Origin: Bacilli bacterium
Lineage (GTDB): Bacteria; Bacillota_I; Bacilli_A; RFN20; CAG-826
Direction: 5' to 3'
Assembly (NCBI GenBank): GCA_051872335.1
Contig: JBJEDT010000024.1
Coordinates: forward strand, 6,984 to 70,983
Length of the DNA: 64,000 bases
The stretch's first letter is position 1; the number at the start of each line of letters is the position of its first letter. The notes below the pieces were generated by a model that worked only from the letters and a program-made list of their open reading frames with translations, was not told the origin of the DNA and ran no database searches. Shown here piece by piece: positions 1-64,000 of this stretch. The position numbers and the translations under genes were made by a program.

Positions 1-701
1 TTTTCTATTTGGCATATTCTTTGGATAGTATTAATCATTGGATTTGCATTTCTAGGTTACTTTTTATTAAGAAACAAAGAAGAAAAAACTAAAACTTTAG
101 TCTTAAATGTCTTAGCTTGTTTATTAATAGGAATTTATATTCTTGATTTCTTCATTATGCCTTTTTCTCAAGGCAAAATTGATATTGATAAACTTCCTTT
201 TCACTTCTGTACATTAACTGCTGTTTTTATACCATTTGCTCAATTTAATAAAAAATTTAAACCAATTAAAAATGTTATTGTTTGTTTTGCAATTGTATCA
301 TCCTTAATGTATATAACTTATCCTGGCTCAGCTCTTGGAGGAATTAGTCCATTTGCATATAAAGTAATTCAAACATTTTTATTTCATAGTTTTGAATTTA
401 CATGGGATTTTTATGTCTTACATTAAAAAATGTACGCTTCTCTTTTAAAGAAATTTGGAAAGAAGCTGTTGGTCTAGTTATATTAATCGTTTGGGCTTTC
501 ATTGGAAACTTTGCTTATGAAGGAATTCCAGATGGTCACCACTATGATTGGTTCTTTGTGACTGGTTCAACATTCCTTTTCATTCCAAAATCATTAATGC
601 CACTAGTTGTATTCATTGCAACATTTGGTATGTGTGCACTTATTTATTTAATTGATTATATAGTTAAAAGAATAGCAACTAAAAAGAGTGAAACCAAATA
701 G
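1..701 (+). pseudogene. TIGR02206/YwaF-family integral membrane protein, 5' end outside the window. Coding runs in frame 1 to 426, then continues in frame 3 from 402 to 701: an apparent 1-nt frameshift, or a sequencing error, near 396-405.
   Basis: Frame 1 is open from nt 1 and contains the LPFHFCTL motif shared with the paralogs at 2722 and 47153. The frame-3 ORF (MGFLCLTLKNVRF...) aligns with the next segment of the 2722 paralog (GCLFLFVGGYVKVNVF). Combined length is about 240 aa, typical of the family. Confidence 0.45.
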
Positions 702-727
702 TTTATTATTATATTTAATTGATTAAC

Positions 728-753
728 AACGCTATATTTATAGCGTTTTTTAT
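728..753 (+). terminator. Rho-independent terminator: AACGCTATA-ttt-TATAGCGTT followed by a T-run.
   Basis: Perfect 9-bp stem followed by TTTTTTAT directly after the stop at 701. Confidence 0.6.
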
Positions 754-798
754 ATACAAAAAGTATTTCTAAAAATAAAAAAGGAAATTAATCCTTTT

Positions 799-1599
799 TT
801 ATTCATTATCGTCTTCTTCAACTTCTTCGTATTCTTCATTTTCTTCATTTTTTCTAAAAAGACCTGCAATCATGTAATAAACTGGTACTGTGATAAATAA
901 GACCCATAATGGATGCCATAAATTCAAAAAGACACCTAATGCACAATATAATGCTGTAATAAATAATGGATATGCAAAATGATTTCCATTTTTTAATTTA
1001 ATTGATTTATAGAATGAACCCGGAACTGGAATAGCAATAAATAAGAACCAATATGTTTCAAATCCGAATCCTAATGGCTTAAGCATTCCTAATATAATAT
1101 AAGCAATAACAACTACTAGTAGGGTAATACCAGTTATTGCACCTGCAATCTTATCTTCTTTGCTTTCTATTTTCTTAAGAAAATCTTTCTTTCCAACAAC
1201 TTTTACTTGGCCATTTTTATCTGTTAGTATTGTTTTCCCTTTTTCAACAATAATAGTATTGCCTTCATCGTCTTTAACAGTGACTCTTCCTTTTCCAGCA
1301 CTAACAATAGTACCATCGTTATCTTCAAAGATTACATCAGAATCAACCTTTTCTTGAGTATTAGATTCTTTGTTCTCCTCAATAATATCAATTGCATCAT
1401 CGCCATTTAGTAATTCATCTAATGATATACCATATAGCTTAGCTAATTGAATTAAATTATCTGTATCTGGAGAAGATTCACTTCTTTCCCATTTTGATAC
1501 TGCTTGTCTTGATACTCCTAATTTTTCTGCTAAATCCTCTTGTGATAAATTGTGTTTCTTTCTTAATTCACATAATCTGTTTGCTGTTTTAATATTCAT
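799..1599 (-). CDS. XRE-family HTH transcriptional regulator fused to a C-terminal multi-pass membrane domain.
   Basis: N-terminal LSQEDLAEKLGVSRQAVSKWE helix-turn-helix; hydrophobic C-terminal segments (ITGITLLVVVIAYIILG, WFLFIAIPVPG, LYCALGVFLNLW); AGGAGG RBS 8 nt upstream. Confidence 0.75.
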   Translation of the reverse strand: MNIKTANRLCELRKKHNLSQEDLAEKLGVSRQAVSKWERSESSPDTDNLIQLAKLYGISLDELLNGDDAIDIIEENKESNTQEKVDSDVIFEDNDGTIVSAGKGRVTVKDDEGNTIIVEKGKTILTDKNGQVKVVGKKDFLKKIESKEDKIAGAITGITLLVVVIAYIILGMLKPLGFGFETYWFLFIAIPVPGSFYKSIKLKNGNHFAYPLFITALYCALGVFLNLWHPLWVLFITVPVYYMIAGLFRKNEENEEYEEVEEDDNE

Positions 1600-1624
1600 T
1601 GTTTTTTCCTCCTAACAACATCAT

Positions 1625-1691
1625 TATTAAACCAGTTGCAACCACAGTTGCACTACCTATTCTAGTTTGAAACACCGCAACTATAGGTTGC
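1625..1691. promoter_or_regulatory. Two related palindromes, TGCAAC-caca-GTTGCA (1627-1642) and GCAAC-tatag-GTTGC (1677-1691), in the leader of the XRE-membrane regulator: putative operator sites.
   Basis: Perfect inverted repeats sharing a GCAAC/GTTGC core, about 50 bp apart, in the 167-bp region upstream of the regulator start at 1599. Confidence 0.4.
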
Positions 1692-1766
1692 AAATATAAA
1701 ATTTTCCTTAATCTTAATATAAAAATCATTATTTTTTAACAAAATAAGCAAAATTAAAAATATTTT

Positions 1767-2696
1767 TTATAAAACTTTTAACAATTCTTCGCTAAATTTA
1801 CGACCTAAAGCAAGTTCACTCAATGAATCATAATGACCCCAGTCAGGATTACCTTCAGGTTCTTGATCAATTGTAAAGCCCATATCTATAGTCGAAAAAT
1901 AGATATTCAATAGAGAAAGTGTAGCAAACTTTTCTTTAGCTTCATTAATTATTGGATAAGCTGGTTCGCAATAAGGACTATTCGAAATACCAGCATCGAT
2001 AAAATATATTCCTTTGTCAGATGCATACTCTTTTAAGTCATCGCGAAGATAATTAACAAATGCTGTTTGGTTTTTAAAATATTTATTTGCTTTTTCGTAT
2101 GTTGTATCAGATTCACCTTGCATCCAACAAATAGCTCCTATTTGAGCATCATAATTATACTTTTCTAGTTCTCCCATATACTTATGTACAAAAGCAATAC
2201 AAGCATCATAAATCCATGCTCTTTCTTGATTATATAACCAATGATAATTTAAAGAATAACCAGACATCGTATATTTAAAAATGAATACTTTTTCTCCATT
2301 TGTATTGCCGTTTAAAATATCAGCTATACCTAATTCAGGACCAAAACATCCTTCATAAGCACAAGTTAAATCAACCTGTTTAAAGTTACCATTTGAAGAA
2401 ACATTATGGTCATCAATGCAATAATTAATTAAAACATTTTCATAACCATTTTCAAATTTTTGATATTCCTCTTCAGTAGTATTAATTTGTAAGTAATCAT
2501 TGTAACTACATCCGGAAGCATTGCTTTGGCCTAATAATAAAACTACTTTTGATTTAATACCTTTTCCATCTTCTAAATTAGTAGTATCTTCATAATCAGT
2601 GTTCATATTTAACTTATAATAATCTTTATTTTGACAAGAACATGAAGTTAAACAAGTAAATAATAAAGTACTAATGTAAATTGTTCTTTTATTCAT
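1767..2696 (-). CDS. Secreted SGNH/DUF303-type carbohydrate esterase lipoprotein (sialate O-acetylesterase-like).
   Basis: Signal peptide with lipobox (LLFTCLTSCSC); LLLGQSNASG esterase motif typical of the 9-O-acetylesterase/DUF303 family; AAAGGTGA RBS. Confidence 0.6.
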   Translation of the reverse strand: MNKRTIYISTLLFTCLTSCSCQNKDYYKLNMNTDYEDTTNLEDGKGIKSKVVLLLGQSNASGCSYNDYLQINTTEEEYQKFENGYENVLINYCIDDHNVSSNGNFKQVDLTCAYEGCFGPELGIADILNGNTNGEKVFIFKYTMSGYSLNYHWLYNQERAWIYDACIAFVHKYMGELEKYNYDAQIGAICWMQGESDTTYEKANKYFKNQTAFVNYLRDDLKEYASDKGIYFIDAGISNSPYCEPAYPIINEAKEKFATLSLLNIYFSTIDMGFTIDQEPEGNPDWGHYDSLSELALGRKFSEELLKVL

Positions 2697-2721
2697 AATA
2701 ATTCACCTTTAGTTATTAGTA

Positions 2722-3492
2722 TTATTCTTCATCACTATTTTTTAATGAATTCTTTTTTTGAGGAATATACAAGAACAAATTATCAATTGATTTAAACCAA
2801 CGTTTTTCTTTCTCTTTTGTAAAGTGTTCCCATAACGAAGTAAAGATGAAAATTAATAAAAGCATTGATAAAGCAAACATCCACCATTTAAAAGCTGGTA
2901 ATTCATAAGGCCCATGTACAAGATACATTGCATTTGGACTAGGTAATCCTCCCAAATAGAAAACTAATTCGACTAATCCACCAACTACACCACAGGACAA
3001 TAGTCCAAATGTATATGGAACTAAGTTAAATACATTAACTTTAACATAACCACCAACAAATAAGAATAAACAACCAATAAGTAAAAAAGAATGAGATAAA
3101 GCTGATTGAAAATATTGCCAATCATTAAAGCAAGGATCATTAACAAATACAGTAATCAATGCTCCAAAACAACCACCATAAGCAGTAAAGGTAGCAACAT
3201 TTTTAAAAAACTTTGATTCTTTATTTGGCCAAAGACTTACAAAGACAAGTAAATCCATCATATAATTACAAAAATAAATAGGAAATAATTGATTATCTAC
3301 AGCTGTCCCTAAACCACCATTTGCGAAAAAAGACGTATAAATGGTTGAAATATGTAATATAAAACAAATGGAAGCAACAATAAATAAAAATAAATTTTTA
3401 TACTTTTGTTTTTTAATGTAATGAGCTAAAAACATAATTAAAGAAATTATGAAAAATGAGCTAAATATATAAATAATTTGATCACGCGTCAT
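2722..3492 (-). CDS. TIGR02206/YwaF-family integral membrane protein (paralog 2).
   Basis: Multi-TM protein with the LFPIYFCN motif matching LPFHFC/LPLHMC in the other paralogs. The ATG at 3492 has a GGAGAT RBS; the ORF-track start at 3507 is a TTG. Confidence 0.6.
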   Translation of the reverse strand: MTRDQIIYIFSSFFIISLIMFLAHYIKKQKYKNLFLFIVASICFILHISTIYTSFFANGGLGTAVDNQLFPIYFCNYMMDLLVFVSLWPNKESKFFKNVATFTAYGGCFGALITVFVNDPCFNDWQYFQSALSHSFLLIGCLFLFVGGYVKVNVFNLVPYTFGLLSCGVVGGLVELVFYLGGLPSPNAMYLVHGPYELPAFKWWMFALSMLLLIFIFTSLWEHFTKEKEKRWFKSIDNLFLYIPQKKNSLKNSDEE

Positions 3493-3550
3493 AAATACTA
3501 TCTCCAAAAAAAATGTATCTTCGATTGAAGATACATAAAAATACTATAAT

Positions 3551-4270
3551 TTATTTTCTAGTAACGTTTTTTTCAAATGTTCCTTCATGGTAATAGAAGT
3601 CACTAATAAATTCTGCTATAACAATTTTTTCGCTGCCATCGATACCAAAATAAACATCAACGATTTCACCATTTTCATATAAAACTAATGTAGGTGTAGG
3701 TGTTTCTCCATTAGCTAAGTCATCACTGAAATCTTGATCAGATACTTCTTCACATTCTTCTGTTGTTAAGCCATTAACAATTTGAAGAGCATCTACATTG
3801 TTTTCAAACCATTGATAATAATGTGGAACATCCTTGTAGTCTTTGTCATCTTCATCATAATCAAAATCAGTATCATATGCATACATAAATTTTACAACTG
3901 GTTTTTCATGTGATGAATTCTTTTCATAATATTCATTAACAAAATATTTAATACCTTTTTCAGCAGTTGTACATGCATTACAATCTTCACCAACTAAGAT
4001 TAATAAGAATTTTTCACCATATTCAGAAGTTAATTTTCCTTCTTCTTCATATTTCAAGAAATCTTCAGCTGTAATATCATTTTTGTTGATAAAACTATAT
4101 TTACCACTATTTTCAGATAAGTTCTTAATTCCTTTAGAAATTGAAGGAATTGAGAAAATAATACCAAAAATAATACCAACAACTAATAATGGTTGAATCC
4201 ATGCTGTTTCTTTAATCCAGTTCCAAATTTTAGCAAAGAATGAACCAATTGCCTTAAAAACCTTTTTCAT
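3551..4270 (-). CDS. Membrane-anchored thioredoxin-fold protein with a CxxC motif.
   Basis: N-terminal TM helix (LLVVGIIFGIIFSIP), then LILVGEDCNACTTAEKG, a thioredoxin-like CxxC context; acidic DYD-rich linker; AGGAGG RBS. Confidence 0.45.
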   Translation of the reverse strand: MKKVFKAIGSFFAKIWNWIKETAWIQPLLVVGIIFGIIFSIPSISKGIKNLSENSGKYSFINKNDITAEDFLKYEEEGKLTSEYGEKFLLILVGEDCNACTTAEKGIKYFVNEYYEKNSSHEKPVVKFMYAYDTDFDYDEDDKDYKDVPHYYQWFENNVDALQIVNGLTTEECEEVSDQDFSDDLANGETPTPTLVLYENGEIVDVYFGIDGSEKIVIAEFISDFYYHEGTFEKNVTRK

Positions 4271-4488
4271 TTTATAGACCTCCTATATATACACAATATA
4301 GCCATTTAATATTACCATTAAAAACGAGTCATTTCAATAAATATTTTGTATTTTTTCTTGCCTTTGCGCAAAATTTCAAATAAATTATATTTTGCGTATA
4401 TTATTACTTAATGTATTATTAAATTTAATATTTAATAATTGCTTTTTTTCTTTCTTAGTATAAAATACATTGTATGAGGTTTTGATTT

Positions 4489-5469
4489 ATGGATGGGACA
4501 AAGAAAAGTTTAAGAAAAAAATACGATGATTATATGTTTAATCATATTAAATTAAAGAATACAATTGATACAACATTTTCATTAATTTGCATTGTTATAT
4601 CAGCTTTTATATTTGCTTTTGGATTTAGATCGTTTATATCTCCAGCTGTTGGCACTAGTTTAGCATCAGGGGGTATGTCTGGTTGTTCCCAAATTATTTT
4701 AAAAATAATTGTATTAATTCATGGTGAAATAGATACTACAGTTGCAGATAATATTGTTTCAATAGCTTATTTTCTTTTAAATGTACCTGTTTTTATTCTT
4801 GCATGGAAAGGCATAGGAAAACGTTTCGCTCTTTATTCTCTAGTTAATATTTTCTTTGTATCATTTTTTATTTCTTTTATTCCTGAATCTTTAACTAGTT
4901 TATTCACAATCGCTCCTGACGATTTTATTTCAAGAGCATTATTTGCAGGTATTTGCACTGGCTTAAGTAGTTCATTGGCTTATTTTGTAGATGGATCAGC
5001 TGGTGGCTTAGACGTAATTTCTTATTATTTTGCAATAAAGAAATCAACATCTGTTGGTAAATATATGTTCGGTTTTAATACAATTGTTATCACCGTATTT
5101 ACAATTTTATCATCAATTAATAATCCTTCTGCATCTATAATTTTACTATATACTATTGTCTATTTATTTACATCATCTACGGTTACAGACAAATTAAGCA
5201 TTAGAAATAAAAAATCTCAAATTCAAATTATTACTCAACACGAAGAACTACCTAAAATATTAATAGCTAATTTCCCACATGGATGTACAGTTGCTGATGC
5301 AAAAGGTGCATTTTCTGGAAATGGTGTCAAAATTATTTATATGATTGTTTCTTCTTTTGAAGTAAAAAGCGTCGTTGAATTGGTTAATAAAGTTGACTCT
5401 AATGCCTTTGTAAATGTATTTAACATTAATCAAGTCTACGGAAAATTTTATATTAAACCAATTAAATAG
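4489..5469 (+). CDS. YitT-family membrane protein (DUF161 + C-terminal DUF2179).
   Basis: Four or five TM helices followed by a soluble C-terminal domain (FPHGCTVADAKGAFSGNGVKIIYMIVSSFEV) characteristic of YitT/DUF2179. Confidence 0.7.
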   Translation: MDGTKKSLRKKYDDYMFNHIKLKNTIDTTFSLICIVISAFIFAFGFRSFISPAVGTSLASGGMSGCSQIILKIIVLIHGEIDTTVADNIVSIAYFLLNVPVFILAWKGIGKRFALYSLVNIFFVSFFISFIPESLTSLFTIAPDDFISRALFAGICTGLSSSLAYFVDGSAGGLDVISYYFAIKKSTSVGKYMFGFNTIVITVFTILSSINNPSASIILLYTIVYLFTSSTVTDKLSIRNKKSQIQIITQHEELPKILIANFPHGCTVADAKGAFSGNGVKIIYMIVSSFEVKSVVELVNKVDSNAFVNVFNINQVYGKFYIKPIK

Positions 5470-5470
5470 T

Positions 5471-5923
5471 TTAATTTAATATCCATACTGCAGCATTTAA
5501 ATATGTTGCAATCAATAACCAAAAAGGATAAACACAAAGTAGAACATCTATATATTTGAATTTATCTTTTAATTCCATTATTAAATATACTGCAACAATT
5601 AAATTAAATAAAATTATCACCATACTTAAGAATAAATTATGGATTACAAAAAATGTTAAACACCATAAAATATTTAATGTTCCATTGACACTTAATAAGA
5701 TAACTAATTCTTTAGTTATCTTTTTTTCTCTTAATAGATAATAAATACAAATTGCAAAAAGAGTATATATAATTGTCCACATTAAGGGAAATAGAAAATT
5801 TGGTGGCCAATAACTTGGTTTAGTGATCTCAATAAACCAATCTTTAGATAGCATAAAAAAAGTAGTACCTAACAAAGAAACAATTAAAACAGGTATCACA
5901 CTAAATAAAATATTTTTAATCAT
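5471..5923 (-). CDS. tspO: TspO/MBR (tryptophan-rich sensory protein) family membrane protein.
   Basis: KPSYWPPNFLFPLMWTIIYTLF matches the TspO signature (KPSW.PP...F..VWT.LY); 150 aa and five TM helices, typical size. Confidence 0.7.
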   Translation of the reverse strand: MIKNILFSVIPVLIVSLLGTTFFMLSKDWFIEITKPSYWPPNFLFPLMWTIIYTLFAICIYYLLREKKITKELVILLSVNGTLNILWCLTFFVIHNLFLSMVIILFNLIVAVYLIMELKDKFKYIDVLLCVYPFWLLIATYLNAAVWILN

Positions 5924-5954
5924 ATTAAGTCTCCATAATTAATATATTAATTTT

Positions 5955-5990
5955 CATTTTTTATATACAAAAAAGCTAAGAGATAATCTC
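5955..5990 (-). terminator. Terminator for the cotD-like gene: AGCTAGGAGA-tta-TCTCTTAGCT followed by a T-run on the minus strand.
   Basis: Near-perfect 10-bp stem followed by TTTTTTG on the minus strand. Confidence 0.5.
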
Positions 5991-6048
5991 CTAGCTAATA
6001 TCCTCAATAATCTCGAGATACTAAAGATAACTGAAAAAGTTAATAAAT

Positions 6049-6276
6049 TTAGCGTCCGTAATAAGTATTCTTCATGCCTTCACATACATTTTCTTCAGTA
6101 GTTGTATGTGATGGATAGTAAACTGGTCTTGGAACAAAATGGTTGACGATTCTTGTTTGAGTAGGACAAATAATCGGTTGTTCAACAGTGTAATATCTAT
6201 TACAAACCGTTTCCTTAACTGGCATTACTATTGGCTCATATTTACAAGGACATTGTGGCGTACACCTTCTATACAT
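6049..6276 (-). CDS. CotD-family spore coat protein-like small Cys/Pro/His-rich protein.
   Basis: 75 aa rich in C, P, V, H, T, Y (CTPQCPCKYEPIVMPV...VNHFVPRPVYYPSHTTT), resembling the CotD inner spore coat family; GGGAGA RBS; a sigmaK-like -10 (CATATTTTA) sits upstream. Confidence 0.4.
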   Translation of the reverse strand: MYRRCTPQCPCKYEPIVMPVKETVCNRYYTVEQPIICPTQTRIVNHFVPRPVYYPSHTTTEENVCEGMKNTYYGR

Positions 6277-6363
6277 AAATATATTCTCCCGTATTAAGAT
6301 ATGTTAAATAGTAAAATATGTAATGTTATTTGCCTATTTTTTTAAACATTTTCATAGTCTATA

Positions 6364-7251
6364 ATGATGAAAACATTAAAAAAATTATTTCCTTTTGTAT
6401 TTTTAGTTATTTTAATTATCTTTTCTTCGATAAGTTCTCTTATCTTTGTAAAAGTTCAACATTTATTTGAAACTTTCTTTTTTTCTTTAATTCCACTTTT
6501 AGCACCAACAATTCTCTTTGATTGTCTTTTTGTAAATAGTGGTGGATTGGATACCTTATGTGAAATATGTAAGAATAAAAGTAATATTTTTATAAAGATT
6601 ATTATATTAATTATTGGAATAATTGGTGGCTCTGCTTCATTAAGTTTTTATATCAATTACTTAATAAAAAGAAATATATTAACGATAAAAGAAGGCCAAT
6701 CAATGTTAAATCATTTTTTCTTACCATCACTACCATTTGTTATTAATATTATCTTAGTAAAATTAGAAGGCTATTTAAAAATACTGTTTGTTTTATTACT
6801 ATATATAGTTCCTTTTTTTATTTATACAACTTTAAATATTAAAGAACCAAAAAATATAGCATCATTAGAAGATAATATGATAGAAAATAATTCTTTTAAT
6901 TTTCTTGCTAATTCCATTTATCAAGCTGGTAAAACGATGGTTGTAATTTGTGGAACTATCATTTTGTATAATATTCCTTACTATACAATTATTCATCTTT
7001 TCAATTTAGATGATTATTATGAAATACAAGGCTTAATTGAATTTTCTAATGCTCTTATTAACTTAAGTAATAATTTAACTATTAAAAATATATGTTCAAT
7101 AATGTTTATTTTATCTTTTTCTTCTTTCTCTACTTATTCGCAAACTCATATTATGGTAGAAAAAATTAATATTTTACTGCTTATTAAAAAAAGGCTATTG
7201 TTAGCCTTTATAAATACATTTATTATTTTACTTTTTCTTCTAAATATTTAG
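6364..7251 (+). CDS. ylbJ: YlbJ-like sporulation integral membrane protein (nucleoside-recognition/gate-domain type).
   Basis: Polytopic membrane protein divergent from coaD-rsmD-ylbF, exactly as ylbJ is in Bacillus subtilis; shorter (295 aa) than B. subtilis YlbJ. Confidence 0.45.
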   Translation: MMKTLKKLFPFVFLVILIIFSSISSLIFVKVQHLFETFFFSLIPLLAPTILFDCLFVNSGGLDTLCEICKNKSNIFIKIIILIIGIIGGSASLSFYINYLIKRNILTIKEGQSMLNHFFLPSLPFVINIILVKLEGYLKILFVLLLYIVPFFIYTTLNIKEPKNIASLEDNMIENNSFNFLANSIYQAGKTMVVICGTIILYNIPYYTIIHLFNLDDYYEIQGLIEFSNALINLSNNLTIKNICSIMFILSFSSFSTYSQTHIMVEKINILLLIKKRLLLAFINTFIILLFLLNI

Positions 7252-7699
7252 TTACCATTGGAGGCACTAATGAAGAAACATCTTGACCTGCTAAAGCCAT
7301 TTCTTTAATCATTGAAGAAGAAATAAAATTGTTTTCTGAGTTCGCCATAAAAAAGACCATTTCAATATCTTTATTTATAAATCTATTTGCAGCAGCTAAT
7401 TGGAATTCATATTCAAAATCAGATACTGCACGTAATCCACGTACTAAAACTTGGACATCATTTTTACTTGCGTAATCAACAACTAATCCTTCATAAAAAT
7501 CAACTTTTACATTTGGTAAATGTTTAACTGAATCTTTAATCATATTAAGTTTTTCTTCTATAGAAAAAAATGGTTTTTTGGAAGGAGATATGGCAACTAA
7601 CACTATTAATTCATCATACAATTTTGCTGCTCTATTAATAATATTTAAATGACCATTCGTAATTGGATCAAAACTTCCTGGATAAACTGCTCTTACCAT
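7223..7699 (-). CDS. coaD: Phosphopantetheine adenylyltransferase.
   Basis: AVYPGSFDPITNGHLNII nucleotidyltransferase motif, 158 aa, AGGAGG RBS. Confidence 0.95.
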   Translation of the reverse strand: MVRAVYPGSFDPITNGHLNIINRAAKLYDELIVLVAISPSKKPFFSIEEKLNMIKDSVKHLPNVKVDFYEGLVVDYASKNDVQVLVRGLRAVSDFEYEFQLAAANRFINKDIEMVFFMANSENNFISSSMIKEMALAGQDVSSLVPPMVTKYLEEKVK

Positions 7700-7701
7700 A
7701 T

Positions 7702-8235
7702 TTACCTCCTTAATATAGTCAAATGAATGAAACCATATTTAAATCTTTTAACTTTTGAAAATAAAGATTCATCAATTAGAAATTCTTTATCTGTTTCCAC
7801 AATTATTATACCATCATTTGCAATGATATTTCTATTAATAAGCAAATCAACAATATCATTACAAACATCAAGTGCATAAGGAGGATCTAATAAAACAATA
7901 TCAAATGAATTTTCTTGTAAAGTATTTAAATAATTCTTGTAATCAGATTTAATAACTTTAGCATTTTCTATTTTTAATGTAGATAAATTTGATTTAATGC
8001 ATTTAATTGGTTCATTTTCTAAATCAACAAAAGCACAAAAAGAAGCTCCTCTCGATAAAGCTTCTATTCCATAAGCACCTGATCCAGCAAATAAATCTAA
8101 AACACGTTTGGAACCAATGCTTTCACCTAGTGATGAAAATAAAGATTCTCGTATTCTATCTTTTGTTGGACGCGTTGTCTTTTCACTTGGAAAAATAATA
8201 TTTCTATGTCGATAAATACCACCAATAATTCTCAT
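7702..8235 (-). CDS. rsmD: 16S rRNA (guanine966-N2)-methyltransferase RsmD.
   Basis: VLDLFAGSGAYGIEALSRGA SAM motif and DPPY motif; conserved position upstream of coaD. Confidence 0.9.
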   Translation of the reverse strand: MRIIGGIYRHRNIIFPSEKTTRPTKDRIRESLFSSLGESIGSKRVLDLFAGSGAYGIEALSRGASFCAFVDLENEPIKCIKSNLSTLKIENAKVIKSDYKNYLNTLQENSFDIVLLDPPYALDVCNDIVDLLINRNIIANDGIIIVETDKEFLIDESLFSKVKRFKYGFIHLTILRR

Positions 8236-8238
8236 ATA

Positions 8239-8601
8239 CTAATCTACCTTATGTTCACAGTTATGTTGAAAATCACCTAATATTTCGTGATTGATTCTTT
8301 CATATATTTTTCTAACTTCTGAAAAAGCACTTAAGTATTCTTTTACAAGAGGATGCTCATCTAATTCTTTTTTAGCTAGATATAATTTATGTTGATACTC
8401 TTTTGCTTCTTTTGTATCTTCTTTATATATTTTTAAAATATCATTGTATGATGTTTGTGCACTAGAAAAACGATATGAAAGAGCCATAACTTCTTCATTA
8501 CTTTCCATATTTTTTTCAGCTTCTTTTAGTCTTTTAACTTCATTAGAATTTTCTAATGCATCTTTTAACTCATAAGTTAAATTTAATAAAATATCATTCA
8601 T
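8239..8601 (-). CDS. ylbF: YlbF/YmcA-family regulatory protein (UPF0342).
   Basis: 120-aa helical protein matching the YlbF family; conserved position next to rsmD-coaD; its start overlaps the upstream stop (TAATG). Confidence 0.7.
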   Translation of the reverse strand: MNDILLNLTYELKDALENSNEVKRLKEAEKNMESNEEVMALSYRFSSAQTSYNDILKIYKEDTKEAKEYQHKLYLAKKELDEHPLVKEYLSAFSEVRKIYERINHEILGDFQHNCEHKVD

Positions 8602-8822
8602 TACAATAATTCTCGAGCCAAAGTCATCATTAAAGAAAAATCTTCAACTTTGTCTACCACTCTTTTCCTTCTTACTATTTTATAGTCTTTAACAAATTCC
8701 TGAAAATTTTCAGGATGTCTAGATAATTCACGATACCAGTAGGGTTTTTCTCTTAAAAATTGCCAGTAATCTATGTTTTTATCTAATTCTATTATAACAA
8801 CTGAATGCATATTAGTCATCAC
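8601..8822 (-). CDS. YlbE-like small protein.
   Basis: 73 aa; YRELSRHPENF resembles B. subtilis YlbE; sits between the ylbD-like and ylbF genes and is translationally coupled to both. Confidence 0.4.
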   Translation of the reverse strand: MMTNMHSVVIIELDKNIDYWQFLREKPYWYRELSRHPENFQEFVKDYKIVRRKRVVDKVEDFSLMMTLARELL

Positions 8823-9207
8823 TTCTTTTGTAAGGTTTGCTCATTTTTCTTCTTGTAACAATTGGTTGATCTTCAGGTTTTGTTACCTCATTTAATATAT
8901 TTAAAATTTTCTTCATTCCATTTAATCCATCACTAATTTTGTCAACATCAATTCCTGCAATTGTATCAAAAATGTTATTCGAAGTATTTTCTTTTGCCTT
9001 ACTTGAACTTCTTTCATTCTCTTCTTCTTTATTACTATGAGAGTCTTCTTCTGCTTCATTATTTTCTTCTTTAAAAATTTTATCATCTGGTCCAAATATA
9101 TCATATCTTTCATAAAGTTCTTGCCATGTATATTTCTTGGTTTCTATTAATTTAAAAACATATCGATGATTTTTAATAAATTCTTTAAATTCATCAAGTT
9201 TATTCAT
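8812..9207 (-). CDS. YlbD-like putative spore coat protein.
   Basis: N-terminus EFKEFIKNH...TWQELYERY matches the YlbD family (EFKSFVKKH...TWQELYEDW); acidic, low-complexity middle; AAGGAAGGAG RBS. Confidence 0.55.
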   Translation of the reverse strand: MNKLDEFKEFIKNHRYVFKLIETKKYTWQELYERYDIFGPDDKIFKEENNEAEEDSHSNKEEENERSSSKAKENTSNNIFDTIAGIDVDKISDGLNGMKKILNILNEVTKPEDQPIVTRRKMSKPYKRSDD

Positions 9208-9319
9208 AACTATACTCCTTCCTTACATTATTAAAATATGCACTTATACAAATAAAGTATTCAAAGCATAAACAAATAATTCATAAATTCATATATTAAT
9301 TTGAGGAGGTCTTTTATTA

Positions 9320-9492
9320 TGTATTATTATGGTCAAAATTATGGCTATCCGGGCTATAATTCTAATTATATGTATCCACAATCACAAAGTAGTTATATAT
9401 CATGGTTAGTAATTGCTATCATAATTTTTGTTTTACTAGTAATAATAGCAGCTCCAAATCATTCTACATCATCATCTAGTTCTTGCTTTTAA
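9320..9492 (+). CDS. YjcZ-like tiny sporulation membrane protein (Tyr/Gly-rich N-terminus plus one TM helix).
   Basis: MYYYGQNYGYPGYNSNYMYPQ... followed by WLVIAIIIFVLLVIIAA; GAGGAGG RBS 9 nt upstream of the ATG at 9320; the ORF-track start at 9301 has no RBS. Confidence 0.5.
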
Positions 9493-9543
9493 TATTCTTT
9501 GACATTTATATAAAAATTTAGTATCATTACTCAGGTGATAAAA

Positions 9544-10086
9544 ATGTTTAAAATTGTAAAAGATACAAATCAAAGTATAAGAGAAAAATGTAGTGATGTT
9601 GATTTACCACCTTCAAAAGATGATATAAAACTATTAAAAAATATGATTAATTATTTAAAACTTAGCCAAGATGAAAAGTATGCAGAAAAGCACAATATTC
9701 GTCCTGGTGTAGGTTTAGCTGCTCCTCAAATTGGTATCAATCGAAAAATGATTGCCATCTATTATGAGTTAGATGAAAAGAATAAAGTAGAATTAGGTTT
9801 AATTAATCCTCGTATTATTAGTAATTCAGTTAAAGAATGTTATCTAAAAAATGGTGAAGGATGTTTATCAGTTGATGAAGACCATAAAGGATATGTTTAT
9901 CGTTATTTCAAAATCACAGTAAAAGCTTTCGATGTAGTCCAAAATAAAGATGTTGAAATTACTGCTCGTGGTTACGATGCCATCGTTTTACAACACGAAA
10001 TAGATCATTTATCAGGCATTTTATATTACGATAGAATCGATAAAAAGAATCCTTTCTTAAAGAAAGAAAACTCAATTGAAATATAA
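9544..10086 (+). CDS. def: Peptide deformylase.
   Basis: GVGLAAPQIG, EGCLSV and HEIDHL motifs; AGGTGA RBS 5 nt upstream of the ATG at 9544. The ORF-track start at 9535 is a GTG. Confidence 0.9.
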   Translation: MFKIVKDTNQSIREKCSDVDLPPSKDDIKLLKNMINYLKLSQDEKYAEKHNIRPGVGLAAPQIGINRKMIAIYYELDEKNKVELGLINPRIISNSVKECYLKNGEGCLSVDEDHKGYVYRYFKITVKAFDVVQNKDVEITARGYDAIVLQHEIDHLSGILYYDRIDKKNPFLKKENSIEI

Positions 10087-10117
10087 ATAATATTTTAAAT
10101 TTTTATCATAAATTTTT

Positions 10118-10147
10118 ATCTATCTTTACAAAAGATAGATTTATTCA
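10118..10147 (+). terminator. Terminator after def: ATCTATCTTT-acaa-AAGATAGAT followed by a T-rich tail.
   Basis: Perfect 9/10-bp stem followed by TTTATTCAT. Confidence 0.5.
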
Positions 10148-10208
10148 TATAATATTGTAAACAATATTAAAAAGATAATTTCGTAGAAATAAAGGAGGTT
10201 ATTATTTA

Positions 10209-11882
10209 ATGGCGCCAAATTTAATAAAAACACCTATTAGCATTTATGCTTTGGGTGGTTTAGGTGAAGTTGGAAAAAATACCTATTGTATAGAAAGTGA
10301 AAAAAGCATAATTATCATAGATGCAGGAGTTAAATTCCCTGATGCTGATCTTCCAGGAATTGATTACGTTATTCCTGATTATTCACATTTAAAAAAGAAT
10401 AGAGGAAAAATCAAAGCATTATTTATTACTCATGGACATGAAGATCATATCGGTGGAATTCCTTTCTTAGTACAAAATGTTCATATACCAGTTATATATG
10501 CCCCAAAATTAGCTGCATCTTTAATTAAAAATAAAATTCAAGAAAGTAGAATTAGAGAACCAGTTAATGTTGTTGAATATAAAGAAGATGATGTAATTAG
10601 TATTGCAGAATTCACAGTTCAATTCTTCAACGTAACACACTCTATTCCTGACTCATTTGGTATTTGTGTTGATACACCTGAAGGACGTATTGTTACAACA
10701 GGAGACTTTAAAGTTGACTTAACTCCAGTCGGTCCAGATATTAATCTTCAAAAGATGGCTCGTCTTGGTACTGAAGGAATTGATTTATTAATGAGTGATT
10801 CGACGAATGCTGAAATCGAAGGTTATACTCCTTCTGAAAAAAATGTTATTAGTTCTATTAATGATGTTTTTGCAAAAGCTCCAGGTCGCTTAATTATTTC
10901 AACTTTCTCATCAAATATATCACGTATTCAACAAATTGTTGAAGCTTGTATAAAATACAACAAGAAAATTGTTATTATTGGACGTTCAATGGAAAATGCT
11001 GTTTCAGCTGCTAGAAGTTTTGGCTATATTAAAATTCCTGATGCTTCACTTGTAAGTGCTGATGATATTAGAACTTTATCATATAATGAAACAGTTATAT
11101 TATGTACAGGTTCTCAAGGTGAACCGATGGCAGCATTATCTAGAATTGCAAATGGCGAACATAAAACAATTCACATTAATCCAGGTGATACTGTCGTATT
11201 CTCTTCTTCCCCAATTCCAGGAAATGGCGCATTAATTAATAAAGTTATTAACCAGTTGACTAGAGTAGGAGCTAATGTCTTAACAAATTCTGTTTTCTAC
11301 TCATTACACTCGTCTGGTCACCCTTCTAAACAAGAATTAAGGATCGTTCAAAAATTATTTAGACCAAAATATTTTATGCCAATTCATGGTGAATATCGTA
11401 TGCTTAAGATTCATGCTGATATTGCTGTTTCTTTAGGAATGCCAAAAGAAAATACATTTATTCTAAGTAATGGTGATACATTATATTTACAAGACCATGA
11501 AGTTACATATGGTCCTCGTATTCAAGCAGATGAAATTTATATTGATGGCCGTGATATCAATGGTTTAAGTGCTAGTGTTATTCACGACCGTAAAGTATTA
11601 TCTCAAGATGGCATGGTTGCAGTATCAATTGTTATAGATTCACGTACAAACCAATTGTTATCAAGACCAAAGATTATAACTAAGGGATTTGTTCATGAGT
11701 CTAATACTATTTTAATTGAAAAAGCTCAAATTAAAATTGAAACAATTTTAAAAGAATTAATGAAAAATAAAGTCACATTTGCTGAAATTAAATCTACTAT
11801 CAAAAATACACTTGGACGTTATTTGTTTGCAAAAACACAACGTACACCTTATATCATTCCGGTTATTATGAATAAAAACTAA
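10209..11882 (+). CDS. rnj: Ribonuclease J (metallo-beta-lactamase/beta-CASP RNase).
   Basis: HGHEDHIGG zinc motif, beta-CASP region, 557 aa; AGGAGGT RBS. Confidence 0.95.
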   Translation: MAPNLIKTPISIYALGGLGEVGKNTYCIESEKSIIIIDAGVKFPDADLPGIDYVIPDYSHLKKNRGKIKALFITHGHEDHIGGIPFLVQNVHIPVIYAPKLAASLIKNKIQESRIREPVNVVEYKEDDVISIAEFTVQFFNVTHSIPDSFGICVDTPEGRIVTTGDFKVDLTPVGPDINLQKMARLGTEGIDLLMSDSTNAEIEGYTPSEKNVISSINDVFAKAPGRLIISTFSSNISRIQQIVEACIKYNKKIVIIGRSMENAVSAARSFGYIKIPDASLVSADDIRTLSYNETVILCTGSQGEPMAALSRIANGEHKTIHINPGDTVVFSSSPIPGNGALINKVINQLTRVGANVLTNSVFYSLHSSGHPSKQELRIVQKLFRPKYFMPIHGEYRMLKIHADIAVSLGMPKENTFILSNGDTLYLQDHEVTYGPRIQADEIYIDGRDINGLSASVIHDRKVLSQDGMVAVSIVIDSRTNQLLSRPKIITKGFVHESNTILIEKAQIKIETILKELMKNKVTFAEIKSTIKNTLGRYLFAKTQRTPYIIPVIMNKN

Positions 11883-12421
11883 TGTATATACTTGCAAGTC
11901 AATCTCCAAGAAGAAAAGAACTTTTATCTAAAATAATCAAAGACTTTGTTATTATTCCTGCAAATATTAATGAAGATATAAAAGTAAATACACCTGAAGA
12001 GTTACCTTTAATTCTTTCTAAATTAAAAGCTGAAGAAATATTTAAAGCTCATCAAGATGACATTATTATTGCAGCAGATACAGTTGTAATTTTAGATAAT
12101 AAAATTCTTGGTAAACCTAAAAACGAAAAGGAGGCATATAAAATGTTATCTTCTTTATCGAATAGAAAGCATGATGTAATAACGGGATATACTATTTTAT
12201 CCAAAGAAAAATTTATTAGTAGAACAATAAAAACTGAAGTTTACTTTAATAAACTTGATGACCAAACTATTATAGACTATATAAAAACCGGATCACCTTT
12301 TGATAAAGCTGGTGGCTATGGTATTCAAGATTCAGAATTCAAATTAGTCAAACAAATTAAGGGCAGTTTATCTAATGTAATTGGTCTTCCTCTAGAAAGT
12401 TTAGCAAACGACCTATTATAA
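11882..12421 (+). CDS. maf: Maf-family nucleoside triphosphate pyrophosphatase (septum formation protein Maf).
   Basis: ILASQSPRRKELL N-terminal signature, 179 aa; start overlaps the rnj stop (TAATG). Confidence 0.85.
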   Translation: MYILASQSPRRKELLSKIIKDFVIIPANINEDIKVNTPEELPLILSKLKAEEIFKAHQDDIIIAADTVVILDNKILGKPKNEKEAYKMLSSLSNRKHDVITGYTILSKEKFISRTIKTEVYFNKLDDQTIIDYIKTGSPFDKAGGYGIQDSEFKLVKQIKGSLSNVIGLPLESLANDLL

Positions 12422-12429
12422 AAGCACAA

Positions 12430-12469
12430 ACACTCCAATATATCATATTTATAAATGGAGTGTTTTTTT
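12430..12469 (+). terminator. Rho-independent terminator: ACACTCCA-N18-TGGAGTGT followed by T7.
   Basis: 8-bp stem followed by TTTTTTT. The stem contains the only Shine-Dalgarno-like sequence (GGAGTG) for the downstream ORF at 12471. Confidence 0.65.
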
Positions 12470-12470
12470 A

Positions 12471-12797
12471 ATGCAACCAATATATTTTATTCCAAGAGAA
12501 GATGAATACATATATCGAAGTGATGATCGAATGATTGGACCACTTTTACCATTTTTAGGAGGTTTCTTACTTGCTGAAGTTTTACCTCCTTTTATGCCAT
12601 ATAATTATGGTGGTAATCCACAAAATCAATATTATAATTATCCATATCCAGCTCCATATTATCAAGCAAACTACTCATATCCAAGTGAAACAAATACATA
12701 CACAACTAATACTTATCAAATGACACCGAAGCAACCATATATGAATTCGTATTCTTCGACATATCCATATTATAAATCAACACAAAGTTATTATTAA
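12471..12797 (+). CDS. Tyr/Pro/Gln/Asn-rich low-complexity protein (possible spore coat or surface protein).
   Basis: 108 aa with roughly 20% Tyr and many Pro residues, which are rare codons in this AT-rich genome and so argue for real coding; bracketed by two clear terminators. Confidence 0.5.
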   Translation: MQPIYFIPREDEYIYRSDDRMIGPLLPFLGGFLLAEVLPPFMPYNYGGNPQNQYYNYPYPAPYYQANYSYPSETNTYTTNTYQMTPKQPYMNSYSSTYPYYKSTQSYY

Positions 12798-12799
12798 AA

Positions 12800-12850
12800 A
12801 AAGATTTGTAGAAAGTATTAATCACATAATGATATACTTCTACAAATCTT
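12800..12850. terminator. Bidirectional terminator: AAGATTTGTAGAA-N24-TTCTACAAATCTT.
   Basis: Perfect 13-bp inverted repeat between convergent genes, with T-runs on both sides. Confidence 0.65.
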
Positions 12851-13309
12851 TTATTTTTCAAAATATTCTTTTAATTTAGGTGCATCTTCTCCAATAACAA
12901 GTGTAACTTTACTTGTCATAACGATTACTCCATCAACACCAATATCTTTTAAAGCATCTACATTTAATAAAGTATTATCCTTTAACACAACACTTAGTCT
13001 AGAACCACGAGTAGTCATTTCCACTATATTATCTTTACCACCTAAGTTTGAAATAATTTCATCATAAGTGATATTGATATTTTTATCTTTAATTTTCTTT
13101 GGCTCTTTTTTAGGTTTTGTCTCTCCTTTACTATTTTCTAATTTTCCTTCTTTTACAGATTCATCTTTGGTTTCTTTTACTTTGTCTAGATAAAACTTAA
13201 CAATTAAACAAGATAAAATAAAAATTAAGAATAAAAGAATAATTGCTACAACAACATAGAAAATATTTCTCTGTAACCAATCAGTTAAATATAGATTTAA
13301 TAAAATCAT
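12851..13309 (-). CDS. Membrane-anchored PTS EIIB(Glc)-like domain protein with Thr replacing the phosphorylatable Cys.
   Basis: N-terminal TM helix, Lys/Glu-rich linker, then a C-terminal ~75 aa (GGKDNIVEMTTRGSRLSVVLKD...) matching the EIIB glucose-type fold motif (N..s...C.TRLR) with Cys->Thr; AAAGGAGTGA RBS. Confidence 0.5.
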   Translation of the reverse strand: MILLNLYLTDWLQRNIFYVVVAIILLFLIFILSCLIVKFYLDKVKETKDESVKEGKLENSKGETKPKKEPKKIKDKNINITYDEIISNLGGKDNIVEMTTRGSRLSVVLKDNTLLNVDALKDIGVDGVIVMTSKVTLVIGEDAPKLKEYFEK

Positions 13310-13314
13310 TTATA

Positions 13315-14109
13315 TCACTCCTTTAAAAATGATGATCTTAACTTATCAATAAACTTAGTTTGCGAAAAACGTAATAATTTAACTTTTTTATCCGACATAT
13401 AAATATCGACTAATAATAGTTTACCATTTTTTTCATCAATTTTATTATCAAATCCAATAATTTCTTTATCAAATGGTCCTTCGAAAACAATATGAGCATC
13501 ATTTTTTAAAATAAGTGAATTATTTAAACTTGAATAAAAATAATTATTTATAGGATTAATTTCCGTTAATTGAAGTAAATTTAAAGATGTATCTATAACT
13601 GCACCATTACATGATTTATTATATCCTGTACTTCCTAAAGAAGAAGAAACTAGTAATCCACTACCTCTAAATGTTTCAAGAAATTCGCCATTAATATAGA
13701 CATTACATTCTAAAGTTTTAAAAGGATTTTCAATACGAACTTCATTGATCGCATATATACTATATTTTTCATCATTTTCATATTTCAAAGTAGCTTCTAT
13801 TAAATTATGCTCTTCAATAAAGTATTCTGAATTATTTAAAACATTATCAACAACTTCATCTAAATCTGAAGCACTATATTCAAAGAAATAACCTAATGTT
13901 CCTGTTTTAATTCCTATAAAACAAATAGAATCTAATCTATCAATATATTTATGAACGGTTTTTAAAAAAGTACCATCCCCACCAATGACAAAAACTACTT
14001 CTGGACATTTTTCATCAAAAACAAAATTATTATTTTCCAAAATAATACTTAATCTATTCTTAATTTCTAATGACTTTTCATTTTGTTTTGCTGAGATTGA
14101 ATATTTCAT
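13315..14109 (-). CDS. nadK: NAD kinase.
   Basis: VFVIGGDGTFL and NEVRIE motifs. The AGGAGG RBS lies between two in-frame ATGs, so the downstream ATG at 14109 (MKYSI...) is the likely start. Confidence 0.9.
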   Translation of the reverse strand: MKYSISAKQNEKSLEIKNRLSIILENNNFVFDEKCPEVVFVIGGDGTFLKTVHKYIDRLDSICFIGIKTGTLGYFFEYSASDLDEVVDNVLNNSEYFIEEHNLIEATLKYENDEKYSIYAINEVRIENPFKTLECNVYINGEFLETFRGSGLLVSSSLGSTGYNKSCNGAVIDTSLNLLQLTEINPINNYFYSSLNNSLILKNDAHIVFEGPFDKEIIGFDNKIDEKNGKLLLVDIYMSDKKVKLLRFSQTKFIDKLRSSFLKE

Positions 14110-14172
14110 ATTTTCCTCCTTTATCATAAACCTATTTTATTGTATCATAATAAAGAAGGTAGGTTAATAATT

Positions 14173-14745
14173 ATGTCAAACAATATTGAAATAGAAGGTA
14201 AAATTTTAGTTACAGAAAATGAATTTGAAAGTTTATTAAAGTACTTTAAAAGAACAGATGAAGATAAAATTGTTCAAGTTAATCATTACATTGATTCATC
14301 CGATCAACAACTACGTAAATTAGGTTTTGCATTACGTATTAGAGAAAAAAACAATCATTATGTTTTAACTTTAAAAACTCCTTTAAGCGAGGGATTACTT
14401 GAAAAAGATCAAGATATCTCAAAAGAAGTATATAAAGCATTTAAATATGAAAATAAATTTCCTGAAGGAGATATAAAGAATTTCTTACTTATGTTAGGTT
14501 TAAATGTTGAATCATTATCAATCATCACAAGTTTAAAAACTGAACGTTATGATATTGATTACAATGGTGGACTTCTTTCTCTTGATAAGAGTACTTATAA
14601 TAATATCGTTGATTATGAAGTTGAACTAGAAGAAACATCTTTAGAAAGAGCTCAAACAAATCTTAAAGAATTATGCGAAAAAGTTGGTATCGAATATAAA
14701 ATAAATCATCTTTCAAAACAAGCTCGTGCAATGAATTCTAAATAA
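14173..14745 (+). CDS. CYTH-domain protein (YjbK-like triphosphate tunnel metalloenzyme).
   Basis: IEIEGKILVTENEF N-terminal CYTH signature. It sits next to nadK, as yjbK does next to ppnKA in B. subtilis. AAGGTAGG RBS before the ATG at 14173. Confidence 0.65.
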   Translation: MSNNIEIEGKILVTENEFESLLKYFKRTDEDKIVQVNHYIDSSDQQLRKLGFALRIREKNNHYVLTLKTPLSEGLLEKDQDISKEVYKAFKYENKFPEGDIKNFLLMLGLNVESLSIITSLKTERYDIDYNGGLLSLDKSTYNNIVDYEVELEETSLERAQTNLKELCEKVGIEYKINHLSKQARAMNSK

Positions 14746-14751
14746 AAATAA

Positions 14752-14789
14752 ATGGTCTATAAAGAAGGAACTTTATAGACCATTTTTTA
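14752..14789. terminator. Bidirectional terminator: ATGGTCTATAAAG-aaggaa-CTTTATAGACCAT.
   Basis: Perfect 13-bp stem followed by T6, between convergent genes. Confidence 0.7.
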
Positions 14790-15221
14790 GTTTTCCCTTT
14801 TAAATTGAAGATACTCTACTTCGTTAAAATTATTCTTTTTATATGCTTTAATAGCAAAAACATTTTCCTTATCAACTTCTAAACGTTGAATTGTATTTGG
14901 ATATTTTTCTTTTAAATAATCAAAAAACAAAGAACCTAATCTATGATGTCGATACTCTTCTTTTATATATAAATCTTCTATCCAAATACATGGTTTACCA
15001 AATTCCGTTGAATAACTTTTAGCTAACATTGCATAACCACATATTTTATTGTCTTCTTCAAAAACATAACCTTCTAAATAAGGGCATGTATTAATGCAAT
15101 TATCAAAATCATTTTCAAATATTTCTATACTTCCGTTTGTTGCAACAGCCTCTGAAGCATAAAATACTTGCATCATTTTAATAACTTCATTTTTATCTTT
15201 CTTATTCATTAAACGTATCAT
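14787..15221 (-). CDS. GNAT-family N-acetyltransferase.
   Basis: 144 aa with a GNAT fold pattern (acetyl-CoA binding region RHHRLGSLFFDYL); start is coupled to the spx stop. Confidence 0.7.
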   Translation of the reverse strand: MIRLMNKKDKNEVIKMMQVFYASEAVATNGSIEIFENDFDNCINTCPYLEGYVFEEDNKICGYAMLAKSYSTEFGKPCIWIEDLYIKEEYRHHRLGSLFFDYLKEKYPNTIQRLEVDKENVFAIKAYKKNNFNEVEYLQFKREN

Positions 15222-15670
15222 TAGAATTCTCCACTTTCTTTTCTAAATTGTGCATGTTCACAAGTTTCAAATTTTTCACAATTACCTTTTGAACAAGTTT
15301 TAAAAGCAATTTCTCGAGCTTCACGTGGAATAAATGTACGAATTTCTTCTTCATTATATCCGACTTGAATACGACGGTCATCAACCATAATTGGCCTTTT
15401 TAATACTGAAGGATTTTCTTTAATAAAAGCTATTAATTCACTAATTTTCATATCGTTAATATCAATATGTTGATCTTTCATAATTTTAGAACGTCCCGAT
15501 ATAATATCATCGGTACCATTTTCAGATTTATTCAATATTTCTTTTAAATCTTCTTCATTTAAGACAGAAGAAAAAATATTTTTCTCTTCATATGGAATAT
15601 TTTGTTCTTCAAACCATTTTTTTACTTTTCTACATGAACTACAACTTGGCGAAGTATAAATTTTAATCAT
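15222..15670 (-). CDS. spx: Spx-family global regulator (ArsC fold) with a Cys-rich C-terminal extension.
   Basis: IYTSPSCSSCRKVKKWFEE, GTDDIISGRSK, KRPIMVDDRRIQVGYNEEEIRTFIPR closely match B. subtilis Spx; an extra ~18 aa (KTCSKGNCEKFETCEHAQF) extends beyond the usual 131 aa. Confidence 0.85.
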
Positions 15671-15778
15671 TCAACTCATCTCCTAATGTTACAAATAAAT
15701 TGTAAGTAATAATCAGTAATTTTGCAATGATTAAACTCTAAATGAATAATCTTTTATATAAAAAATAGTCTTGATAAA

Positions 15779-15807
15779 TTGACTTTATTGTTACATAAAT
15801 TTATAAT
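15779..15807 (+). promoter_or_regulatory. Consensus sigmaA promoter for trpS: TTGACT-17-TATAAT.
   Basis: -35 at 15779-15784 and -10 at 15802-15807 with a 17-nt spacer; the ATG is at 15835. Confidence 0.6.
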
Positions 15808-15834
15808 TTTACTTATTAAATGGAGATTTAATTT

Positions 15835-16812
15835 ATGGAAAGAATTTTAAGTGGAATTAAACCAACAGGAAATTTAACATTAGGTAATTATATAGGAGCA
15901 CTTAGAAATTTTAAAAATTTCCAAGATCAAGGTGAAACTTTTATTTTTATTGCTGATTTACACGCTTTAACATTACCAATTGATCCTGAATTTTTAAGAA
16001 CAAACTCAAGAGATATTGCTGCTTTCTATTTAGCAGCTGGTCTAGATCCTAAAAAGACACATATTTTCTTACAAAGTCACGTTTCAGCTCATGCTGAAAT
16101 GAATGCTATTATGCAAAACTTTTTATATATGGGTGAATTATCTCGTATGACTCAATTTAAAGAAAAATCACATAACCTTAAAAACGATGCAATTGGTCTA
16201 GGATTATTTGCTTACCCTGTTTTAATGGCTTGTGATATTTTACTTTATGATGCAACTATAGTTCCAGTTGGTGAAGATCAAACCCAACACGTTGAATTAA
16301 CTCGTGATTTATGTAAAAGATTTAATAATAGATTTGGTGACATTTTAACAATGCCAAAAGCCGTTGTTACAAAAGTCGGTGCTCGTATTATGTCTTTATC
16401 TAACCCTACGGTAAAAATGTCAAAATCCGACCCTAAAGGTGATGTTTTCTTAAAAGATGACCTCCAAGTTATTAGAAAGAAAATTATGTCAGCTGTTACT
16501 GATTCTGAAATGGAAGTAAGATATGATAAAGAAAATAAACCTGGTATTTCTAATTTATTAACAATCTATGCTTCATTAAAAAACATTTCTATTGAAGAAG
16601 CTGAAAAAGAATTTGTTGGAGCAAATTATGGAACATTTAAACGTGCTGTTGCAGACGTTGTATGTAATGAACTCCAAGGTTTCCAAGAACGTTATCAATA
16701 TTTTATTAATTCAGGAGAAGTTGATAAAGTACTTGAAGAAGGTGCTGAAGCAGCTCGCAAAGTTGCTGATAAAACATTACAAAGAGTCAAAGATGCAGTA
16801 GGATTATTATAA
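15835..16812 (+). CDS. trpS: Tryptophan--tRNA ligase.
   Basis: GIKPTGNLTLGNY (HIGH-like) and KMSKSD motifs, 325 aa. Confidence 0.95.
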   Translation: MERILSGIKPTGNLTLGNYIGALRNFKNFQDQGETFIFIADLHALTLPIDPEFLRTNSRDIAAFYLAAGLDPKKTHIFLQSHVSAHAEMNAIMQNFLYMGELSRMTQFKEKSHNLKNDAIGLGLFAYPVLMACDILLYDATIVPVGEDQTQHVELTRDLCKRFNNRFGDILTMPKAVVTKVGARIMSLSNPTVKMSKSDPKGDVFLKDDLQVIRKKIMSAVTDSEMEVRYDKENKPGISNLLTIYASLKNISIEEAEKEFVGANYGTFKRAVADVVCNELQGFQERYQYFINSGEVDKVLEEGAEAARKVADKTLQRVKDAVGLL

Positions 16813-16816
16813 AAAC

Positions 16817-16841
16817 AACCAAGCCATCGGCTTGGTTTTAT
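16817..16841 (+). terminator. Terminator: AACCAAGCC-atc-GGCTTGGTT followed by a T-rich tail.
   Basis: 9-bp stem immediately after the trpS stop. Confidence 0.6.
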
Positions 16842-16859
16842 ATTGAAAGGAAAAGTTAT

Positions 16860-17678
16860 ATGGAAGAAAAATATATTATTGGAATAGATCTTGATGGAAC
16901 TCTTTTAAATAGTAAATCAAAATTATCTCATTCAACTATTTCATATTTAAAGAAAATATCTAAGCAAGGTCACATTATTGTTTTATGTACAGGTCGACCA
17001 TTAAGAGCAATGTTACCATTTTATCAACAATTAAAACTGAAAACCCCTGTCATTTGTTATAATGGTGGTCGTGTTTTTAATCCAAATGATAATTTTTTTC
17101 CAAGTATTACTTATTCATTTAATAAAGAAGATATTAAAGATATCATTAATTCAATTGGTTTAGAAAAAATCGATAACATTATGTGTGAAGTAGATGATAA
17201 AGCATGGGTCTATGCTCACGATAAAAAAATTGAAGAAATTCTATGGCATAATAATATTTCTTTAATATATGGAGATTTAAATAAAACGTTAAATGAAAAT
17301 CCAATTACATTTCTTATCTTTTCTAAACATAAAGAATGTAAAAAACTAATTAGTAAAAATATTAAAGAGAAATATCCTACACTTAAATATCGCTTTTGGA
17401 ATGGCTACCTAGAAAATTTTTCTGAAATCTTTGATAAACACATTTCAAAATATAATGCTTTAAAAAGCGTTGCTAAATATTATAAGATTCCATTAGAAAA
17501 TATTATTACTTTTGGAGATGGAGAAAATGATATTGATATGATTTCTAAAGCAAATTATGGCTATGCAATGGTTAATGCACCTGAAGACATTAAATCCAAA
17601 GCCAAATATATTACAACGAAAGATAATGATCATGATGGTGTAATCATAGAATTAAAAAAAATAATCAAGAACAAATAA
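16860..17678 (+). CDS. Cof-type HAD-IIB family hydrolase (sugar-phosphatase-like).
   Basis: IGIDLDGTLLNS motif I and the GDGENDIDM motif; 272 aa. Confidence 0.8.
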   Translation: MEEKYIIGIDLDGTLLNSKSKLSHSTISYLKKISKQGHIIVLCTGRPLRAMLPFYQQLKLKTPVICYNGGRVFNPNDNFFPSITYSFNKEDIKDIINSIGLEKIDNIMCEVDDKAWVYAHDKKIEEILWHNNISLIYGDLNKTLNENPITFLIFSKHKECKKLISKNIKEKYPTLKYRFWNGYLENFSEIFDKHISKYNALKSVAKYYKIPLENIITFGDGENDIDMISKANYGYAMVNAPEDIKSKAKYITTKDNDHDGVIIELKKIIKNK

Positions 17679-17679
17679 A

Positions 17680-17705
17680 AATGAATGCGACGCATTCATT
17701 TTTAA
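17680..17705. terminator. Bidirectional terminator: AATGAATGCG-a-CGCATTCATT.
   Basis: Palindrome between the convergent Cof gene and pgm, with flanking A- and T-runs. Confidence 0.6.
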
Positions 17706-19408
17706 ATCTTTAAAATGTTCTTTATATATAAATATAATCTTTGTGGTTTATTAAAGACTTCATCTTTAGTTCTACCGACTGCATTAACATAAATCTTGCA
17801 TTTTGGTTCTGTACCACTTGGCCTAATAGAAACAACTGATTTATCTTCAAGAATAAATCTCATAACATCTGATTTAGGTAAAGTTAAATCTTTTACTTCT
17901 TCACCTTCATAACGTTTTGATTCTAAATAATCCTCAAAAGCCACAACACGTAAACGGCTAATCTCTTTAAATGGTTTTTCTCTAACTTTTGCTAAAAGAG
18001 TTTTCATATTTTCACTACCTTCAGCACCCTTAAATTCGACTGAATATTGAGTGTCTTTATAGAATTCACCTAATTTACGTTGTACATTATATAATACTTC
18101 ATCAAGATGTAAACCTTGTTCATTATAGAAACAAGCTAACTCAGCATATAGTAATGATGCTTGAAGACCATCTTTATCTCTAACAAATGGAGCAATTAAT
18201 GCACCATAACTTTCTTCATAACCAAACTCAAAATGTGGACCATTTTCTTCGACTTCAAATTCGTGGATTTTTTCACCAATAAATTTGAATCCTGTTAATA
18301 AAGATATTGTTTTAACTCCATATTGTTTAGCAATGTTTTCTCCAAATGAAGAAGTAACAATTGTATTAAACATTACACCGTTTGGACTTAATAATCCTTT
18401 AGCTTCTCTTTGAGATAAAACATAATCAAGTAGTAAAGCACCTGCTTCATTACCATTTAATTTACGATATGTACCATCTGATGCCAAGTAAGCTATACCA
18501 ACTCTATCAGCATCTGGATCAGTTGTAATAATTAAAGGAGCTTTAATACTATCAGCTAATTCAAGAGCTTTAGTATAAGCTTTTGGGCTTTCTGGGTTTG
18601 GTGATTCAGTACCAGAAAAATTAGGATCAGGATCACATTGAGAAGTGACTGGAACTACTTCATAACCAGCTTCATTAAAAATTCTCATTAAATTGACATA
18701 AGATGTACCATGTTGAGGAGAAAAAACAATTTTGTAACCCTCTTTTTTAACATCTGGATTTAATCTAATTCCTAAGACTGCTTGACAATAAGCATCATCA
18801 ACTTCAGGACCTAAAATATTAGTTTCACCATGAGGTTGGAATTCAGTTACTGCTGTTGCTAATTCATGATCCTTAGAAGCAATAATCTCTAAAAGTCTTT
18901 CAATCTTTTCAGGAACTAATTGACAGCCATTTTCATCATAAACCTTAAAACCATTATATTCTTTTGGATTGTGAGAAGCTGTAATTACAATACCACCAAC
19001 ACAATTTAAATATCTAATTGCAAAAGATAATTCAGGAGTAGGTCTCAAACTATCAAATATATATACATTAATACCATTAACATTTAAAATTTCAGCTGTT
19101 TCGTTACAAAACTCACGCGAATTCATTCGATTATCATGAGCAATAACAACACCTCTTTGACGTGCATCAGGGAATTTTTCTATTAAATATTCTCCATAAC
19201 AAACAGCAGCTTTAAGTATTGTAAAGAAATTCAATCTATTACTTCCAGGTCCCATTACCCCACGCATACCTGCAGTACCAAATTCAATATCTTTGAAGAA
19301 AGCATCGCTTCTTTCTTCTTGTGTCATTTTTCTTAAAATGTTTTTATCCTCTTTAGAAACTAAATCAGATTTAACCCATGTTTTATACTTATCATCAATA
19401 CTTCTCAT
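17702..19408 (-). CDS. pgcA: Phosphoglucomutase / phosphomannomutase (alpha-D-phosphohexomutase family).
   Basis: TASHNPKEYNGFKV active-site serine loop, 568 aa. Confidence 0.85.
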   Translation of the reverse strand: MRSIDDKYKTWVKSDLVSKEDKNILRKMTQEERSDAFFKDIEFGTAGMRGVMGPGSNRLNFFTILKAAVCYGEYLIEKFPDARQRGVVIAHDNRMNSREFCNETAEILNVNGINVYIFDSLRPTPELSFAIRYLNCVGGIVITASHNPKEYNGFKVYDENGCQLVPEKIERLLEIIASKDHELATAVTEFQPHGETNILGPEVDDAYCQAVLGIRLNPDVKKEGYKIVFSPQHGTSYVNLMRIFNEAGYEVVPVTSQCDPDPNFSGTESPNPESPKAYTKALELADSIKAPLIITTDPDADRVGIAYLASDGTYRKLNGNEAGALLLDYVLSQREAKGLLSPNGVMFNTIVTSSFGENIAKQYGVKTISLLTGFKFIGEKIHEFEVEENGPHFEFGYEESYGALIAPFVRDKDGLQASLLYAELACFYNEQGLHLDEVLYNVQRKLGEFYKDTQYSVEFKGAEGSENMKTLLAKVREKPFKEISRLRVVAFEDYLESKRYEGEEVKDLTLPKSDVMRFILEDKSVVSIRPSGTEPKCKIYVNAVGRTKDEVFNKPQRLYLYIKNILKI

Positions 19409-19462
19409 AAATAGACCCCTTATTAATATAAATTTTTATTAGTTTCTTAGCAATGATTAAAT

Positions 19463-20425
19463 TTATAATTTTGCTAAAATTTCTCGTTCTTTTTTTCCTA
19501 ATTCGCATATAAATTCCTTATTAGATAAATAGTTTAAGACTCCACTTAAATTTTTAAACTTAATTTTATATGCGTGTAAAAATTGTGATGAGTAATCAAA
19601 TTTTTGATTAAACTCTTTATTAACATTGAAATCACCATATTTACTATCCCCAACAATAGGATGACCAATGTGCGCCATATGTACTCTTATTTGATGAGTA
19701 CGACCAGTAATAAGTTTAACTTCTAACAAAGTAAAATTTCCAAAATGCTTTCTAATAAAATATTCAGTGACAGCAGTTTTAGCTCCATTTGCTAAAGTAG
19801 AAACTTTAACCATTCCAGTTTTTTCATTCTTTAATAATGGAACATTGATCACTCCATCTTTCATTATCTTTCCATTAACTAAAACATAATAATACTTATC
19901 AATTTCTTCTTTATCTTTAAATAGTTCAAGTAATTGTTGTAAAGCTGGTAAATTTTTACCAAAAATAACAATTCCTGAAGTATTTCTATCAAGTCTATGA
20001 GCAGGTCCTGGTATAAATCCTTGATCAATTTTTGGATCATATTCACCTTTACTAATTAAATATGAAATTACATATTTATCTAATGTTGCTTTATTATCTT
20101 TATCATCACTATGAACGAGTAATCCTTTTGGTTTATTAACAATTAAAATATTTTCATCTTCATATATAATATCAAGATTAAAATTTGATAATTCATACTT
20201 TTTAGGTTTATTAAAACTTGCTAATTGCTCATCTGTTACATAAATTTTTATAATATCATTTTCTTTTAAAATATAATCAATATCAATACGTTTATCATTT
20301 ACTTTAATATCTTTTTTCCTAAAAATTTTATATATAAAAGAAAGTGGAGCTTCGTTTAAAACTTTTCTAACATATTTATCAACACGCTGATTACAATCTT
20401 TTGCATTTATAGTTCTTTGTATCAT
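19463..20425 (-). CDS. RluA-family 23S rRNA pseudouridine synthase (RluD-like, with an S4 domain).
   Basis: HRLDRNTSGIVIFGKN catalytic-Asp motif; N-terminal S4-like region; AAAGGTGA RBS. Confidence 0.85.
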   Translation of the reverse strand: MIQRTINAKDCNQRVDKYVRKVLNEAPLSFIYKIFRKKDIKVNDKRIDIDYILKENDIIKIYVTDEQLASFNKPKKYELSNFNLDIIYEDENILIVNKPKGLLVHSDDKDNKATLDKYVISYLISKGEYDPKIDQGFIPGPAHRLDRNTSGIVIFGKNLPALQQLLELFKDKEEIDKYYYVLVNGKIMKDGVINVPLLKNEKTGMVKVSTLANGAKTAVTEYFIRKHFGNFTLLEVKLITGRTHQIRVHMAHIGHPIVGDSKYGDFNVNKEFNQKFDYSSQFLHAYKIKFKNLSGVLNYLSNKEFICELGKKEREILAKL

Positions 20426-20476
20426 ACACTCACCTTTATTAGTATAACATATATGATAAATAAATTTAATTTGTTA

Positions 20477-20505
20477 ATGACAAAAAAGATATTAATTGAT
20501 ATAAT
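20477..20505 (+). promoter_or_regulatory. Promoter for the tRNA-Ser gene: ATGACA-17-TATAAT.
   Basis: -35-like at 20477-20482 and a perfect -10 at 20500-20505, about 13 nt before the tRNA 5' end. Confidence 0.5.
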
Positions 20506-20518
20506 AACAAATGCAAAC

Positions 20519-20609
20519 GGAGAAATACCCAAGTGGCTGAAGGGGCTGGCTTGGAAAGCTAGTAGATGGGTAACACTATGCGAGGGTTCGAATCCCTCTT
20601 TCTCCGCCA
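20519..20609 (+). tRNA. tRNA-Ser (anticodon GGA) with a long variable arm, CCA encoded.
   Basis: Manually folded: 7-bp acceptor stem GGAGAAA/TTTCTCC; anticodon stem CTGGC/GCTAG with loop TTGGAAA (anticodon GGA); long variable arm; T-arm GGTTCGAATCC; 3' CCA. Total 91 nt. Confidence 0.85.
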
Positions 20610-20661
20610 GTATATAAACTAAGGGTTTGGATGCTTTCCAAGCCTTTTTATATTAAATTTA

Positions 20662-20699
20662 TTTGAACACTTGACAAATTGTTCAAATGTTATATTATA
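20662..20699 (+). promoter_or_regulatory. Operator/promoter of the arsR-family gene: TTTGAACA-N10-TGTTCAAA overlapping the promoter TTGACA-16-TATTAT.
   Basis: Perfect 8-bp inverted-repeat arms at 20662-20669 and 20680-20687; the -35 TTGACA (20671-20676) lies inside the repeat. Confidence 0.55.
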
Positions 20700-20719
20700 G
20701 TATACGAGGAGGTTATATT

Positions 20720-21025
20720 ATGTCAGAAAATGAAAAGAAGGAAGAATCCCTACTTTACGCAGCTGACCTATTTAAAATTTTAGGAGATTCAACGCGCATT
20801 AAAATATTATCTGTACTAATTGATAAAGAATTAAATGTTAGTCAGATTTGTGAAAAAATTTATTTAAACACCTCCGCTGTTTCACATCAATTAAGAGTTT
20901 TAAGACAATCTTATTTAGTTAAAAGTAGAAGAGTCGGAAAAGAAATTTATTACTCTTTAGATGATGAACATGTATCCATTATCATTAATATTGCTTTAGA
21001 GCATATAAATGAAAAGAAATGGTAG
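20720..21025 (+). CDS. ArsR/SmtB-family metalloregulator (alpha5 CzrA/NmtR-like metal site).
   Basis: LFKILGDSTRIKIL...VSQICEKIYLNTSAVSHQLRVL winged HTH; C-terminal DDEH-x9-EH resembles alpha5 site ligands; GAGGAGG RBS before the ATG at 20720. Confidence 0.8.
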   Translation: MSENEKKEESLLYAADLFKILGDSTRIKILSVLIDKELNVSQICEKIYLNTSAVSHQLRVLRQSYLVKSRRVGKEIYYSLDDEHVSIIINIALEHINEKKW

Positions 21026-21066
21026 AAATACCATTTATATTTTAAAGAACATTTGAATAATTGTTC
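21019..21066 (+). promoter_or_regulatory. Hairpin AAATGGTA-gaaa-TACCATTT followed by a second operator copy, GAACA-N10-TGTTC (21047-21066), upstream of the HMA gene.
   Basis: The 8-bp stem with a T-rich tail could be a terminator or attenuator. The inverted repeat has the same core and spacing as the site at 20662. Confidence 0.45.
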
Positions 21067-21094
21067 AAATAATCAAAAGAAATGAGGTATTATT

Positions 21095-21316
21095 ATGAGA
21101 AAAGTTTATAAGTTAGATGAACTAGATTGTGCATTATGTGGTGAAAAAATGCAAAAAGCTATTTTAGATTTACGAGAAATTAAAGATTGCACAGTAAGTT
21201 ATATTACTCAAAAGATGACAATTGAATATGATGATAATATAGATGAAGAAGCTTTATACATTAAAATTAGAAAAATTTGTCATAAAATTGAACCTGATTG
21301 TCAAATTATAAGATAA
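21095..21316 (+). CDS. Small heavy-metal-associated (HMA) domain protein (metallochaperone-like).
   Basis: 73 aa with LDCALCGEKM, a CxxC in the HMA position as in CadA N-terminal domains; immediately precedes the P-type ATPase. Confidence 0.55.
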   Translation: MRKVYKLDELDCALCGEKMQKAILDLREIKDCTVSYITQKMTIEYDDNIDEEALYIKIRKICHKIEPDCQIIR

Positions 21317-21330
21317 AGTAGGTGATTATT

Positions 21331-23202
21331 ATGTCCAAAAAACAAATAAAGAAACTAATAAGAATTATAGTTTCATTCGTTTTATTTATTATCTTATTTA
21401 TATGTGACCTAGTATTTAATTTAGGAAACATTATTCAAAATAATAAAATATCATGGATATTACCATTTGTTTTATATTTATCTATATATCTACTTATAGG
21501 ATATGATGTACTTTTAAAAGCTATAAAAAATATTTTTAAAGGACAAATTTTCGATGAAAATTTTTTAATGATTATTGCTACAATAGGAGCATTTGGAATA
21601 AAAGAATATGCTGAAGGTGTCGCAGTTTTATTATTTTATCAAATTGGTGAATGGTTCCAAGACTATGCTGTTAGAAAATCAAGAAAATCAATTTCTAGTT
21701 TAATGGATATTCGTCCTGACTTTGCTAATTTAAAACAAAATGATGGAACATATGAAATAGTTGATCCAAGTGTAGTTAACATTGATGATATAATTTTAGT
21801 TAAACCCGGAGAAAAAGTCCCTCTTGATGGAATAATAATTAATGGAGAATCATCTTTAGATACAAAAGCATTAACTGGAGAATCTCTTCCTTTAGAGGTT
21901 GCAAATAATTCAAAAGTATTATCTGGATCATTAAATTTAACAGGAACTATTGAAATTAAAGTTGAAAAAACTTTTTATAATTCAACTGTTTCCAAAATAT
22001 TAGACCTTGTTGAAAATGCAGCTAGCAAAAAATCAAAATCAGAAAATTTTATTTCTAAGTTTGCTCGTGTTTATACTCCTTTAGTTGTAATAGGAGCTTT
22101 CTTACTAGCTCTTATTGGTGGATTAATTACAAACGATTGGTTAAATTGGATAGAAAGATCATTGAATTTCTTAGTCGTTTCTTGTCCATGTGCATTAGTT
22201 ATTTCTATTCCTTTATCTTTTTTTGCTGGAATTGGAGGGGCATCAAAGAATGGTATTTTAATTAAAGGTTCCTCCTATATGGAAAAATTAAATAAAGCAA
22301 ATATCTTTGTATTTGATAAAACAGGAACATTAACAAAAGGTAATTTTGTTATAACTAGTATTAATCCTGAATCTAATAAAGATAAAATCTTAAAATATGC
22401 AGCTATTGCAGAAGCTAATTCTATTCACCCAATAGCTCTTTCAATTAAAGAAGCTTATGGAAAAAAAGTAGATACCAATTATCAATTAATCAATATTTTA
22501 GGTAAAGGAATAATTGCAAAGGGCAAAGAAACTATTATATGTGGTAATGAAAAATTATTAGAAGAAAATAATATCAGATTCGAAAAAAACGATGGAATCG
22601 GGACTCTTATATATGTAGCAGTTAATAATAAATTCTTAGGAACTATTTGTATATCTGATGAAATAAAAAGTGAAGCTAAAGACACAATTAACTATTTAAA
22701 TTCAATTGGTGCTCAATCAATTATGCTAACTGGAGATAATGAAAAAATAGCCTCATCAGTTGCCAATAATCTCAATCTTACTAATTATAAATCATCCTTA
22801 CTTCCTCAAAACAAAGTCGAAGAATTAGATAAAATATTAGAAAACAAAAACAAAAATGATGTTGTTTGTTTTGTTGGTGATGGCATTAACGATGCTCCTG
22901 TATTAATGAAATCAGATATAGGAATTTCAATGGGTGGTGTCGGTTCTGATGCAGCAATAGAAGCTTCTGACGTAGTAATTATGAATGACAATTTAAATGC
23001 TATTTGTAAAGCTAAAAAAATTGCTAAGAAAACACTTTTGATTGTGAATGAAAACATAGTATTTGCATTAGGTATTAAAGCAATAGTATTAATACTATCA
23101 ATATTAGGGTTAGCTAACATGTGGCTTGCTATTATAGCAGATGTTGGTGTTTCATTTATTGCAATATTAAATGCCATGAGAGCTAATTCGAAAAAATATT
23201 AA
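21331..23202 (+). CDS. Heavy-metal translocating P1B-type ATPase (Zn/Cd/Co-type, lacking an N-terminal HMA domain).
   Basis: CPC in a transmembrane helix (VVSCPCALVISIP), DKTGTLT phosphorylation site, GDGINDAP hinge, C-terminal ADVG (ZntA-like Asp); AGGTGA RBS. Confidence 0.9.
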   Translation: MSKKQIKKLIRIIVSFVLFIILFICDLVFNLGNIIQNNKISWILPFVLYLSIYLLIGYDVLLKAIKNIFKGQIFDENFLMIIATIGAFGIKEYAEGVAVLLFYQIGEWFQDYAVRKSRKSISSLMDIRPDFANLKQNDGTYEIVDPSVVNIDDIILVKPGEKVPLDGIIINGESSLDTKALTGESLPLEVANNSKVLSGSLNLTGTIEIKVEKTFYNSTVSKILDLVENAASKKSKSENFISKFARVYTPLVVIGAFLLALIGGLITNDWLNWIERSLNFLVVSCPCALVISIPLSFFAGIGGASKNGILIKGSSYMEKLNKANIFVFDKTGTLTKGNFVITSINPESNKDKILKYAAIAEANSIHPIALSIKEAYGKKVDTNYQLINILGKGIIAKGKETIICGNEKLLEENNIRFEKNDGIGTLIYVAVNNKFLGTICISDEIKSEAKDTINYLNSIGAQSIMLTGDNEKIASSVANNLNLTNYKSSLLPQNKVEELDKILENKNKNDVVCFVGDGINDAPVLMKSDIGISMGGVGSDAAIEASDVVIMNDNLNAICKAKKIAKKTLLIVNENIVFALGIKAIVLILSILGLANMWLAIIADVGVSFIAILNAMRANSKKY

Positions 23203-23214
23203 TATACAAATTTA

Positions 23215-23246
23215 AAAGGCTACTGTGTAACACAATAGCCTTTTTA
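23215..23246. terminator. Bidirectional terminator: GGCTACTGTG-taa-CACAATAGCC followed by T5.
   Basis: 10-bp stem with one mismatch, between convergent genes. Confidence 0.6.
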
Positions 23247-23257
23247 TTTACCAAAAA

Positions 23258-23653
23258 TTATTCTTTTTCTTCAACATCTTTTGCTTCAACTTCAACTACT
23301 TCTTCTTGTACAGGAGCAGCCATAGTAGAATCTAAACGTTGTTTTCTCTTAAGTTCTCTTTCTCTTACTAAATCATCTTTTTTAGCAAAATGATATAAAG
23401 TTAATACAACAACTAAAACTCCAATTAAGAAAATTACAAAACCTAAAGATAAAAATGTAACTCTAAATTTGAACCAATTAGTCATTGAAACTTCAGCTTG
23501 ATAAATTGAATTATCTGCTAAAGGACAATTTAATAAAGCACCAACAATGTGAGTTATAATAAGAGCAAGTCCACCTAATAAGAAGATGCCACCTATAATA
23601 TCCCAAACTAATTCTTTTATATAAATTTTTCTTTTTTTCATAAAATAATTCAT
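23258..23653 (-). CDS. Hypothetical two-TM membrane protein with an acidic C-terminus.
   Basis: Two hydrophobic helices and an AGGAGA RBS. The start is ambiguous between 23653 and 23641. Confidence 0.4.
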   Translation of the reverse strand: MNYFMKKRKIYIKELVWDIIGGIFLLGGLALIITHIVGALLNCPLADNSIYQAEVSMTNWFKFRVTFLSLGFVIFLIGVLVVVLTLYHFAKKDDLVRERELKRKQRLDSTMAAPVQEEVVEVEAKDVEEKE

Positions 23654-23726
23654 CTCCTAGTCTTAAAAATTTTACCATAAATATATTTTATATTCAATCA
23701 TTAATCTAGGAAACGATAAATTAATG

Positions 23727-23939
23727 TTATCCGATAATATCATCAAAAAAAATATCATCGGGTTTTACATCAAAAATGCTAGCCATTGAAATAGCCATCT
23801 TATAATCTAAACTTCTTTTACCAGTTTCTATCATTGATAAATATGCTTTTGAAACATTGAGTTTCTTTGCAATTGTATCAAGATTCAATCCTCTTTCTTT
23901 TCTTAAACATCTAAATTTAGATAATCTAGCTTCGTTCAT
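23727..23939 (-). CDS. Small XRE-family HTH transcriptional regulator (70 aa).
   Basis: LDTIAKKLNVSKAYLSMIETGKR helix-turn-helix. The ATG at 23939 has an AGGAGG RBS; the longer ORF-track start at 24104 has none. Confidence 0.7.
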   Translation of the reverse strand: MNEARLSKFRCLRKERGLNLDTIAKKLNVSKAYLSMIETGKRSLDYKMAISMASIFDVKPDDIFFDDIIG

Positions 23940-24078
23940 AAGTTTCCTCCTAAACAAAGAGTAAATCAATATTAAAAAAAGAACTATATGTTTATTTTCT
24001 AATTTTTTTAAGTGAAGAAAAAAACGACAAATTATGATATAAAAGTCATAAAATTTGTCGCATTTACTCACAGTTTGT

Positions 24079-25077
24079 TTAATCAACTTTGATAGATTTT
24101 TCAAACTTGTCCATTAATTTATCTTCTAACTCTTCTTCAGTAGCACTAGTTTCTACACCTTCAGGTACGTCAGCACTTCCAGGTACTTCAGTATTTTCAT
24201 CTTTAGCTACTTCGTTACCAGCTGCTTTAGCTTGTTCTGCTAAAAATTTATTAGCATCAGCGAACAATTTTTGTAAAGAAACCATATTTAATTGTTCATA
24301 TTTTGCAACTAATGCTTGGATTTGTTTTAAAGTTTCATTTGCAGATGCAAATAAATTTTCACCCTCAGCTAATTTTACTCTACCATTCATTTTAGAAATA
24401 ATATTCTCAGTTGCATCAAACATTGTAATTAATTCAGCATCAGCTTTTGGTTGATTACGATCAAATTGAGAATGTGCTCTAATGAAATTTAAGAAACTTA
24501 CTAGTTGGTTAATATCATTAGTAATGAAGTTTGATTGAGGTGAAGGTTGGCCATTGTTCTCTCTCATTGCATCATTAAATTCTTTAAATGTTTTTACTAA
24601 ATCCGTAAAAATAACCATATAAGATATACCACGATAGAATTTGTTATTTACTTCAACAGCTTTTAAAAATTCTTCATCAACTAGGTTTTCTTTTTGGCCA
24701 TGGTTTATAAATCCATAAACAATATCTGAAAGAGTTTCATATAATCCAACAACATATGAATAAATTTTAATGTGTTGAGAATGATCAACTCTTAAACCTT
24801 CATTACTTAAACGTAATACAATTGAATCATCACCATAAATTTCTTCGATAAACTCTCTTAATTGAGAATCAATTTTTGCACCTGTTTCACCATTTCTTTT
24901 TAAGAAATCAGCTAATTGAGTTGGTTTATCTAAAGATTCAAGAAGTACTCTTCTTCTTTCTTTAAACATTTCTACATTGTATTCTTTTCCTTCTTTTACT
25001 AAAGTATACTCCAAAGTATCTCTTAATAAGATTGAATAATGTAATAATGTAAAAATTGCATGTGTAGTCCTATTCAT
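24079..25077 (-). CDS. Hypothetical cytoplasmic protein (~330 aa) with a helical, acidic C-terminal tail.
   Basis: Non-random composition and a GGAGGT RBS before the ATG at 25077; 17-nt gap after the HAD gene, so probably an operon. No family recognised. Confidence 0.4.
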   Translation of the reverse strand: MNRTTHAIFTLLHYSILLRDTLEYTLVKEGKEYNVEMFKERRRVLLESLDKPTQLADFLKRNGETGAKIDSQLREFIEEIYGDDSIVLRLSNEGLRVDHSQHIKIYSYVVGLYETLSDIVYGFINHGQKENLVDEEFLKAVEVNNKFYRGISYMVIFTDLVKTFKEFNDAMRENNGQPSPQSNFITNDINQLVSFLNFIRAHSQFDRNQPKADAELITMFDATENIISKMNGRVKLAEGENLFASANETLKQIQALVAKYEQLNMVSLQKLFADANKFLAEQAKAAGNEVAKDENTEVPGSADVPEGVETSATEEELEDKLMDKFEKSIKVD

Positions 25078-25094
25078 AATAACCTCCAAAATGA

Positions 25095-25928
25095 CTAATC
25101 TAGATATTCATCTAATGCATATACTCTTCTTACTGTATGCTTAGCGTGACATCTAACGTGTTCAGCTGCATGTTTCATACAGAATGAATTGTTATAAAAA
25201 GCATCAAACATTGGAATATCATTGCCTGAATCACCTATGACATATAATTCATTAGGTTCTTTTTTATAATAATGTAATACTTGTTTAAGACCTTCTGATT
25301 TATTACAACCAGCTGGTGTAATTTCTAAGAATGATCCAGTAAATGCCGATTCAACATCCTTATAGTTTTCTTTTAAAAACTCATGAGCAGCAATTGCTTG
25401 CTTTTTTGCTTGTTTATTTAAACCAAAGAATAACATAAGTTTATAGACTTTACCATTTAATAATTCGTTTTCTTCTGCACTATCATCAACAAATAAGTAA
25501 TCTTCAGCATATACACCTTGAAAACTATAGACAACAGTTAAAAGAAATTTAAAAAAGCCATGATATTTTCCTGGGTTAATTAATAGAGGGAATTGTTCTG
25601 ACATAACTGTAGATGCACATACATTAAATCTTTGTCTTAACTGTTCATAAATTTCAACAATTCGATCACCAAGACCAATATTTTGAATAATTTCACCATT
25701 TAATTTAATAAATGAACCGTTACAATTTACAAAATCTAAAGGTCGACCAACTAAAGCTTCTACTTTTTTACCGTATTCATAATTACGACCCGAAACTACT
25801 ATAATGTGATCTCCTTTATCTATCCTACCCCTTAAAAATTTCAGATTCTTTTTACTAATCATTTTAAATCTTTTCTTAGGATAAAATAGTGTGCCATCTA
25901 AATCAGTTGCGATAAGTTTAAAACCCAC
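25095..25928 (-). CDS. Cof-type HAD-IIB hydrolase.
   Basis: LIATDLDGTLF motif I and GDSGNDIPMF motif; GTG start with an AGGTGA RBS. Confidence 0.75.
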   Translation of the reverse strand: MGFKLIATDLDGTLFYPKKRFKMISKKNLKFLRGRIDKGDHIIVVSGRNYEYGKKVEALVGRPLDFVNCNGSFIKLNGEIIQNIGLGDRIVEIYEQLRQRFNVCASTVMSEQFPLLINPGKYHGFFKFLLTVVYSFQGVYAEDYLFVDDSAEENELLNGKVYKLMLFFGLNKQAKKQAIAAHEFLKENYKDVESAFTGSFLEITPAGCNKSEGLKQVLHYYKKEPNELYVIGDSGNDIPMFDAFYNNSFCMKHAAEHVRCHAKHTVRRVYALDEYLD

Positions 25929-25996
25929 TTTTTAATCACCTTTAATTATTATACACCATAACTGTATAAAAAGTAATAATAAGTTAATAATAGATT

Positions 25997-26911
25997 ATGC
26001 AAAGGAACTTTATAATGAATCAAACAAGTAAAACTATAAACAAAGAATCAATCAAATTGTTTTTATTGAATTATTTTCCTATTTTAATTTTCTTCATTTT
26101 AACTTTAATAATGATTATGCTTTTAAATTTTACATCCTTAAAAACATTTCTCTTTTTTATTATTACGTCGATTTTATGTATTCTAACTTTATTATCTACT
26201 TTATTAATTAAGAAAAAGAATAAACATAATAATGAAACATTCAATAAAAAATTTATTAAAGAAAACCTTACTAATGTCATTCAAATAATGGATAGTAATC
26301 TTTCCTATTTAGAAGATAATTACACACTTAATGACTTAAATCATTTTCATTTATTCAACAACATCAGTAAAATAAGTGGTTCTTATTATATTGAAGGTCA
26401 ATATTTAAAAAATGAAATTAAGATAGGTTACATTTCTATAACCGAAGAATTTAAAAAAATAATTAAAAACAAGAAAAGAAAGTTCAAAATTAAATCTTTT
26501 TCTGGTTACATTATTAAAGTAAATTTAAATGAAATTTTAATTGATGGAAATCTTATAGTCTTACCTCGTGGTGATTTATCAGATGGTTTAATCAATCAAA
26601 TGTTTTTAAATTTTAACTTAAAAGAAATGTTAAATAATGATTATTCACTTGATAAATATATTTTTTTAAATAGTAATTTAAATGAAAACAAAACTGAAGC
26701 CTTACCTAAAAAAATAAAAAAAGCATTAGTGAAGTTATCAATGCAATATGAAAATAAATTACGCATTTATATCAATAATAACAGTCTTCTTTTACTAGTT
26801 GAAAATTCTTCATTTAATATACCTTTATTTAAACTGATTAATAAAAGAAATACATTAAATATATTAAATACACACCTTCAATTATTAAATATTGTTAACT
26901 CATTCATTTAA
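25997..26911 (+). CDS. Hypothetical Asn/Lys/Ile-rich protein with two N-terminal TM helices.
   Basis: Long ORF, but its composition is close to what an AT-rich background would give; N-terminal hydrophobic helices. Weakly supported. Confidence 0.3.
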   Translation: MQRNFIMNQTSKTINKESIKLFLLNYFPILIFFILTLIMIMLLNFTSLKTFLFFIITSILCILTLLSTLLIKKKNKHNNETFNKKFIKENLTNVIQIMDSNLSYLEDNYTLNDLNHFHLFNNISKISGSYYIEGQYLKNEIKIGYISITEEFKKIIKNKKRKFKIKSFSGYIIKVNLNEILIDGNLIVLPRGDLSDGLINQMFLNFNLKEMLNNDYSLDKYIFLNSNLNENKTEALPKKIKKALVKLSMQYENKLRIYINNNSLLLLVENSSFNIPLFKLINKRNTLNILNTHLQLLNIVNSFI

Positions 26912-27817
26912 TAATTTTGTTGCAATTAACCTTTTAGCAGCCAATAATTGTGTATTTATTAATTTAACTTTTACAAAAGATTCATTGACAAAAATTTCTT
27001 TTATAACAATATGATTTTCTTTAAACAACTCTTCGATTTCTAGTTTAACTTTACAAGGAAAACGACATCCAATATTTATCAAGTTTTGATTGATTCTAAA
27101 TCCAAAAATCGAATTTTCACATTCTTTATTACTTATAGTTGTTTTAATCAAATTATCTTCCAAGAACACAACATTAATTATAATATTAAACTGTTTAGCA
27201 TATTCAATTGCTTTTCTATTAACTATGTTATAGTCAAGATCATTAATTAATAATGCTTCATCGTAAGATAAATATCGATGACTCTTTAGTTTATAAGTAA
27301 GTTTTGGGAACAAAGGATAAATACCATCAATATCTTTATATAAATTTACCACTTTACTATTTACTATTTTAGCTAATAACACAGCACTTAAATCACTTTC
27401 ACCAAAATTTAATACATCAAGTTTACCATTTTTCTTAACTATAAAGCCTGGAACAACAATAATATCATTATCATTGACTTCAAAATTATTCAAAATAAAT
27501 TCATCATTTTGTAATGATATTGGATAATCATCACATGTAATAATCCTTGTATCTTTTTCATAATTTCTTAATTCGGATAATAAAACAATTGAAGATATTG
27601 TCTCACCACATGAAAGAAGTAATCCTTCCTCATTATCTTTTAAATTATTACTATTAACTAAACTTTTTAAAGTTTTTGTTGCATAAGAAAATCCCATTCT
27701 TCCCATTGCACTACAAACAACAATCAAAGGCCTTTTCTTTTCTTTAATAATATTAATAACATTTTCTCTTTGTCTTTTTGTTTGTAAAGCTGTACCACCA
27801 AATTTAATAACTTCCAT
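26900..27817 (-). CDS. Aspartate kinase, short form (amino-acid kinase domain plus one short ACT-like region).
   Basis: KFGGTAL, IVVCSAMGRMG...YAT, LLSCGETISS and FGESDLSAVLLAKIV match aspartokinase catalytic-domain motifs; only 305 aa. Confidence 0.55.
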   Translation of the reverse strand: MEVIKFGGTALQTKRQRENVINIIKEKKRPLIVVCSAMGRMGFSYATKTLKSLVNSNNLKDNEEGLLLSCGETISSIVLLSELRNYEKDTRIITCDDYPISLQNDEFILNNFEVNDNDIIVVPGFIVKKNGKLDVLNFGESDLSAVLLAKIVNSKVVNLYKDIDGIYPLFPKLTYKLKSHRYLSYDEALLINDLDYNIVNRKAIEYAKQFNIIINVVFLEDNLIKTTISNKECENSIFGFRINQNLINIGCRFPCKVKLEIEELFKENHIVIKEIFVNESFVKVKLINTQLLAAKRLIATKLLNE

Positions 27818-27865
27818 AAATTACCTTATTAAAGTAAATGGTTAATTACCTTAAAAAATGATAAA

Positions 27866-27889
27866 AAAGAAGTGAATTATAAATTCACT
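27866..27889 (-). terminator. Terminator after hpf: GAAGTGAAT-ttat-ATTCACTTC followed by a T-run on the minus strand.
   Basis: 9-bp stem followed by TTTTTTATCATTTTTT on the minus strand. Confidence 0.6.
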
Positions 27890-27900
27890 TCTCATAAGAT

Positions 27901-28449
27901 TTATTTTAATTTGTTTTCAGCTTGGATAATACCATAACCTCCATCACGACGATGATAAACGACTGAAACTAATTCATCTTCTTCATCTAGATACATAAAG
28001 AAATCATGTCCTAGAGCTTCCATTCTTGCAATTGCTTCATCAATTGACATTGGGTCAAGGTAATAAGATTTAGTTTTTACTACTTCATCTTTTGCTTCAT
28101 CTTCTTCATCAGCAACGACATTTTCTAATAAAATATCTTTTCCTAAACCTTGACGTTTTGTACGGTCTAATCTTGTTTTAAGTTTTCTCATTTGTCCTTC
28201 TAATTTATCAATAGCAAGATCAAATGCAGCATATAAATCAGCATCAGTAACTTCTGCTCTAAATGTCATCATTGGTGTTGTGATAGTTACTTCAACTTTT
28301 TGACCAGTCTTATAAGTTCTAACGACTGCTCGACAATCAACATCATCGTTAATAACAAAATACTTATCCATCTTCGACAATTTCTTGATTAATGCCTCCT
28401 CGATGCCTTTTGTTACTTCAATGTTCTTTCCTATTATTTGGTATTTCAT
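27901..28449 (-). CDS. hpf: Ribosome hibernation promoting factor, long form.
   Basis: MKYQIIGKNIEVT N-terminal YfiA domain plus a C-terminal dimerisation domain; 182 aa; AAAGGAGAG RBS. Confidence 0.9.
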   Translation of the reverse strand: MKYQIIGKNIEVTKGIEEALIKKLSKMDKYFVINDDVDCRAVVRTYKTGQKVEVTITTPMMTFRAEVTDADLYAAFDLAIDKLEGQMRKLKTRLDRTKRQGLGKDILLENVVADEEDEAKDEVVKTKSYYLDPMSIDEAIARMEALGHDFFMYLDEEDELVSVVYHRRDGGYGIIQAENKLK

Positions 28450-28592
28450 AATTCATCTCTCCTTTCCAAATATGCGGATAGATTTACTACACCTTTATTA
28501 TATCTACTTTATTTAATAAAAAATAGTCTTATGATTTTATTTGTATTGTGATATACTTTAAGTGTAGAGTGAATTTTTGATAATTATAATAT

Positions 28593-28622
28593 TAAAAAAA
28601 GAGATTTTGCAATCTCTTTTTT
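28593..28622 (-). terminator. Terminator after metK: AAAGAGATT-ttgc-AATCTCTTT with T-runs.
   Basis: Palindrome directly 3' of the metK stop at 28623. Confidence 0.65.
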
Positions 28623-29792
28623 TTAAAAGTCTGAGTCGAAATATCTTTTAATCTTTTTAACTTTATCTAATTTTTCCCAAGGTAAATCTAAATCAGGTCT
28701 ACCAAAGTGTCCATATGAAGCTAAATCTTCATAATAGAAAACTGGTGAAGTTAAATGGAAATGTTCAATAATAGCACCTGGTCTACAATCAAATACTTCT
28801 TTAATACATTTTAAGATAGACTCATTATCGTATAATGCTGTATCGAATGTCTCAATACCAATTGAAATAGGTTCAGCAACGCCAATAGCATAGCTTAATT
28901 GAACTTCCATACGTTGAGCAATTCCAGCTGCAACTAAATTTTTCGCAATATAACGAGCCATATATGCACCAGAACGGTCTACTTTTGATGGGTCTTTACC
29001 AGAGAAAGCACCACCACCATGACGAGCACTGCCACCATATGTATCAACAATAATTTTACGACCTGTTAATCCTGTATCACCAGCAGGTCCACCAATAGAG
29101 AATCGACCTGTTGGATTAATTAATGCAACAAAGTCAGTATTTAAACCGAATGATTCAGCTACAGGTTTCATAATACTATTTACAATATATGATTTAAATT
29201 CTTTTTCGTTATAATTTGGATTATGTTGAACTGACATTAAAATTGTATCAATACGAATTCTTTCTGGATCAGTATAATCAATTGTAACTTGTGATTTCAT
29301 ATCTGGTCTTGCATCAGCAAAACTACCATTTTTTCTTAACATTGAAGCCAAACGTACAAGTTTATGAGCAATTACAATACCAAGTGGCATAAAGCCTTCA
29401 CTTTCATCACTTGCATATCCAAACATAATACCTTGGTCTCCAGCACCTTGTTGGAATAATTCACCACGTTCAACACCTTGTGCAATATCAGGGCTTTGTT
29501 GTTGGATTTTAATATCAACAACACATTTATTGCAATCGATACCTATATCACTTGATGTATATCCTATTCTTTTTAAAGTGTCTCTTACAATATATTCGTA
29601 ATTAGGATGACGTGAACAAGTGATTTCACCACCAACTAAAACATAATTAGTAGTAATGTAGCATTCACATGCTACGTGAGCGTGTTCATCAATTGATAAA
29701 CAAGCATCTAAAATAGCATCACTAATTTGATCACATATTTTATCTGGGTGTCCTTCACTTACTGATTCACTTGTAAATAAAATTTTTTCCAT
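28623..29792 (-). CDS. metK: S-adenosylmethionine synthetase.
   Basis: GHPDKICDQISDAILDA, GAGDQG, GGGAFSGKDPSKVDRS motifs; GGGGAGG RBS. Confidence 0.97.
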   Translation of the reverse strand: MEKILFTSESVSEGHPDKICDQISDAILDACLSIDEHAHVACECYITTNYVLVGGEITCSRHPNYEYIVRDTLKRIGYTSSDIGIDCNKCVVDIKIQQQSPDIAQGVERGELFQQGAGDQGIMFGYASDESEGFMPLGIVIAHKLVRLASMLRKNGSFADARPDMKSQVTIDYTDPERIRIDTILMSVQHNPNYNEKEFKSYIVNSIMKPVAESFGLNTDFVALINPTGRFSIGGPAGDTGLTGRKIIVDTYGGSARHGGGAFSGKDPSKVDRSGAYMARYIAKNLVAAGIAQRMEVQLSYAIGVAEPISIGIETFDTALYDNESILKCIKEVFDCRPGAIIEHFHLTSPVFYYEDLASYGHFGRPDLDLPWEKLDKVKKIKRYFDSDF

Positions 29793-29833
29793 TAAAATTT
29801 CCTCCCCAATAATTAATTAAGGAGTAATTTTCA

Positions 29834-30034
29834 TTATTCCTTAATATTTTTATTTTTATTGTTTGTTTTTTTATTATCTATAGGATCTTTATCAAAGTCA
29901 ACTAAATTTGCTTGAAGTAATAATAATTCAGAAGGACTAATTCCAGATATATTTTCAATTACATCAAAATCCATTCCCATTTCAAATAATACTTTGGCAA
30001 TTTCAAATTGTTCTTTTTTCTTTTTTGTTTTCAT
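29834..30034 (-). CDS. Small hypothetical protein (66 aa, lysine-rich termini).
   Basis: AGGTGA RBS 5 nt before the ATG; sits about 40 nt upstream of metK and is probably co-transcribed with it. No family recognised. Confidence 0.4.
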   Translation of the reverse strand: MKTKKKKEQFEIAKVLFEMGMDFDVIENISGISPSELLLLQANLVDFDKDPIDNKKTNNKNKNIKE

Positions 30035-30084
30035 ATTATCACCTACTATAAAGTATGAGATAAATGAACTTTTTTATACGTAGA

Positions 30085-30336
30085 TTACTTATTTAATATT
30101 TCTTTAATAGCTCTTGCTAATTGATCAGGACAAGATGTTTGTTTCATGCCACATGTGACACCTTCTAGTCTTTTAGCGACTTCTTCTAGTTTCTTACCTT
30201 TAACAAGTTTACCAATTCCTTTTAAATTACCATTACATCCACCGATGACTTGTAAATCAATTAATGTATCACCATCATATGTAATTTGCATTTCTCTAGA
30301 ACAAACACCAACTGGTTTATAAATATATGTTTCCAT
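30085..30336 (-). CDS. TSCPD-domain protein (TIGR03905-like, four-Cys).
   Basis: 83 aa with KQTSCPDQLARAI (TSCPD motif) and the conserved cysteines at VCSREM and IGGCNGN. Confidence 0.65.
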   Translation of the reverse strand: METYIYKPVGVCSREMQITYDGDTLIDLQVIGGCNGNLKGIGKLVKGKKLEEVAKRLEGVTCGMKQTSCPDQLARAIKEILNK

Positions 30337-30338
30337 AA

Positions 30339-30914
30339 TTATTTAATAATTTCACCGTATACAACGCTAGATAATCCAGCTGCATTACTTTCATCTGTAT
30401 CTACGTGCATTGCTAATGCAAATTTTTCAGAAACACGAACAACAACATCACCAAATACTAATGATCTGCCATTTGGACTTTCTACTTTAACACTAACAAC
30501 TTCTTTATCACAAACACCAAATTCAGCTGCATCAGCAGGTGTCATATGAATATGTCTTTTTGCTGCGATTACGCCTTCTTTAAGTTCAACTTCACCACAT
30601 GGGCCAACTAATTTACAAGCACCACTACCAGCAATATCACCAGACTCACGAACTGGAGCAACAACTCCTAATGTCCTTGCATCTGTTAAAGAAACTTCAA
30701 CTTGATCAGCTCCACGAACTGGTCCTAAAATAGAAACTCCTTTAATTGTATTTTTTGGTCCAACAAGATCAACTTTTTCATTAGAAGCATATTGACCAGG
30801 TTGTGATAATTCTTTTTTAACAGATAATCTTGCATCTGCACCAAATAAAACTTTTAATGATTCTTCTGTAACATGAACATGACGAGCAGATGTCTCAACT
30901 AAAATACCTTTCAT
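30339..30914 (-). CDS. pduL: PduL-type phosphate acyltransferase (phosphate propanoyl/acetyltransferase).
   Basis: Two PF06130-like repeats with SARHVHV and AKRHIHM motifs; 191 aa; AAGGAG RBS. Confidence 0.75.
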   Translation of the reverse strand: MKGILVETSARHVHVTEESLKVLFGADARLSVKKELSQPGQYASNEKVDLVGPKNTIKGVSILGPVRGADQVEVSLTDARTLGVVAPVRESGDIAGSGACKLVGPCGEVELKEGVIAAKRHIHMTPADAAEFGVCDKEVVSVKVESPNGRSLVFGDVVVRVSEKFALAMHVDTDESNAAGLSSVVYGEIIK

Positions 30915-31113
30915 AATAATCTCCTTTTATATCAACTATATTTATATATTATACTCTTTTACTATATTTTTCCAATATAATACATTCAAAAAGCTTCAAT
31001 TTTCGACAAGTTTTGTAAGTTATTTTGTATTATGATACTTATTAATTTTAATTAATAAGATTTTTTAAATGTTATACACAAAAATTGAAATGTCAAAAGA
31101 TATTTTTAAATTT

Positions 31114-31140
31114 TTAGCACTCAACACTTTACAGTGCTAA
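31114..31140 (+). promoter_or_regulatory. CIRCE-like HrcA operator: TTAGCACTC-N9-cAGTGCTAA, overlapping the htpG promoter.
   Basis: Left arm 9/9 and right arm 8/9 to the CIRCE consensus TTAGCACTC-N9-GAGTGCTAA. The promoter TTTACA-16-(TG)ATATAAT lies at 31128-31155. Confidence 0.6.
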
Positions 31141-31185
31141 AAATGGTGATATAATGATATGTGTTCAGCAAAGGAGGAACAAAAT

Positions 31186-33114
31186 ATGAAAGAAACAAAA
31201 GAGTTTCAAACTGAATCTAAAGAATTATTAAATTTAATGGTAAATTCCATTTATAGTAACAATGAAATATTTTTAAGAGAACTAATCTCAAATGCAAGTG
31301 ATGCTATTGATAAGTACAAATTTACCGCTTTAAAGAGTGAAGGAAATCTTGAGCAAAGAGATTATCAAATCTTTATCACTTGTGATAAAGATGAACATAC
31401 TTTAACTATTAAAGATAATGGTATTGGTATGTCTAAAGAAGATCTTGAAAATAACTTAGGGACCATTGCTCGTTCAGGTTCAAAAGACTTTGTTGCAAAA
31501 TTTAAAGAAGCTAAAGAGTCTGAAAATATGAATATTATTGGTCAATTTGGTGTTGGTTTTTACAGCGCATTTATGGTTGCTTCTAAAATTGAAGTTTTAA
31601 CAAAAAAAGCTAACGAACAAGCTTACTTATTTACTAGTGATGGAGTCGATACATATACTATCGAAGATGCAGAATCATCTGAAGAAGGCACTTCCATTAA
31701 ACTATACTTAAAAGAAGATACAGAAGATGAAAAATACAGCCGTTTCCTAGAACAATATGAAATCCAAGATCTAGTAAGAAAATATAGTGACTATATTCGT
31801 TACCCTATTAAAATGAATGTAAAAACTAGCAAACCAAAACTAGATGAAGAAGGAAAAGAAATTGAAGGTCAAACAGAAGAAGTAGTTGAAGAAAGAACAC
31901 TTAATTCAATGATACCTTTATGGAAGAAAAATAAAAAAGATGTTACTGATGAAGAATTAGCTTCTTTCTATAAAGATAAATTTGGTGAATGGGAAGATCC
32001 TTTTACTTCATTATTCATTAATGTTGATGGAATGATTTCATATAATGCATTAATCTTTATTCCTAGCCATGCTCCTTATAATTTGTATAGTGAAAATTAT
32101 GAAAAAGGACTAGATTTATATGCTAAAGGAGTCTTTATCAAAGAAAAATGTAAAGAACTAGTACCTGATTATTTGAAATTCATTAAAGGTTTAGTCGATA
32201 GTGATGATTTCTCACTTAATATTTCTCGTGAAATCTTACAAAATTCACCAATGTTAAGAAGAATTCAAGACAACATTGAATCAAAAGTTATCAATAAATT
32301 AAAAGAAATCAAAAACGATAATTTTGATAAATACCTTGAATTCTATAAAATTTATGGAGATAACTTAAAATATGGTATTTATTCTTCATATGGATCAAAA
32401 ACTGAATTATTAAAAGACTTAATTTTATTCCACTCATTAAATAGTGATAAAATGATTTCTTTAAAAGATTATAAAGATTCTATCAAAGAAGATCAAAAAG
32501 TAATTTACTATGCTACAGGAAAATCACTTGCAAGTATTAAATTATTACCTCAAATTGAAAAATTCAAAAAAGATGGTATTGAAGTCTTATTATTAGACCA
32601 TAACATTGATGAATTTGCTCTTCAAATGATGAGAGAATATGATGGCTTGAGTTTTAAATCAATCTCAGAAGAAAATAAACAAGAACTAAATGAAGAAGAA
32701 AAGAGTAAAATTGATCAATTAGTTATCGATAACAAACGCTTAGTTGATAACTTAAGCGAAGCATTAAAAGGAAAAGTTGATGAAGTTACTTTCTCAACTA
32801 GACTTGTTGAATCTCCAGTATGTATCACAACAAAGGATGGTCTTTCATTAAATATGGAGCATGTTCTAAATGAAGAGCAACAAGCTGCTTCAATAGATGA
32901 AAGTGAAAGAGTAAAAGCTCGTAAGGTTCTTGAAATAAATCCTGACCATCAATTATTTAAAGCTATTGCTTCATTAAATGATGATGAAAAAATTAAGAAA
33001 TATGGTTCATTATTATATGAAGAAGCAATGATGCTTGAAGGTTATGATATTAAAGATAAAAATGAGTTTGTTAAAACATTAAACGAACTAATGATAGAAG
33101 CATTAAATAAATAA
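31186..33114 (+). CDS. htpG: Molecular chaperone HtpG (Hsp90 family).
   Basis: NKEIFLRELISNASDA and GQFGVGFYSAFMVA ATPase motifs; AAGGAGGA RBS before the ATG at 31186. Confidence 0.95.
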   Translation: MKETKEFQTESKELLNLMVNSIYSNNEIFLRELISNASDAIDKYKFTALKSEGNLEQRDYQIFITCDKDEHTLTIKDNGIGMSKEDLENNLGTIARSGSKDFVAKFKEAKESENMNIIGQFGVGFYSAFMVASKIEVLTKKANEQAYLFTSDGVDTYTIEDAESSEEGTSIKLYLKEDTEDEKYSRFLEQYEIQDLVRKYSDYIRYPIKMNVKTSKPKLDEEGKEIEGQTEEVVEERTLNSMIPLWKKNKKDVTDEELASFYKDKFGEWEDPFTSLFINVDGMISYNALIFIPSHAPYNLYSENYEKGLDLYAKGVFIKEKCKELVPDYLKFIKGLVDSDDFSLNISREILQNSPMLRRIQDNIESKVINKLKEIKNDNFDKYLEFYKIYGDNLKYGIYSSYGSKTELLKDLILFHSLNSDKMISLKDYKDSIKEDQKVIYYATGKSLASIKLLPQIEKFKKDGIEVLLLDHNIDEFALQMMREYDGLSFKSISEENKQELNEEEKSKIDQLVIDNKRLVDNLSEALKGKVDEVTFSTRLVESPVCITTKDGLSLNMEHVLNEEQQAASIDESERVKARKVLEINPDHQLFKAIASLNDDEKIKKYGSLLYEEAMMLEGYDIKDKNEFVKTLNELMIEALNK

Positions 33115-33117
33115 TTA

Positions 33118-33160
33118 AAATGGTATCCGTTTCACAATGGTTAACGGATACCATTTTTTA
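33118..33160. terminator. Bidirectional terminator: ATGGTATCCGTT-N11-AACGGATACCAT followed by T6.
   Basis: Perfect 12-bp stem between convergent htpG and the permease. Confidence 0.75.
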
Positions 33161-33175
33161 TTATATAAAAGTTAT

Positions 33176-34810
33176 TTATTCAGCATTCTTTATACTTGTT
33201 CCTGTTGAAGATGTTTTTGTAGCAGATGCTTTTTTTATTGAAGATGATTTCGTAGTTCTTGCAGTCTTTTTAACTTCTTTAACTTCTACTTCTTTTACTG
33301 GTTTTTCAACTGAAGTTTCTACTTCTTTTTCTTCAATATATTCAACGACTTTTTCTTCACAAGAACATGTTTCACAAACACCTTCAAGTTCATTATTTTC
33401 AACTATTTCTTTTTTTGGTTCAAATAAGATTAAATTTAAAATAATTCCTAGAATCATAGCAATTGCAATTGATGTAATTAAAATCTTTCCACCAAAGAAT
33501 GATAAAGTTAATCCACCAATCCCAACAACTAGAATTACAGAACATACAAAGATGTTTTTAGTTTTACTAAAATCAATTTTTTCTTTGATTAATAATTTAA
33601 CACCACTTGATGCAATAAATCCATAAAGGATTAATGATACACCACCTGTAACACAGCTTGGAATCGTTGATAAAAGTGCAGTAAATGGAGTGATAAATCC
33701 AATAACTATTGTCATAATTGCAGCTAATAATACAACCTTAACACTAGCAATTTTTGTCATACCAATAACAGCAACATTTTCACCATATGTTGTATTTGCA
33801 GCACCACATAAAGCACCAGATAAAGCAGTTGCAACACCATCACCAATTAAAGTACGTGTCATACCAGGTTCACCATTTAATAAATCTTTATTAATAATTT
33901 TACCTAAGTTTTCATGATCACCAACGTGTTCACAAATTGTAACTAATGAAGCAGGTACAAATAATAGAATAACTGTTCCAATATCTTTCCAGTTAAATTC
34001 TTTAATTGCATCAAATTGTAAGAAAATAAATGCTTCATCATTATTTGGAATAAACATTTTGTAATTTATAAAACTCGCTAAGCCAAAATTTTCGGATTTA
34101 AAGATTGAAATTAATGGTTCAAAATTTACAATATGGAAATATTCATTACCACAAAGATAATAACCGACTACTGTAAAAATCACAGCTGCTAGATATCCAC
34201 TTCCCATACCAATAACAAATGGAATCAACTTTAACATTTTCTTACCATAATGTGAAGCAATTGCTGTTACAAATAAAGCAATTAAACCACATACTAAAGC
34301 AATTAAATTATATGATTGACCAGATCCAGATGCAGAAGTTAAATTACTGACAGCAGATGATGATAAACCTAATCCAATAACCATAATAATTGGTCCAATA
34401 ATGATTGGAGGTAATACTTTGTTTAACCATTTAGTTCCAACAAGTTTAATGAATAAAGCAATCATACAGTAAATATAACCGACAATTAGCATACCTAAAA
34501 TAAGTGCTAGATAGTTATGCCCACCTGCTGCTGAAATTTCTCCAACTGCTAAAGCTGATAACATTGGTTGAAGATAAGCAAATGAACTTGATAAGAATAC
34601 AGGTGATTTTTGTTTTGTAATGAGAATATAACTAATTGTACCAATACCAGCAGCTATTAATGTTGGAGCGATTGGTAGTCCAGTAATAATTGGAACTGTA
34701 ATACATGCTACTAACATTGCTAAAATATGTTGAATAGCAAATAAAATCCAGTCCCTTAATCTTTTTGGATTTTCGTTAACATCCAATACAAGTGTTTTTT
34801 CTGTTTCCAT
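33176..34810 (-). CDS. Nucleobase:cation symporter-2 (NCS2; xanthine/uracil permease family) with a long Glu/Lys/Val-rich C-terminal tail.
   Basis: 12-14 TM helices and a PIITGLPIAPTLIAAGIGTI-type NCS2 signature region. The C-terminal ~90 aa are soluble and low-complexity, with a CETCSCEE cluster. The ATG at 34810 has an AAAGGGGAAAAT RBS. Confidence 0.7.
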   Translation of the reverse strand: METEKTLVLDVNENPKRLRDWILFAIQHILAMLVACITVPIITGLPIAPTLIAAGIGTISYILITKQKSPVFLSSSFAYLQPMLSALAVGEISAAGGHNYLALILGMLIVGYIYCMIALFIKLVGTKWLNKVLPPIIIGPIIMVIGLGLSSSAVSNLTSASGSGQSYNLIALVCGLIALFVTAIASHYGKKMLKLIPFVIGMGSGYLAAVIFTVVGYYLCGNEYFHIVNFEPLISIFKSENFGLASFINYKMFIPNNDEAFIFLQFDAIKEFNWKDIGTVILLFVPASLVTICEHVGDHENLGKIINKDLLNGEPGMTRTLIGDGVATALSGALCGAANTTYGENVAVIGMTKIASVKVVLLAAIMTIVIGFITPFTALLSTIPSCVTGGVSLILYGFIASSGVKLLIKEKIDFSKTKNIFVCSVILVVGIGGLTLSFFGGKILITSIAIAMILGIILNLILFEPKKEIVENNELEGVCETCSCEEKVVEYIEEKEVETSVEKPVKEVEVKEVKKTARTTKSSSIKKASATKTSSTGTSIKNAE

Positions 34811-34836
34811 AATTTTCCCCTTTCTTTTTTTGCAAA

Positions 34837-34870
34837 AAAAAGGCACTCCAACCGAGTGCCTTAAAAACAA
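34837..34870 (-). promoter_or_regulatory. Leader hairpin GGCACTC-ggttg-GAGTGCC followed by T8, immediately 5' of the permease RBS: intrinsic terminator or attenuator.
   Basis: Perfect 7-bp GC-rich stem, on the minus strand, with a T8 run between the hairpin and the RBS of the permease. Confidence 0.45.
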
Positions 34871-35127
34871 ATATTAGAAATAGAATTAGTGATTAAAAGT
34901 GGGCAAAAATCCTTAAACAATTTAACCTTCTTTTTTCGACTAGTTAAAATGCTCATATGTTTTCCTCCTTGAACTCACTGCGTCTATTTAAGCATAAATA
35001 AAGGCCATTTGTAAATACAAATTTTTAAAAAAATTTTAAATAATAATATTATTATTATTTGTTTTTCTTCTCTCTTTCATAGCAAAATTATTCTTCATAA
35101 GTTATAATCTTGATAGAGGTATTGATT

Positions 35128-36153
35128 ATGAGTATTAGACCAAATTTTTTAAAGAAAAACGCAACAATTGGAGTCTGTGCACCTTCATTTGGATGTTCAA
35201 CAAGTCCTTATAAAGAGCGTTATGAAAATGCTTTAAAAACATTTAAAAAACTAGGATATAACATTATTGAAGGAGAAAATGTTACATCATATGACTTTAT
35301 AGCAAGTGCTACTCCAGAAAAAAGAGCACAAGAATTTATGGATCTAATGTTAAATTATAATGTTGATTTCATATTTTCTGTAGGTGGAGGAGAACTTATG
35401 TGTCAAATACTTCCCTATATTGATTTTGAAAAAATCAAATCTTTAAAAAAGAAAAAATTATTTATGGGATATTCTGATAATACAATATTAACTTTTACTC
35501 TTCCAATATTTGCAAATTCTTATGCTATTTATGGAGAATGTTTTCCAACATTTGGAGTTAAAAAATGGGATAAATCTTTAAAAGATGCTTATAATCTAAT
35601 AACTGGTCAAGAATTCATCCAACATCCATATCCTAAATGCGCTGATGTAAATATTCATAGTGCTGATCCTTTAAAAAGAGATCCTTATGTTAAAAAGACT
35701 TGTTGGAAAAAATATTTAAATGATGAACCTGTAACATTTAAAGGTATTTTAATGGGTGGATGTATGGATATTTTAAATGTTATTTGTGGAACTCCTTATT
35801 TTGAAATAAATAATTATTTAGAAGAACATAAAAAAGAAGGTTTTATTGTTTTTTTGGAAGCATGTGAATTTCATGCATTAGCGCAAAAAAGAGCTTACTG
35901 GCAATTTAAAAATATCGGATTATTCAAATATTGTAATGGCATAATTATTGGTAGACCAATAATGACTTCACCAATGTTTGATCATAGTTATGTTGAAATG
36001 TTAGATGAATTAAAAGACCTAAATATTCCAATCATTTATGATGTTGATATTGGGCACATTCCACCTTCAATTACTTTGATTTCTGGAGCTATGGCTGAAG
36101 TACATTATGAAAAAAATCAAAAAAAGTGCTATTTAAAGCACTTAATTAAATAA
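35128..36153 (+). CDS. LD-carboxypeptidase (peptidase S66, LdcA/MccF-like).
   Basis: ATIGVCAPSFGC N-terminal region and the GYSDNT serine motif; the ATG at 35128 is preceded by AGAGG. Confidence 0.75.
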   Translation: MSIRPNFLKKNATIGVCAPSFGCSTSPYKERYENALKTFKKLGYNIIEGENVTSYDFIASATPEKRAQEFMDLMLNYNVDFIFSVGGGELMCQILPYIDFEKIKSLKKKKLFMGYSDNTILTFTLPIFANSYAIYGECFPTFGVKKWDKSLKDAYNLITGQEFIQHPYPKCADVNIHSADPLKRDPYVKKTCWKKYLNDEPVTFKGILMGGCMDILNVICGTPYFEINNYLEEHKKEGFIVFLEACEFHALAQKRAYWQFKNIGLFKYCNGIIIGRPIMTSPMFDHSYVEMLDELKDLNIPIIYDVDIGHIPPSITLISGAMAEVHYEKNQKKCYLKHLIK

Positions 36154-36163
36154 TATTTAATTA

Positions 36164-36192
36164 ATGATTTTGCTTTGCAAAGTCATTTTTTA
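36164..36192. terminator. Bidirectional terminator: TGATTTTGC-tt-GCAAAGTCA followed by T6.
   Basis: 9-bp stem with one mismatch, between convergent genes. Confidence 0.5.
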
Positions 36193-36690
36193 TTTCCAAT
36201 ATTGCTTTCCCCAAACCTCAAAAGACCATTCTTCATGATAATCATTACACTCAAAATCAATATAATAAATCTTCTCATTTTGAACAATAAAATTAGTTGG
36301 ATAATAATCGATATTTAAATTATTCATTTTTAAAATATTCGCCATTTCTTCAACTTGCTTAATGTAATCTTCTTTCATTTTGCCATTTTTAACTAAAGAT
36401 TCAATAGTTGGACCTTCAATATATTCTTTTAAAATGGCATCTTCCTTTTTATCAAAATCAAGAAGTTTAGGAATGGCAAGGCCTAAACATGAAAGTCTTT
36501 TATAATCATTTAATTCTAAAGATAATTTATCTTTTGGAAAAGAATAATAAGAGCATGGCTCATGGTGAATTTTTTTAAGTACAAATTGATTATGCTCTTC
36601 ATCTTCAACTAGATAAGAGTATCCACCTTTTCCTTTTCCTAAAAGTTTAATAACATTAAATTCTTTTTCTTTAAATTTCATTTTGTCCAT
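36190..36690 (-). CDS. Minimal protein-kinase-like fold protein (166 aa).
   Basis: Gly-rich loop LGKGKGGYSY, VLKK lysine, catalytic-loop-like NIDYYPTNFIV (D..P.N) and a DFG-like YYIDFE; too short for a Hanks kinase. Confidence 0.45.
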   Translation of the reverse strand: MDKMKFKEKEFNVIKLLGKGKGGYSYLVEDEEHNQFVLKKIHHEPCSYYSFPKDKLSLELNDYKRLSCLGLAIPKLLDFDKKEDAILKEYIEGPTIESLVKNGKMKEDYIKQVEEMANILKMNNLNIDYYPTNFIVQNEKIYYIDFECNDYHEEWSFEVWGKQYWK

Positions 36691-36693
36691 AAT

Positions 36694-37341
36694 TTAACCT
36701 TCTTTTTTTGTTAACTTATTAACAATTAAAATAATTATTGGTATCAATAAACCACCAATAGAATTTCCTAAAACCATTAATAAAAAATATGAAAATCCTT
36801 TTAATGTATAACTACCTGCAATGAAAAAATAAGCAATATTAGCAATACAGTGTTCTGCAGACAATAAAATAAAAATCATTACACAGAAAACAATACCTAA
36901 TATTTTTGCTAAATTATTGGTACTTTTTTTATAAGTTTCAACTCCTAAATAAATTAAAATTCCACATAAGATAGATAACAATAAAATACTGTACCAAGTA
37001 TCATTTAATTTTAAATTAATTAGTGCTTGAGCGTTAACTTTTAATACATCATATATTCTAGTAAATCGAACAATTATAAATGTTATAAAACATCCTATAG
37101 CATTACCTACTAAAATAATAAATAATAATAAGTTATTTTTAAGATTATTTGATAAAGCATAACCGATTGCACCTGTAAAAAGTTTAAATCCTAATTCACA
37201 AATAAAAAATAAACCAGCTGAAAAAAGAAAAGCACCTAAATATTTATTTTCATTAATTAATAAAAGATTAACTGAGCATCCAATACCAATTAAAATGCCT
37301 GCTAATATACTTAGTAATAATGTCTTACCTATTTCTTTCAA
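36694..37341 (-). CDS. Formate/nitrite transporter (FNT) family protein, short form.
   Basis: FSAGLFFICELGFKLFTGAIG matches the FNT signature (F..GL......G.ELFTGN); 215 aa; TTG start with an AAGGTGAGGTG RBS. Confidence 0.55.
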   Translation of the reverse strand: MKEIGKTLLLSILAGILIGIGCSVNLLLINENKYLGAFLFSAGLFFICELGFKLFTGAIGYALSNNLKNNLLLFIILVGNAIGCFITFIIVRFTRIYDVLKVNAQALINLKLNDTWYSILLLSILCGILIYLGVETYKKSTNNLAKILGIVFCVMIFILLSAEHCIANIAYFFIAGSYTLKGFSYFLLMVLGNSIGGLLIPIIILIVNKLTKKEG

Positions 37342-37356
37342 AAATTACACCTCACC

Positions 37357-38046
37357 TTACTTAATTTCTTTTAATAACTCGTTAAAATGTTTTTTTACTT
37401 CTTCATCAATTCGATATGATTCTTTCATTTTTTGAATAGTTTTTCGCTTAATCCAAACGCTTAGTGAAGAATTTAGAATTATATTTTCTACTATATCACT
37501 TCTTTTTATAGCTAAAGTCGCTAATGTCCATGCTTTACCCATATCAATATAATAATTATCGCCTTTTACATTTAAAATAATGTCGATAACACGACATAAA
37601 AAATCATCATCTAAATAATATGCCATACACATAATAATAACAAATCGTCTTGCGAAAGGATTACTATCGCTTTTATATTTTATGATAAAAGAAAACATTT
37701 CTTCTTTATGTTTTTTTGTTATTTTTAAAGATGTTGCTAAACCATCACATAAACCCCAATTATTTAAATATGGGATGATTTTAGACATTTCACGAAATAC
37801 AATTTCTAAATCTTTTTCATATTCTAACAAGTAAATATGCAACATTATATTTTCATAAGTATTAAAATTATTTTCTTCATAATAAATATAGCTTAAATTC
37901 TTTTTTGAAATATCTTTAGCTAACTTTCTTATTATAGGCAATCTAACACCCAAAAAATTCGTTGCTAATTCATTGCAACGTAAAGTGAACTTCCTATAAT
38001 TTAAATCAATATTTTTTTCAAAATATTCATTGATTTCCTGTAACAT
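37357..38046 (-). CDS. DNA alkylation repair protein (AlkD-like HEAT-repeat glycosylase family).
   Basis: 229-aa helical repeat protein with the N-terminal pattern of PF08713 members (FEKNIDLNYRKF...GVRLPIIRKLAK); GAGGAG RBS. Confidence 0.65.
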   Translation of the reverse strand: MLQEINEYFEKNIDLNYRKFTLRCNELATNFLGVRLPIIRKLAKDISKKNLSYIYYEENNFNTYENIMLHIYLLEYEKDLEIVFREMSKIIPYLNNWGLCDGLATSLKITKKHKEEMFSFIIKYKSDSNPFARRFVIIMCMAYYLDDDFLCRVIDIILNVKGDNYYIDMGKAWTLATLAIKRSDIVENIILNSSLSVWIKRKTIQKMKESYRIDEEVKKHFNELLKEIK

Positions 38047-38060
38047 ATAGCACTCCTCAT

Positions 38061-38885
38061 TTACATAGTCTTTTGATAATGTAAAATATTTTGATCTGTA
38101 TTATAAGTTGGATCACCAGGATTTATACCATTCATAACTTGCATTATATGATAAGCTTCTTTATGTAACTTATCAATTGCATCATTAATTGGTAAACTCA
38201 AATCTGGTAATAATGGATCACCAATGTGTAAATCAACACATGGTTTTTTTCCAAATAATTTATAAATGCCTGTTCTTTTTCTAAAAGACAAAGTAATAGG
38301 TATAACTGGTTTATTGTGTCTTACTGCATACTTAAAAATTCCCTTTTTCAAAGGCCTAATATCTGGATAATAAAACCACATTGAACCTTCAGGAAAAAAA
38401 TGCAACCAATTTCCATCATCTAGTATATTATCTATTGCTTGTTGCCATTTAACCATAGCTCTCATATTATCTGTTGGAATTGGAACTCCACCTACTAATC
38501 TAATTAATGGTCCATTAGGTCCTTCTAAATTAGTCTTCCAAGCAGCATGATATTCTAAATGTGGTCTAATAGCTTTTAAAACACAAATGTAATCCCACAT
38601 TAAAACATGGTTAGCAATTGTAATTGCTCCATTTTTATATAACTTTTTATTTTTCTTAAATTCTTTTCTTCCATAAATTTTTAATCCATGATGTAAAGTA
38701 CAAATTGGAAATGCAACAAGAGCAAGAATAATACGTAAGAAAAAACGCAAAACTTTATACCCAAATGACTTATTATAATATCTATGATTTTCATCAAGTT
38801 TAACATCTCTTATATGTTTAACTTCAATCATATGCTCGTCGCTTCTATCTGGGTATTTGTAACCTAAATCTTCTTTATAATACAT
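38061..38885 (-). CDS. Lysophospholipid acyltransferase (PlsC/LPLAT family).
   Basis: NHVLMWD (HX4D) acyltransferase motif, FPEGS motif, N-terminal TM helix. Confidence 0.7.
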   Translation of the reverse strand: MYYKEDLGYKYPDRSDEHMIEVKHIRDVKLDENHRYYNKSFGYKVLRFFLRIILALVAFPICTLHHGLKIYGRKEFKKNKKLYKNGAITIANHVLMWDYICVLKAIRPHLEYHAAWKTNLEGPNGPLIRLVGGVPIPTDNMRAMVKWQQAIDNILDDGNWLHFFPEGSMWFYYPDIRPLKKGIFKYAVRHNKPVIPITLSFRKRTGIYKLFGKKPCVDLHIGDPLLPDLSLPINDAIDKLHKEAYHIMQVMNGINPGDPTYNTDQNILHYQKTM

Positions 38886-38989
38886 ACTAATTACCTCTTC
38901 AATATTTTATCATTTACATCTTTATAAATAAACTTAAAGTTTTTTATTATAATTTTAAAATCCAAGTATATTTGGATAATAATCATAAG

Positions 38990-39045
38990 TAAACAAAATA
39001 AAAATCTAAATTATAAAGCTTTTATCTTTAATAATTTAGATTTTT
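38990..39045 (-). terminator. Terminator after the GDPD gene: AAAATCTAAATT-N20-AATTTAGATTTT followed by a T-run on the minus strand.
   Basis: Perfect 12-bp inverted repeat 3' of the stop at 39052. Confidence 0.55.
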
Positions 39046-39051
39046 ATCACG

Positions 39052-40071
39052 TTATTTATATGAGTCTAAAACACTTTTTAATAATTCTGGATCATCAGTC
39101 ATTATAGCATCGCATCCAAGATCAATTAAATGTCTCATATCTTCTTCTTCATTAATCGTCCAATATTGGACAGCTATATTTCTTCTATGAGCACGCTTAA
39201 TGTATGTTTTTTTATCTAATTTAAATTTTATTCCTTTAATGTTATACATCATTGGAATTTGTAGACAAACAAATGAAGCATTGTTGTTAAATAAATTGAC
39301 ACCGAACATTTGAGTAATAATAAAGCCAGCAGCTCCTCCAGTTGATGCACCAGTTAATAAACGAGGGTCGCTATAATTATCTTTTAAATATTGTTGAACA
39401 TCGTCATGGAAAGTACCAATTACAACTCTTTCTCTATAATCAACATATTTATTAAATAATAGGTCAGCTAAAATATCAGCAGCTTGGAATCCTTTTTCTC
39501 CATCATTTTTAATTTCAACAATAAATAGTAAATCCTTATTTGTTTCATAGAAAGCTTTGAATAATTCTTCAGCAGTAATGATTTGAATATCATTAGCTTT
39601 TAAAACATCTTTTCTAGTTTCCTCATTATCTAAACCTGCTAAATTACGATACGGATAATTTCCATCTTTATCTTGGAATTTATATCCAAAGTTAAAATCT
39701 TTTAGTTCATCAAGAGTTAAATCTTCAATATAAACTTTTTCAGTTGTTCCTAATCTTTCTTCAACATCAGATGTTTCATTAATATATGCATTATGGTTAT
39801 ATACTAAATAACCATCTTTAGTCATATACAAATCACTTTCCACAATTTGTGTTCCATAATCTTCAACAGAAGCTTTATATGCTTTTAAAGTATTTTCAGG
39901 ATTACTTTTTCCTCCACCTCTATGAGCACAAAGCATTGGTAAACCACTTGTAGAAATAAAAGGATTTGTTTCCATTGCTTTTTTTGGTGGAATAACATTA
40001 ATTAATAGAAAGAATACTAGAATAGAACCTAGAATAATTCCAGTTATTTTTAATTTTTTAAACTTTTTCAT
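39052..40071 (-). CDS. Membrane-anchored glycerophosphodiester phosphodiesterase.
   Basis: MLCAHRGGG...ENT and ESDLYMTKDG GDPD motifs; N-terminal TM helix. The ATG at 40071 (MKKFKK) has a GAGGT RBS. Confidence 0.8.
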   Translation of the reverse strand: MKKFKKLKITGIILGSILVFFLLINVIPPKKAMETNPFISTSGLPMLCAHRGGGKSNPENTLKAYKASVEDYGTQIVESDLYMTKDGYLVYNHNAYINETSDVEERLGTTEKVYIEDLTLDELKDFNFGYKFQDKDGNYPYRNLAGLDNEETRKDVLKANDIQIITAEELFKAFYETNKDLLFIVEIKNDGEKGFQAADILADLLFNKYVDYRERVVIGTFHDDVQQYLKDNYSDPRLLTGASTGGAAGFIITQMFGVNLFNNNASFVCLQIPMMYNIKGIKFKLDKKTYIKRAHRRNIAVQYWTINEEEDMRHLIDLGCDAIMTDDPELLKSVLDSYK

Positions 40072-40112
40072 AATACTACCTCGATTATTAATATAACATA
40101 TTATAGACATTT

Positions 40113-40143
40113 AAAAAATAGATGGGGTAATAAATGCCCCATC
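40113..40143 (-). terminator. Terminator: GATGGGG-taataaatg-CCCCATC followed by a T-run on the minus strand.
   Basis: GC-rich 7-bp stem right after the stop at 40151. Confidence 0.55.
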
Positions 40144-40150
40144 TATTAAT

Positions 40151-40816
40151 TTAAATATAAGAAGGTAATTGAATTTCGGCTTCTAAATAAGCATAAGTAA
40201 ATTCTCTTACTACATTAAAATCGTTTTGAGTATATGTAATTTTTAGTGAAGTTAAATTAGAGCCATTAGTTGTAGTAGTACAATAAATGACATCAGTATT
40301 TAATTCATAACCTAAAAATGCTTCTATACTTTCACCACTAATTTCACCATTTAAGAAAGTTTTAAAGTTTTGTTGACTAATAGTAATATTACTCATTACT
40401 GAAACATCAAATGGCAACTCGTAATAATTTAAAACTTTTTCATCTTTACTTCTATGATAAACAAGATCTTCTTCATAGCGATAAGAGTATGTACCATCAT
40501 AATAAATATCACTAGATTTTTCATATGTTGGACTTGTTTCTTCTAAAGATGAAATACCTTTTTCTTGATAATAAATATGTTCACGATTATTAATACTATC
40601 AAATTGTTTACTTTCATATATTTCACGATATTTAACAGCGTTTTGTGTTACTACAAAATTTTCAATAACACCAGTAGAGTTCTTGCTACTTTCGATAAGT
40701 GCAATTTCATTATTAATTTTTTCTTGATCACCATTATCAACAGGATCAGGATTTTTTACTTTACAACTTACAGCAAGTAAAATAATAGGAATGATTAATA
40801 TTCTTTTGTATTTCAT
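40151..40816 (-). CDS. Hypothetical lipoprotein (221 aa).
   Basis: Signal peptide plus lipobox (ILLAVSCKV); GAGGAGG RBS; translationally coupled to the upstream 979-aa gene. Confidence 0.6.
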   Translation of the reverse strand: MKYKRILIIPIILLAVSCKVKNPDPVDNGDQEKINNEIALIESSKNSTGVIENFVVTQNAVKYREIYESKQFDSINNREHIYYQEKGISSLEETSPTYEKSSDIYYDGTYSYRYEEDLVYHRSKDEKVLNYYELPFDVSVMSNITISQQNFKTFLNGEISGESIEAFLGYELNTDVIYCTTTTNGSNLTSLKITYTQNDFNVVREFTYAYLEAEIQLPSYI

Positions 40817-40817
40817 A

Positions 40818-43757
40818 TTAGTTTCCTCCTCTTACTGATGTGATTTCATCTAGTGCATTTATAAATGCATCATATTTAGCTTTACTACTATCTAATTTAG
40901 TTTTATTTACTTGTGCTTTCTCTTCTGTTGATAAACTTTCATACATCATTAATGCACGAGTAATATAATAATGGTCACTAGATGAGTAGTCATCTTTAAT
41001 ATTATTTATATAACTATTTACTAACTCAACAGTTACTGTATCTTCTCTTACAAGAGCATATGTTGGTAATTTTGTTTCTTCATCGTAAGCGAAGAATGAA
41101 TTTGCTTCAAAGCATGAAATAAATGTATTTTCTTCCCACCATTTTTGTGTAGAATTTTCATCGACTGTAATATATTTACCAGCAAAACGAGTATTAGTAG
41201 TTGGAATCAATTCTTCTGAAATATGAGAATAATCATTTCTAATAAATGCTATATTTTCATACGTATATGATGAAGTGTTATCATCTTGAGAACCTATGAA
41301 TTGATTTAAGTATGTAGGTTGTGTAATGTCTTTAACTTTTAATGAACCTATTAAATTTTTAACATTTAATATGCCACCTTCTTTATTATGTCCTGCACAA
41401 ATACCTACTTCTTTTTTAGCAAAATTAATTGTAATAAAGGCTACAACATTTTCTAAATTTGATGTTCCTCTATTTCTACCAATTAATCCAATAGCAGCTC
41501 CATCACAATCAAATGTAATATCACAATAAACGTTTTTAGCTGTAAATACAGCATTTGTACCTTTGTTAACATTACCAGTTAAAGCACCTGTATATTTATT
41601 ACATTCAATGTAACAATTATCAATAACAATATTTGTAGCAGTTGTTGTATTTTGTTGTACACGACCTACTAGCATTGCAAAGTAACCTTCTCCACCAGCA
41701 TTTCCATTATAAACAACATTTGTATTTAAAATAGTAATATTATCAATTACACCACCATATGAATAGCCACAAATAACAGCTGTATCTTGTAAACCTTCAA
41801 TTTGTGAATCTGTTACAACTAAATTCTTAATTGTTGCATCACCAATTTCAAAGAAAAATGCTGCTTTTCTATATGGAGACTCAATTAATAAATTGGAAAT
41901 AGTATGACCTTGTCCATCAAATGATCCTTTAAATCGTAATGTATTTGTTGGATCACATACCCAGTCATAACCAGTAAAATCAAGATCATTTAATAGTCTA
42001 AATTCATTTTTAAATGTATTAACATTAACTGTCATATCATAGAATTCTTCACATGTTGTAATATTAATAACTTCAGTAATATTATTCTTTGCATAAATTT
42101 CAGAATCACCATTTGTATTAGAAATTACTACATATAAGAAGTATTCATAATCTAAAGATAGTTCATCAATAGTGAATTCAACATTTCTACTTGTTTGTGC
42201 AAAAGAGCCTGATTTTATAAATTCACTTCCACCTGCTTTTATTTGAGAAGCAGTTATAGTTTCAAGTTTACTTGTAGATAATCCGTAGTATACTGTACTA
42301 TCTTTACGTCTTACTGTACCAGTAAAAGTAATGTGACCTGTTGAAGATAGTGTACCACTATCAATATCAACTACAACTCGAGCTAAATGAGAACCTTTAA
42401 ATGATTCAATATAAGGAAGTGCAGTTTCTTCTTCTTTATAAATATTTTGTACAAGATTTCTTACTTCACCAGTTGAAAGCAAAGTTATCTTATGATTTAG
42501 AACGTCTAAATTTGATGCGCTTGATAAAGTAGATGTTTCAATAGTATAATCTGTATTTTTTACATATTTTTCACTTACATCGAAACGATTATAAATTTCA
42601 ATATCTTCAATATAAGAAGATGTATCACCTATATAAGTTAAAATATCTTCCTCAAATCCTGTAATCTTACCAATACCATCTACTCTGTTTGGATTAGTAC
42701 CTTCTGCAACAGGAAGATTATCAATAGTATTAATTTTTAATGAAGATAAATAGCATTGTCCTAGTTTATCTCCACCTGCAGTACGAATTCTGAATGAATT
42801 AATAAATTTGTCATTACCAGCATAAGCAACATTACTACAAAGAGTAATCAATTCGTTAGAGCCATCCATTTTATATAAATAAGCATTATAACTTCTAAAG
42901 CTAGCATTTATTTCCATACGAACTTTATACCATACACCTTCTGTGACTTCATTAGTTAATTTTGAAGTACCATTTTTGTAGCAATAGAAATTTGATGAAT
43001 CTATACCTACCATAGGACCATAAATATCATTTCTACCTAATTCAAAGTAAACACCATTTAGTTCACCCCAGAACATTGTGTAAAATTCAACAGCAAATGT
43101 ACCTTTTTCATAAAAGTTTCTTCTTACATATTTTGTTTCTTGAGAGGTTTTTGTCGAATTGATTTTTAAAATCTTTTCATTTTCAAGACATTCATTATCA
43201 GGAACTGAAGTTACAATTTCAGAAATTGCACTACCAGAATTTAAGTTCCAACTTAAATATTCACCAACGTCATCACCTGTATTATATGAAGTAAAATCTT
43301 CATCTAAGTGTGTAACAACATCTAAGTTAACTTCTTCTTGTAATGGAAGAACTCTAATAATGAATTCTCTTGTTTTTGTTAAAGAAGTATCTTTATTATC
43401 AGCAATAGTTAATGTAGCTGTTAAAGTTATTTGGACTGGATCTTCACCAATCGCAGGTCTAATAATACTTATTTTCTTAGTATCATTATCTACAGAAGCA
43501 ACATCAGTATTTGAAGAAGACCAAGCAATAGTTGAATCAAATAAGCCAGTTGTTGGAATTTTAATTGTTGTAACAACATTATTTAAATCAATATTTAAAT
43601 CAATATATTCTAAAGCTGTATTAACTCTTTCTTCTAAACTAATTGCTTCATCAACATAGTTTTCATATGTTGGAGCACTACTTGCGTTTTTAATAAAGAA
43701 ATTATCTTTAGAAAAGCTTAATAATGGAAGTAATAAGAATAATAATATCTTTTTCAT
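40818..43757 (-). CDS. Large secreted surface protein (979 aa) with Ig-like N-terminal region and GLUG-motif / beta-helix repeats.
   Basis: Signal peptide MKKILLFLLLPLLSFS. FKGSFDGQGHTISNL and following NxxD/GG-rich repeats resemble the GLUG motif of IgA-protease-like adhesins. AGGGGGGT RBS. Confidence 0.6.
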   Translation of the reverse strand: MKKILLFLLLPLLSFSKDNFFIKNASSAPTYENYVDEAISLEERVNTALEYIDLNIDLNNVVTTIKIPTTGLFDSTIAWSSSNTDVASVDNDTKKISIIRPAIGEDPVQITLTATLTIADNKDTSLTKTREFIIRVLPLQEEVNLDVVTHLDEDFTSYNTGDDVGEYLSWNLNSGSAISEIVTSVPDNECLENEKILKINSTKTSQETKYVRRNFYEKGTFAVEFYTMFWGELNGVYFELGRNDIYGPMVGIDSSNFYCYKNGTSKLTNEVTEGVWYKVRMEINASFRSYNAYLYKMDGSNELITLCSNVAYAGNDKFINSFRIRTAGGDKLGQCYLSSLKINTIDNLPVAEGTNPNRVDGIGKITGFEEDILTYIGDTSSYIEDIEIYNRFDVSEKYVKNTDYTIETSTLSSASNLDVLNHKITLLSTGEVRNLVQNIYKEEETALPYIESFKGSHLARVVVDIDSGTLSSTGHITFTGTVRRKDSTVYYGLSTSKLETITASQIKAGGSEFIKSGSFAQTSRNVEFTIDELSLDYEYFLYVVISNTNGDSEIYAKNNITEVINITTCEEFYDMTVNVNTFKNEFRLLNDLDFTGYDWVCDPTNTLRFKGSFDGQGHTISNLLIESPYRKAAFFFEIGDATIKNLVVTDSQIEGLQDTAVICGYSYGGVIDNITILNTNVVYNGNAGGEGYFAMLVGRVQQNTTTATNIVIDNCYIECNKYTGALTGNVNKGTNAVFTAKNVYCDITFDCDGAAIGLIGRNRGTSNLENVVAFITINFAKKEVGICAGHNKEGGILNVKNLIGSLKVKDITQPTYLNQFIGSQDDNTSSYTYENIAFIRNDYSHISEELIPTTNTRFAGKYITVDENSTQKWWEENTFISCFEANSFFAYDEETKLPTYALVREDTVTVELVNSYINNIKDDYSSSDHYYITRALMMYESLSTEEKAQVNKTKLDSSKAKYDAFINALDEITSVRGGN

Positions 43758-43769
43758 ACTTTTACCCCC

Positions 43770-45215
43770 CTATTCTAAATTAGCACCAAGTGAAACACCT
43801 TCACCAAATGCTGCTTGTACAAAATCAGGATTCATTTTTAAGAAATCTCCTAACTTAACATTTCCTTCTTCATCACGCAATAAATTATGTAAATCTAATT
43901 GATTATTAGGAATTTCTGTAGAAATAAATGGAGAAATACTACTTTCATAAATGCTTCCCATCATCGATGCAACAGTATAATCACATTCATTGTATCCTTC
44001 AAATTTAAGCATTGTTCTACCAAAATAGAAAATAGAATCAGCAACAGTACCTTTATATTGATCCTTACTATTAAATGTTTTTGTTAGACCATCAGTAAAC
44101 TTAACACCCGTATCACAATATGAGAATAAATTTTTCATATAATTGATTGAAGTATCAACATCTCTACACAAGTCAAAGTTATTTGCATCATAATCTCTTA
44201 AACCATTGTTGTAACTTGTACAGTTTTCTAAATATATAGTTCCTGGATTTGAGTTATCAGTAAAACCACAAGCTAAGTTATTAAATGCTATACAGTTAAT
44301 TACTTTATGTGGGACTTCGATAACTTCTCCACCTAATTTAAAACCATTACCATCACTATTAGGGGTACCATAAGGTTTTCCATCAGTATGTCTACCTGAA
44401 GTAACACCATTATTAAATGCTACACAATTAATTAAAGTAACAGGTCCAATTGCTCCAGATTCACCTTTTGTATATAAATCCCAACCATCATCAACATTGT
44501 TATAAGCAATACAGCCATCAAACACATTGCCAACACCAGTTGTTAATTTACAAGCAAATCCATCACTATCTTCACCTAATGGGTCATGATTATCATAGCT
44601 AGTACAATTTTTAATTAAATTATATGAAGGCCATTTTTCAACATCATTATAGCTTGATGCTTTTCTACCCAATTGAATTCCAGTATCACCACAATCATGA
44701 GTAACACAATCTTCAATAATATTATGATTACCACCAATATAAATTCCATTGTCACCAGCGCCAAATACTTCGAGTCCAATTACATGCCAATAGTCATTAT
44801 CAAAAGTTAAACCACGGTTTGAGCTTCCCCATTTCATTGAAGAAAAATCAAACACTACTTGACCTTTATTTAAAGGTTTTAAAGTTTTAACTTGACCTTT
44901 AGTAGCTGGATAATTTTCAGTCTCACTATTAACTTTAATAGGATATTCTGACTTATAAACACCATCTAATAAATATATTAATGCGCCAGGTTGAGACGTT
45001 CTAATTGCATTCTCAATACTCATTGGATCTTCTTTAGTTCCAGAAGCAAAAATATTTGTTGAGTCACACGAAACATAAATTATTTGTGATGGCTTAACTT
45101 CATCTGTCCCTTTAATGCCGAAATCATTTAAAGACGTGTCATTACCATTATTACATCCTGCTAAAGAAAACAAAGTGAATAACGGTATCAATAATGAAAT
45201 CTTCTTATTTTTCAT
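43770..45215 (-). CDS. Right-handed parallel beta-helix lipoprotein (pectate-lyase-fold polysaccharide lyase/hydrolase-like).
   Basis: Lipobox FSLAGCNN; repeated beta-helix turn motifs (NCTSYDNHD, DGWDLY, NCVAFNNG, NCIAFNN, NCTSYNNG); the ATG at 45215 has a GGAGAG RBS. Confidence 0.6.
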   Translation of the reverse strand: MKNKKISLLIPLFTLFSLAGCNNGNDTSLNDFGIKGTDEVKPSQIIYVSCDSTNIFASGTKEDPMSIENAIRTSQPGALIYLLDGVYKSEYPIKVNSETENYPATKGQVKTLKPLNKGQVVFDFSSMKWGSSNRGLTFDNDYWHVIGLEVFGAGDNGIYIGGNHNIIEDCVTHDCGDTGIQLGRKASSYNDVEKWPSYNLIKNCTSYDNHDPLGEDSDGFACKLTTGVGNVFDGCIAYNNVDDGWDLYTKGESGAIGPVTLINCVAFNNGVTSGRHTDGKPYGTPNSDGNGFKLGGEVIEVPHKVINCIAFNNLACGFTDNSNPGTIYLENCTSYNNGLRDYDANNFDLCRDVDTSINYMKNLFSYCDTGVKFTDGLTKTFNSKDQYKGTVADSIFYFGRTMLKFEGYNECDYTVASMMGSIYESSISPFISTEIPNNQLDLHNLLRDEEGNVKLGDFLKMNPDFVQAAFGEGVSLGANLE

Positions 45216-45384
45216 AAAAAAACTCTCCATTTCATAAATACACATAATTTTAACATAGTAAAATTAGTCTTGTATTAAATTATCATTCCTTTTATGCACA
45301 ATGAACAAACTTTTATGATAAAGTTGAAATCGCTTACAAAAAAATATACTTTTATTATATAAAGATTTTAAAAAGGAGATTATT

Positions 45385-46542
45385 ATGAAAAAATCATTAA
45401 AATTACTAGCTGTTGCTATGTTACTTGGCGGTGGACTAGTAAGTTGCGGGGATGACCCAGTAAAAGAGCCAGAAACAGAGGAACCAGGAACACCTGAAAC
45501 ACCTGAAACTCCAGAGACACCTGAAACTCCAGAGACTCCTGAAACTCCAGAGACTCCTGAAACTCCAGAGACTCCTGAAACTCCAGAAGTTAATCCATAT
45601 CAAGTAAATATTTCTGCTTTAGCAACTGGTGACATTACAGAAGATGTAGTAGAAGGTGCTTTCACATTTGTTAAAAACGGTGATAATACTGAATCATCAT
45701 CTAAAAAACCTATGACAGTTGCTGATTTAGAAACACCTGTTCAAATAGCTACACCTGAATTAACATTTACTAAAGTATTAAAAACTCAAAGTGCTTCTCA
45801 AACAGATGCTACTAAACTTGGTCGTGTTATTAAATTTGATGTTACAGGTAAAGGTACAGTAACTTTATATGCAAAATCAGGTTCACCTGATGATTTAACA
45901 AGATCAATAAGCGTATACCATGTTGGAAATGCAGTTGTACATGATAAAGTTACATTAGGTGCTGATGTAGAAGCTCATACATTAACATTCCATTATTCAG
46001 GAACTTACTATTTAACTTCATCTGCAAATGTATCAATTTACTATATTGATGTTAATTTTGAAGATGGTGTAAACGAGGAATGGGCGCCAGCTGAAGTAAT
46101 CGAATTAACAGATGCAAATCAATTCAATGCAAATGATTTACCTGCTAAAACATTTACAAGTGATACTGAAATTGGTAACTTTGTAATTCGTGCTACTGCA
46201 GATCAAACAGTTGTTGTCGATTCAAACTCAAAAACATATGATGGAGTATCTTATACTCAAAGAATTAAATTAGGTGCTGCAGGTGATGCAACATATCGTT
46301 CAATTGATATTAAAGTTACTGCTGCTGCTAGAATTACTGTAGTAGCTATTTCATCAAATAAATCATCTGATAGACCATTAGCTTTATTTAATGGTGAAAC
46401 TCAAGTTGGCGACTCTGCTACTGTATTAGGATCAGATATTGGTGGATATATTTGGAATGTTACTGATGCTGGTACATATAATGTTAGAAGTTTAGAAAGT
46501 GGTATCAATATCTACAACATTATCATTGAATACGCTGAATAA
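45385..46542 (+). CDS. Lipoprotein with a (ETP)n linker and a beta-rich C-terminal domain.
   Basis: Lipobox LVSCGDD, then about 13 ETP repeats, then a Thr/Val-rich domain; AAGGAG RBS. Confidence 0.6.
   Translation: MKKSLKLLAVAMLLGGGLVSCGDDPVKEPETEEPGTPETPETPETPETPETPETPETPETPETPETPEVNPYQVNISALATGDITEDVVEGAFTFVKNGDNTESSSKKPMTVADLETPVQIATPELTFTKVLKTQSASQTDATKLGRVIKFDVTGKGTVTLYAKSGSPDDLTRSISVYHVGNAVVHDKVTLGADVEAHTLTFHYSGTYYLTSSANVSIYYIDVNFEDGVNEEWAPAEVIELTDANQFNANDLPAKTFTSDTEIGNFVIRATADQTVVVDSNSKTYDGVSYTQRIKLGAAGDATYRSIDIKVTAAARITVVAISSNKSSDRPLALFNGETQVGDSATVLGSDIGGYIWNVTDAGTYNVRSLESGINIYNIIIEYAE
45496..45591 (+). repeat. Tandem 9/18-bp repeat encoding (Glu-Thr-Pro)n.
   Basis: GAAACTCCAGAGACWCCT units repeated about five times, plus degenerate flanking copies. 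Confidence 0.8.
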
Positions 46543-46560
46543 TTAACCCTAAAAAATATA

Positions 46561-46592
46561 AAAGAAGTGATTGCAAAATCACTTCTTTTTTT
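46561..46592. terminator. Bidirectional terminator: GAAGTGATT-gcaa-AATCACTTC followed by T7.
   Basis: Perfect 9-bp stem between the convergent lipoprotein gene and the XRE gene. Confidence 0.7.
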
Positions 46593-46616
46593 AATAAAAT
46601 TTATCTTTTAATTTAA

Positions 46617-46850
46617 CTAAAAAACAAAATAAAAACATCCGTTTAGGATGTCTATTGCAGAAACGTTGAAGTATTCTGCGAATGTATTGACTACGTCAAT
46701 ACTAGTAGTACCATAGGTTTCAATGCGACGAATATTGCGCGCACTATACCCAATGGTATCGGCCAAATCATTTTGAGTTAAATGATTTTTTAACCGAAGT
46801 GTTTTGATAGATTTCGCTATCACGATCGTATCAATTAATAAATTGCTCAT
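46617..46850 (-). CDS. XRE-family HTH regulator (77 aa) with atypically high GC and codon usage.
   Basis: LTQNDLADTIGYSARNIRRIE helix-turn-helix. Locally about 37% GC with ACG/GCG/CGC codons, unlike neighbours. Confidence 0.55.
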   Translation of the reverse strand: MSNLLIDTIVIAKSIKTLRLKNHLTQNDLADTIGYSARNIRRIETYGTTSIDVVNTFAEYFNVSAIDILNGCFYFVF

Positions 46851-46984
46851 AAGTCCACCCCCATCATTGATACACTAATTTAAAGAATATAAAAATGTGG
46901 ACACTCTTACTATGAGCACAATTATTCTATAAAATTTTTAAATAATAATCAATATCAAAAATCAAAATTTTAAATCTTTATAAA

Positions 46985-47007
46985 ATAAAGCTCACCTTTT
47001 AAAAAGG
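46985..47007. promoter_or_regulatory. Perfect 11-bp palindrome GCTCACCTTTT-a-AAAAGGTGAGC in the intergenic region.
   Basis: Seen directly in the sequence. T-rich on the minus side, so possibly a terminator or insulator upstream of the XRE gene, or a protein binding site. Confidence 0.35.
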
Positions 47008-47152
47008 TGAGCGATACGTTCCATTCCGGAACTATTATTATATTGTGCATAATTCTTTTAAATATACAATAATTAGCAATTTCAAAAAAATTTATTTATT
47101 TCTTATTTATATCATATATAATTTGTATTGTTAACCCTAAGGAGGACTAAAT

Positions 47153-47896
47153 ATGCTGTGGGGAACTTTTTCATTAAATCATTTTATTTCATTACTTATA
47201 GCCGTATTACTTAATGTATCTATATTTTTTATATTAAAAGATAGAACACTTAAAACTAAAAAAATTGTTTTATTTATATTATCACTAAGTGGACTAGGTG
47301 CAATTATTTTTAATCTTGTTGCATGGGGATCACCGCTTGAATATCTACCACTACATATGTGTTCTATTAATGCTCTTTTATTACCATTTGCTGTATTAAC
47401 TCAAAATAAGAAATTATCTAATATGTTACTACTTTGGTGTTTGGGAGCAGGTATCGCTTTAATTCTTAATCAAGGTGCTGCTAATTTTGAGATATTAAGT
47501 TGGACATTTTTCTTTTATTATATTCCTCATACTTTAGAGTTAGGAATTCCTATTCTTATATTCGCATTGAAATTATCTGAACTAGATTATAAAACATTAC
47601 CATTTACATTAATAACAACATTCCTCATTTATACTGGTGTACACTTTTCTAATTTACTAATCAATTACATAACTACTAAATACAATATTGTTGATCAATA
47701 TGGAAATATAATTATTGTCAATTATATGTTCAGTATTACTCCAACTAATCCTGTTTTAGCAATTTTTTACAAAATAATTCCATATAGATATTGGTATATG
47801 CTATTAAGTTTATTTGTCATAAGTTTATATCTAGGAATAATTTATGGTATTCACTACAAAATTAAAAAGTCACAAAACAAACTTTCAAATGACTAA
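47153..47896 (+). CDS. TIGR02206/YwaF-family integral membrane protein (paralog 3).
   Basis: LPLHMCSINALLLPFA motif and a 247-aa multi-TM architecture; AGGAGG RBS. Confidence 0.65.
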   Translation: MLWGTFSLNHFISLLIAVLLNVSIFFILKDRTLKTKKIVLFILSLSGLGAIIFNLVAWGSPLEYLPLHMCSINALLLPFAVLTQNKKLSNMLLLWCLGAGIALILNQGAANFEILSWTFFFYYIPHTLELGIPILIFALKLSELDYKTLPFTLITTFLIYTGVHFSNLLINYITTKYNIVDQYGNIIIVNYMFSITPTNPVLAIFYKIIPYRYWYMLLSLFVISLYLGIIYGIHYKIKKSQNKLSND

Positions 47897-47975
47897 AAAA
47901 GAACTTTCATTATTCTAATATACGAATTTATGAAATATAATATAATTTATAAAACACTAGGAGGAATATAGTTAT

Positions 47976-48488
47976 ATGAAAAAAGTTGTTCACAATTATC
48001 TTGTTGGAGATATTCTTTACGAAGAAAGTTTTTGGACTGGCAAAAAAAGTTTGTCTTTTAATGGTACACCTTTGACAAAAGTTGATAAAAGAACATTCAA
48101 AACAGTATTAAAAGATGAAAACAATGAAGAAAAGGAAACCTTTATTACAGTAAGAGGAAGTTTTATATCAGGTACATTTTTAGATTTTAATAAAACAAGT
48201 ATAGAAATTTATCCTAAATTAAAATGGTATGAAATAATACTATGTCTATTGCCATTTATTCTAGATCTTATCTGGGGTAATAGTGTTACTCTATGTTCGA
48301 TTATACCAGTTGTAGGTGGTGCAATTGGTGGATTAATATCAGCTTTATTTTCTTTCTTATCAGTATTCTTAATGAGAAAAACAAGCAATATATTAGTAAA
48401 AATTGCAATTGCTTTAGCAGTTCTTTTAGCATCATTTGGAGTTTGCGCGCTAGTAGGTTACTTAATCATAAGTGCTCTTGCAGCATAA
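47976..48488 (+). CDS. Hypothetical membrane protein (soluble N-terminal domain plus three C-terminal TM helices).
   Basis: AGGAGG RBS; Gly-rich C-terminal TM helices (VVGGAIGGLISALF). Confidence 0.45.
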   Translation: MKKVVHNYLVGDILYEESFWTGKKSLSFNGTPLTKVDKRTFKTVLKDENNEEKETFITVRGSFISGTFLDFNKTSIEIYPKLKWYEIILCLLPFILDLIWGNSVTLCSIIPVVGGAIGGLISALFSFLSVFLMRKTSNILVKIAIALAVLLASFGVCALVGYLIISALAA

Positions 48489-48514
48489 TAATCAATTAAA
48501 TAAATTTTTTAAAA

Positions 48515-48568
48515 CTAAAAAATGTAACTTAATTTATTAAAGAAATTTAAGTTACATTTTTATTTTTT
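48515..48568. terminator. Bidirectional terminator: AAATGTAACTTAA-N16-TTAAGTTACATTT followed by a T-run.
   Basis: Perfect 13-bp stem between convergent genes. Confidence 0.7.
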
Positions 48569-48587
48569 AAATTTTATGATTTTTTAA

Positions 48588-50900
48588 TTATGAATTTGTA
48601 ATTGTAATTGTGTAATTATTAGTGTTACTAGAAACAGAACCATATTCAAAATTATATGTATCATTGAAACCATTAATTTCAAATTCACTATATGATATTA
48701 AATATTCATCAATACTCAATTCGATAATTATAGAATATTCGCCATTATCTAAATCATTTAAATCTGATAAGTATAAATTGTCTAAATAATCTTCATATGA
48801 TCTATTATCAATACTATAATTCCTTTCTTGTAACAAAATTTTATTGCCACTTGAACTTAAGAAAAATTTTAAATTGACTTTTTCATTTCCATATAAAGAA
48901 TATGAATTATATGATTCTAAATCAAAACTACCTAGATTGATGAATGCATTTTCTTCTGAAACTATAAATTGAATTGTATTTCTAATTTTAATTCCATCAC
49001 CTATAGCAAGAAAATAATCATTATTGCTTAAATTTTTAAAATGAACAAGAGTATTTTGGTCATTGATATTTATACTAGAGAAGAAATCATCAGAAACAAC
49101 TTTTGGGTAATTAAATGAAGAAAGTAAGGTTTCATTTCCTTCATAATTTGAGGTAAGTATTAATGCTATCTTAAAACTATTATTGATGAATGACATATCA
49201 ATTTCTTCATCATTTCCCTGGAATGTTACTTTAGCACTTTCTTTTGTACCATTAATAGAAGTAATTTTTTGAAAATTATTGTCCTCATAAACAGCATATA
49301 CATCAAGAGAATAGTTAGCCCTTATATCCATCAATGCATCTAAAATAAAGCTACAATTGATATTTTTTAAATTAATACTTGCTCTTGAAGGATTAAAAAT
49401 TATGTCTCCTTTTATTTCATAATTTGCTTTATAAATAATAGATGTGTTTTGTTGTTGCTCCTCTGCTTTGACAAATTCACTGATATTCATTGCTAATAAA
49501 TCATCTATTGTTAAGTTCATATTTAACAATGCATCAAATGTTGAAATAGTTGAATCTAAATAAGATGCACTTAATGAATCAAAACCAAAAGCACTATAAT
49601 TTTGAATTTCCGTCAAATCGAGTTTGCTTTGTAAAGAATCAGTAGTATAATCATCTTTAAACGTAACTCCAAGCTCATTAAGTATACTTAAAATATTCTC
49701 GTAAAAATTATTATTTTTAGATGTGATATGAAGAACAATGGAATTAGTATAATCTATATTTGAATATAAACTACTTAATGAATAATCATAGTCAACAGTT
49801 TCAATTAAAGTTGAATTATTTGATGATACTAAATGATAACCATTAGTAAAAGTTACATCTAATCCATCAGTACCTTTATCTTCCATTGATAAATAACCAG
49901 TTAAAGAATTTGGGTCAATTCTTAATGTAATCACTGAACTTTGAATTTGATAAAATACGACAGGATTAAATGAGGCATCAAATAAATATGAACTAGTTAT
50001 AAATTTTGAAGCTTTCTTTGAAAATAGAGAATAATCAATATAATCAATAGATTCAATATTACTAGGATTATAAATATATGACTCTTGAATATATGTCATA
50101 GGTCGACTTTCATTTTTTGCCCTATAAAATGTTTTGACTAAGTCGAAACTATAATAAGATCCATTATTAATAGAATATAAATCATAAACTACAGTATAAG
50201 GATCTTCATTTTTTAAATCTACTTCACATGCAGTATATCTAATTGTTTTATTACCTAGTTTTGTTTTAGAAACATCAGTTAATACATCACCTTCAATGTA
50301 ACAAGAATAACGATATGATTCTTCCATTGTTTCAGTATTGTATGTAGTAGATTTAAAATTTATACATTCAGTACCATCATAGCAATATCCAGAATAAATA
50401 GATAAATAATTGATTTGATTATTAATATTACTATATTGTTCTAGAATTACAAAATTTACATTTTGAAGATAACTAATACGATAATAAAATTCATAGTCAG
50501 TACCCGAATTTAAACAGACCCATTGATCTAATACTTTTACGGTTCTAACAATTGTATTTTTAAATTCTCGCATTATATTGATAGATAAATTAGCATTGCT
50601 AACAATGCTAGTATCAACATTAATTTTTTCTTTTCGTCCATTCAAATTCTTTTTAGAAGATGTACTTGATGTAAAAGAATCATCAAAGTAAGGAACATCA
50701 TCAACATTATTTGCTAAATCATAAACATAATCTAATAATAGATTATCAGGTGGTGCCTCTACTTCATTATTTCCATCATTTTCTACATTATCATCAGGGA
50801 AATAATGATTATCATTTGTGCCTTCACTATTTTTTTCACCACATGACGTAATTGAAAAAACAACAAAAACTGAAATTAAAAATTTTAATAACTTCTTCAT
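48588..50900 (-). CDS. Large hypothetical lipoprotein (770 aa, Asn/Ser/Tyr-rich).
   Basis: Lipobox FSITSCGEK; long beta-rich low-complexity body; AGAGG RBS. Confidence 0.5.
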   Translation of the reverse strand: MKKLLKFLISVFVVFSITSCGEKNSEGTNDNHYFPDDNVENDGNNEVEAPPDNLLLDYVYDLANNVDDVPYFDDSFTSSTSSKKNLNGRKEKINVDTSIVSNANLSINIMREFKNTIVRTVKVLDQWVCLNSGTDYEFYYRISYLQNVNFVILEQYSNINNQINYLSIYSGYCYDGTECINFKSTTYNTETMEESYRYSCYIEGDVLTDVSKTKLGNKTIRYTACEVDLKNEDPYTVVYDLYSINNGSYYSFDLVKTFYRAKNESRPMTYIQESYIYNPSNIESIDYIDYSLFSKKASKFITSSYLFDASFNPVVFYQIQSSVITLRIDPNSLTGYLSMEDKGTDGLDVTFTNGYHLVSSNNSTLIETVDYDYSLSSLYSNIDYTNSIVLHITSKNNNFYENILSILNELGVTFKDDYTTDSLQSKLDLTEIQNYSAFGFDSLSASYLDSTISTFDALLNMNLTIDDLLAMNISEFVKAEEQQQNTSIIYKANYEIKGDIIFNPSRASINLKNINCSFILDALMDIRANYSLDVYAVYEDNNFQKITSINGTKESAKVTFQGNDEEIDMSFINNSFKIALILTSNYEGNETLLSSFNYPKVVSDDFFSSININDQNTLVHFKNLSNNDYFLAIGDGIKIRNTIQFIVSEENAFINLGSFDLESYNSYSLYGNEKVNLKFFLSSSGNKILLQERNYSIDNRSYEDYLDNLYLSDLNDLDNGEYSIIIELSIDEYLISYSEFEINGFNDTYNFEYGSVSSNTNNYTITITNS

Positions 50901-51034
50901 ATTATTCGCCTCTTTTTTATAATTTAAATTTACTATACTAATTTCTAAAATACAATATTTCCAATTATAGTTTTTGAAAAATTAACTTATTGTTTTATAA
51001 TAATTTTGTAAATAAAATATTAGTGGTGATTAAT

Positions 51035-51910
51035 ATGAAACTTATAACAACTTATATGCTTGATGCTAATTTGCGTCATAAATTAAATTTACTTACTCAA
51101 GAAACTTTTTGTTTTGATTTTGAAGATTGGGTATTAAATAATTATTTTAACGGAGATTACATTCCATATTCCTATATTGAATGCGAACAAATAATTGCTA
51201 ATGCATCTGCAAATATAATGAATTTTCAACTAGGTAATACAATAAAAAAATATATTCAAATTGGTACAGTAATGACTAAAAAAGAATATAGAAATCAACA
51301 CTTAGCAACAAATCTAATAAAGCATATAATTAATGAATATAAAGATAAATGTGATGGTATCTACTTATTTGGTGATATTAATGCCTTAGATTTTTATCGT
51401 AAATTAGGTTTTAAAGAAATAAATCAAACTAAATATTTATTAAAAAAAGAATACATTAGACAAAGTGAGATAAAATACTTTAACTTAGTAAATAAAGATG
51501 ATCACCAATTAATAAATAAATATTTAGATTATGTTTCTAATGGAGTTTTGTATAGTTATTTTGACCAAATAAATCGTTTTGGGCTTCAAATGTTTTATAC
51601 ACAATATTTTGATAATGTATATTATTCAAAAGAACTCGATCTTTTCATTGTTTTAGAAAAAGATGAAGACACTTTAAAATTACAAAGTATAATCAGTAAA
51701 AAACAAATTTCATTAATTGAAGTTATATCTAAAATAGATATTCCGTACTCTAATCTTGAATTGGGATTCACACCGAAAAAAGAAGATTTAAACTTATTTA
51801 ACTCTTTAGAATTTGATGGTAAAGATGACTATCGCTTATTTATAATGGGTGAAAGTTTAGAAATCATAGAAAAAGAACATTTATTCTTTCCTATATATTC
51901 GCATGCATAA
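51035..51910 (+). CDS. GNAT-family acetyltransferase (N-terminal GNAT domain plus C-terminal domain of unknown function).
   Basis: QIGTVMTKKEYRNQHLATNLIKHII...FYRKLGFKEI acetyl-CoA binding region; the ATG at 51035 follows GGTGA. Confidence 0.55.
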   Translation: MKLITTYMLDANLRHKLNLLTQETFCFDFEDWVLNNYFNGDYIPYSYIECEQIIANASANIMNFQLGNTIKKYIQIGTVMTKKEYRNQHLATNLIKHIINEYKDKCDGIYLFGDINALDFYRKLGFKEINQTKYLLKKEYIRQSEIKYFNLVNKDDHQLINKYLDYVSNGVLYSYFDQINRFGLQMFYTQYFDNVYYSKELDLFIVLEKDEDTLKLQSIISKKQISLIEVISKIDIPYSNLELGFTPKKEDLNLFNSLEFDGKDDYRLFIMGESLEIIEKEHLFFPIYSHA

Positions 51911-51940
51911 ATATATTGTTATTTTTTAATAATGGAATTT

Positions 51941-52738
51941 TTATTTAATAGTTTTCCAATAAGCACGACAATCATTAGTTCTTTGCATAAATTGATAATC
52001 TATTAATTCTCTACGTATTAACTCAATATCACTAAAAGCTATATTTGACTTTATAATAGTATTTACTTCTTTTTCTGTATATTTTTTTTCATTCTCAAAA
52101 CAATCAACTATCTTTTGAAGTACTAATAATCGTAATGGTTTTTTCTTTGGATATAGAATTAATAATCCTTGTTCATCATAATAACAATTTAACTTTTTTA
52201 AATATTCATCTTGTAAAAAATCCATTTCGTAATATAAACACTCATATACTTTAGATTTATAAACAATTTCAACTACTTTATCGATTTTGGTCATTCCACA
52301 ATTTTCCATGACTTTTCTACTTGCTATATTTTCACTAAAAAAACCAGCTATTACTTTTTTAAAACCCATTCTTTTTAAGTCATTCAATATTGCCGAAACA
52401 GCTTCAGTAGCATAACCATTATTTTTAAAAGTCGGACTAATGACATAGCCAATTTCTATTATTTCATTATCAAATCCACACTCATTTACAAAACCAATTA
52501 ATAATGAATTTAAAAAAATACCATAGAATAAATGTTCTTCATTTTCAACTTGACTATATTCAATTAGTTTATTAGATAAATTATTTACTGAATCCAAATT
52601 TTTAAAATCTGGTAACATAAAAGTAGATGAAACTTCCTCATCAATCAAAATATTTGATAAATCTTTTTTATCTTCAAAAGATAAAGATTTCAATATTAAT
52701 CTCTTTGTAATAATATAATTTCTCTGTTTGATTTTCAT
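51941..52738 (-). CDS. GNAT N-acetyltransferase fused to a DUF2087-like C-terminal domain.
   Basis: RimL-like N-terminal GNAT (NGYATEAVSAILNDLKRMGFKKV); C-terminal ~90 aa match the DUF2087 pattern. Confidence 0.55.
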   Translation of the reverse strand: MKIKQRNYIITKRLILKSLSFEDKKDLSNILIDEEVSSTFMLPDFKNLDSVNNLSNKLIEYSQVENEEHLFYGIFLNSLLIGFVNECGFDNEIIEIGYVISPTFKNNGYATEAVSAILNDLKRMGFKKVIAGFFSENIASRKVMENCGMTKIDKVVEIVYKSKVYECLYYEMDFLQDEYLKKLNCYYDEQGLLILYPKKKPLRLLVLQKIVDCFENEKKYTEKEVNTIIKSNIAFSDIELIRRELIDYQFMQRTNDCRAYWKTIK

Positions 52739-52741
52739 TAA

Positions 52742-53083
52742 TTAATATTCCTTATTTTCTAATCTTGCAAGCGCTTCTTTATTATTTGAAATAATCATTT
52801 TAATTTTTGAACACGAATGAAGATTTTCACAATCACCACATGTTTCTATATTTTTATTTAAAACACACTGTCTAATTTCACATAATTTTTCGCAAAAAGG
52901 AGTTTTACAACCATCTTGACGGCATCCTTCACAATTAATCATATCAGATGTAATCTCCACACCATTCATTTTGGTCCATAAATTTGAAACTTGCTCTCTT
53001 AAATTATTATCATTATTAATAGTAGCAATACGTGCTTGACATTTTTCACAATCCAAACCACAACAAGCAATAAACTTATTCAT
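52742..53083 (-). CDS. DUF3795-family cysteine-rich protein.
   Basis: CCGLDCEKCQ and further CxxC/CxxxC clusters, 113 aa. Confidence 0.55.
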   Translation of the reverse strand: MNKFIACCGLDCEKCQARIATINNDNNLREQVSNLWTKMNGVEITSDMINCEGCRQDGCKTPFCEKLCEIRQCVLNKNIETCGDCENLHSCSKIKMIISNNKEALARLENKEY

Positions 53084-53144
53084 AAAAATCCCTCTACAAA
53101 TTTATATTCTTTACTAAAGTATAATATCATTTAACTATATTTAC

Positions 53145-53172
53145 CATAATAAAAGGAGGATTACTCCTCCTA
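53145..53172 (-). terminator. Terminator at the end of the aro operon: AGGAGGA-gtaa-TCCTCCT followed by a T-run on the minus strand.
   Basis: GC-rich 7-bp stem directly 3' of the DAHP synthase stop. Confidence 0.6.
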
Positions 53173-53177
53173 ATTTA

Positions 53178-54236
53178 TTATCTGTTTTTCAATAATTCAG
53201 CGAGGTCATAAATCAATTTTTCAGTTTTTTCCCATCCAAGACATGGATCAGTAATTGATTTACCATATATTCCTTCATCAATTTTTTGACATCCATCTTC
53301 AATATAAGATTCAATCATTAATCCTTTTACCATACGATTAATTTTTTCATTATGTCTCATTGAATGTAATACTTCTTTTGCTATACGAACTTGCTCCGCA
53401 TATTGTTTTCCAGAATTCGAATGATTAGTATCTATTATAATTGCTGGATTAGAACACTGAAGTTTTTCATACATATTAGCTAGTAAAATCAAATCTTCAT
53501 AATGATAATTTGGGTGAGATATTCCTTGCTTATTCACATAACCTCTTAAAATAGCATGAGTCAATGGATTACCTTTACTTTCAACTTCCCATCCTCTATA
53601 AATAAAGGTATGACTTTGTTGAGCTGCTAAAATTGAATTTAACATGACTGATAAATCACCACTAGTTGGATTTTTCATACCAACAGGAATAGAAAGTCCA
53701 CTCGCTGTCAAACGATGTTGTTGATCCTCTACAGATCTAGCTCCAACAGCAACATAAGATAATAAGTCTGATAAATAACGATGATTTTCTGGGTATAACA
53801 TTTCATCTGCGCAACTAAAATGTGTTTCTTTTAAAGCACGCATGTGTAGCTTTCTAATTGCAATAATACCTTTTAACATATCCGGATCACTATGAGGATC
53901 AGGTTGATGTAACATTCCTTTATATCCAGCACCAGTAGTACGAGGCTTATTTGTATATATACGAGGAATAATTAAAATTTGATCTGCCACTTTTTCTTGA
54001 ACAACACGTAAACGCTTAATATAATCAATAACTGAATCTTCTCTATCTGCTGAACAAGGGCCTATTATTAAAATAAAACGATTGCTTTCACCTGTGAAAA
54101 CTTTCAAAATTTCTTCATCGTTTCTTTTTTTAATTTCCATCAATTCTTCATCGATAGGATACATTTGTTTTACTTCTTGTGGTGTTGGTAATTTTCTTTT
54201 AAAATTCATATTCATAAGTTTTACCTCATCTATCAA
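53178..54236 (-). CDS. 3-deoxy-7-phosphoheptulonate (DAHP) synthase, class I alpha (AroG/F/H-like).
   Basis: LIIGPCS, KPRTT.GYKG and GARSVEDQQHR..ASGLS.PVG.KN motifs aligning to E. coli AroG. Confidence 0.9.
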   Translation of the reverse strand: MIDEVKLMNMNFKRKLPTPQEVKQMYPIDEELMEIKKRNDEEILKVFTGESNRFILIIGPCSADREDSVIDYIKRLRVVQEKVADQILIIPRIYTNKPRTTGAGYKGMLHQPDPHSDPDMLKGIIAIRKLHMRALKETHFSCADEMLYPENHRYLSDLLSYVAVGARSVEDQQHRLTASGLSIPVGMKNPTSGDLSVMLNSILAAQQSHTFIYRGWEVESKGNPLTHAILRGYVNKQGISHPNYHYEDLILLANMYEKLQCSNPAIIIDTNHSNSGKQYAEQVRIAKEVLHSMRHNEKINRMVKGLMIESYIEDGCQKIDEGIYGKSITDPCLGWEKTEKLIYDLAELLKNR

Positions 54237-55080
54237 AATATTTACGACGCTTAGTCGATAATATCATCATTTCTTTCATTGTTTCTACATCTTCATTTGT
54301 AATTGCTTCTTTTAATTTAGCAAATTCCTTTTCAAATAAATTCATTTGTGAAACTAATTCATCTTTATTCATCAAAAATAATTCAGTCCACATATTTTCA
54401 TTTATTTTTGCAATACGAGTTAAATCTCTAAAAGAGTCGCCTGTGTATTCAACAAGATGTGAAGAAGATTTACTAGTCATTAATGAAACAGCAATACAAT
54501 GGGTTAATTGTGATAAAAATGCAATCATTTCATCATGTTCTTCAATAGATAAAATTGAAATATTTTTAAATTCTAATAATTGACCCAATTCTTTACAAAA
54601 CTTTATACCTTTTTTTGTATTTTTATTTGTTGGTGTGATAATAAAATTTGCATTCTTAAATAAATCTTTATCACTATTTTGTACGCCATATACTTCTCTA
54701 CCAGCCATCGGATGGGAAGGAATAAATTCGACATTTTCAGGAATTAAATCTTGAACAAATGGAACAATATTTCTTTTTACTCCAGTTACATCAGTAATTA
54801 TTGTGCCTTCCTTGATATAAGAACCATAATTTACTATCCAATTTTTAAAAACTTCTGGGTATAAAGCAAAAATTATAATAGGAAATGATTGAACATAATC
54901 TTTATTAACTTCAATCATACCATGAGCAATATACTTATTTTTTAATGCAAAATCAATAGACTCTTGATCTTTTGTAATGGCACCAACTTCAAAACCTAAA
55001 GAAGATAATTTAGCTGCGTATGATCCACCAATTAAACCAAGTCCTACAATTAATACTTTTTCTTTTTTAAGCAATTTCAC
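54226..55080 (-). CDS. tyrA: Prephenate dehydrogenase.
   Basis: VLIVGLGLIGGSYA Rossmann motif and HPMAG motif; 284 aa. Confidence 0.85.
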   Translation of the reverse strand: MKLLKKEKVLIVGLGLIGGSYAAKLSSLGFEVGAITKDQESIDFALKNKYIAHGMIEVNKDYVQSFPIIIFALYPEVFKNWIVNYGSYIKEGTIITDVTGVKRNIVPFVQDLIPENVEFIPSHPMAGREVYGVQNSDKDLFKNANFIITPTNKNTKKGIKFCKELGQLLEFKNISILSIEEHDEMIAFLSQLTHCIAVSLMTSKSSSHLVEYTGDSFRDLTRIAKINENMWTELFLMNKDELVSQMNLFEKEFAKLKEAITNEDVETMKEMMILSTKRRKYFDR

Positions 55081-56269
55081 TCACCTCAATTCCTATTTTT
55101 CTTAAATCGTCAAAAAAATTCGGATAACTTTTTTTTACTGCTTCAGCACCATTTATTTCAATTGTAAATAAAGTACAAAGCATTGAAAGAGCCATTACAA
55201 TACGATGATCATTGTGTGAATCAAAAGCAACGTCTGGTTCGCATAATTGACTTTTTCTAACTATTACCTCGTTATCTTTAACCTCAATATCAGCATTGAC
55301 TTTCCGTAATTCTTCTACCATATCATCTATACGATTACTCTCTTTTAATTTAAGTCTTTTTGTCCCTATAAATCTTGCTCCATTATTAAGAGTAGCAAAA
55401 GTAAAAAGAACAGGTCCTAAATCTATACATGAAGAGATATCAATTATAGCATTTTTTTCTTTTAAAGTAGAAAAATGCTTTGCATAAATTTTATCTCCTT
55501 GTAAACTATCCTTATTTAAATTTAAAACTTCCACATTGCCATTAAGGTAATTATATACATCTAAAAAAGCCGCATTAGAATAATCACCTTCTATACTACA
55601 TTCTTGATTTTGATAGTGTTGATTACCTTTTATATATAAAATATTATTTTCAATTTGAATTTGAATATTATGCTTTTGCAAAACATCAATAGTCATTTCA
55701 ATATAAGGAAAACTTTCAATAGGTGGAATAATATGAATTGTACTATCTTCTTTTAGCAAAGGTAAAGTAAACAACAACCCAGAAATATATTGACTGCTAA
55801 TATTACCAGGAACATAAAATTCTCCTCCGTGTAAAGTACCACTAACCATAATTTTATCTTTATATGTTTCAATGGAAATATCTTGATTTTCAAAAATTTG
55901 TTTATAAACTTCTATTCCACGATTTAATAATTTATCACTACCAATAAAAGTTGATTGTGGATACTTAAGTAGAGCTATTGGAATAAAAAAACGTAATGTA
56001 CTACCGCTTTCATAACAATTAAATATTGGATTACTTACCTCAAATTTATTAGGAAATAAAAATAAAGTATCCTTATTTAATTTATAATCAGCACCGAAAG
56101 TTTTAGCACAACCTAAAGTAGCTTTAATATCTTCACTTAAAGAAATATTGTGGATTATATTTTCATTATTACTTAATAATGATGCAATAATATAACGATG
56201 TGAATAACTTTTCGATGGAGGAGCTTTTAGAATTCCACAAGCAATAGATTTATTAATCTTCACTTTCAT
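55067..56269 (-). CDS. aroA: 3-phosphoshikimate 1-carboxyvinyltransferase (EPSP synthase).
   Basis: KAPPSKSYSHRYIIASLLS N-terminal signature. The ATG at 56269 overlaps the upstream stop (ATGA) and has a GGAGGATGG RBS. Confidence 0.9.
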   Translation of the reverse strand: MKVKINKSIACGILKAPPSKSYSHRYIIASLLSNNENIIHNISLSEDIKATLGCAKTFGADYKLNKDTLFLFPNKFEVSNPIFNCYESGSTLRFFIPIALLKYPQSTFIGSDKLLNRGIEVYKQIFENQDISIETYKDKIMVSGTLHGGEFYVPGNISSQYISGLLFTLPLLKEDSTIHIIPPIESFPYIEMTIDVLQKHNIQIQIENNILYIKGNQHYQNQECSIEGDYSNAAFLDVYNYLNGNVEVLNLNKDSLQGDKIYAKHFSTLKEKNAIIDISSCIDLGPVLFTFATLNNGARFIGTKRLKLKESNRIDDMVEELRKVNADIEVKDNEVIVRKSQLCEPDVAFDSHNDHRIVMALSMLCTLFTIEINGAEAVKKSYPNFFDDLRKIGIEVSEIA

Positions 56270-57522
56270 AAAATACCATCCTCCCATTTTTTAATAATTA
56301 AATTAACATTTTCATCTTTTGAATCACATGCCTCTATTTTAATATCACAAACCTTCGCATATAAAGGTGTTCTTTCTTCATATCTCTGCTTTAGTGCTTC
56401 ATATGTAGAACTTAGAGGTCTAGATGGAGTACTTTTTAAAAAAGAAAGGGGTCTTTCTATATAAAAAATCCGTCCATTTTGCTTCAAGTATGAAACATTT
56501 TCTTTTCTTAAAACAGCACCTCCACCTGTTGCAATAACAAGTGATACATTTTGACTGACTTCTTTAATGACTTCACTTTCTATATTCCTAAAAATATCTT
56601 CACCATATTTTTCAAAGAAAGTTGTTATTGTCATATTAATTCTTTGTTCAATTAAAGAATCTATATCAATAAATTGACGATTTAATTTTTGTGCAACTAA
56701 TTTACCTAGAGCACTTTTACCGCAAGAAGGCATACCAATTAACACAATATTTTCTTTTTCTTTTTTTATATTTTTATATATTTCAACAATTTTATTTTTA
56801 TCAAATTCACAATCATGAAATAATTCACATGCATAAAAAGCTTGGGCTATTAACATATAAAGACCACCACAGCAAGGAATAGTTTTTCTTTCTGCGTCTA
56901 CAATTAGTTGTGTTTTCAAAGGATTATAAATAACATCAACAACGCCTTGTAAATTTTTAAACTTATCTATGTTAATTATTGATTCAACATTTAAAGATGG
57001 ATACATTCCATAAGGAGTAGTTGAAATAATTACTTCAACATCATTATTAAAATCATTAATCATCTCTTCATATGTAATTACATTATCTTTTTTATTTCTT
57101 GAAACAAGATAAATTTTTAAAGCCCCTAAATCTTTTACAACTTTACTAGCAGTCTTGGCTGTTCCTCCTGTACCCAAGATAAAAACTTTCTTCCCACAAA
57201 TAGGTATATTAAAATGTAAAATCATATCCTTTAAACCATAGTAATCGGTATTGTAACCATATAATTTCCCGTTTTTATTGATAATAGTATTTATTGCATG
57301 AATTTCTTGAGATTCTTCAGAAAGAAAATCAAGAAAAGGTATAACTACTTCTTTATAAGGAATTGTAACATTTACAGCACGAAAATCAGCCATTTTCATA
57401 AATTCTGAAAATTGCTCATTGTCAGTTAATTCCTTTAATTCATATTGATAATCAACTAATTGCTCATGAATTTCTTTGGAATAACTATGTATTAATTTTT
57501 TTCCAATTAATCCATACTCCAT
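56266..57522 (-). CDS. Bifunctional shikimate dehydrogenase (AroE, N-terminal) / shikimate kinase (AroK, C-terminal) fusion.
   Basis: N-terminal GLIGKKLIHSYSKEIHEQ, NVTIPYK and NTDYYG (AroE); C-terminal VLIGMPSCGKSALGKLVAQKLNRQFIDID P-loop (AroK). Confidence 0.85.
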   Translation of the reverse strand: MEYGLIGKKLIHSYSKEIHEQLVDYQYELKELTDNEQFSEFMKMADFRAVNVTIPYKEVVIPFLDFLSEESQEIHAINTIINKNGKLYGYNTDYYGLKDMILHFNIPICGKKVFILGTGGTAKTASKVVKDLGALKIYLVSRNKKDNVITYEEMINDFNNDVEVIISTTPYGMYPSLNVESIINIDKFKNLQGVVDVIYNPLKTQLIVDAERKTIPCCGGLYMLIAQAFYACELFHDCEFDKNKIVEIYKNIKKEKENIVLIGMPSCGKSALGKLVAQKLNRQFIDIDSLIEQRINMTITTFFEKYGEDIFRNIESEVIKEVSQNVSLVIATGGGAVLRKENVSYLKQNGRIFYIERPLSFLKSTPSRPLSSTYEALKQRYEERTPLYAKVCDIKIEACDSKDENVNLIIKKWEDGIL

Positions 57523-57530
57523 AAATACCT

Positions 57531-58631
57531 CTAATCTAATTTATCTTTTAAAAATACATCAGTTCCATACTTAATAGCTAATTGATCAGCAATAACTAAT
57601 GCTGTCATACAAGTAATAACAATACAAATACGGCGAATAATTGCAGGATCGTGTCGTCCTATAATTTCAATATTAGAATTTTCCTTCTTCATCATATCAA
57701 TCGTATCTTGTATTTTTGAAATCGATGGAGTTGGTTTAATAGCACATGAAAATATAACAGGCATTCCATTACTTATACCACCATTAATTCCACCATTATT
57801 ATTTGTTTTAGTTTTAACTTTTTGATCATCTATATAAAAGCAATCATTTGCTTGAGATCCTTTCATCGATCCAAATGCAAAACCAGCTCCGAATTCAATT
57901 CCTTTGACTCCACCAATACCAAATATAGCTTTAGACAAACTTCCTTCTAAAGAATCAAACCATGGTTCACCTATGCCTACAGGTAAATTATTTATTACTG
58001 TTTGTGTAATTCCACCTATAGAATCTTGTTCTAAACGTGCCTTATTTATTTCTTCCAAACATTCATTTTCGACATCGCTTAAAACAGGAAATGCTTTATT
58101 CTTTAATATTTCAATGTCTGCATCAATGTTTTTAAATTCTCGATCAACTACAGATCCACAATTTAAAATATGTGTTGCAATATTAATTTTAAATTTATCA
58201 AGGGCTTGTAAAATAATTGCACCGGCTGCAACAATAGCCACAGTTACACGACCAGAAAAATGACCTCCACCTCGATAATCTTCAAAACCATGATATTTTT
58301 CATGTGCAACGTAATCAGCATGAGATGGTCGTGCTAAATTTTTATTAATTTCATAATCCTTACTATGAACATTATTATTCTTTACTAGAATACATAAAGG
58401 AGCACCTGTTGTATAGTGATTAAATAAACCACTGACAATTTCAAATTCATCTTCTTCAACCCGTGCTGTTTCATGTGGCCCAGAAGGTCTTCTTAAAGCT
58501 AAACATTCTTTGATTTTTTCTTCATCGACAAATATTCCAGGAGTTAGTCCATCTATAACTGCTCCTATTTTAGGACCATGACTTTCACCAAATAATGTAA
58601 CTTTAATTTGTTTTCCAAATGTATTACTCAT
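57531..58631 (-). CDS. aroC: Chorismate synthase.
   Basis: FGESHGPKIGAVIDGL and RPSHADY motifs; 366 aa. Confidence 0.95.
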   Translation of the reverse strand: MSNTFGKQIKVTLFGESHGPKIGAVIDGLTPGIFVDEEKIKECLALRRPSGPHETARVEEDEFEIVSGLFNHYTTGAPLCILVKNNNVHSKDYEINKNLARPSHADYVAHEKYHGFEDYRGGGHFSGRVTVAIVAAGAIILQALDKFKINIATHILNCGSVVDREFKNIDADIEILKNKAFPVLSDVENECLEEINKARLEQDSIGGITQTVINNLPVGIGEPWFDSLEGSLSKAIFGIGGVKGIEFGAGFAFGSMKGSQANDCFYIDDQKVKTKTNNNGGINGGISNGMPVIFSCAIKPTPSISKIQDTIDMMKKENSNIEIIGRHDPAIIRRICIVITCMTALVIADQLAIKYGTDVFLKDKLD

Positions 58632-59637
58632 CGCGCTCCTCCTTTAATTTTTTATATAAATCTTCAATTTTAATTTTCTTTAGTTCATATGTTCCTAGTT
58701 GCTCAACTGAAACAATCCAAATAAAATCTCCAGTCTTTTTCTTATCATGATTTAAATAGTTATCAATATCGGTTAATGTTAAATCATATTTAATTGGAAG
58801 ATTATACTTTTTTAAAACTTTAATAATTTTGGTTCTCACTTCTTTTGATGAAAAATAAAGCATTCCAATACCAACACATTCACCATGTAAAAGTTTATAA
58901 TTACTTGCACTTTCAATAACATGTCCTAAAGTGTGTCCAAAATTCAAAACTCTTCTAAGCCCTTTTTCATCTAAATCTTCTTCAACAATTTTTTGTTTTA
59001 TTTGTAATGATTGGAAAATTACTTCATCAATATCATTTTCTAAATTTTTACTTTTTGCAATAACTTCGAATAAGGTTGAAGAACAAGTACATCCCATCTT
59101 AATTGCTTCGACTAATCCAGAATGTAATTGTCTTTTATCTAATGTTTTTAATGTATTTGGATCAATCAATACACATTTTGGCGTATAAAAAGAACCAATA
59201 ATATTTTTTATACCATCAAAATCAATAGCTGTTTTACCACCTATAGAAGAATCAACTTGAGAAAGTAATGTTGTAGGAATATTATAAAAATCAATTCCGC
59301 GCATATATGTTGCACTAACAAATCCTCCAAGATCTCCAACAACACCACCACCTATGCTAATTAGGCAATCACTTCTAGTAAATCCTTCATTAATTAGTGT
59401 TCTCATAATTAATTGATAATTATCGAGATTTTTGCTTTGTTCCCCTTGATTAATAACTACTATTGTTGGCATAAGACATTGAGTAGAAACTTTTGAGATA
59501 TATTCATTAGGAACACCATCATCTGTCAAAATTAGCACTTTTCTTTGCAAAGATAAATACTGAGAAGCATTTACTAATAAATCTCTTTGAATAATTACAT
59601 CATAAGAATGTGTTTTACAGTTTATTGATAATTTCAT
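58624..59637 (-). CDS. aroB: 3-dehydroquinate synthase.
   Basis: GGGVVGDLGGFVSATYMRGIDF nucleotide-binding motif; the ATG at 59637 has an AGGTGGGTGA RBS. Confidence 0.9.
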   Translation of the reverse strand: MKLSINCKTHSYDVIIQRDLLVNASQYLSLQRKVLILTDDGVPNEYISKVSTQCLMPTIVVINQGEQSKNLDNYQLIMRTLINEGFTRSDCLISIGGGVVGDLGGFVSATYMRGIDFYNIPTTLLSQVDSSIGGKTAIDFDGIKNIIGSFYTPKCVLIDPNTLKTLDKRQLHSGLVEAIKMGCTCSSTLFEVIAKSKNLENDIDEVIFQSLQIKQKIVEEDLDEKGLRRVLNFGHTLGHVIESASNYKLLHGECVGIGMLYFSSKEVRTKIIKVLKKYNLPIKYDLTLTDIDNYLNHDKKKTGDFIWIVSVEQLGTYELKKIKIEDLYKKLKEERDE

Positions 59638-59649
59638 AAAATCACCCAC

Positions 59650-60744
59650 CTAATCTGCATGCTCATAATATGTGCCTACTAATTTTAAACAATCACAGAC
59701 TGTCTTTAATTCGTTAAGCATATCCTTACCATCTTGACTATTAATATTTCCTTCTAATTCAACGAAGAAAAAATAATTCCACATTAAAGACTTCATAGGT
59801 CTACTACGTACATTTCTCATATTAAATCCATGAGCACCAATAATATTTAGTGTTTTAGCTAATGAACCTGCTTCATTTAAGACCGTGAATACTAAAACAA
59901 AATGTTCTCCCATTCTAGATAAAGCATTTGGTTGTCTTAATACCCGAGAAAAAGCAGCAAATCTTGTTGAGTTATTATGATTTGTTTGAATATGTTCTTT
60001 TAATATCTTTAAGTTGTATAAAGTTGCAGACTCTTTACTTGCAATTACTCCAATTGTTTCATCATTACTTTCTGATAAAGCCAAAGATGCCATTGCTGTA
60101 TTTGGATATTCAATCGTTTTGAAACCTTTTTGTTCAATATATTCACTACATTGTAATAATGCTTGTGGGTGACTCATAACTGTCTTAATTTTATCTTCAG
60201 TTGCACTTTCTTTTCCTAACAAATTATGCTCAATAAATAATTCACATACTTGATTTATATAAAGACTACCTGAAAAAATTAAGTCCATAACAGCACCTAC
60301 ATCTCCGGCATAACTATTTTCTAATGGCAATACACAAATGTCACACTCTCCTTTTTCAACTGCCTGATATGCACTCGAAAAACTTGGGTAAGAAATATAT
60401 GTTCCACTTGTAAACATTTTTTGTGCAGCAATATGAGCAAAAGCACCTTCAACACCACAATAAGCTACTTTAATACCTTCAATAATACGAGATTGATATC
60501 TTTTAGATATATCCATCATTGCTTGTAAATATAAAACATAATATTCTTGGATAATGTTATCATCCATATCATTTTGATGAGATGCTAATATTTCTTTTTC
60601 TCTAAGTGGGTCAAAAATAGGTAAAGCATTTTCTTTTTTAATTTCGGCAATTTCTTTAGCAGTTTTCATTCTTTCTTTAAAAAGTTTTGCCATTTCTTCA
60701 TCTATTTCATTTATTTTTTTCCTTTTTTCATCTAATAATCCCAT
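59650..60744 (-). CDS. pheA: Bifunctional chorismate mutase / prephenate dehydratase (P-protein) with a C-terminal ACT domain.
   Basis: N-terminal AroQ-type chorismate mutase helix (LDEKRKKINEIDEEMAKLFKERM); PDT domain (KVAYCGVEGAFAH, ESRP-like); the AGGAGTG RBS lies between two ATGs, so the start is at 60744. Confidence 0.85.
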   Translation of the reverse strand: MGLLDEKRKKINEIDEEMAKLFKERMKTAKEIAEIKKENALPIFDPLREKEILASHQNDMDDNIIQEYYVLYLQAMMDISKRYQSRIIEGIKVAYCGVEGAFAHIAAQKMFTSGTYISYPSFSSAYQAVEKGECDICVLPLENSYAGDVGAVMDLIFSGSLYINQVCELFIEHNLLGKESATEDKIKTVMSHPQALLQCSEYIEQKGFKTIEYPNTAMASLALSESNDETIGVIASKESATLYNLKILKEHIQTNHNNSTRFAAFSRVLRQPNALSRMGEHFVLVFTVLNEAGSLAKTLNIIGAHGFNMRNVRSRPMKSLMWNYFFFVELEGNINSQDGKDMLNELKTVCDCLKLVGTYYEHAD

Positions 60745-60745
60745 A

Positions 60746-61942
60746 CTAACAACACTCCTCATAATACTGTTTCAATTTTATAAAAGCTTCTTCAGAGCTA
60801 GCAATCATTTCACTTGAAACACAATAAGATATTCTTACATAACCTTCCATTCCAAATGAATCACTAGGTACCATAAATAAATTAAATTCTGTAGCTTTTT
60901 TACAAAAAGCAATAGCATCTTTATCTAAAGACTTAACAAATAGATAAAAAGCACCTTCTGGTTTTGCTGCTATACTATAACCAGCATTTGATAAAATATC
61001 AATTAATAAATCACGATTTTTAATATAAATTGAGAAATCAGATGTTACATTAAAAACAGTTGGTAATAAATATTGAAAAATCGAAGGAGCACATATACAG
61101 CCAATAGATCTTCCTGCTCCCTTAACTGCAGCAAAAACTAGTTCTTTATCTTGGCATTTATTCGAAACAAGAAGATAACCAATTCGTTCGCCTGGCAATG
61201 ATAAAGATTTACTATATGAATAAGCAACAAGTGAATTACTATAGTAATTAGTAATGAAAGGATATTTAGTGTTCGAGTAAATTAGTTCTCGATATGGTTC
61301 ATCAGATAAAAGATAAATAACTTGATTAAATTGTTTTTGCTTTTTTTCCAACACTGTACACAAATCAATAATAAATTTTTCACTATATACAACCCCTGTA
61401 GGATTATTAGGAGAATTTATAATAATCATTTTTGTATTTTTTGTTATTTTTTCTTCTAAAACTTCTAAGTTAGGAATGAATCCATCATTTTCGTTTGTTT
61501 GCACTGCCTTTACAATGCCTCCTACTGCATTAATAAAAACTGTATATTCAGGAAAATATGGAGCAAAAATAATGACTTCATCTCCACGATTAATTAATGC
61601 ATGTAATGCAACACTTAAAGAAGTAGAAGCACCATTTGTTAAATACAATAAATCTTTATTTTCGTTGCATCCATAAACTTCATTAATGTTTTCAATGAGT
61701 TTTTCACGGACAAATGCATTTCCTACATTTTCAGTATAATCATGTAAATATGAATCACTATATTCGTCAATAAGTTTTTTTAGATTATCATTAACTATTT
61801 TAGGTGCTTTGACATTAGGATTTCCAATAGTAAAATCATAAACAAGGTGACTACCTATATCTTTTTTTCTTTTATTTGCACAAGCAGATAATTCACGTAT
61901 AACAGAACTTTCAAGTCCTAATTTAATCATTTCTTTATTCAT
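60746..61942 (-). CDS. Class I/II PLP-dependent aminotransferase (aromatic/aspartate aminotransferase-like).
   Basis: SYSKSLSLPGERIGYL PLP-lysine motif; AAGGTGA RBS before the ATG at 61942. Confidence 0.8.
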   Translation of the reverse strand: MNKEMIKLGLESSVIRELSACANKRKKDIGSHLVYDFTIGNPNVKAPKIVNDNLKKLIDEYSDSYLHDYTENVGNAFVREKLIENINEVYGCNENKDLLYLTNGASTSLSVALHALINRGDEVIIFAPYFPEYTVFINAVGGIVKAVQTNENDGFIPNLEVLEEKITKNTKMIIINSPNNPTGVVYSEKFIIDLCTVLEKKQKQFNQVIYLLSDEPYRELIYSNTKYPFITNYYSNSLVAYSYSKSLSLPGERIGYLLVSNKCQDKELVFAAVKGAGRSIGCICAPSIFQYLLPTVFNVTSDFSIYIKNRDLLIDILSNAGYSIAAKPEGAFYLFVKSLDKDAIAFCKKATEFNLFMVPSDSFGMEGYVRISYCVSSEMIASSEEAFIKLKQYYEECC

Positions 61943-62051
61943 CAATATCACCTTATTTCATTAGATAAATTATTTATAATAATTTACTATAAATACTTTA
62001 CTTTGTAAAGCAATGAAACAGCACTTACAAAATAAATTGCGTAAATAAAAA

Positions 62052-62073
62052 GTCTAAATATAATTATTTAGAC
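62052..62073 (-). terminator. Terminator after the TIR-MTase gene: GTCTAAATA-taat-TATTTAGAC followed by a T-run on the minus strand.
   Basis: 9-bp palindrome about 45 nt 3' of the stop at 62119, followed by TTTTTATTT on the minus strand. Confidence 0.5.
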
Positions 62074-62118
62074 CATTTAGTTTTAAAAAATAATTATTAT
62101 CTTCATTTCTTAATATGT

Positions 62119-63474
62119 TTATTTTTTTTGAGCTACACCAACAAAATCAATTTCAGAATACCAAAATGATTCCTCAGAAAATTTATTCTCTAATTCACTT
62201 AATAAATACTCCATATCTTCTAATTTTTTTTGATTAGCAGCATTATATGGATCTTTTTCACATATCGATTTTATATAATTTTTACGATATGAAAATCTTT
62301 CAATAAAAATTTCATTACGCTCATCTAAATCCATACCAGATACTTCTTTGACCCAGTTAATCATCTTAACATTTTTATATCCGGAAGAAACTAATTGAGA
62401 ATATATTTTTCTTCCATTTAATCTATCTGATATACCATCACATGAAAGATGTAAATCAACTACTTTTTTAATTAAGCCATCATCATTATATGTAACAATC
62501 GACCCATCATCAGAACCTCTGATAATGATATAACCATCATCAGCTAAAATCTTTCTAACATTCCTTAATAATTTGTTTGGATTTTTCAAATGATGAATAA
62601 CTAATGAAGCAAAAATAATATCAAATTTTTCAATATTTTCTTTTTGCATAATTTCATAAAAATTATCAACTATCTCTTCATCTTCTAAATCTAAAACATA
62701 ATAAGAAGCTCCATTGAACATAGAGTTTTCTTTTGCATACTCAATTAACGTTTCTCCACGATCAACACCTACAACTTTAGCATTTGGAATTTTAGAAAAA
62801 CGATCTTTAGTAACAAAACCATAAGCACATCCCATATCTAAGATAGAAAGTTGTTCTTTTTGTGGCATATGATCTAGTACATATTTAATTGCATTTTGAT
62901 CGGGTTCTCTGGTATTAATTGCTTGTATTCTTAATCTTTTTAATTCACTTTTATTTTCAGCTTTGTATGATGAAAGATGTTTTCCAGTAATAAGAGAAAT
63001 TTCTTCTTTATGAAAATCAAATGATTCTTTTTTGTCTTCTGTTCTTAAAAACTTCTTTACAAAATCAACGACTTCTCCATTAGAAGAAACTCCAATTTGA
63101 AAAGTTTGATAATTTCTTAAACTTCTAGGAACATCTAATCCAGTGATATTTTTTAAAAAAGGAACAATGCATGCTTTAACTTTTCTTCCAGATAAAATAT
63201 CGTTATGGAAACTTTCTCTTTCATATGAAACCCATTGAGATTCAAGAAATTCTTTTTTTGTAGCAACACAAACTAAAACACTCGAATTTTCTAGTGCTTC
63301 CTCTATTGCGTTTTTATAAGCTGCAGCTCCTAATTCATTAAGAACTTTATTACTATAAAAAACATTTAATCCTTGTTCTTTAAACAATTCATAAAGTCGT
63401 TCAGCAACAAAACTATCCTCAGTTCTATTACCATTTTCATCTAAATTTTTAAAAGATATAAAAACATCATACAT
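62119..63474 (-). CDS. TIR-domain protein fused to a class I SAM-dependent methyltransferase (451 aa).
   Basis: N-terminal ~150 aa: YDVFISFKNLDENG...LVCVATKKEFLESQWVSYERESF, a TIR fold with the WxxxE glutamate context. C-terminal: ILDMGCAYGFV (motif I), VVGVDRGETLIEYAKEN (motif II), FDIIFASLVIHHL and LADDGYIIIRG (Methyltransf_11/25-like). AGGTGA RBS. Confidence 0.7.
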   Translation of the reverse strand: MYDVFISFKNLDENGNRTEDSFVAERLYELFKEQGLNVFYSNKVLNELGAAAYKNAIEEALENSSVLVCVATKKEFLESQWVSYERESFHNDILSGRKVKACIVPFLKNITGLDVPRSLRNYQTFQIGVSSNGEVVDFVKKFLRTEDKKESFDFHKEEISLITGKHLSSYKAENKSELKRLRIQAINTREPDQNAIKYVLDHMPQKEQLSILDMGCAYGFVTKDRFSKIPNAKVVGVDRGETLIEYAKENSMFNGASYYVLDLEDEEIVDNFYEIMQKENIEKFDIIFASLVIHHLKNPNKLLRNVRKILADDGYIIIRGSDDGSIVTYNDDGLIKKVVDLHLSCDGISDRLNGRKIYSQLVSSGYKNVKMINWVKEVSGMDLDERNEIFIERFSYRKNYIKSICEKDPYNAANQKKLEDMEYLLSELENKFSEESFWYSEIDFVGVAQKK

Positions 63475-63528
63475 ATTTAATCACCTATAAAAATTATAAC
63501 ATATGATTTAGCATTACAAAATTACATT

Positions 63529-64000
63529 TTAAGAAAGAATATTATTAAATATTAATTCTATTTGTTCTGCATATTTCTTATATTCATTTTCATTATCATG
63601 ACAATTTGGAATATGAATAAAAATAGCCTTATCTAAATGATGTTCAAGTAAATGAAAGTATAAATTATTACATACAAACTTTCCTGCATCATATGAAAAT
63701 TTAACTAAATTATGACATTTTTCAATTGCTACTCCAGTTTTTAAAATTTTAGGTAATAATTCATTTATCACTTCATTTTGTTTTAAAACTCCACAATTAT
63801 CTTTTAAACTACAAGAAGAAATATTATGTGCTTCGACTTCTAAAGTTAATTCATCTCTACTTCTAGCTTCTCCTAGAGCAATAATTAAATCATAATCTTT
63901 TAAATTTATTTTATTTTTTATTTCTACATAGCAATTATCATAAACAACATCAACTACTAATTTATCAACATTGTTTATGTACTTTAAAACTTCCATCGAA
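63529..64000 (-). CDS. pcp: Pyroglutamyl-peptidase I (pyrrolidone-carboxylate peptidase), C-terminal ~155 aa; N-terminus lies beyond the window end.
   Basis: AGKFVCNNLYFHLL (catalytic Cys motif AGTFVCNH) and FIHIPN (His motif) align with Bacillus Pcp. The ORF is open to the window edge. Confidence 0.7.
   Translation of the reverse strand, partial: SMEVLKYINNVDKLVVDVVYDNCYVEIKNKINLKDYDLIIALGEARSRDELTLEVEAHNISSCSLKDNCGVLKQNEVINELLPKILKTGVAIEKCHNLVKFSYDAGKFVCNNLYFHLLEHHLDKAIFIHIPNCHDNENEYKKYAEQIELIFNNILS

Follow-up and report, generated by a model that had tools for sequence, protein, structure and literature searches.

A TIR domain fused to a methyltransferase-like module, a probable and so far undescribed single-protein switch for immunity or cell suicide

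The window analyzed here, a stretch of 64,000 nucleotides, carries on its minus strand (62119..63474) a gene of 451 codons plus stop with an ATG start, in which an N-terminal TIR domain is joined to a C-terminal module with the fold and the SAM-binding motifs of class-I methyltransferases (MT module). We conclude that this TIR-MT protein probably acts on its own as an immune or suicide switch of a kind not described before. A self-contained sensor-effector of the abortive-infection or programmed-growth-arrest type has, in our estimate, an even chance of being the correct reading; such a conflict system is favored because the MT module swaps effectors across lineages. A conserved, charged pocket of the MT-like module would take up S-adenosylmethionine (SAM) together with a second ligand or substrate, and the module would keep the N-terminal TIR inactive. 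Altered binding, for which SAM loss, a metabolite made by a phage or arising from damage, or contact with a foreign macromolecule are candidate causes, would free or oligomerize the TIR domains, whose W81/E85 active site could then cleave NAD+ and bring an infected or stressed cell to growth arrest. The MT module is thus the putative sensor and the TIR the putative effector, and the anti-phage role is likewise putative. PADLOC and NCBIfam hold no model for the fusion, and full-text literature searches brought up no description of TIR-, HEPN- or DUF4062-methyltransferase fusions, in line with the preliminary description of this DNA, which had placed the protein outside the characterized defence systems.

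The TIR domain and the methyltransferase-like module

The TIR domain comprises residues 1-146 (63037..63474, minus strand), as delimited via Pfam TIR_2, a domain-only AlphaFold model and Foldseek. Pfam TIR_2 covers residues 4-123 with 35.8 bits (gathering cut-off 28), with relatives scoring 50-64 bits and some of them matching PF01582 as well. The model (pLDDT 91, pTM 0.87) displays the predicted five-stranded flavodoxin-like beta-alpha fold of TIRs and retrieves AbTir (7uxu) as best Foldseek match (E=6.6e-6, TM 0.67/0.73), followed by SARM1, plant and SPARTA TIRs; it superposes on AbTir, SARM1, RPP1, MAL and SPARTA TIRs with TM 0.6-0.73. Nucleoside 2-deoxyribosyltransferase and DNPH1 rank below the TIRs in the same list. 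Profile and fold agree with the TIR assignment previously made from DVFISF (residues 3-8) and WVSYE (residues 81-85). The latter motif, W81-V-S-Y-E85 (63220..63234, minus strand), was identified by family alignment and profile as the putative catalytic Trp/Glu motif of a TIR NADase site. W81, Y84 and E85 are invariant among 30 aligned family members, a Glu equivalent to E85 is kept in at least 90% of divergent TIR-MT proteins, and in the profile-PDB alignment WVSYE falls on AbTir ‘DWTNYELDG’, where W81 and E85 match residues that we take to be W204 and E208; the proposed catalytic glutamate is thereby borne out. By profile, fold and WxxxE motif the domain appears to be of the enzymatic type and would act as an NADase.

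A linker (residues 147-174; 62953..63036, minus strand) with a conserved S168-x-Y170 element leads to the MT module. It is modeled with pLDDT below 50, yet is partly conserved, with T163, G164, S168 and Y170 invariant within the close family and Y170 conserved at 77-95% across all architecture classes, which differ in their N-termini. The MT module itself (residues 175-451; 62122..62952, minus strand) consists of an N-terminal capping helix, a Rossmann core and a C-terminal helical/beta extension, and is predicted to adopt the Rossmann-like seven-stranded MTase fold. Pfam Methyltransf_31, 12, 11, 23 and 25 match residues ~205-322, all above cut-offs (Methyltransf_31: 67.2 bits, cut-off 27). 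The Gly-rich SAM-binding motif I, L212-D-M-G-C-A-Y-G219 (62818..62841, minus strand; from conservation and DNA reading), is present along with acidic residues after beta2 and at beta4. Conservation reaches 93-100% for D213, G215 and G219 in TIR-, HEPN- and other classes, as well as 95-100% for D238 and 87-94% for D285 across all classes, corroborating the class-I methyltransferase proposed before. The family-specific motif R319-G-S-D-D-G-S325 (62500..62520, minus strand) is invariant in the close family, with R319, D322 and D323 conserved at 86-100% in all architecture classes, and probably forms part of the acceptor or ligand pocket; SDRxNGRK is a second such motif. Small-molecule MTases are the nearest fold matches, not macromolecule or DNA MTases, and NCBIfam provides no equivalog for the module, all matches being far under cut-off. 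The module could be a binding-only sensor rather than a methyl-transferring enzyme.

Other N-termini on the same module

An architecture census covered the best 150 cluster representatives of the MT module. About 66 of them carry a TIR (33 recognized via the family HMM and 33 via Pfam), 22 a HEPN-like helical domain with an invariant Rx4H motif, three a DUF4062 domain and seven a short N-terminus resembling transmembrane (TM) helices by eye; in ~30 the module stands alone. Assignment of the Rx4H domain to HEPN is tentative, as it draws on the motif and on weak matches to six HEPN Pfam families. DUF4062 of the MT fusions matches the PADLOC candidate PDC-S60 at 2e-21, and a 2026 preprint (doi 10.64898/2026.05.01.722283) reports DUF4062 as a TIR-like NADase in antiphage defence. 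The N-terminal domain is interchangeable across the wider MT family, and the sole trait common to TIR, DUF4062, HEPN and TM segments is that they are standard toxic outputs of bacterial immunity. Cofactor and pocket residues are ~75-100% conserved, most of them at 90% or above, in every architecture class, and all classes would therefore read the same ligand. Fusion of the same module to HEPN, DUF4062 and TM segments elsewhere lends indirect support to a role in conflict or defence.

In three of four loci, HEPN-MT genes are adjoined by a CorA-like membrane protein; the copies are 23-26% identical to each other, and the protein matches defence-associated CorA models of PADLOC (E=4e-13). HEPN-MT with such a neighbor occurs, for instance, in Paenibacillus (GCA_042666275.1). 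In CRISPR systems of types III-B and VI-B, CorA-like proteins serve as effectors or accessory components (PMC10600005, PMC11662929). Neither the window nor any TIR-MT locus contains a CorA-like gene. The Paenibacillus copy adjoins DpdB-like, WYL and EVE genes. We also considered a detached effector beside the stand-alone MT protein P0361 and rejected it; the upstream 157-aa ORF matches neither the TIR nor the HEPN HMM.

The preliminary description had suggested, as one of several options, that the MTase modifies a TIR-derived product. Here, the TIR would convert NAD into an ADPR isomer or nicotinamide, which the fused MTase would methylate, either creating a signal or blocking nicotinamide salvage so that NAD+ loss becomes irreversible. 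Both domains seem to have kept their catalytic machinery and are constrained with equal strength (omega 0.063 for the TIR, 0.031 for the MT module), the fold of the MT module is similar to that of small-molecule N-, O- and S-methyltransferases, and the Arg/Asp-rich pocket (R319, D322, D323, R351, R355) could suit a nucleotide-like ligand. However, the identical pocket recurs behind RNase-type (HEPN) and membrane N-termini and in stand-alone proteins, which yield no NAD-derived product, and TIR-MT genes have no linked gene for a receptor or effector that could act downstream, rendering product modification quite improbable. Alternatively, the roles might be reversed, with the MTase as output acting on tRNA, rRNA or protein of host or phage, and TIR, HEPN or DUF4062 domains sensing or assembling. 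TIRs do serve as oligomerization scaffolds as well, with MAL, MyD88 and TRIF filaments among the fold matches; some family members show weak CheR, PCMT, FtsJ and mRNA-cap MTase profile matches, and RNA-modification genes lie near some loci. We judge this arrangement highly improbable, given that the catalytic TIR Glu and the HEPN R..H are conserved, which a scaffold would not require, that short TM N-termini are incapable of sensing cytoplasmic ligands, and that macromolecule MTases are not the nearest structures.

For the favored sensor-effector reading, a farther-reaching version would make the MT module an undescribed family of immune sensors for the SAM pool or for a SAM-derived or phage-made nucleotide, firing interchangeable suicide effectors, namely TIR/DUF4062 NADases, membrane segments, or a HEPN RNase accompanied by a CorA protein of the CRISPR type. 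This version strikes us as distinctly unlikely. Phages use SAM-degrading enzymes against restriction-modification and BREX systems; possibly, the module guards against such enzymes, with the window gene as its TIR-armed single-protein form.

Genomic setting, inheritance and distribution

The gene is flanked by pcp upstream and by aminotransferase-pheA-aroB-aroC-aroE/K downstream. As stated in the preliminary description, it has its own ribosome-binding site (AGGTGA, 63481..63486, minus strand), read off the sequence 6 nt upstream of the ATG, and its own AT-rich hairpin with U-tract, likely an intrinsic terminator (62040..62079, minus strand). RNA folding places the hairpin at ~62051-62074, with a 10-bp AT-rich stem followed by UUUUUAUUU; the 89-nt 3' region folds at -15.2 kcal/mol (z = -3.78), and 0 of 200 shuffles fold as well. 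A consensus terminator scan does not list this hairpin because its stem contains fewer than three G-C pairs. Promoter-like hexamers around the gene do not exceed chance expectation (12 against 14.7 expected), and transcription apart from pcp is therefore without support. Rfam identified no structured RNA near the gene.

A sister species carries the TIR-MT gene at the same locus, with flanking proteins 67-83% identical. Between these two species dS of the gene is 0.84, compared with 0.72-0.99 for the flanks, and dN/dS is 0.043, below that of the housekeeping flanks; GC content is 26.8% for the gene and 27.1% for the genome. Because of the shared locus, the flank-like dS and the low dN/dS, we regard the gene as an old, vertically inherited and strongly constrained resident. 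Defence genes usually turn over, and vertical inheritance at a fixed locus is unusual for them. Constraint of this strength over both domains would fit a toxin kept in check by auto-inhibition, since most substitutions in such a protein risk activating it. An exact-protein look-up returned one same-strain contig with the gene present, a JGI metagenome scan with the flanking aminotransferase revealed no close relative of the window species, and the sample of three genomes or contigs demonstrates no presence/absence polymorphism. Of the earlier idea of a defence islet wedged between housekeeping genes, the neighbors stand; insertion is not supported, given the sister synteny, the flank-like dS and the scarcity of defence genes at TIR-MT loci (two of 128 neighbors). 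Housekeeping neighbors, synteny and typical GC, with polymorphism assessed in those three genomes or contigs, do not characterize a defence island or a mobile gene. Fixation of the fusion at one locus across the genus, named beforehand as a point against a defence role, is seen in part, in the two species compared.

Beyond this locus, the TIR-MT fusion is a conserved family found in ~47 of 185,579 species representatives, in uncultured gut Firmicutes, with full-length homologues of ~450 aa at 100% coverage down to ~54% identity and ~28-30% identity among cluster representatives. Its locus changes between lineages once identity is 84% or lower, and the core genes around it belong to an aromatic amino-acid operon or a threonine operon or serve rRNA/tRNA modification. 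All-vs-all ORF clustering over 48 loci yielded no partner gene, with no neighbor family in more than seven loci, and the suggested single-gene organization holds since no partner was found; recurrent P-type ATPase, ECF sigma/anti-sigma and LspA/RluD neighbors reflect local synteny. The two defence neighbors encode GmrSD and come from the immediate neighbors of ~43 TIR-MT loci, the others being housekeeping genes, and no integrase or transposase is near the gene at the loci examined. Viral-contig scans with the family alignment and with two stand-alone MT proteins as queries contained no family member, GenBank phages gave a generic MTase-core match alone and no TIR-MT, and the single plasmid-borne member resides on a megaplasmid from haloarchaea, where its surroundings are uninformative.

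Several of these observations count toward the sensor-effector reading, namely the patchy distribution, the change of locus between lineages, the HEPN-MT/CorA pairing and the DpdB-like/WYL/EVE context in Paenibacillus. For the TIR-MT class itself, however, no genomic hallmark points to phage defence. Counting against it are the housekeeping neighbors, the lack of a nearby integrase or transposase, the absence of phage carriage, the near-absence from plasmids, the normal GC, the fixed-locus vertical inheritance, purifying selection stronger than on adjacent biosynthetic genes, and the existence of stand-alone MT modules, since a module found alone could be no more than an enzyme.

The latter observations bear on a non-immune bifunctional enzyme, in which the TIR would act, constitutively or under regulation, as an N-glycosidase with NAD+, NAD-capped RNA or some other nucleotide as substrate, and the MTase would serve the same pathway, for instance by methylating a small metabolite in NAD/nucleotide turnover or in a stress or stationary-phase response. 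Consistent with such an enzyme, the gene is solitary amid core genes without mobile-element or defence context, is inherited vertically with normal GC and a dN/dS under that of its housekeeping flanks, and has an MT fold nearest to small-molecule MTases that also occurs alone. Moreover, TIR proteins can strip nicotinamide from NAD-capped RNA and gut-bacterial TIRs metabolize NAD, according to two reports (PMC10937652, PMC9092222). The enzyme reading is nevertheless fairly unlikely: the distribution is very patchy, at ~47 species, with loci that differ between lineages; the same MT pocket accompanies HEPN RNase, TM and DUF4062 segments, which one metabolic pathway cannot explain; and the HEPN version is paired with a CorA-like protein of a defence-associated type. 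If the protein were a metabolic enzyme, it would represent a rare TIR with housekeeping-like evolution (dN/dS 0.04).

If instead the sensor-effector reading is true, a bacterial suicide or immune protein has taken the very common class-I SAM methyltransferase fold as its regulator, and in Firmicutes, Actinobacteria and archaea the MT module drives four or more kinds of output. It would then constitute a new trigger-reading domain beside STAND NTPases, SAVED, CARF, STING and cNMP-binding domains, which dominate the present repertoire, and offer a testable link of methyl-donor metabolism to immunity, including phage SAM lyases and SAM-AMP/CorA signaling. The window gene is a compact, highly conserved single-ORF representative from uncultured gut bacteria that is easily synthesized and tested.

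Comparison with known systems

Among small-molecule class-I MTases, the MT module resembles Methanosarcina mazei MM 3mgg, JHAMT, TmtA/GtmA, phosphoethanolamine MTases and OxaG, of which 3mgg carries no functional assignment; RGSDDGS, SDRxNGRK and the fusion to toxic domains set it apart from 3mgg-type MTases, in a comparison by names and descriptions only. An MTase of MADS or restriction-modification type was rejected, as the mad2 match (43 bits, residues 191-318) covers the generic SAM core alone; likewise, ‘mad3/mad8’ matches of neighbors turned out to be UvrA/ABC ATPases.

The window TIR is weakly similar to ThsB of Thoeris (PADLOC E=9e-4 over 38 residues; NCBIfam ThcB4 at 23.5 bits against a cut-off of 220), and membership in Thoeris was discarded with ThsB-type scores this far under cut-offs. 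Thoeris combines separate ThsB sensor and ThsA effector proteins, whereas the window gene encodes a single polypeptide with an MTase, and a ThsA-type effector (SIR2, TM or Macro with SLOG) was absent from the neighbors in 48 loci.

CorA-linked CRISPR systems (type III-B with SAM-AMP; type VI-B1 with Cas13b) find their counterpart in the HEPN-MT sibling, which unites HEPN and a CorA-like protein, and not in the window gene. In type III-B, a nucleotide derived from SAM switches on the CorA effector (PMC10600005); in HEPN-MT, it is CorA's partner that bears a SAM-binding fold. SAM-related signaling in the HEPN-MT/CorA pair is speculative, and no Cas10, Cas13, CRISPR array, NrN or SAM-AMP lyase lies near HEPN-MT loci.

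CBASS, Pycsar and type III CRISPR effectors with TIRs (TIR-SAVED, TIR-STING, cNMP-binding-TIR) likewise combine one ligand module with swappable TIR, TM or RNase outputs, and divergent TIRs of the MT family match the PADLOC models SAVED-TIR, SPARTA-TIR and CBASS ‘Effector TIR’. Their constant module is SAVED, STING, CARF or a cNMP-binding domain; here it is a SAM-dependent MT fold, with the TIR N-terminal. Pfam and PADLOC scans of the neighbors detected no cyclase, CD-NTase or Cas10 linked to TIR-MT, and with the MTase as sole non-TIR domain and no cyclase neighbor the protein falls outside CBASS and Pycsar.

The AbTir/BtTir TIR NADases (7uwg, 7uxu, 8g83, 7uxr) provide the top profile and fold matches, with W-x3-E in the same position. 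Identity to the window TIR is ~20%, and NADase activity is here a prediction; in AbTir and BtTir the TIR follows a coiled-coil or another N-terminal region, whereas the window gene adds a C-terminal MTase. SARM1 differs in its ARM-repeat sensor for NMN/NAD+, which is unrelated to the MT fold, in its SAM-motif oligomerization domains and in its eukaryotic octamer. Its TIR NADase is kept auto-inhibited by a fused domain that reads small metabolites. The SARM1 TIR ranks among the top fold matches of the window TIR, and a fused metabolite-reading regulatory domain is what we propose for the MT module.

The TIR domain and the methyltransferase-like module

The open reading frame at 62119–63474 (minus strand) was confirmed and encodes a protein of 451 aa, termed TIR-MT. 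As the preliminary description had stated, the gene carries its own ribosome-binding site (AGGTGA, 6 nt upstream of the ATG) and a likely terminator hairpin; the AT-rich hairpin and U-tract 3′ of the stop codon greatly exceed shuffled sequence in folding stability (z = −3.8), although a consensus terminator scan, which requires G-C, does not pick them up. Pfam TIR_2 matches residues 4–123 with 35.8 bits (cut-off 28), and five class-I methyltransferase families match residues ~205–322 with at most 67 bits. No PADLOC or NCBIfam model covers the entire protein, the matches being confined to a generic methyltransferase core (mad2) and, below threshold, the Thoeris ThsB/ThcB4 models.

An AlphaFold model of the TIR domain alone (residues 1–146; pLDDT 91, pTM 0.87) has NADase TIRs as its closest solved folds, with AbTir (E=6.6e-6, TM 0.67/0.73), SARM1, plant TNL TIRs and the SPARTA TIR among the top matches and nucleoside 2-deoxyribosyltransferase and DNPH1 folds ranking lower. 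When the family profile was compared with PDB sequences, AbTir and 7uxr ranked first, and W81-V-S-Y-E85 aligned to AbTir "DWTNYELDG", whose WTNYE stretch we take to hold the catalytic pair W204/E208. W81 and E85 do not vary across the TIR-MT family. The TIR_2 match, the AbTir-like fold and these invariant residues therefore bear out the TIR identity first proposed from the sequence. The nearest relatives of this TIR lacking the methyltransferase-like (MT) module are tandem-TIR proteins, one with C-terminal WG-repeats, or combine TIR with an unannotated C-terminal region of 250–270 aa (P0175, P0238, P0264, P0269, P0271).

The full-length model (pLDDT 78) displays two domains joined by a very-low-confidence linker (residues 147–174, window 62953–63036, pLDDT ~31). 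The SAM motifs are complete (LDMGCAYG, D238, D285), in agreement with the methyltransferase motifs described earlier, and two charged motifs are family-specific, RGSDDGS (residues 319–325) and GISDRLNGRKIY (residues 347–358). Linker residues T163, G164, S168 and Y170 are invariant among close family members, and S168-x-Y170, located just N-terminal of the capping helix, is retained by every architecture class including stand-alone MT proteins; this segment may act as a lid or pseudo-substrate.

Age and genomic setting of the gene

The gene order pcp/TIR-MT/aminotransferase/pheA/aroB/aroC/aroE-K is common to the window and a sister-species MAG, and the order is likewise identical on a same-strain contig. 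Between window and sister species, TIR-MT is 93.6% identical at the protein level versus 67–83% for flanking genes, its dS of 0.84 falls within the flank range (0.72–0.99), and its dN/dS is 0.043 versus 0.11–0.28 (TIR 0.063, MT 0.031). GC content is 26.8%, compared with 27.1% for the window. Shared order, flank-like dS, low dN/dS and normal GC therefore identify an old resident, vertically inherited, of the same age as its surroundings and under tighter constraint than the adjacent biosynthetic genes, rather than a recent islet insertion; the suggested defence islet is not supported. Relatives at ≤84% identity lie in unrelated neighbourhoods, so the gene moves or is re-acquired over longer times.

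Within the aro operon downstream, 56266–57522 (minus strand) encodes one 418-aa protein fusing Shikimate_dh_N (shikimate dehydrogenase) to SKI (shikimate kinase), as in the sister species (L066:11933–13189). The aminotransferase ORF (60746–61951, minus strand) is listed with a GTG start (401 aa); an ATG three codons downstream is the more likely start. The resulting 398-aa form is on record in public assemblies and equals the sister-species length. Rfam detected no riboswitch or T-box upstream of the aro operon, and across the 64-kb window a tRNA gene at 20519–20606 (plus strand) alone reaches the gathering threshold.

Homologues of the same length and architecture are abundant in metagenomes, with 100% coverage down to ~54% identity, and are annotated at source merely as "methyltransferase domain-containing protein". 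The fusion occurs in ~47 of 185,579 species-representative genomes, labelled uncultured Firmicutes (Bacilli/Clostridia) MAGs, many from animal gut, except for one Spirochaetia genome; two small-contig matches are oddly labelled "Acidiphilium" (L046) and "actinobacterium" (L058, a 30% partial match). Across 48 loci a given neighbour family turns up at 7 at most, the recurrent ones being housekeeping, and the gene is solitary amid core genes in all eight Pfam-annotated contexts, which fits the single-gene idea. A clear defence gene (GmrSD) accounts for 2 of 128 immediate neighbours at ~43 loci; PADLOC "mad3/mad8/AriA" neighbour matches were rejected as UvrA/ABC ATPases. TIR-MT was not found on viral contigs or in GenBank phages, and the plasmid search returned a single copy, on a haloarchaeal megaplasmid.

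One MT module beside exchangeable N-termini

In an exhaustive search, 127 of 1.84 billion cluster representatives matched at E ≤1e-30. Among the best 150 representatives, ~66 carry an N-terminal TIR (33 by family HMM, 33 further by Pfam TIR_2) and 22 a helical HEPN-like domain of ~160 aa (matching HEPN_RiboL-PSP, HEPN_Apea, HEPN_Swt1, HEPN, HEPN_Cthe2314, Ymh) with invariant R117-x4-H122. Three carry DUF4062 (P0270, P0272, P0273; Pfam E=8e-7, PADLOC PDC-S60 E=2e-21), a TIR-like NADase family active in antiphage defence according to a 2026 preprint (doi 10.64898/2026.05.01.722283). Seven have a ~100-aa N-terminus that by eye resembles transmembrane (TM) helices and has no Pfam match (P0212, P0214, P0227, P0231, P0240, P0245, P0267), one (P0274, 809 aa) combines an unannotated ~300-aa N-terminus with a C-terminal histidine phosphatase, and ~30 are stand-alone MT proteins of ~290–300 aa. 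One stand-alone MT (L074:3203–4072, JGI metagenome 3300036453, contig 1-13072) lies amid many small unannotated ORFs, two weak FtsK/SpoIIIE-like genes, DUF723 and nicotinate phosphoribosyltransferase; the contig may represent a mobile element or a virus. A 157-aa ORF 26 bp upstream matches neither TIR nor HEPN HMMs.

Cofactor and pocket residues (Y170, E177, R180, Q184, D192, D213, G215, G219, D238, D285, R319, D322, D323, R351, R355, R397) are ~75–100% conserved, most at ≥90%, in TIR, HEPN and other classes. Catalytic residues of the N-termini persist too, with the TIR glutamate retained at ≥90% in divergent TIR-MTs and the HEPN R/H pair invariant. The idea that the methyltransferase modifies the TIR product loses ground here, since one invariant pocket beside TIR, DUF4062, HEPN and TM outputs cannot plausibly act on all their products; we consider it improbable, and the pocket favours MT as a regulator or sensor.

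In three of four HEPN-MT loci examined, a CorA-like membrane protein of 464–486 aa adjoins (L071:9001–11840, Paenibacillus GCA_042666275.1; L072:7389–10443; L076:5392–8398); the two genes share a direction in the Paenibacillus isolate but diverge in both gut MAGs. Pairwise identity between the CorA-like proteins is just 23–26%, and PADLOC places the neighbour in a defence-associated CorA family (E=4e-13). The pair may be an undescribed two-gene system. CorA-like proteins are effectors activated by SAM-AMP in type III-B CRISPR (PMC10600005), and in type VI-B1 they occur alongside the HEPN nuclease Cas13b (PMC11662929). The Paenibacillus pair is located 3′ of the walRK-yycHIJ operon, in a stretch that looks like a defence island, with a DpdB/DndB-like gene (L071:7160–8239; PADLOC DpdB, E=2e-23), a WYL-domain regulator (L071:16418–17365) and an EVE-domain gene (L071:18010–18462). 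The window and all TIR-MT loci, by contrast, lack a CorA-like gene.

A candidate sensor-effector system

What TIR, DUF4062, HEPN and TM segments have in common is that bacterial immune and abortive-infection systems use them as standard toxic outputs. Against a defence role of the TIR-MT class stand its purely housekeeping neighbours, long vertical residence at one locus, lack of mobile-element association and the occurrence of stand-alone MT modules; the evolutionary profile at the window locus is atypical of defence genes. Weighing the swappable toxic N-termini against this profile, we therefore give about an even chance to a conflict system with the MT-like module as regulator or sensor and the N-terminal domain as effector. 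A bifunctional enzyme outside immunity, to which the same housekeeping setting would be congenial and the toxic N-termini less so, appears unlikely, and a reversal of roles between the two parts very unlikely indeed. For the sensor-effector system, very low dN/dS would suit an auto-inhibited toxin, and loss of SAM to phage SAM lyases, or else a nucleotide made by the phage or derived from SAM, would be an attractive possibility as trigger.

No description of a TIR-, HEPN- or DUF4062-methyltransferase fusion turned up among library models or in full-text literature searches, consistent with the earlier placement of TIR-MT outside characterised defence systems. The gene is a clean, testable candidate backed by a pattern across the family. 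It would be comparable in kind to known ligand-gated TIR effectors, differing in that its constant module is a methyltransferase fold.
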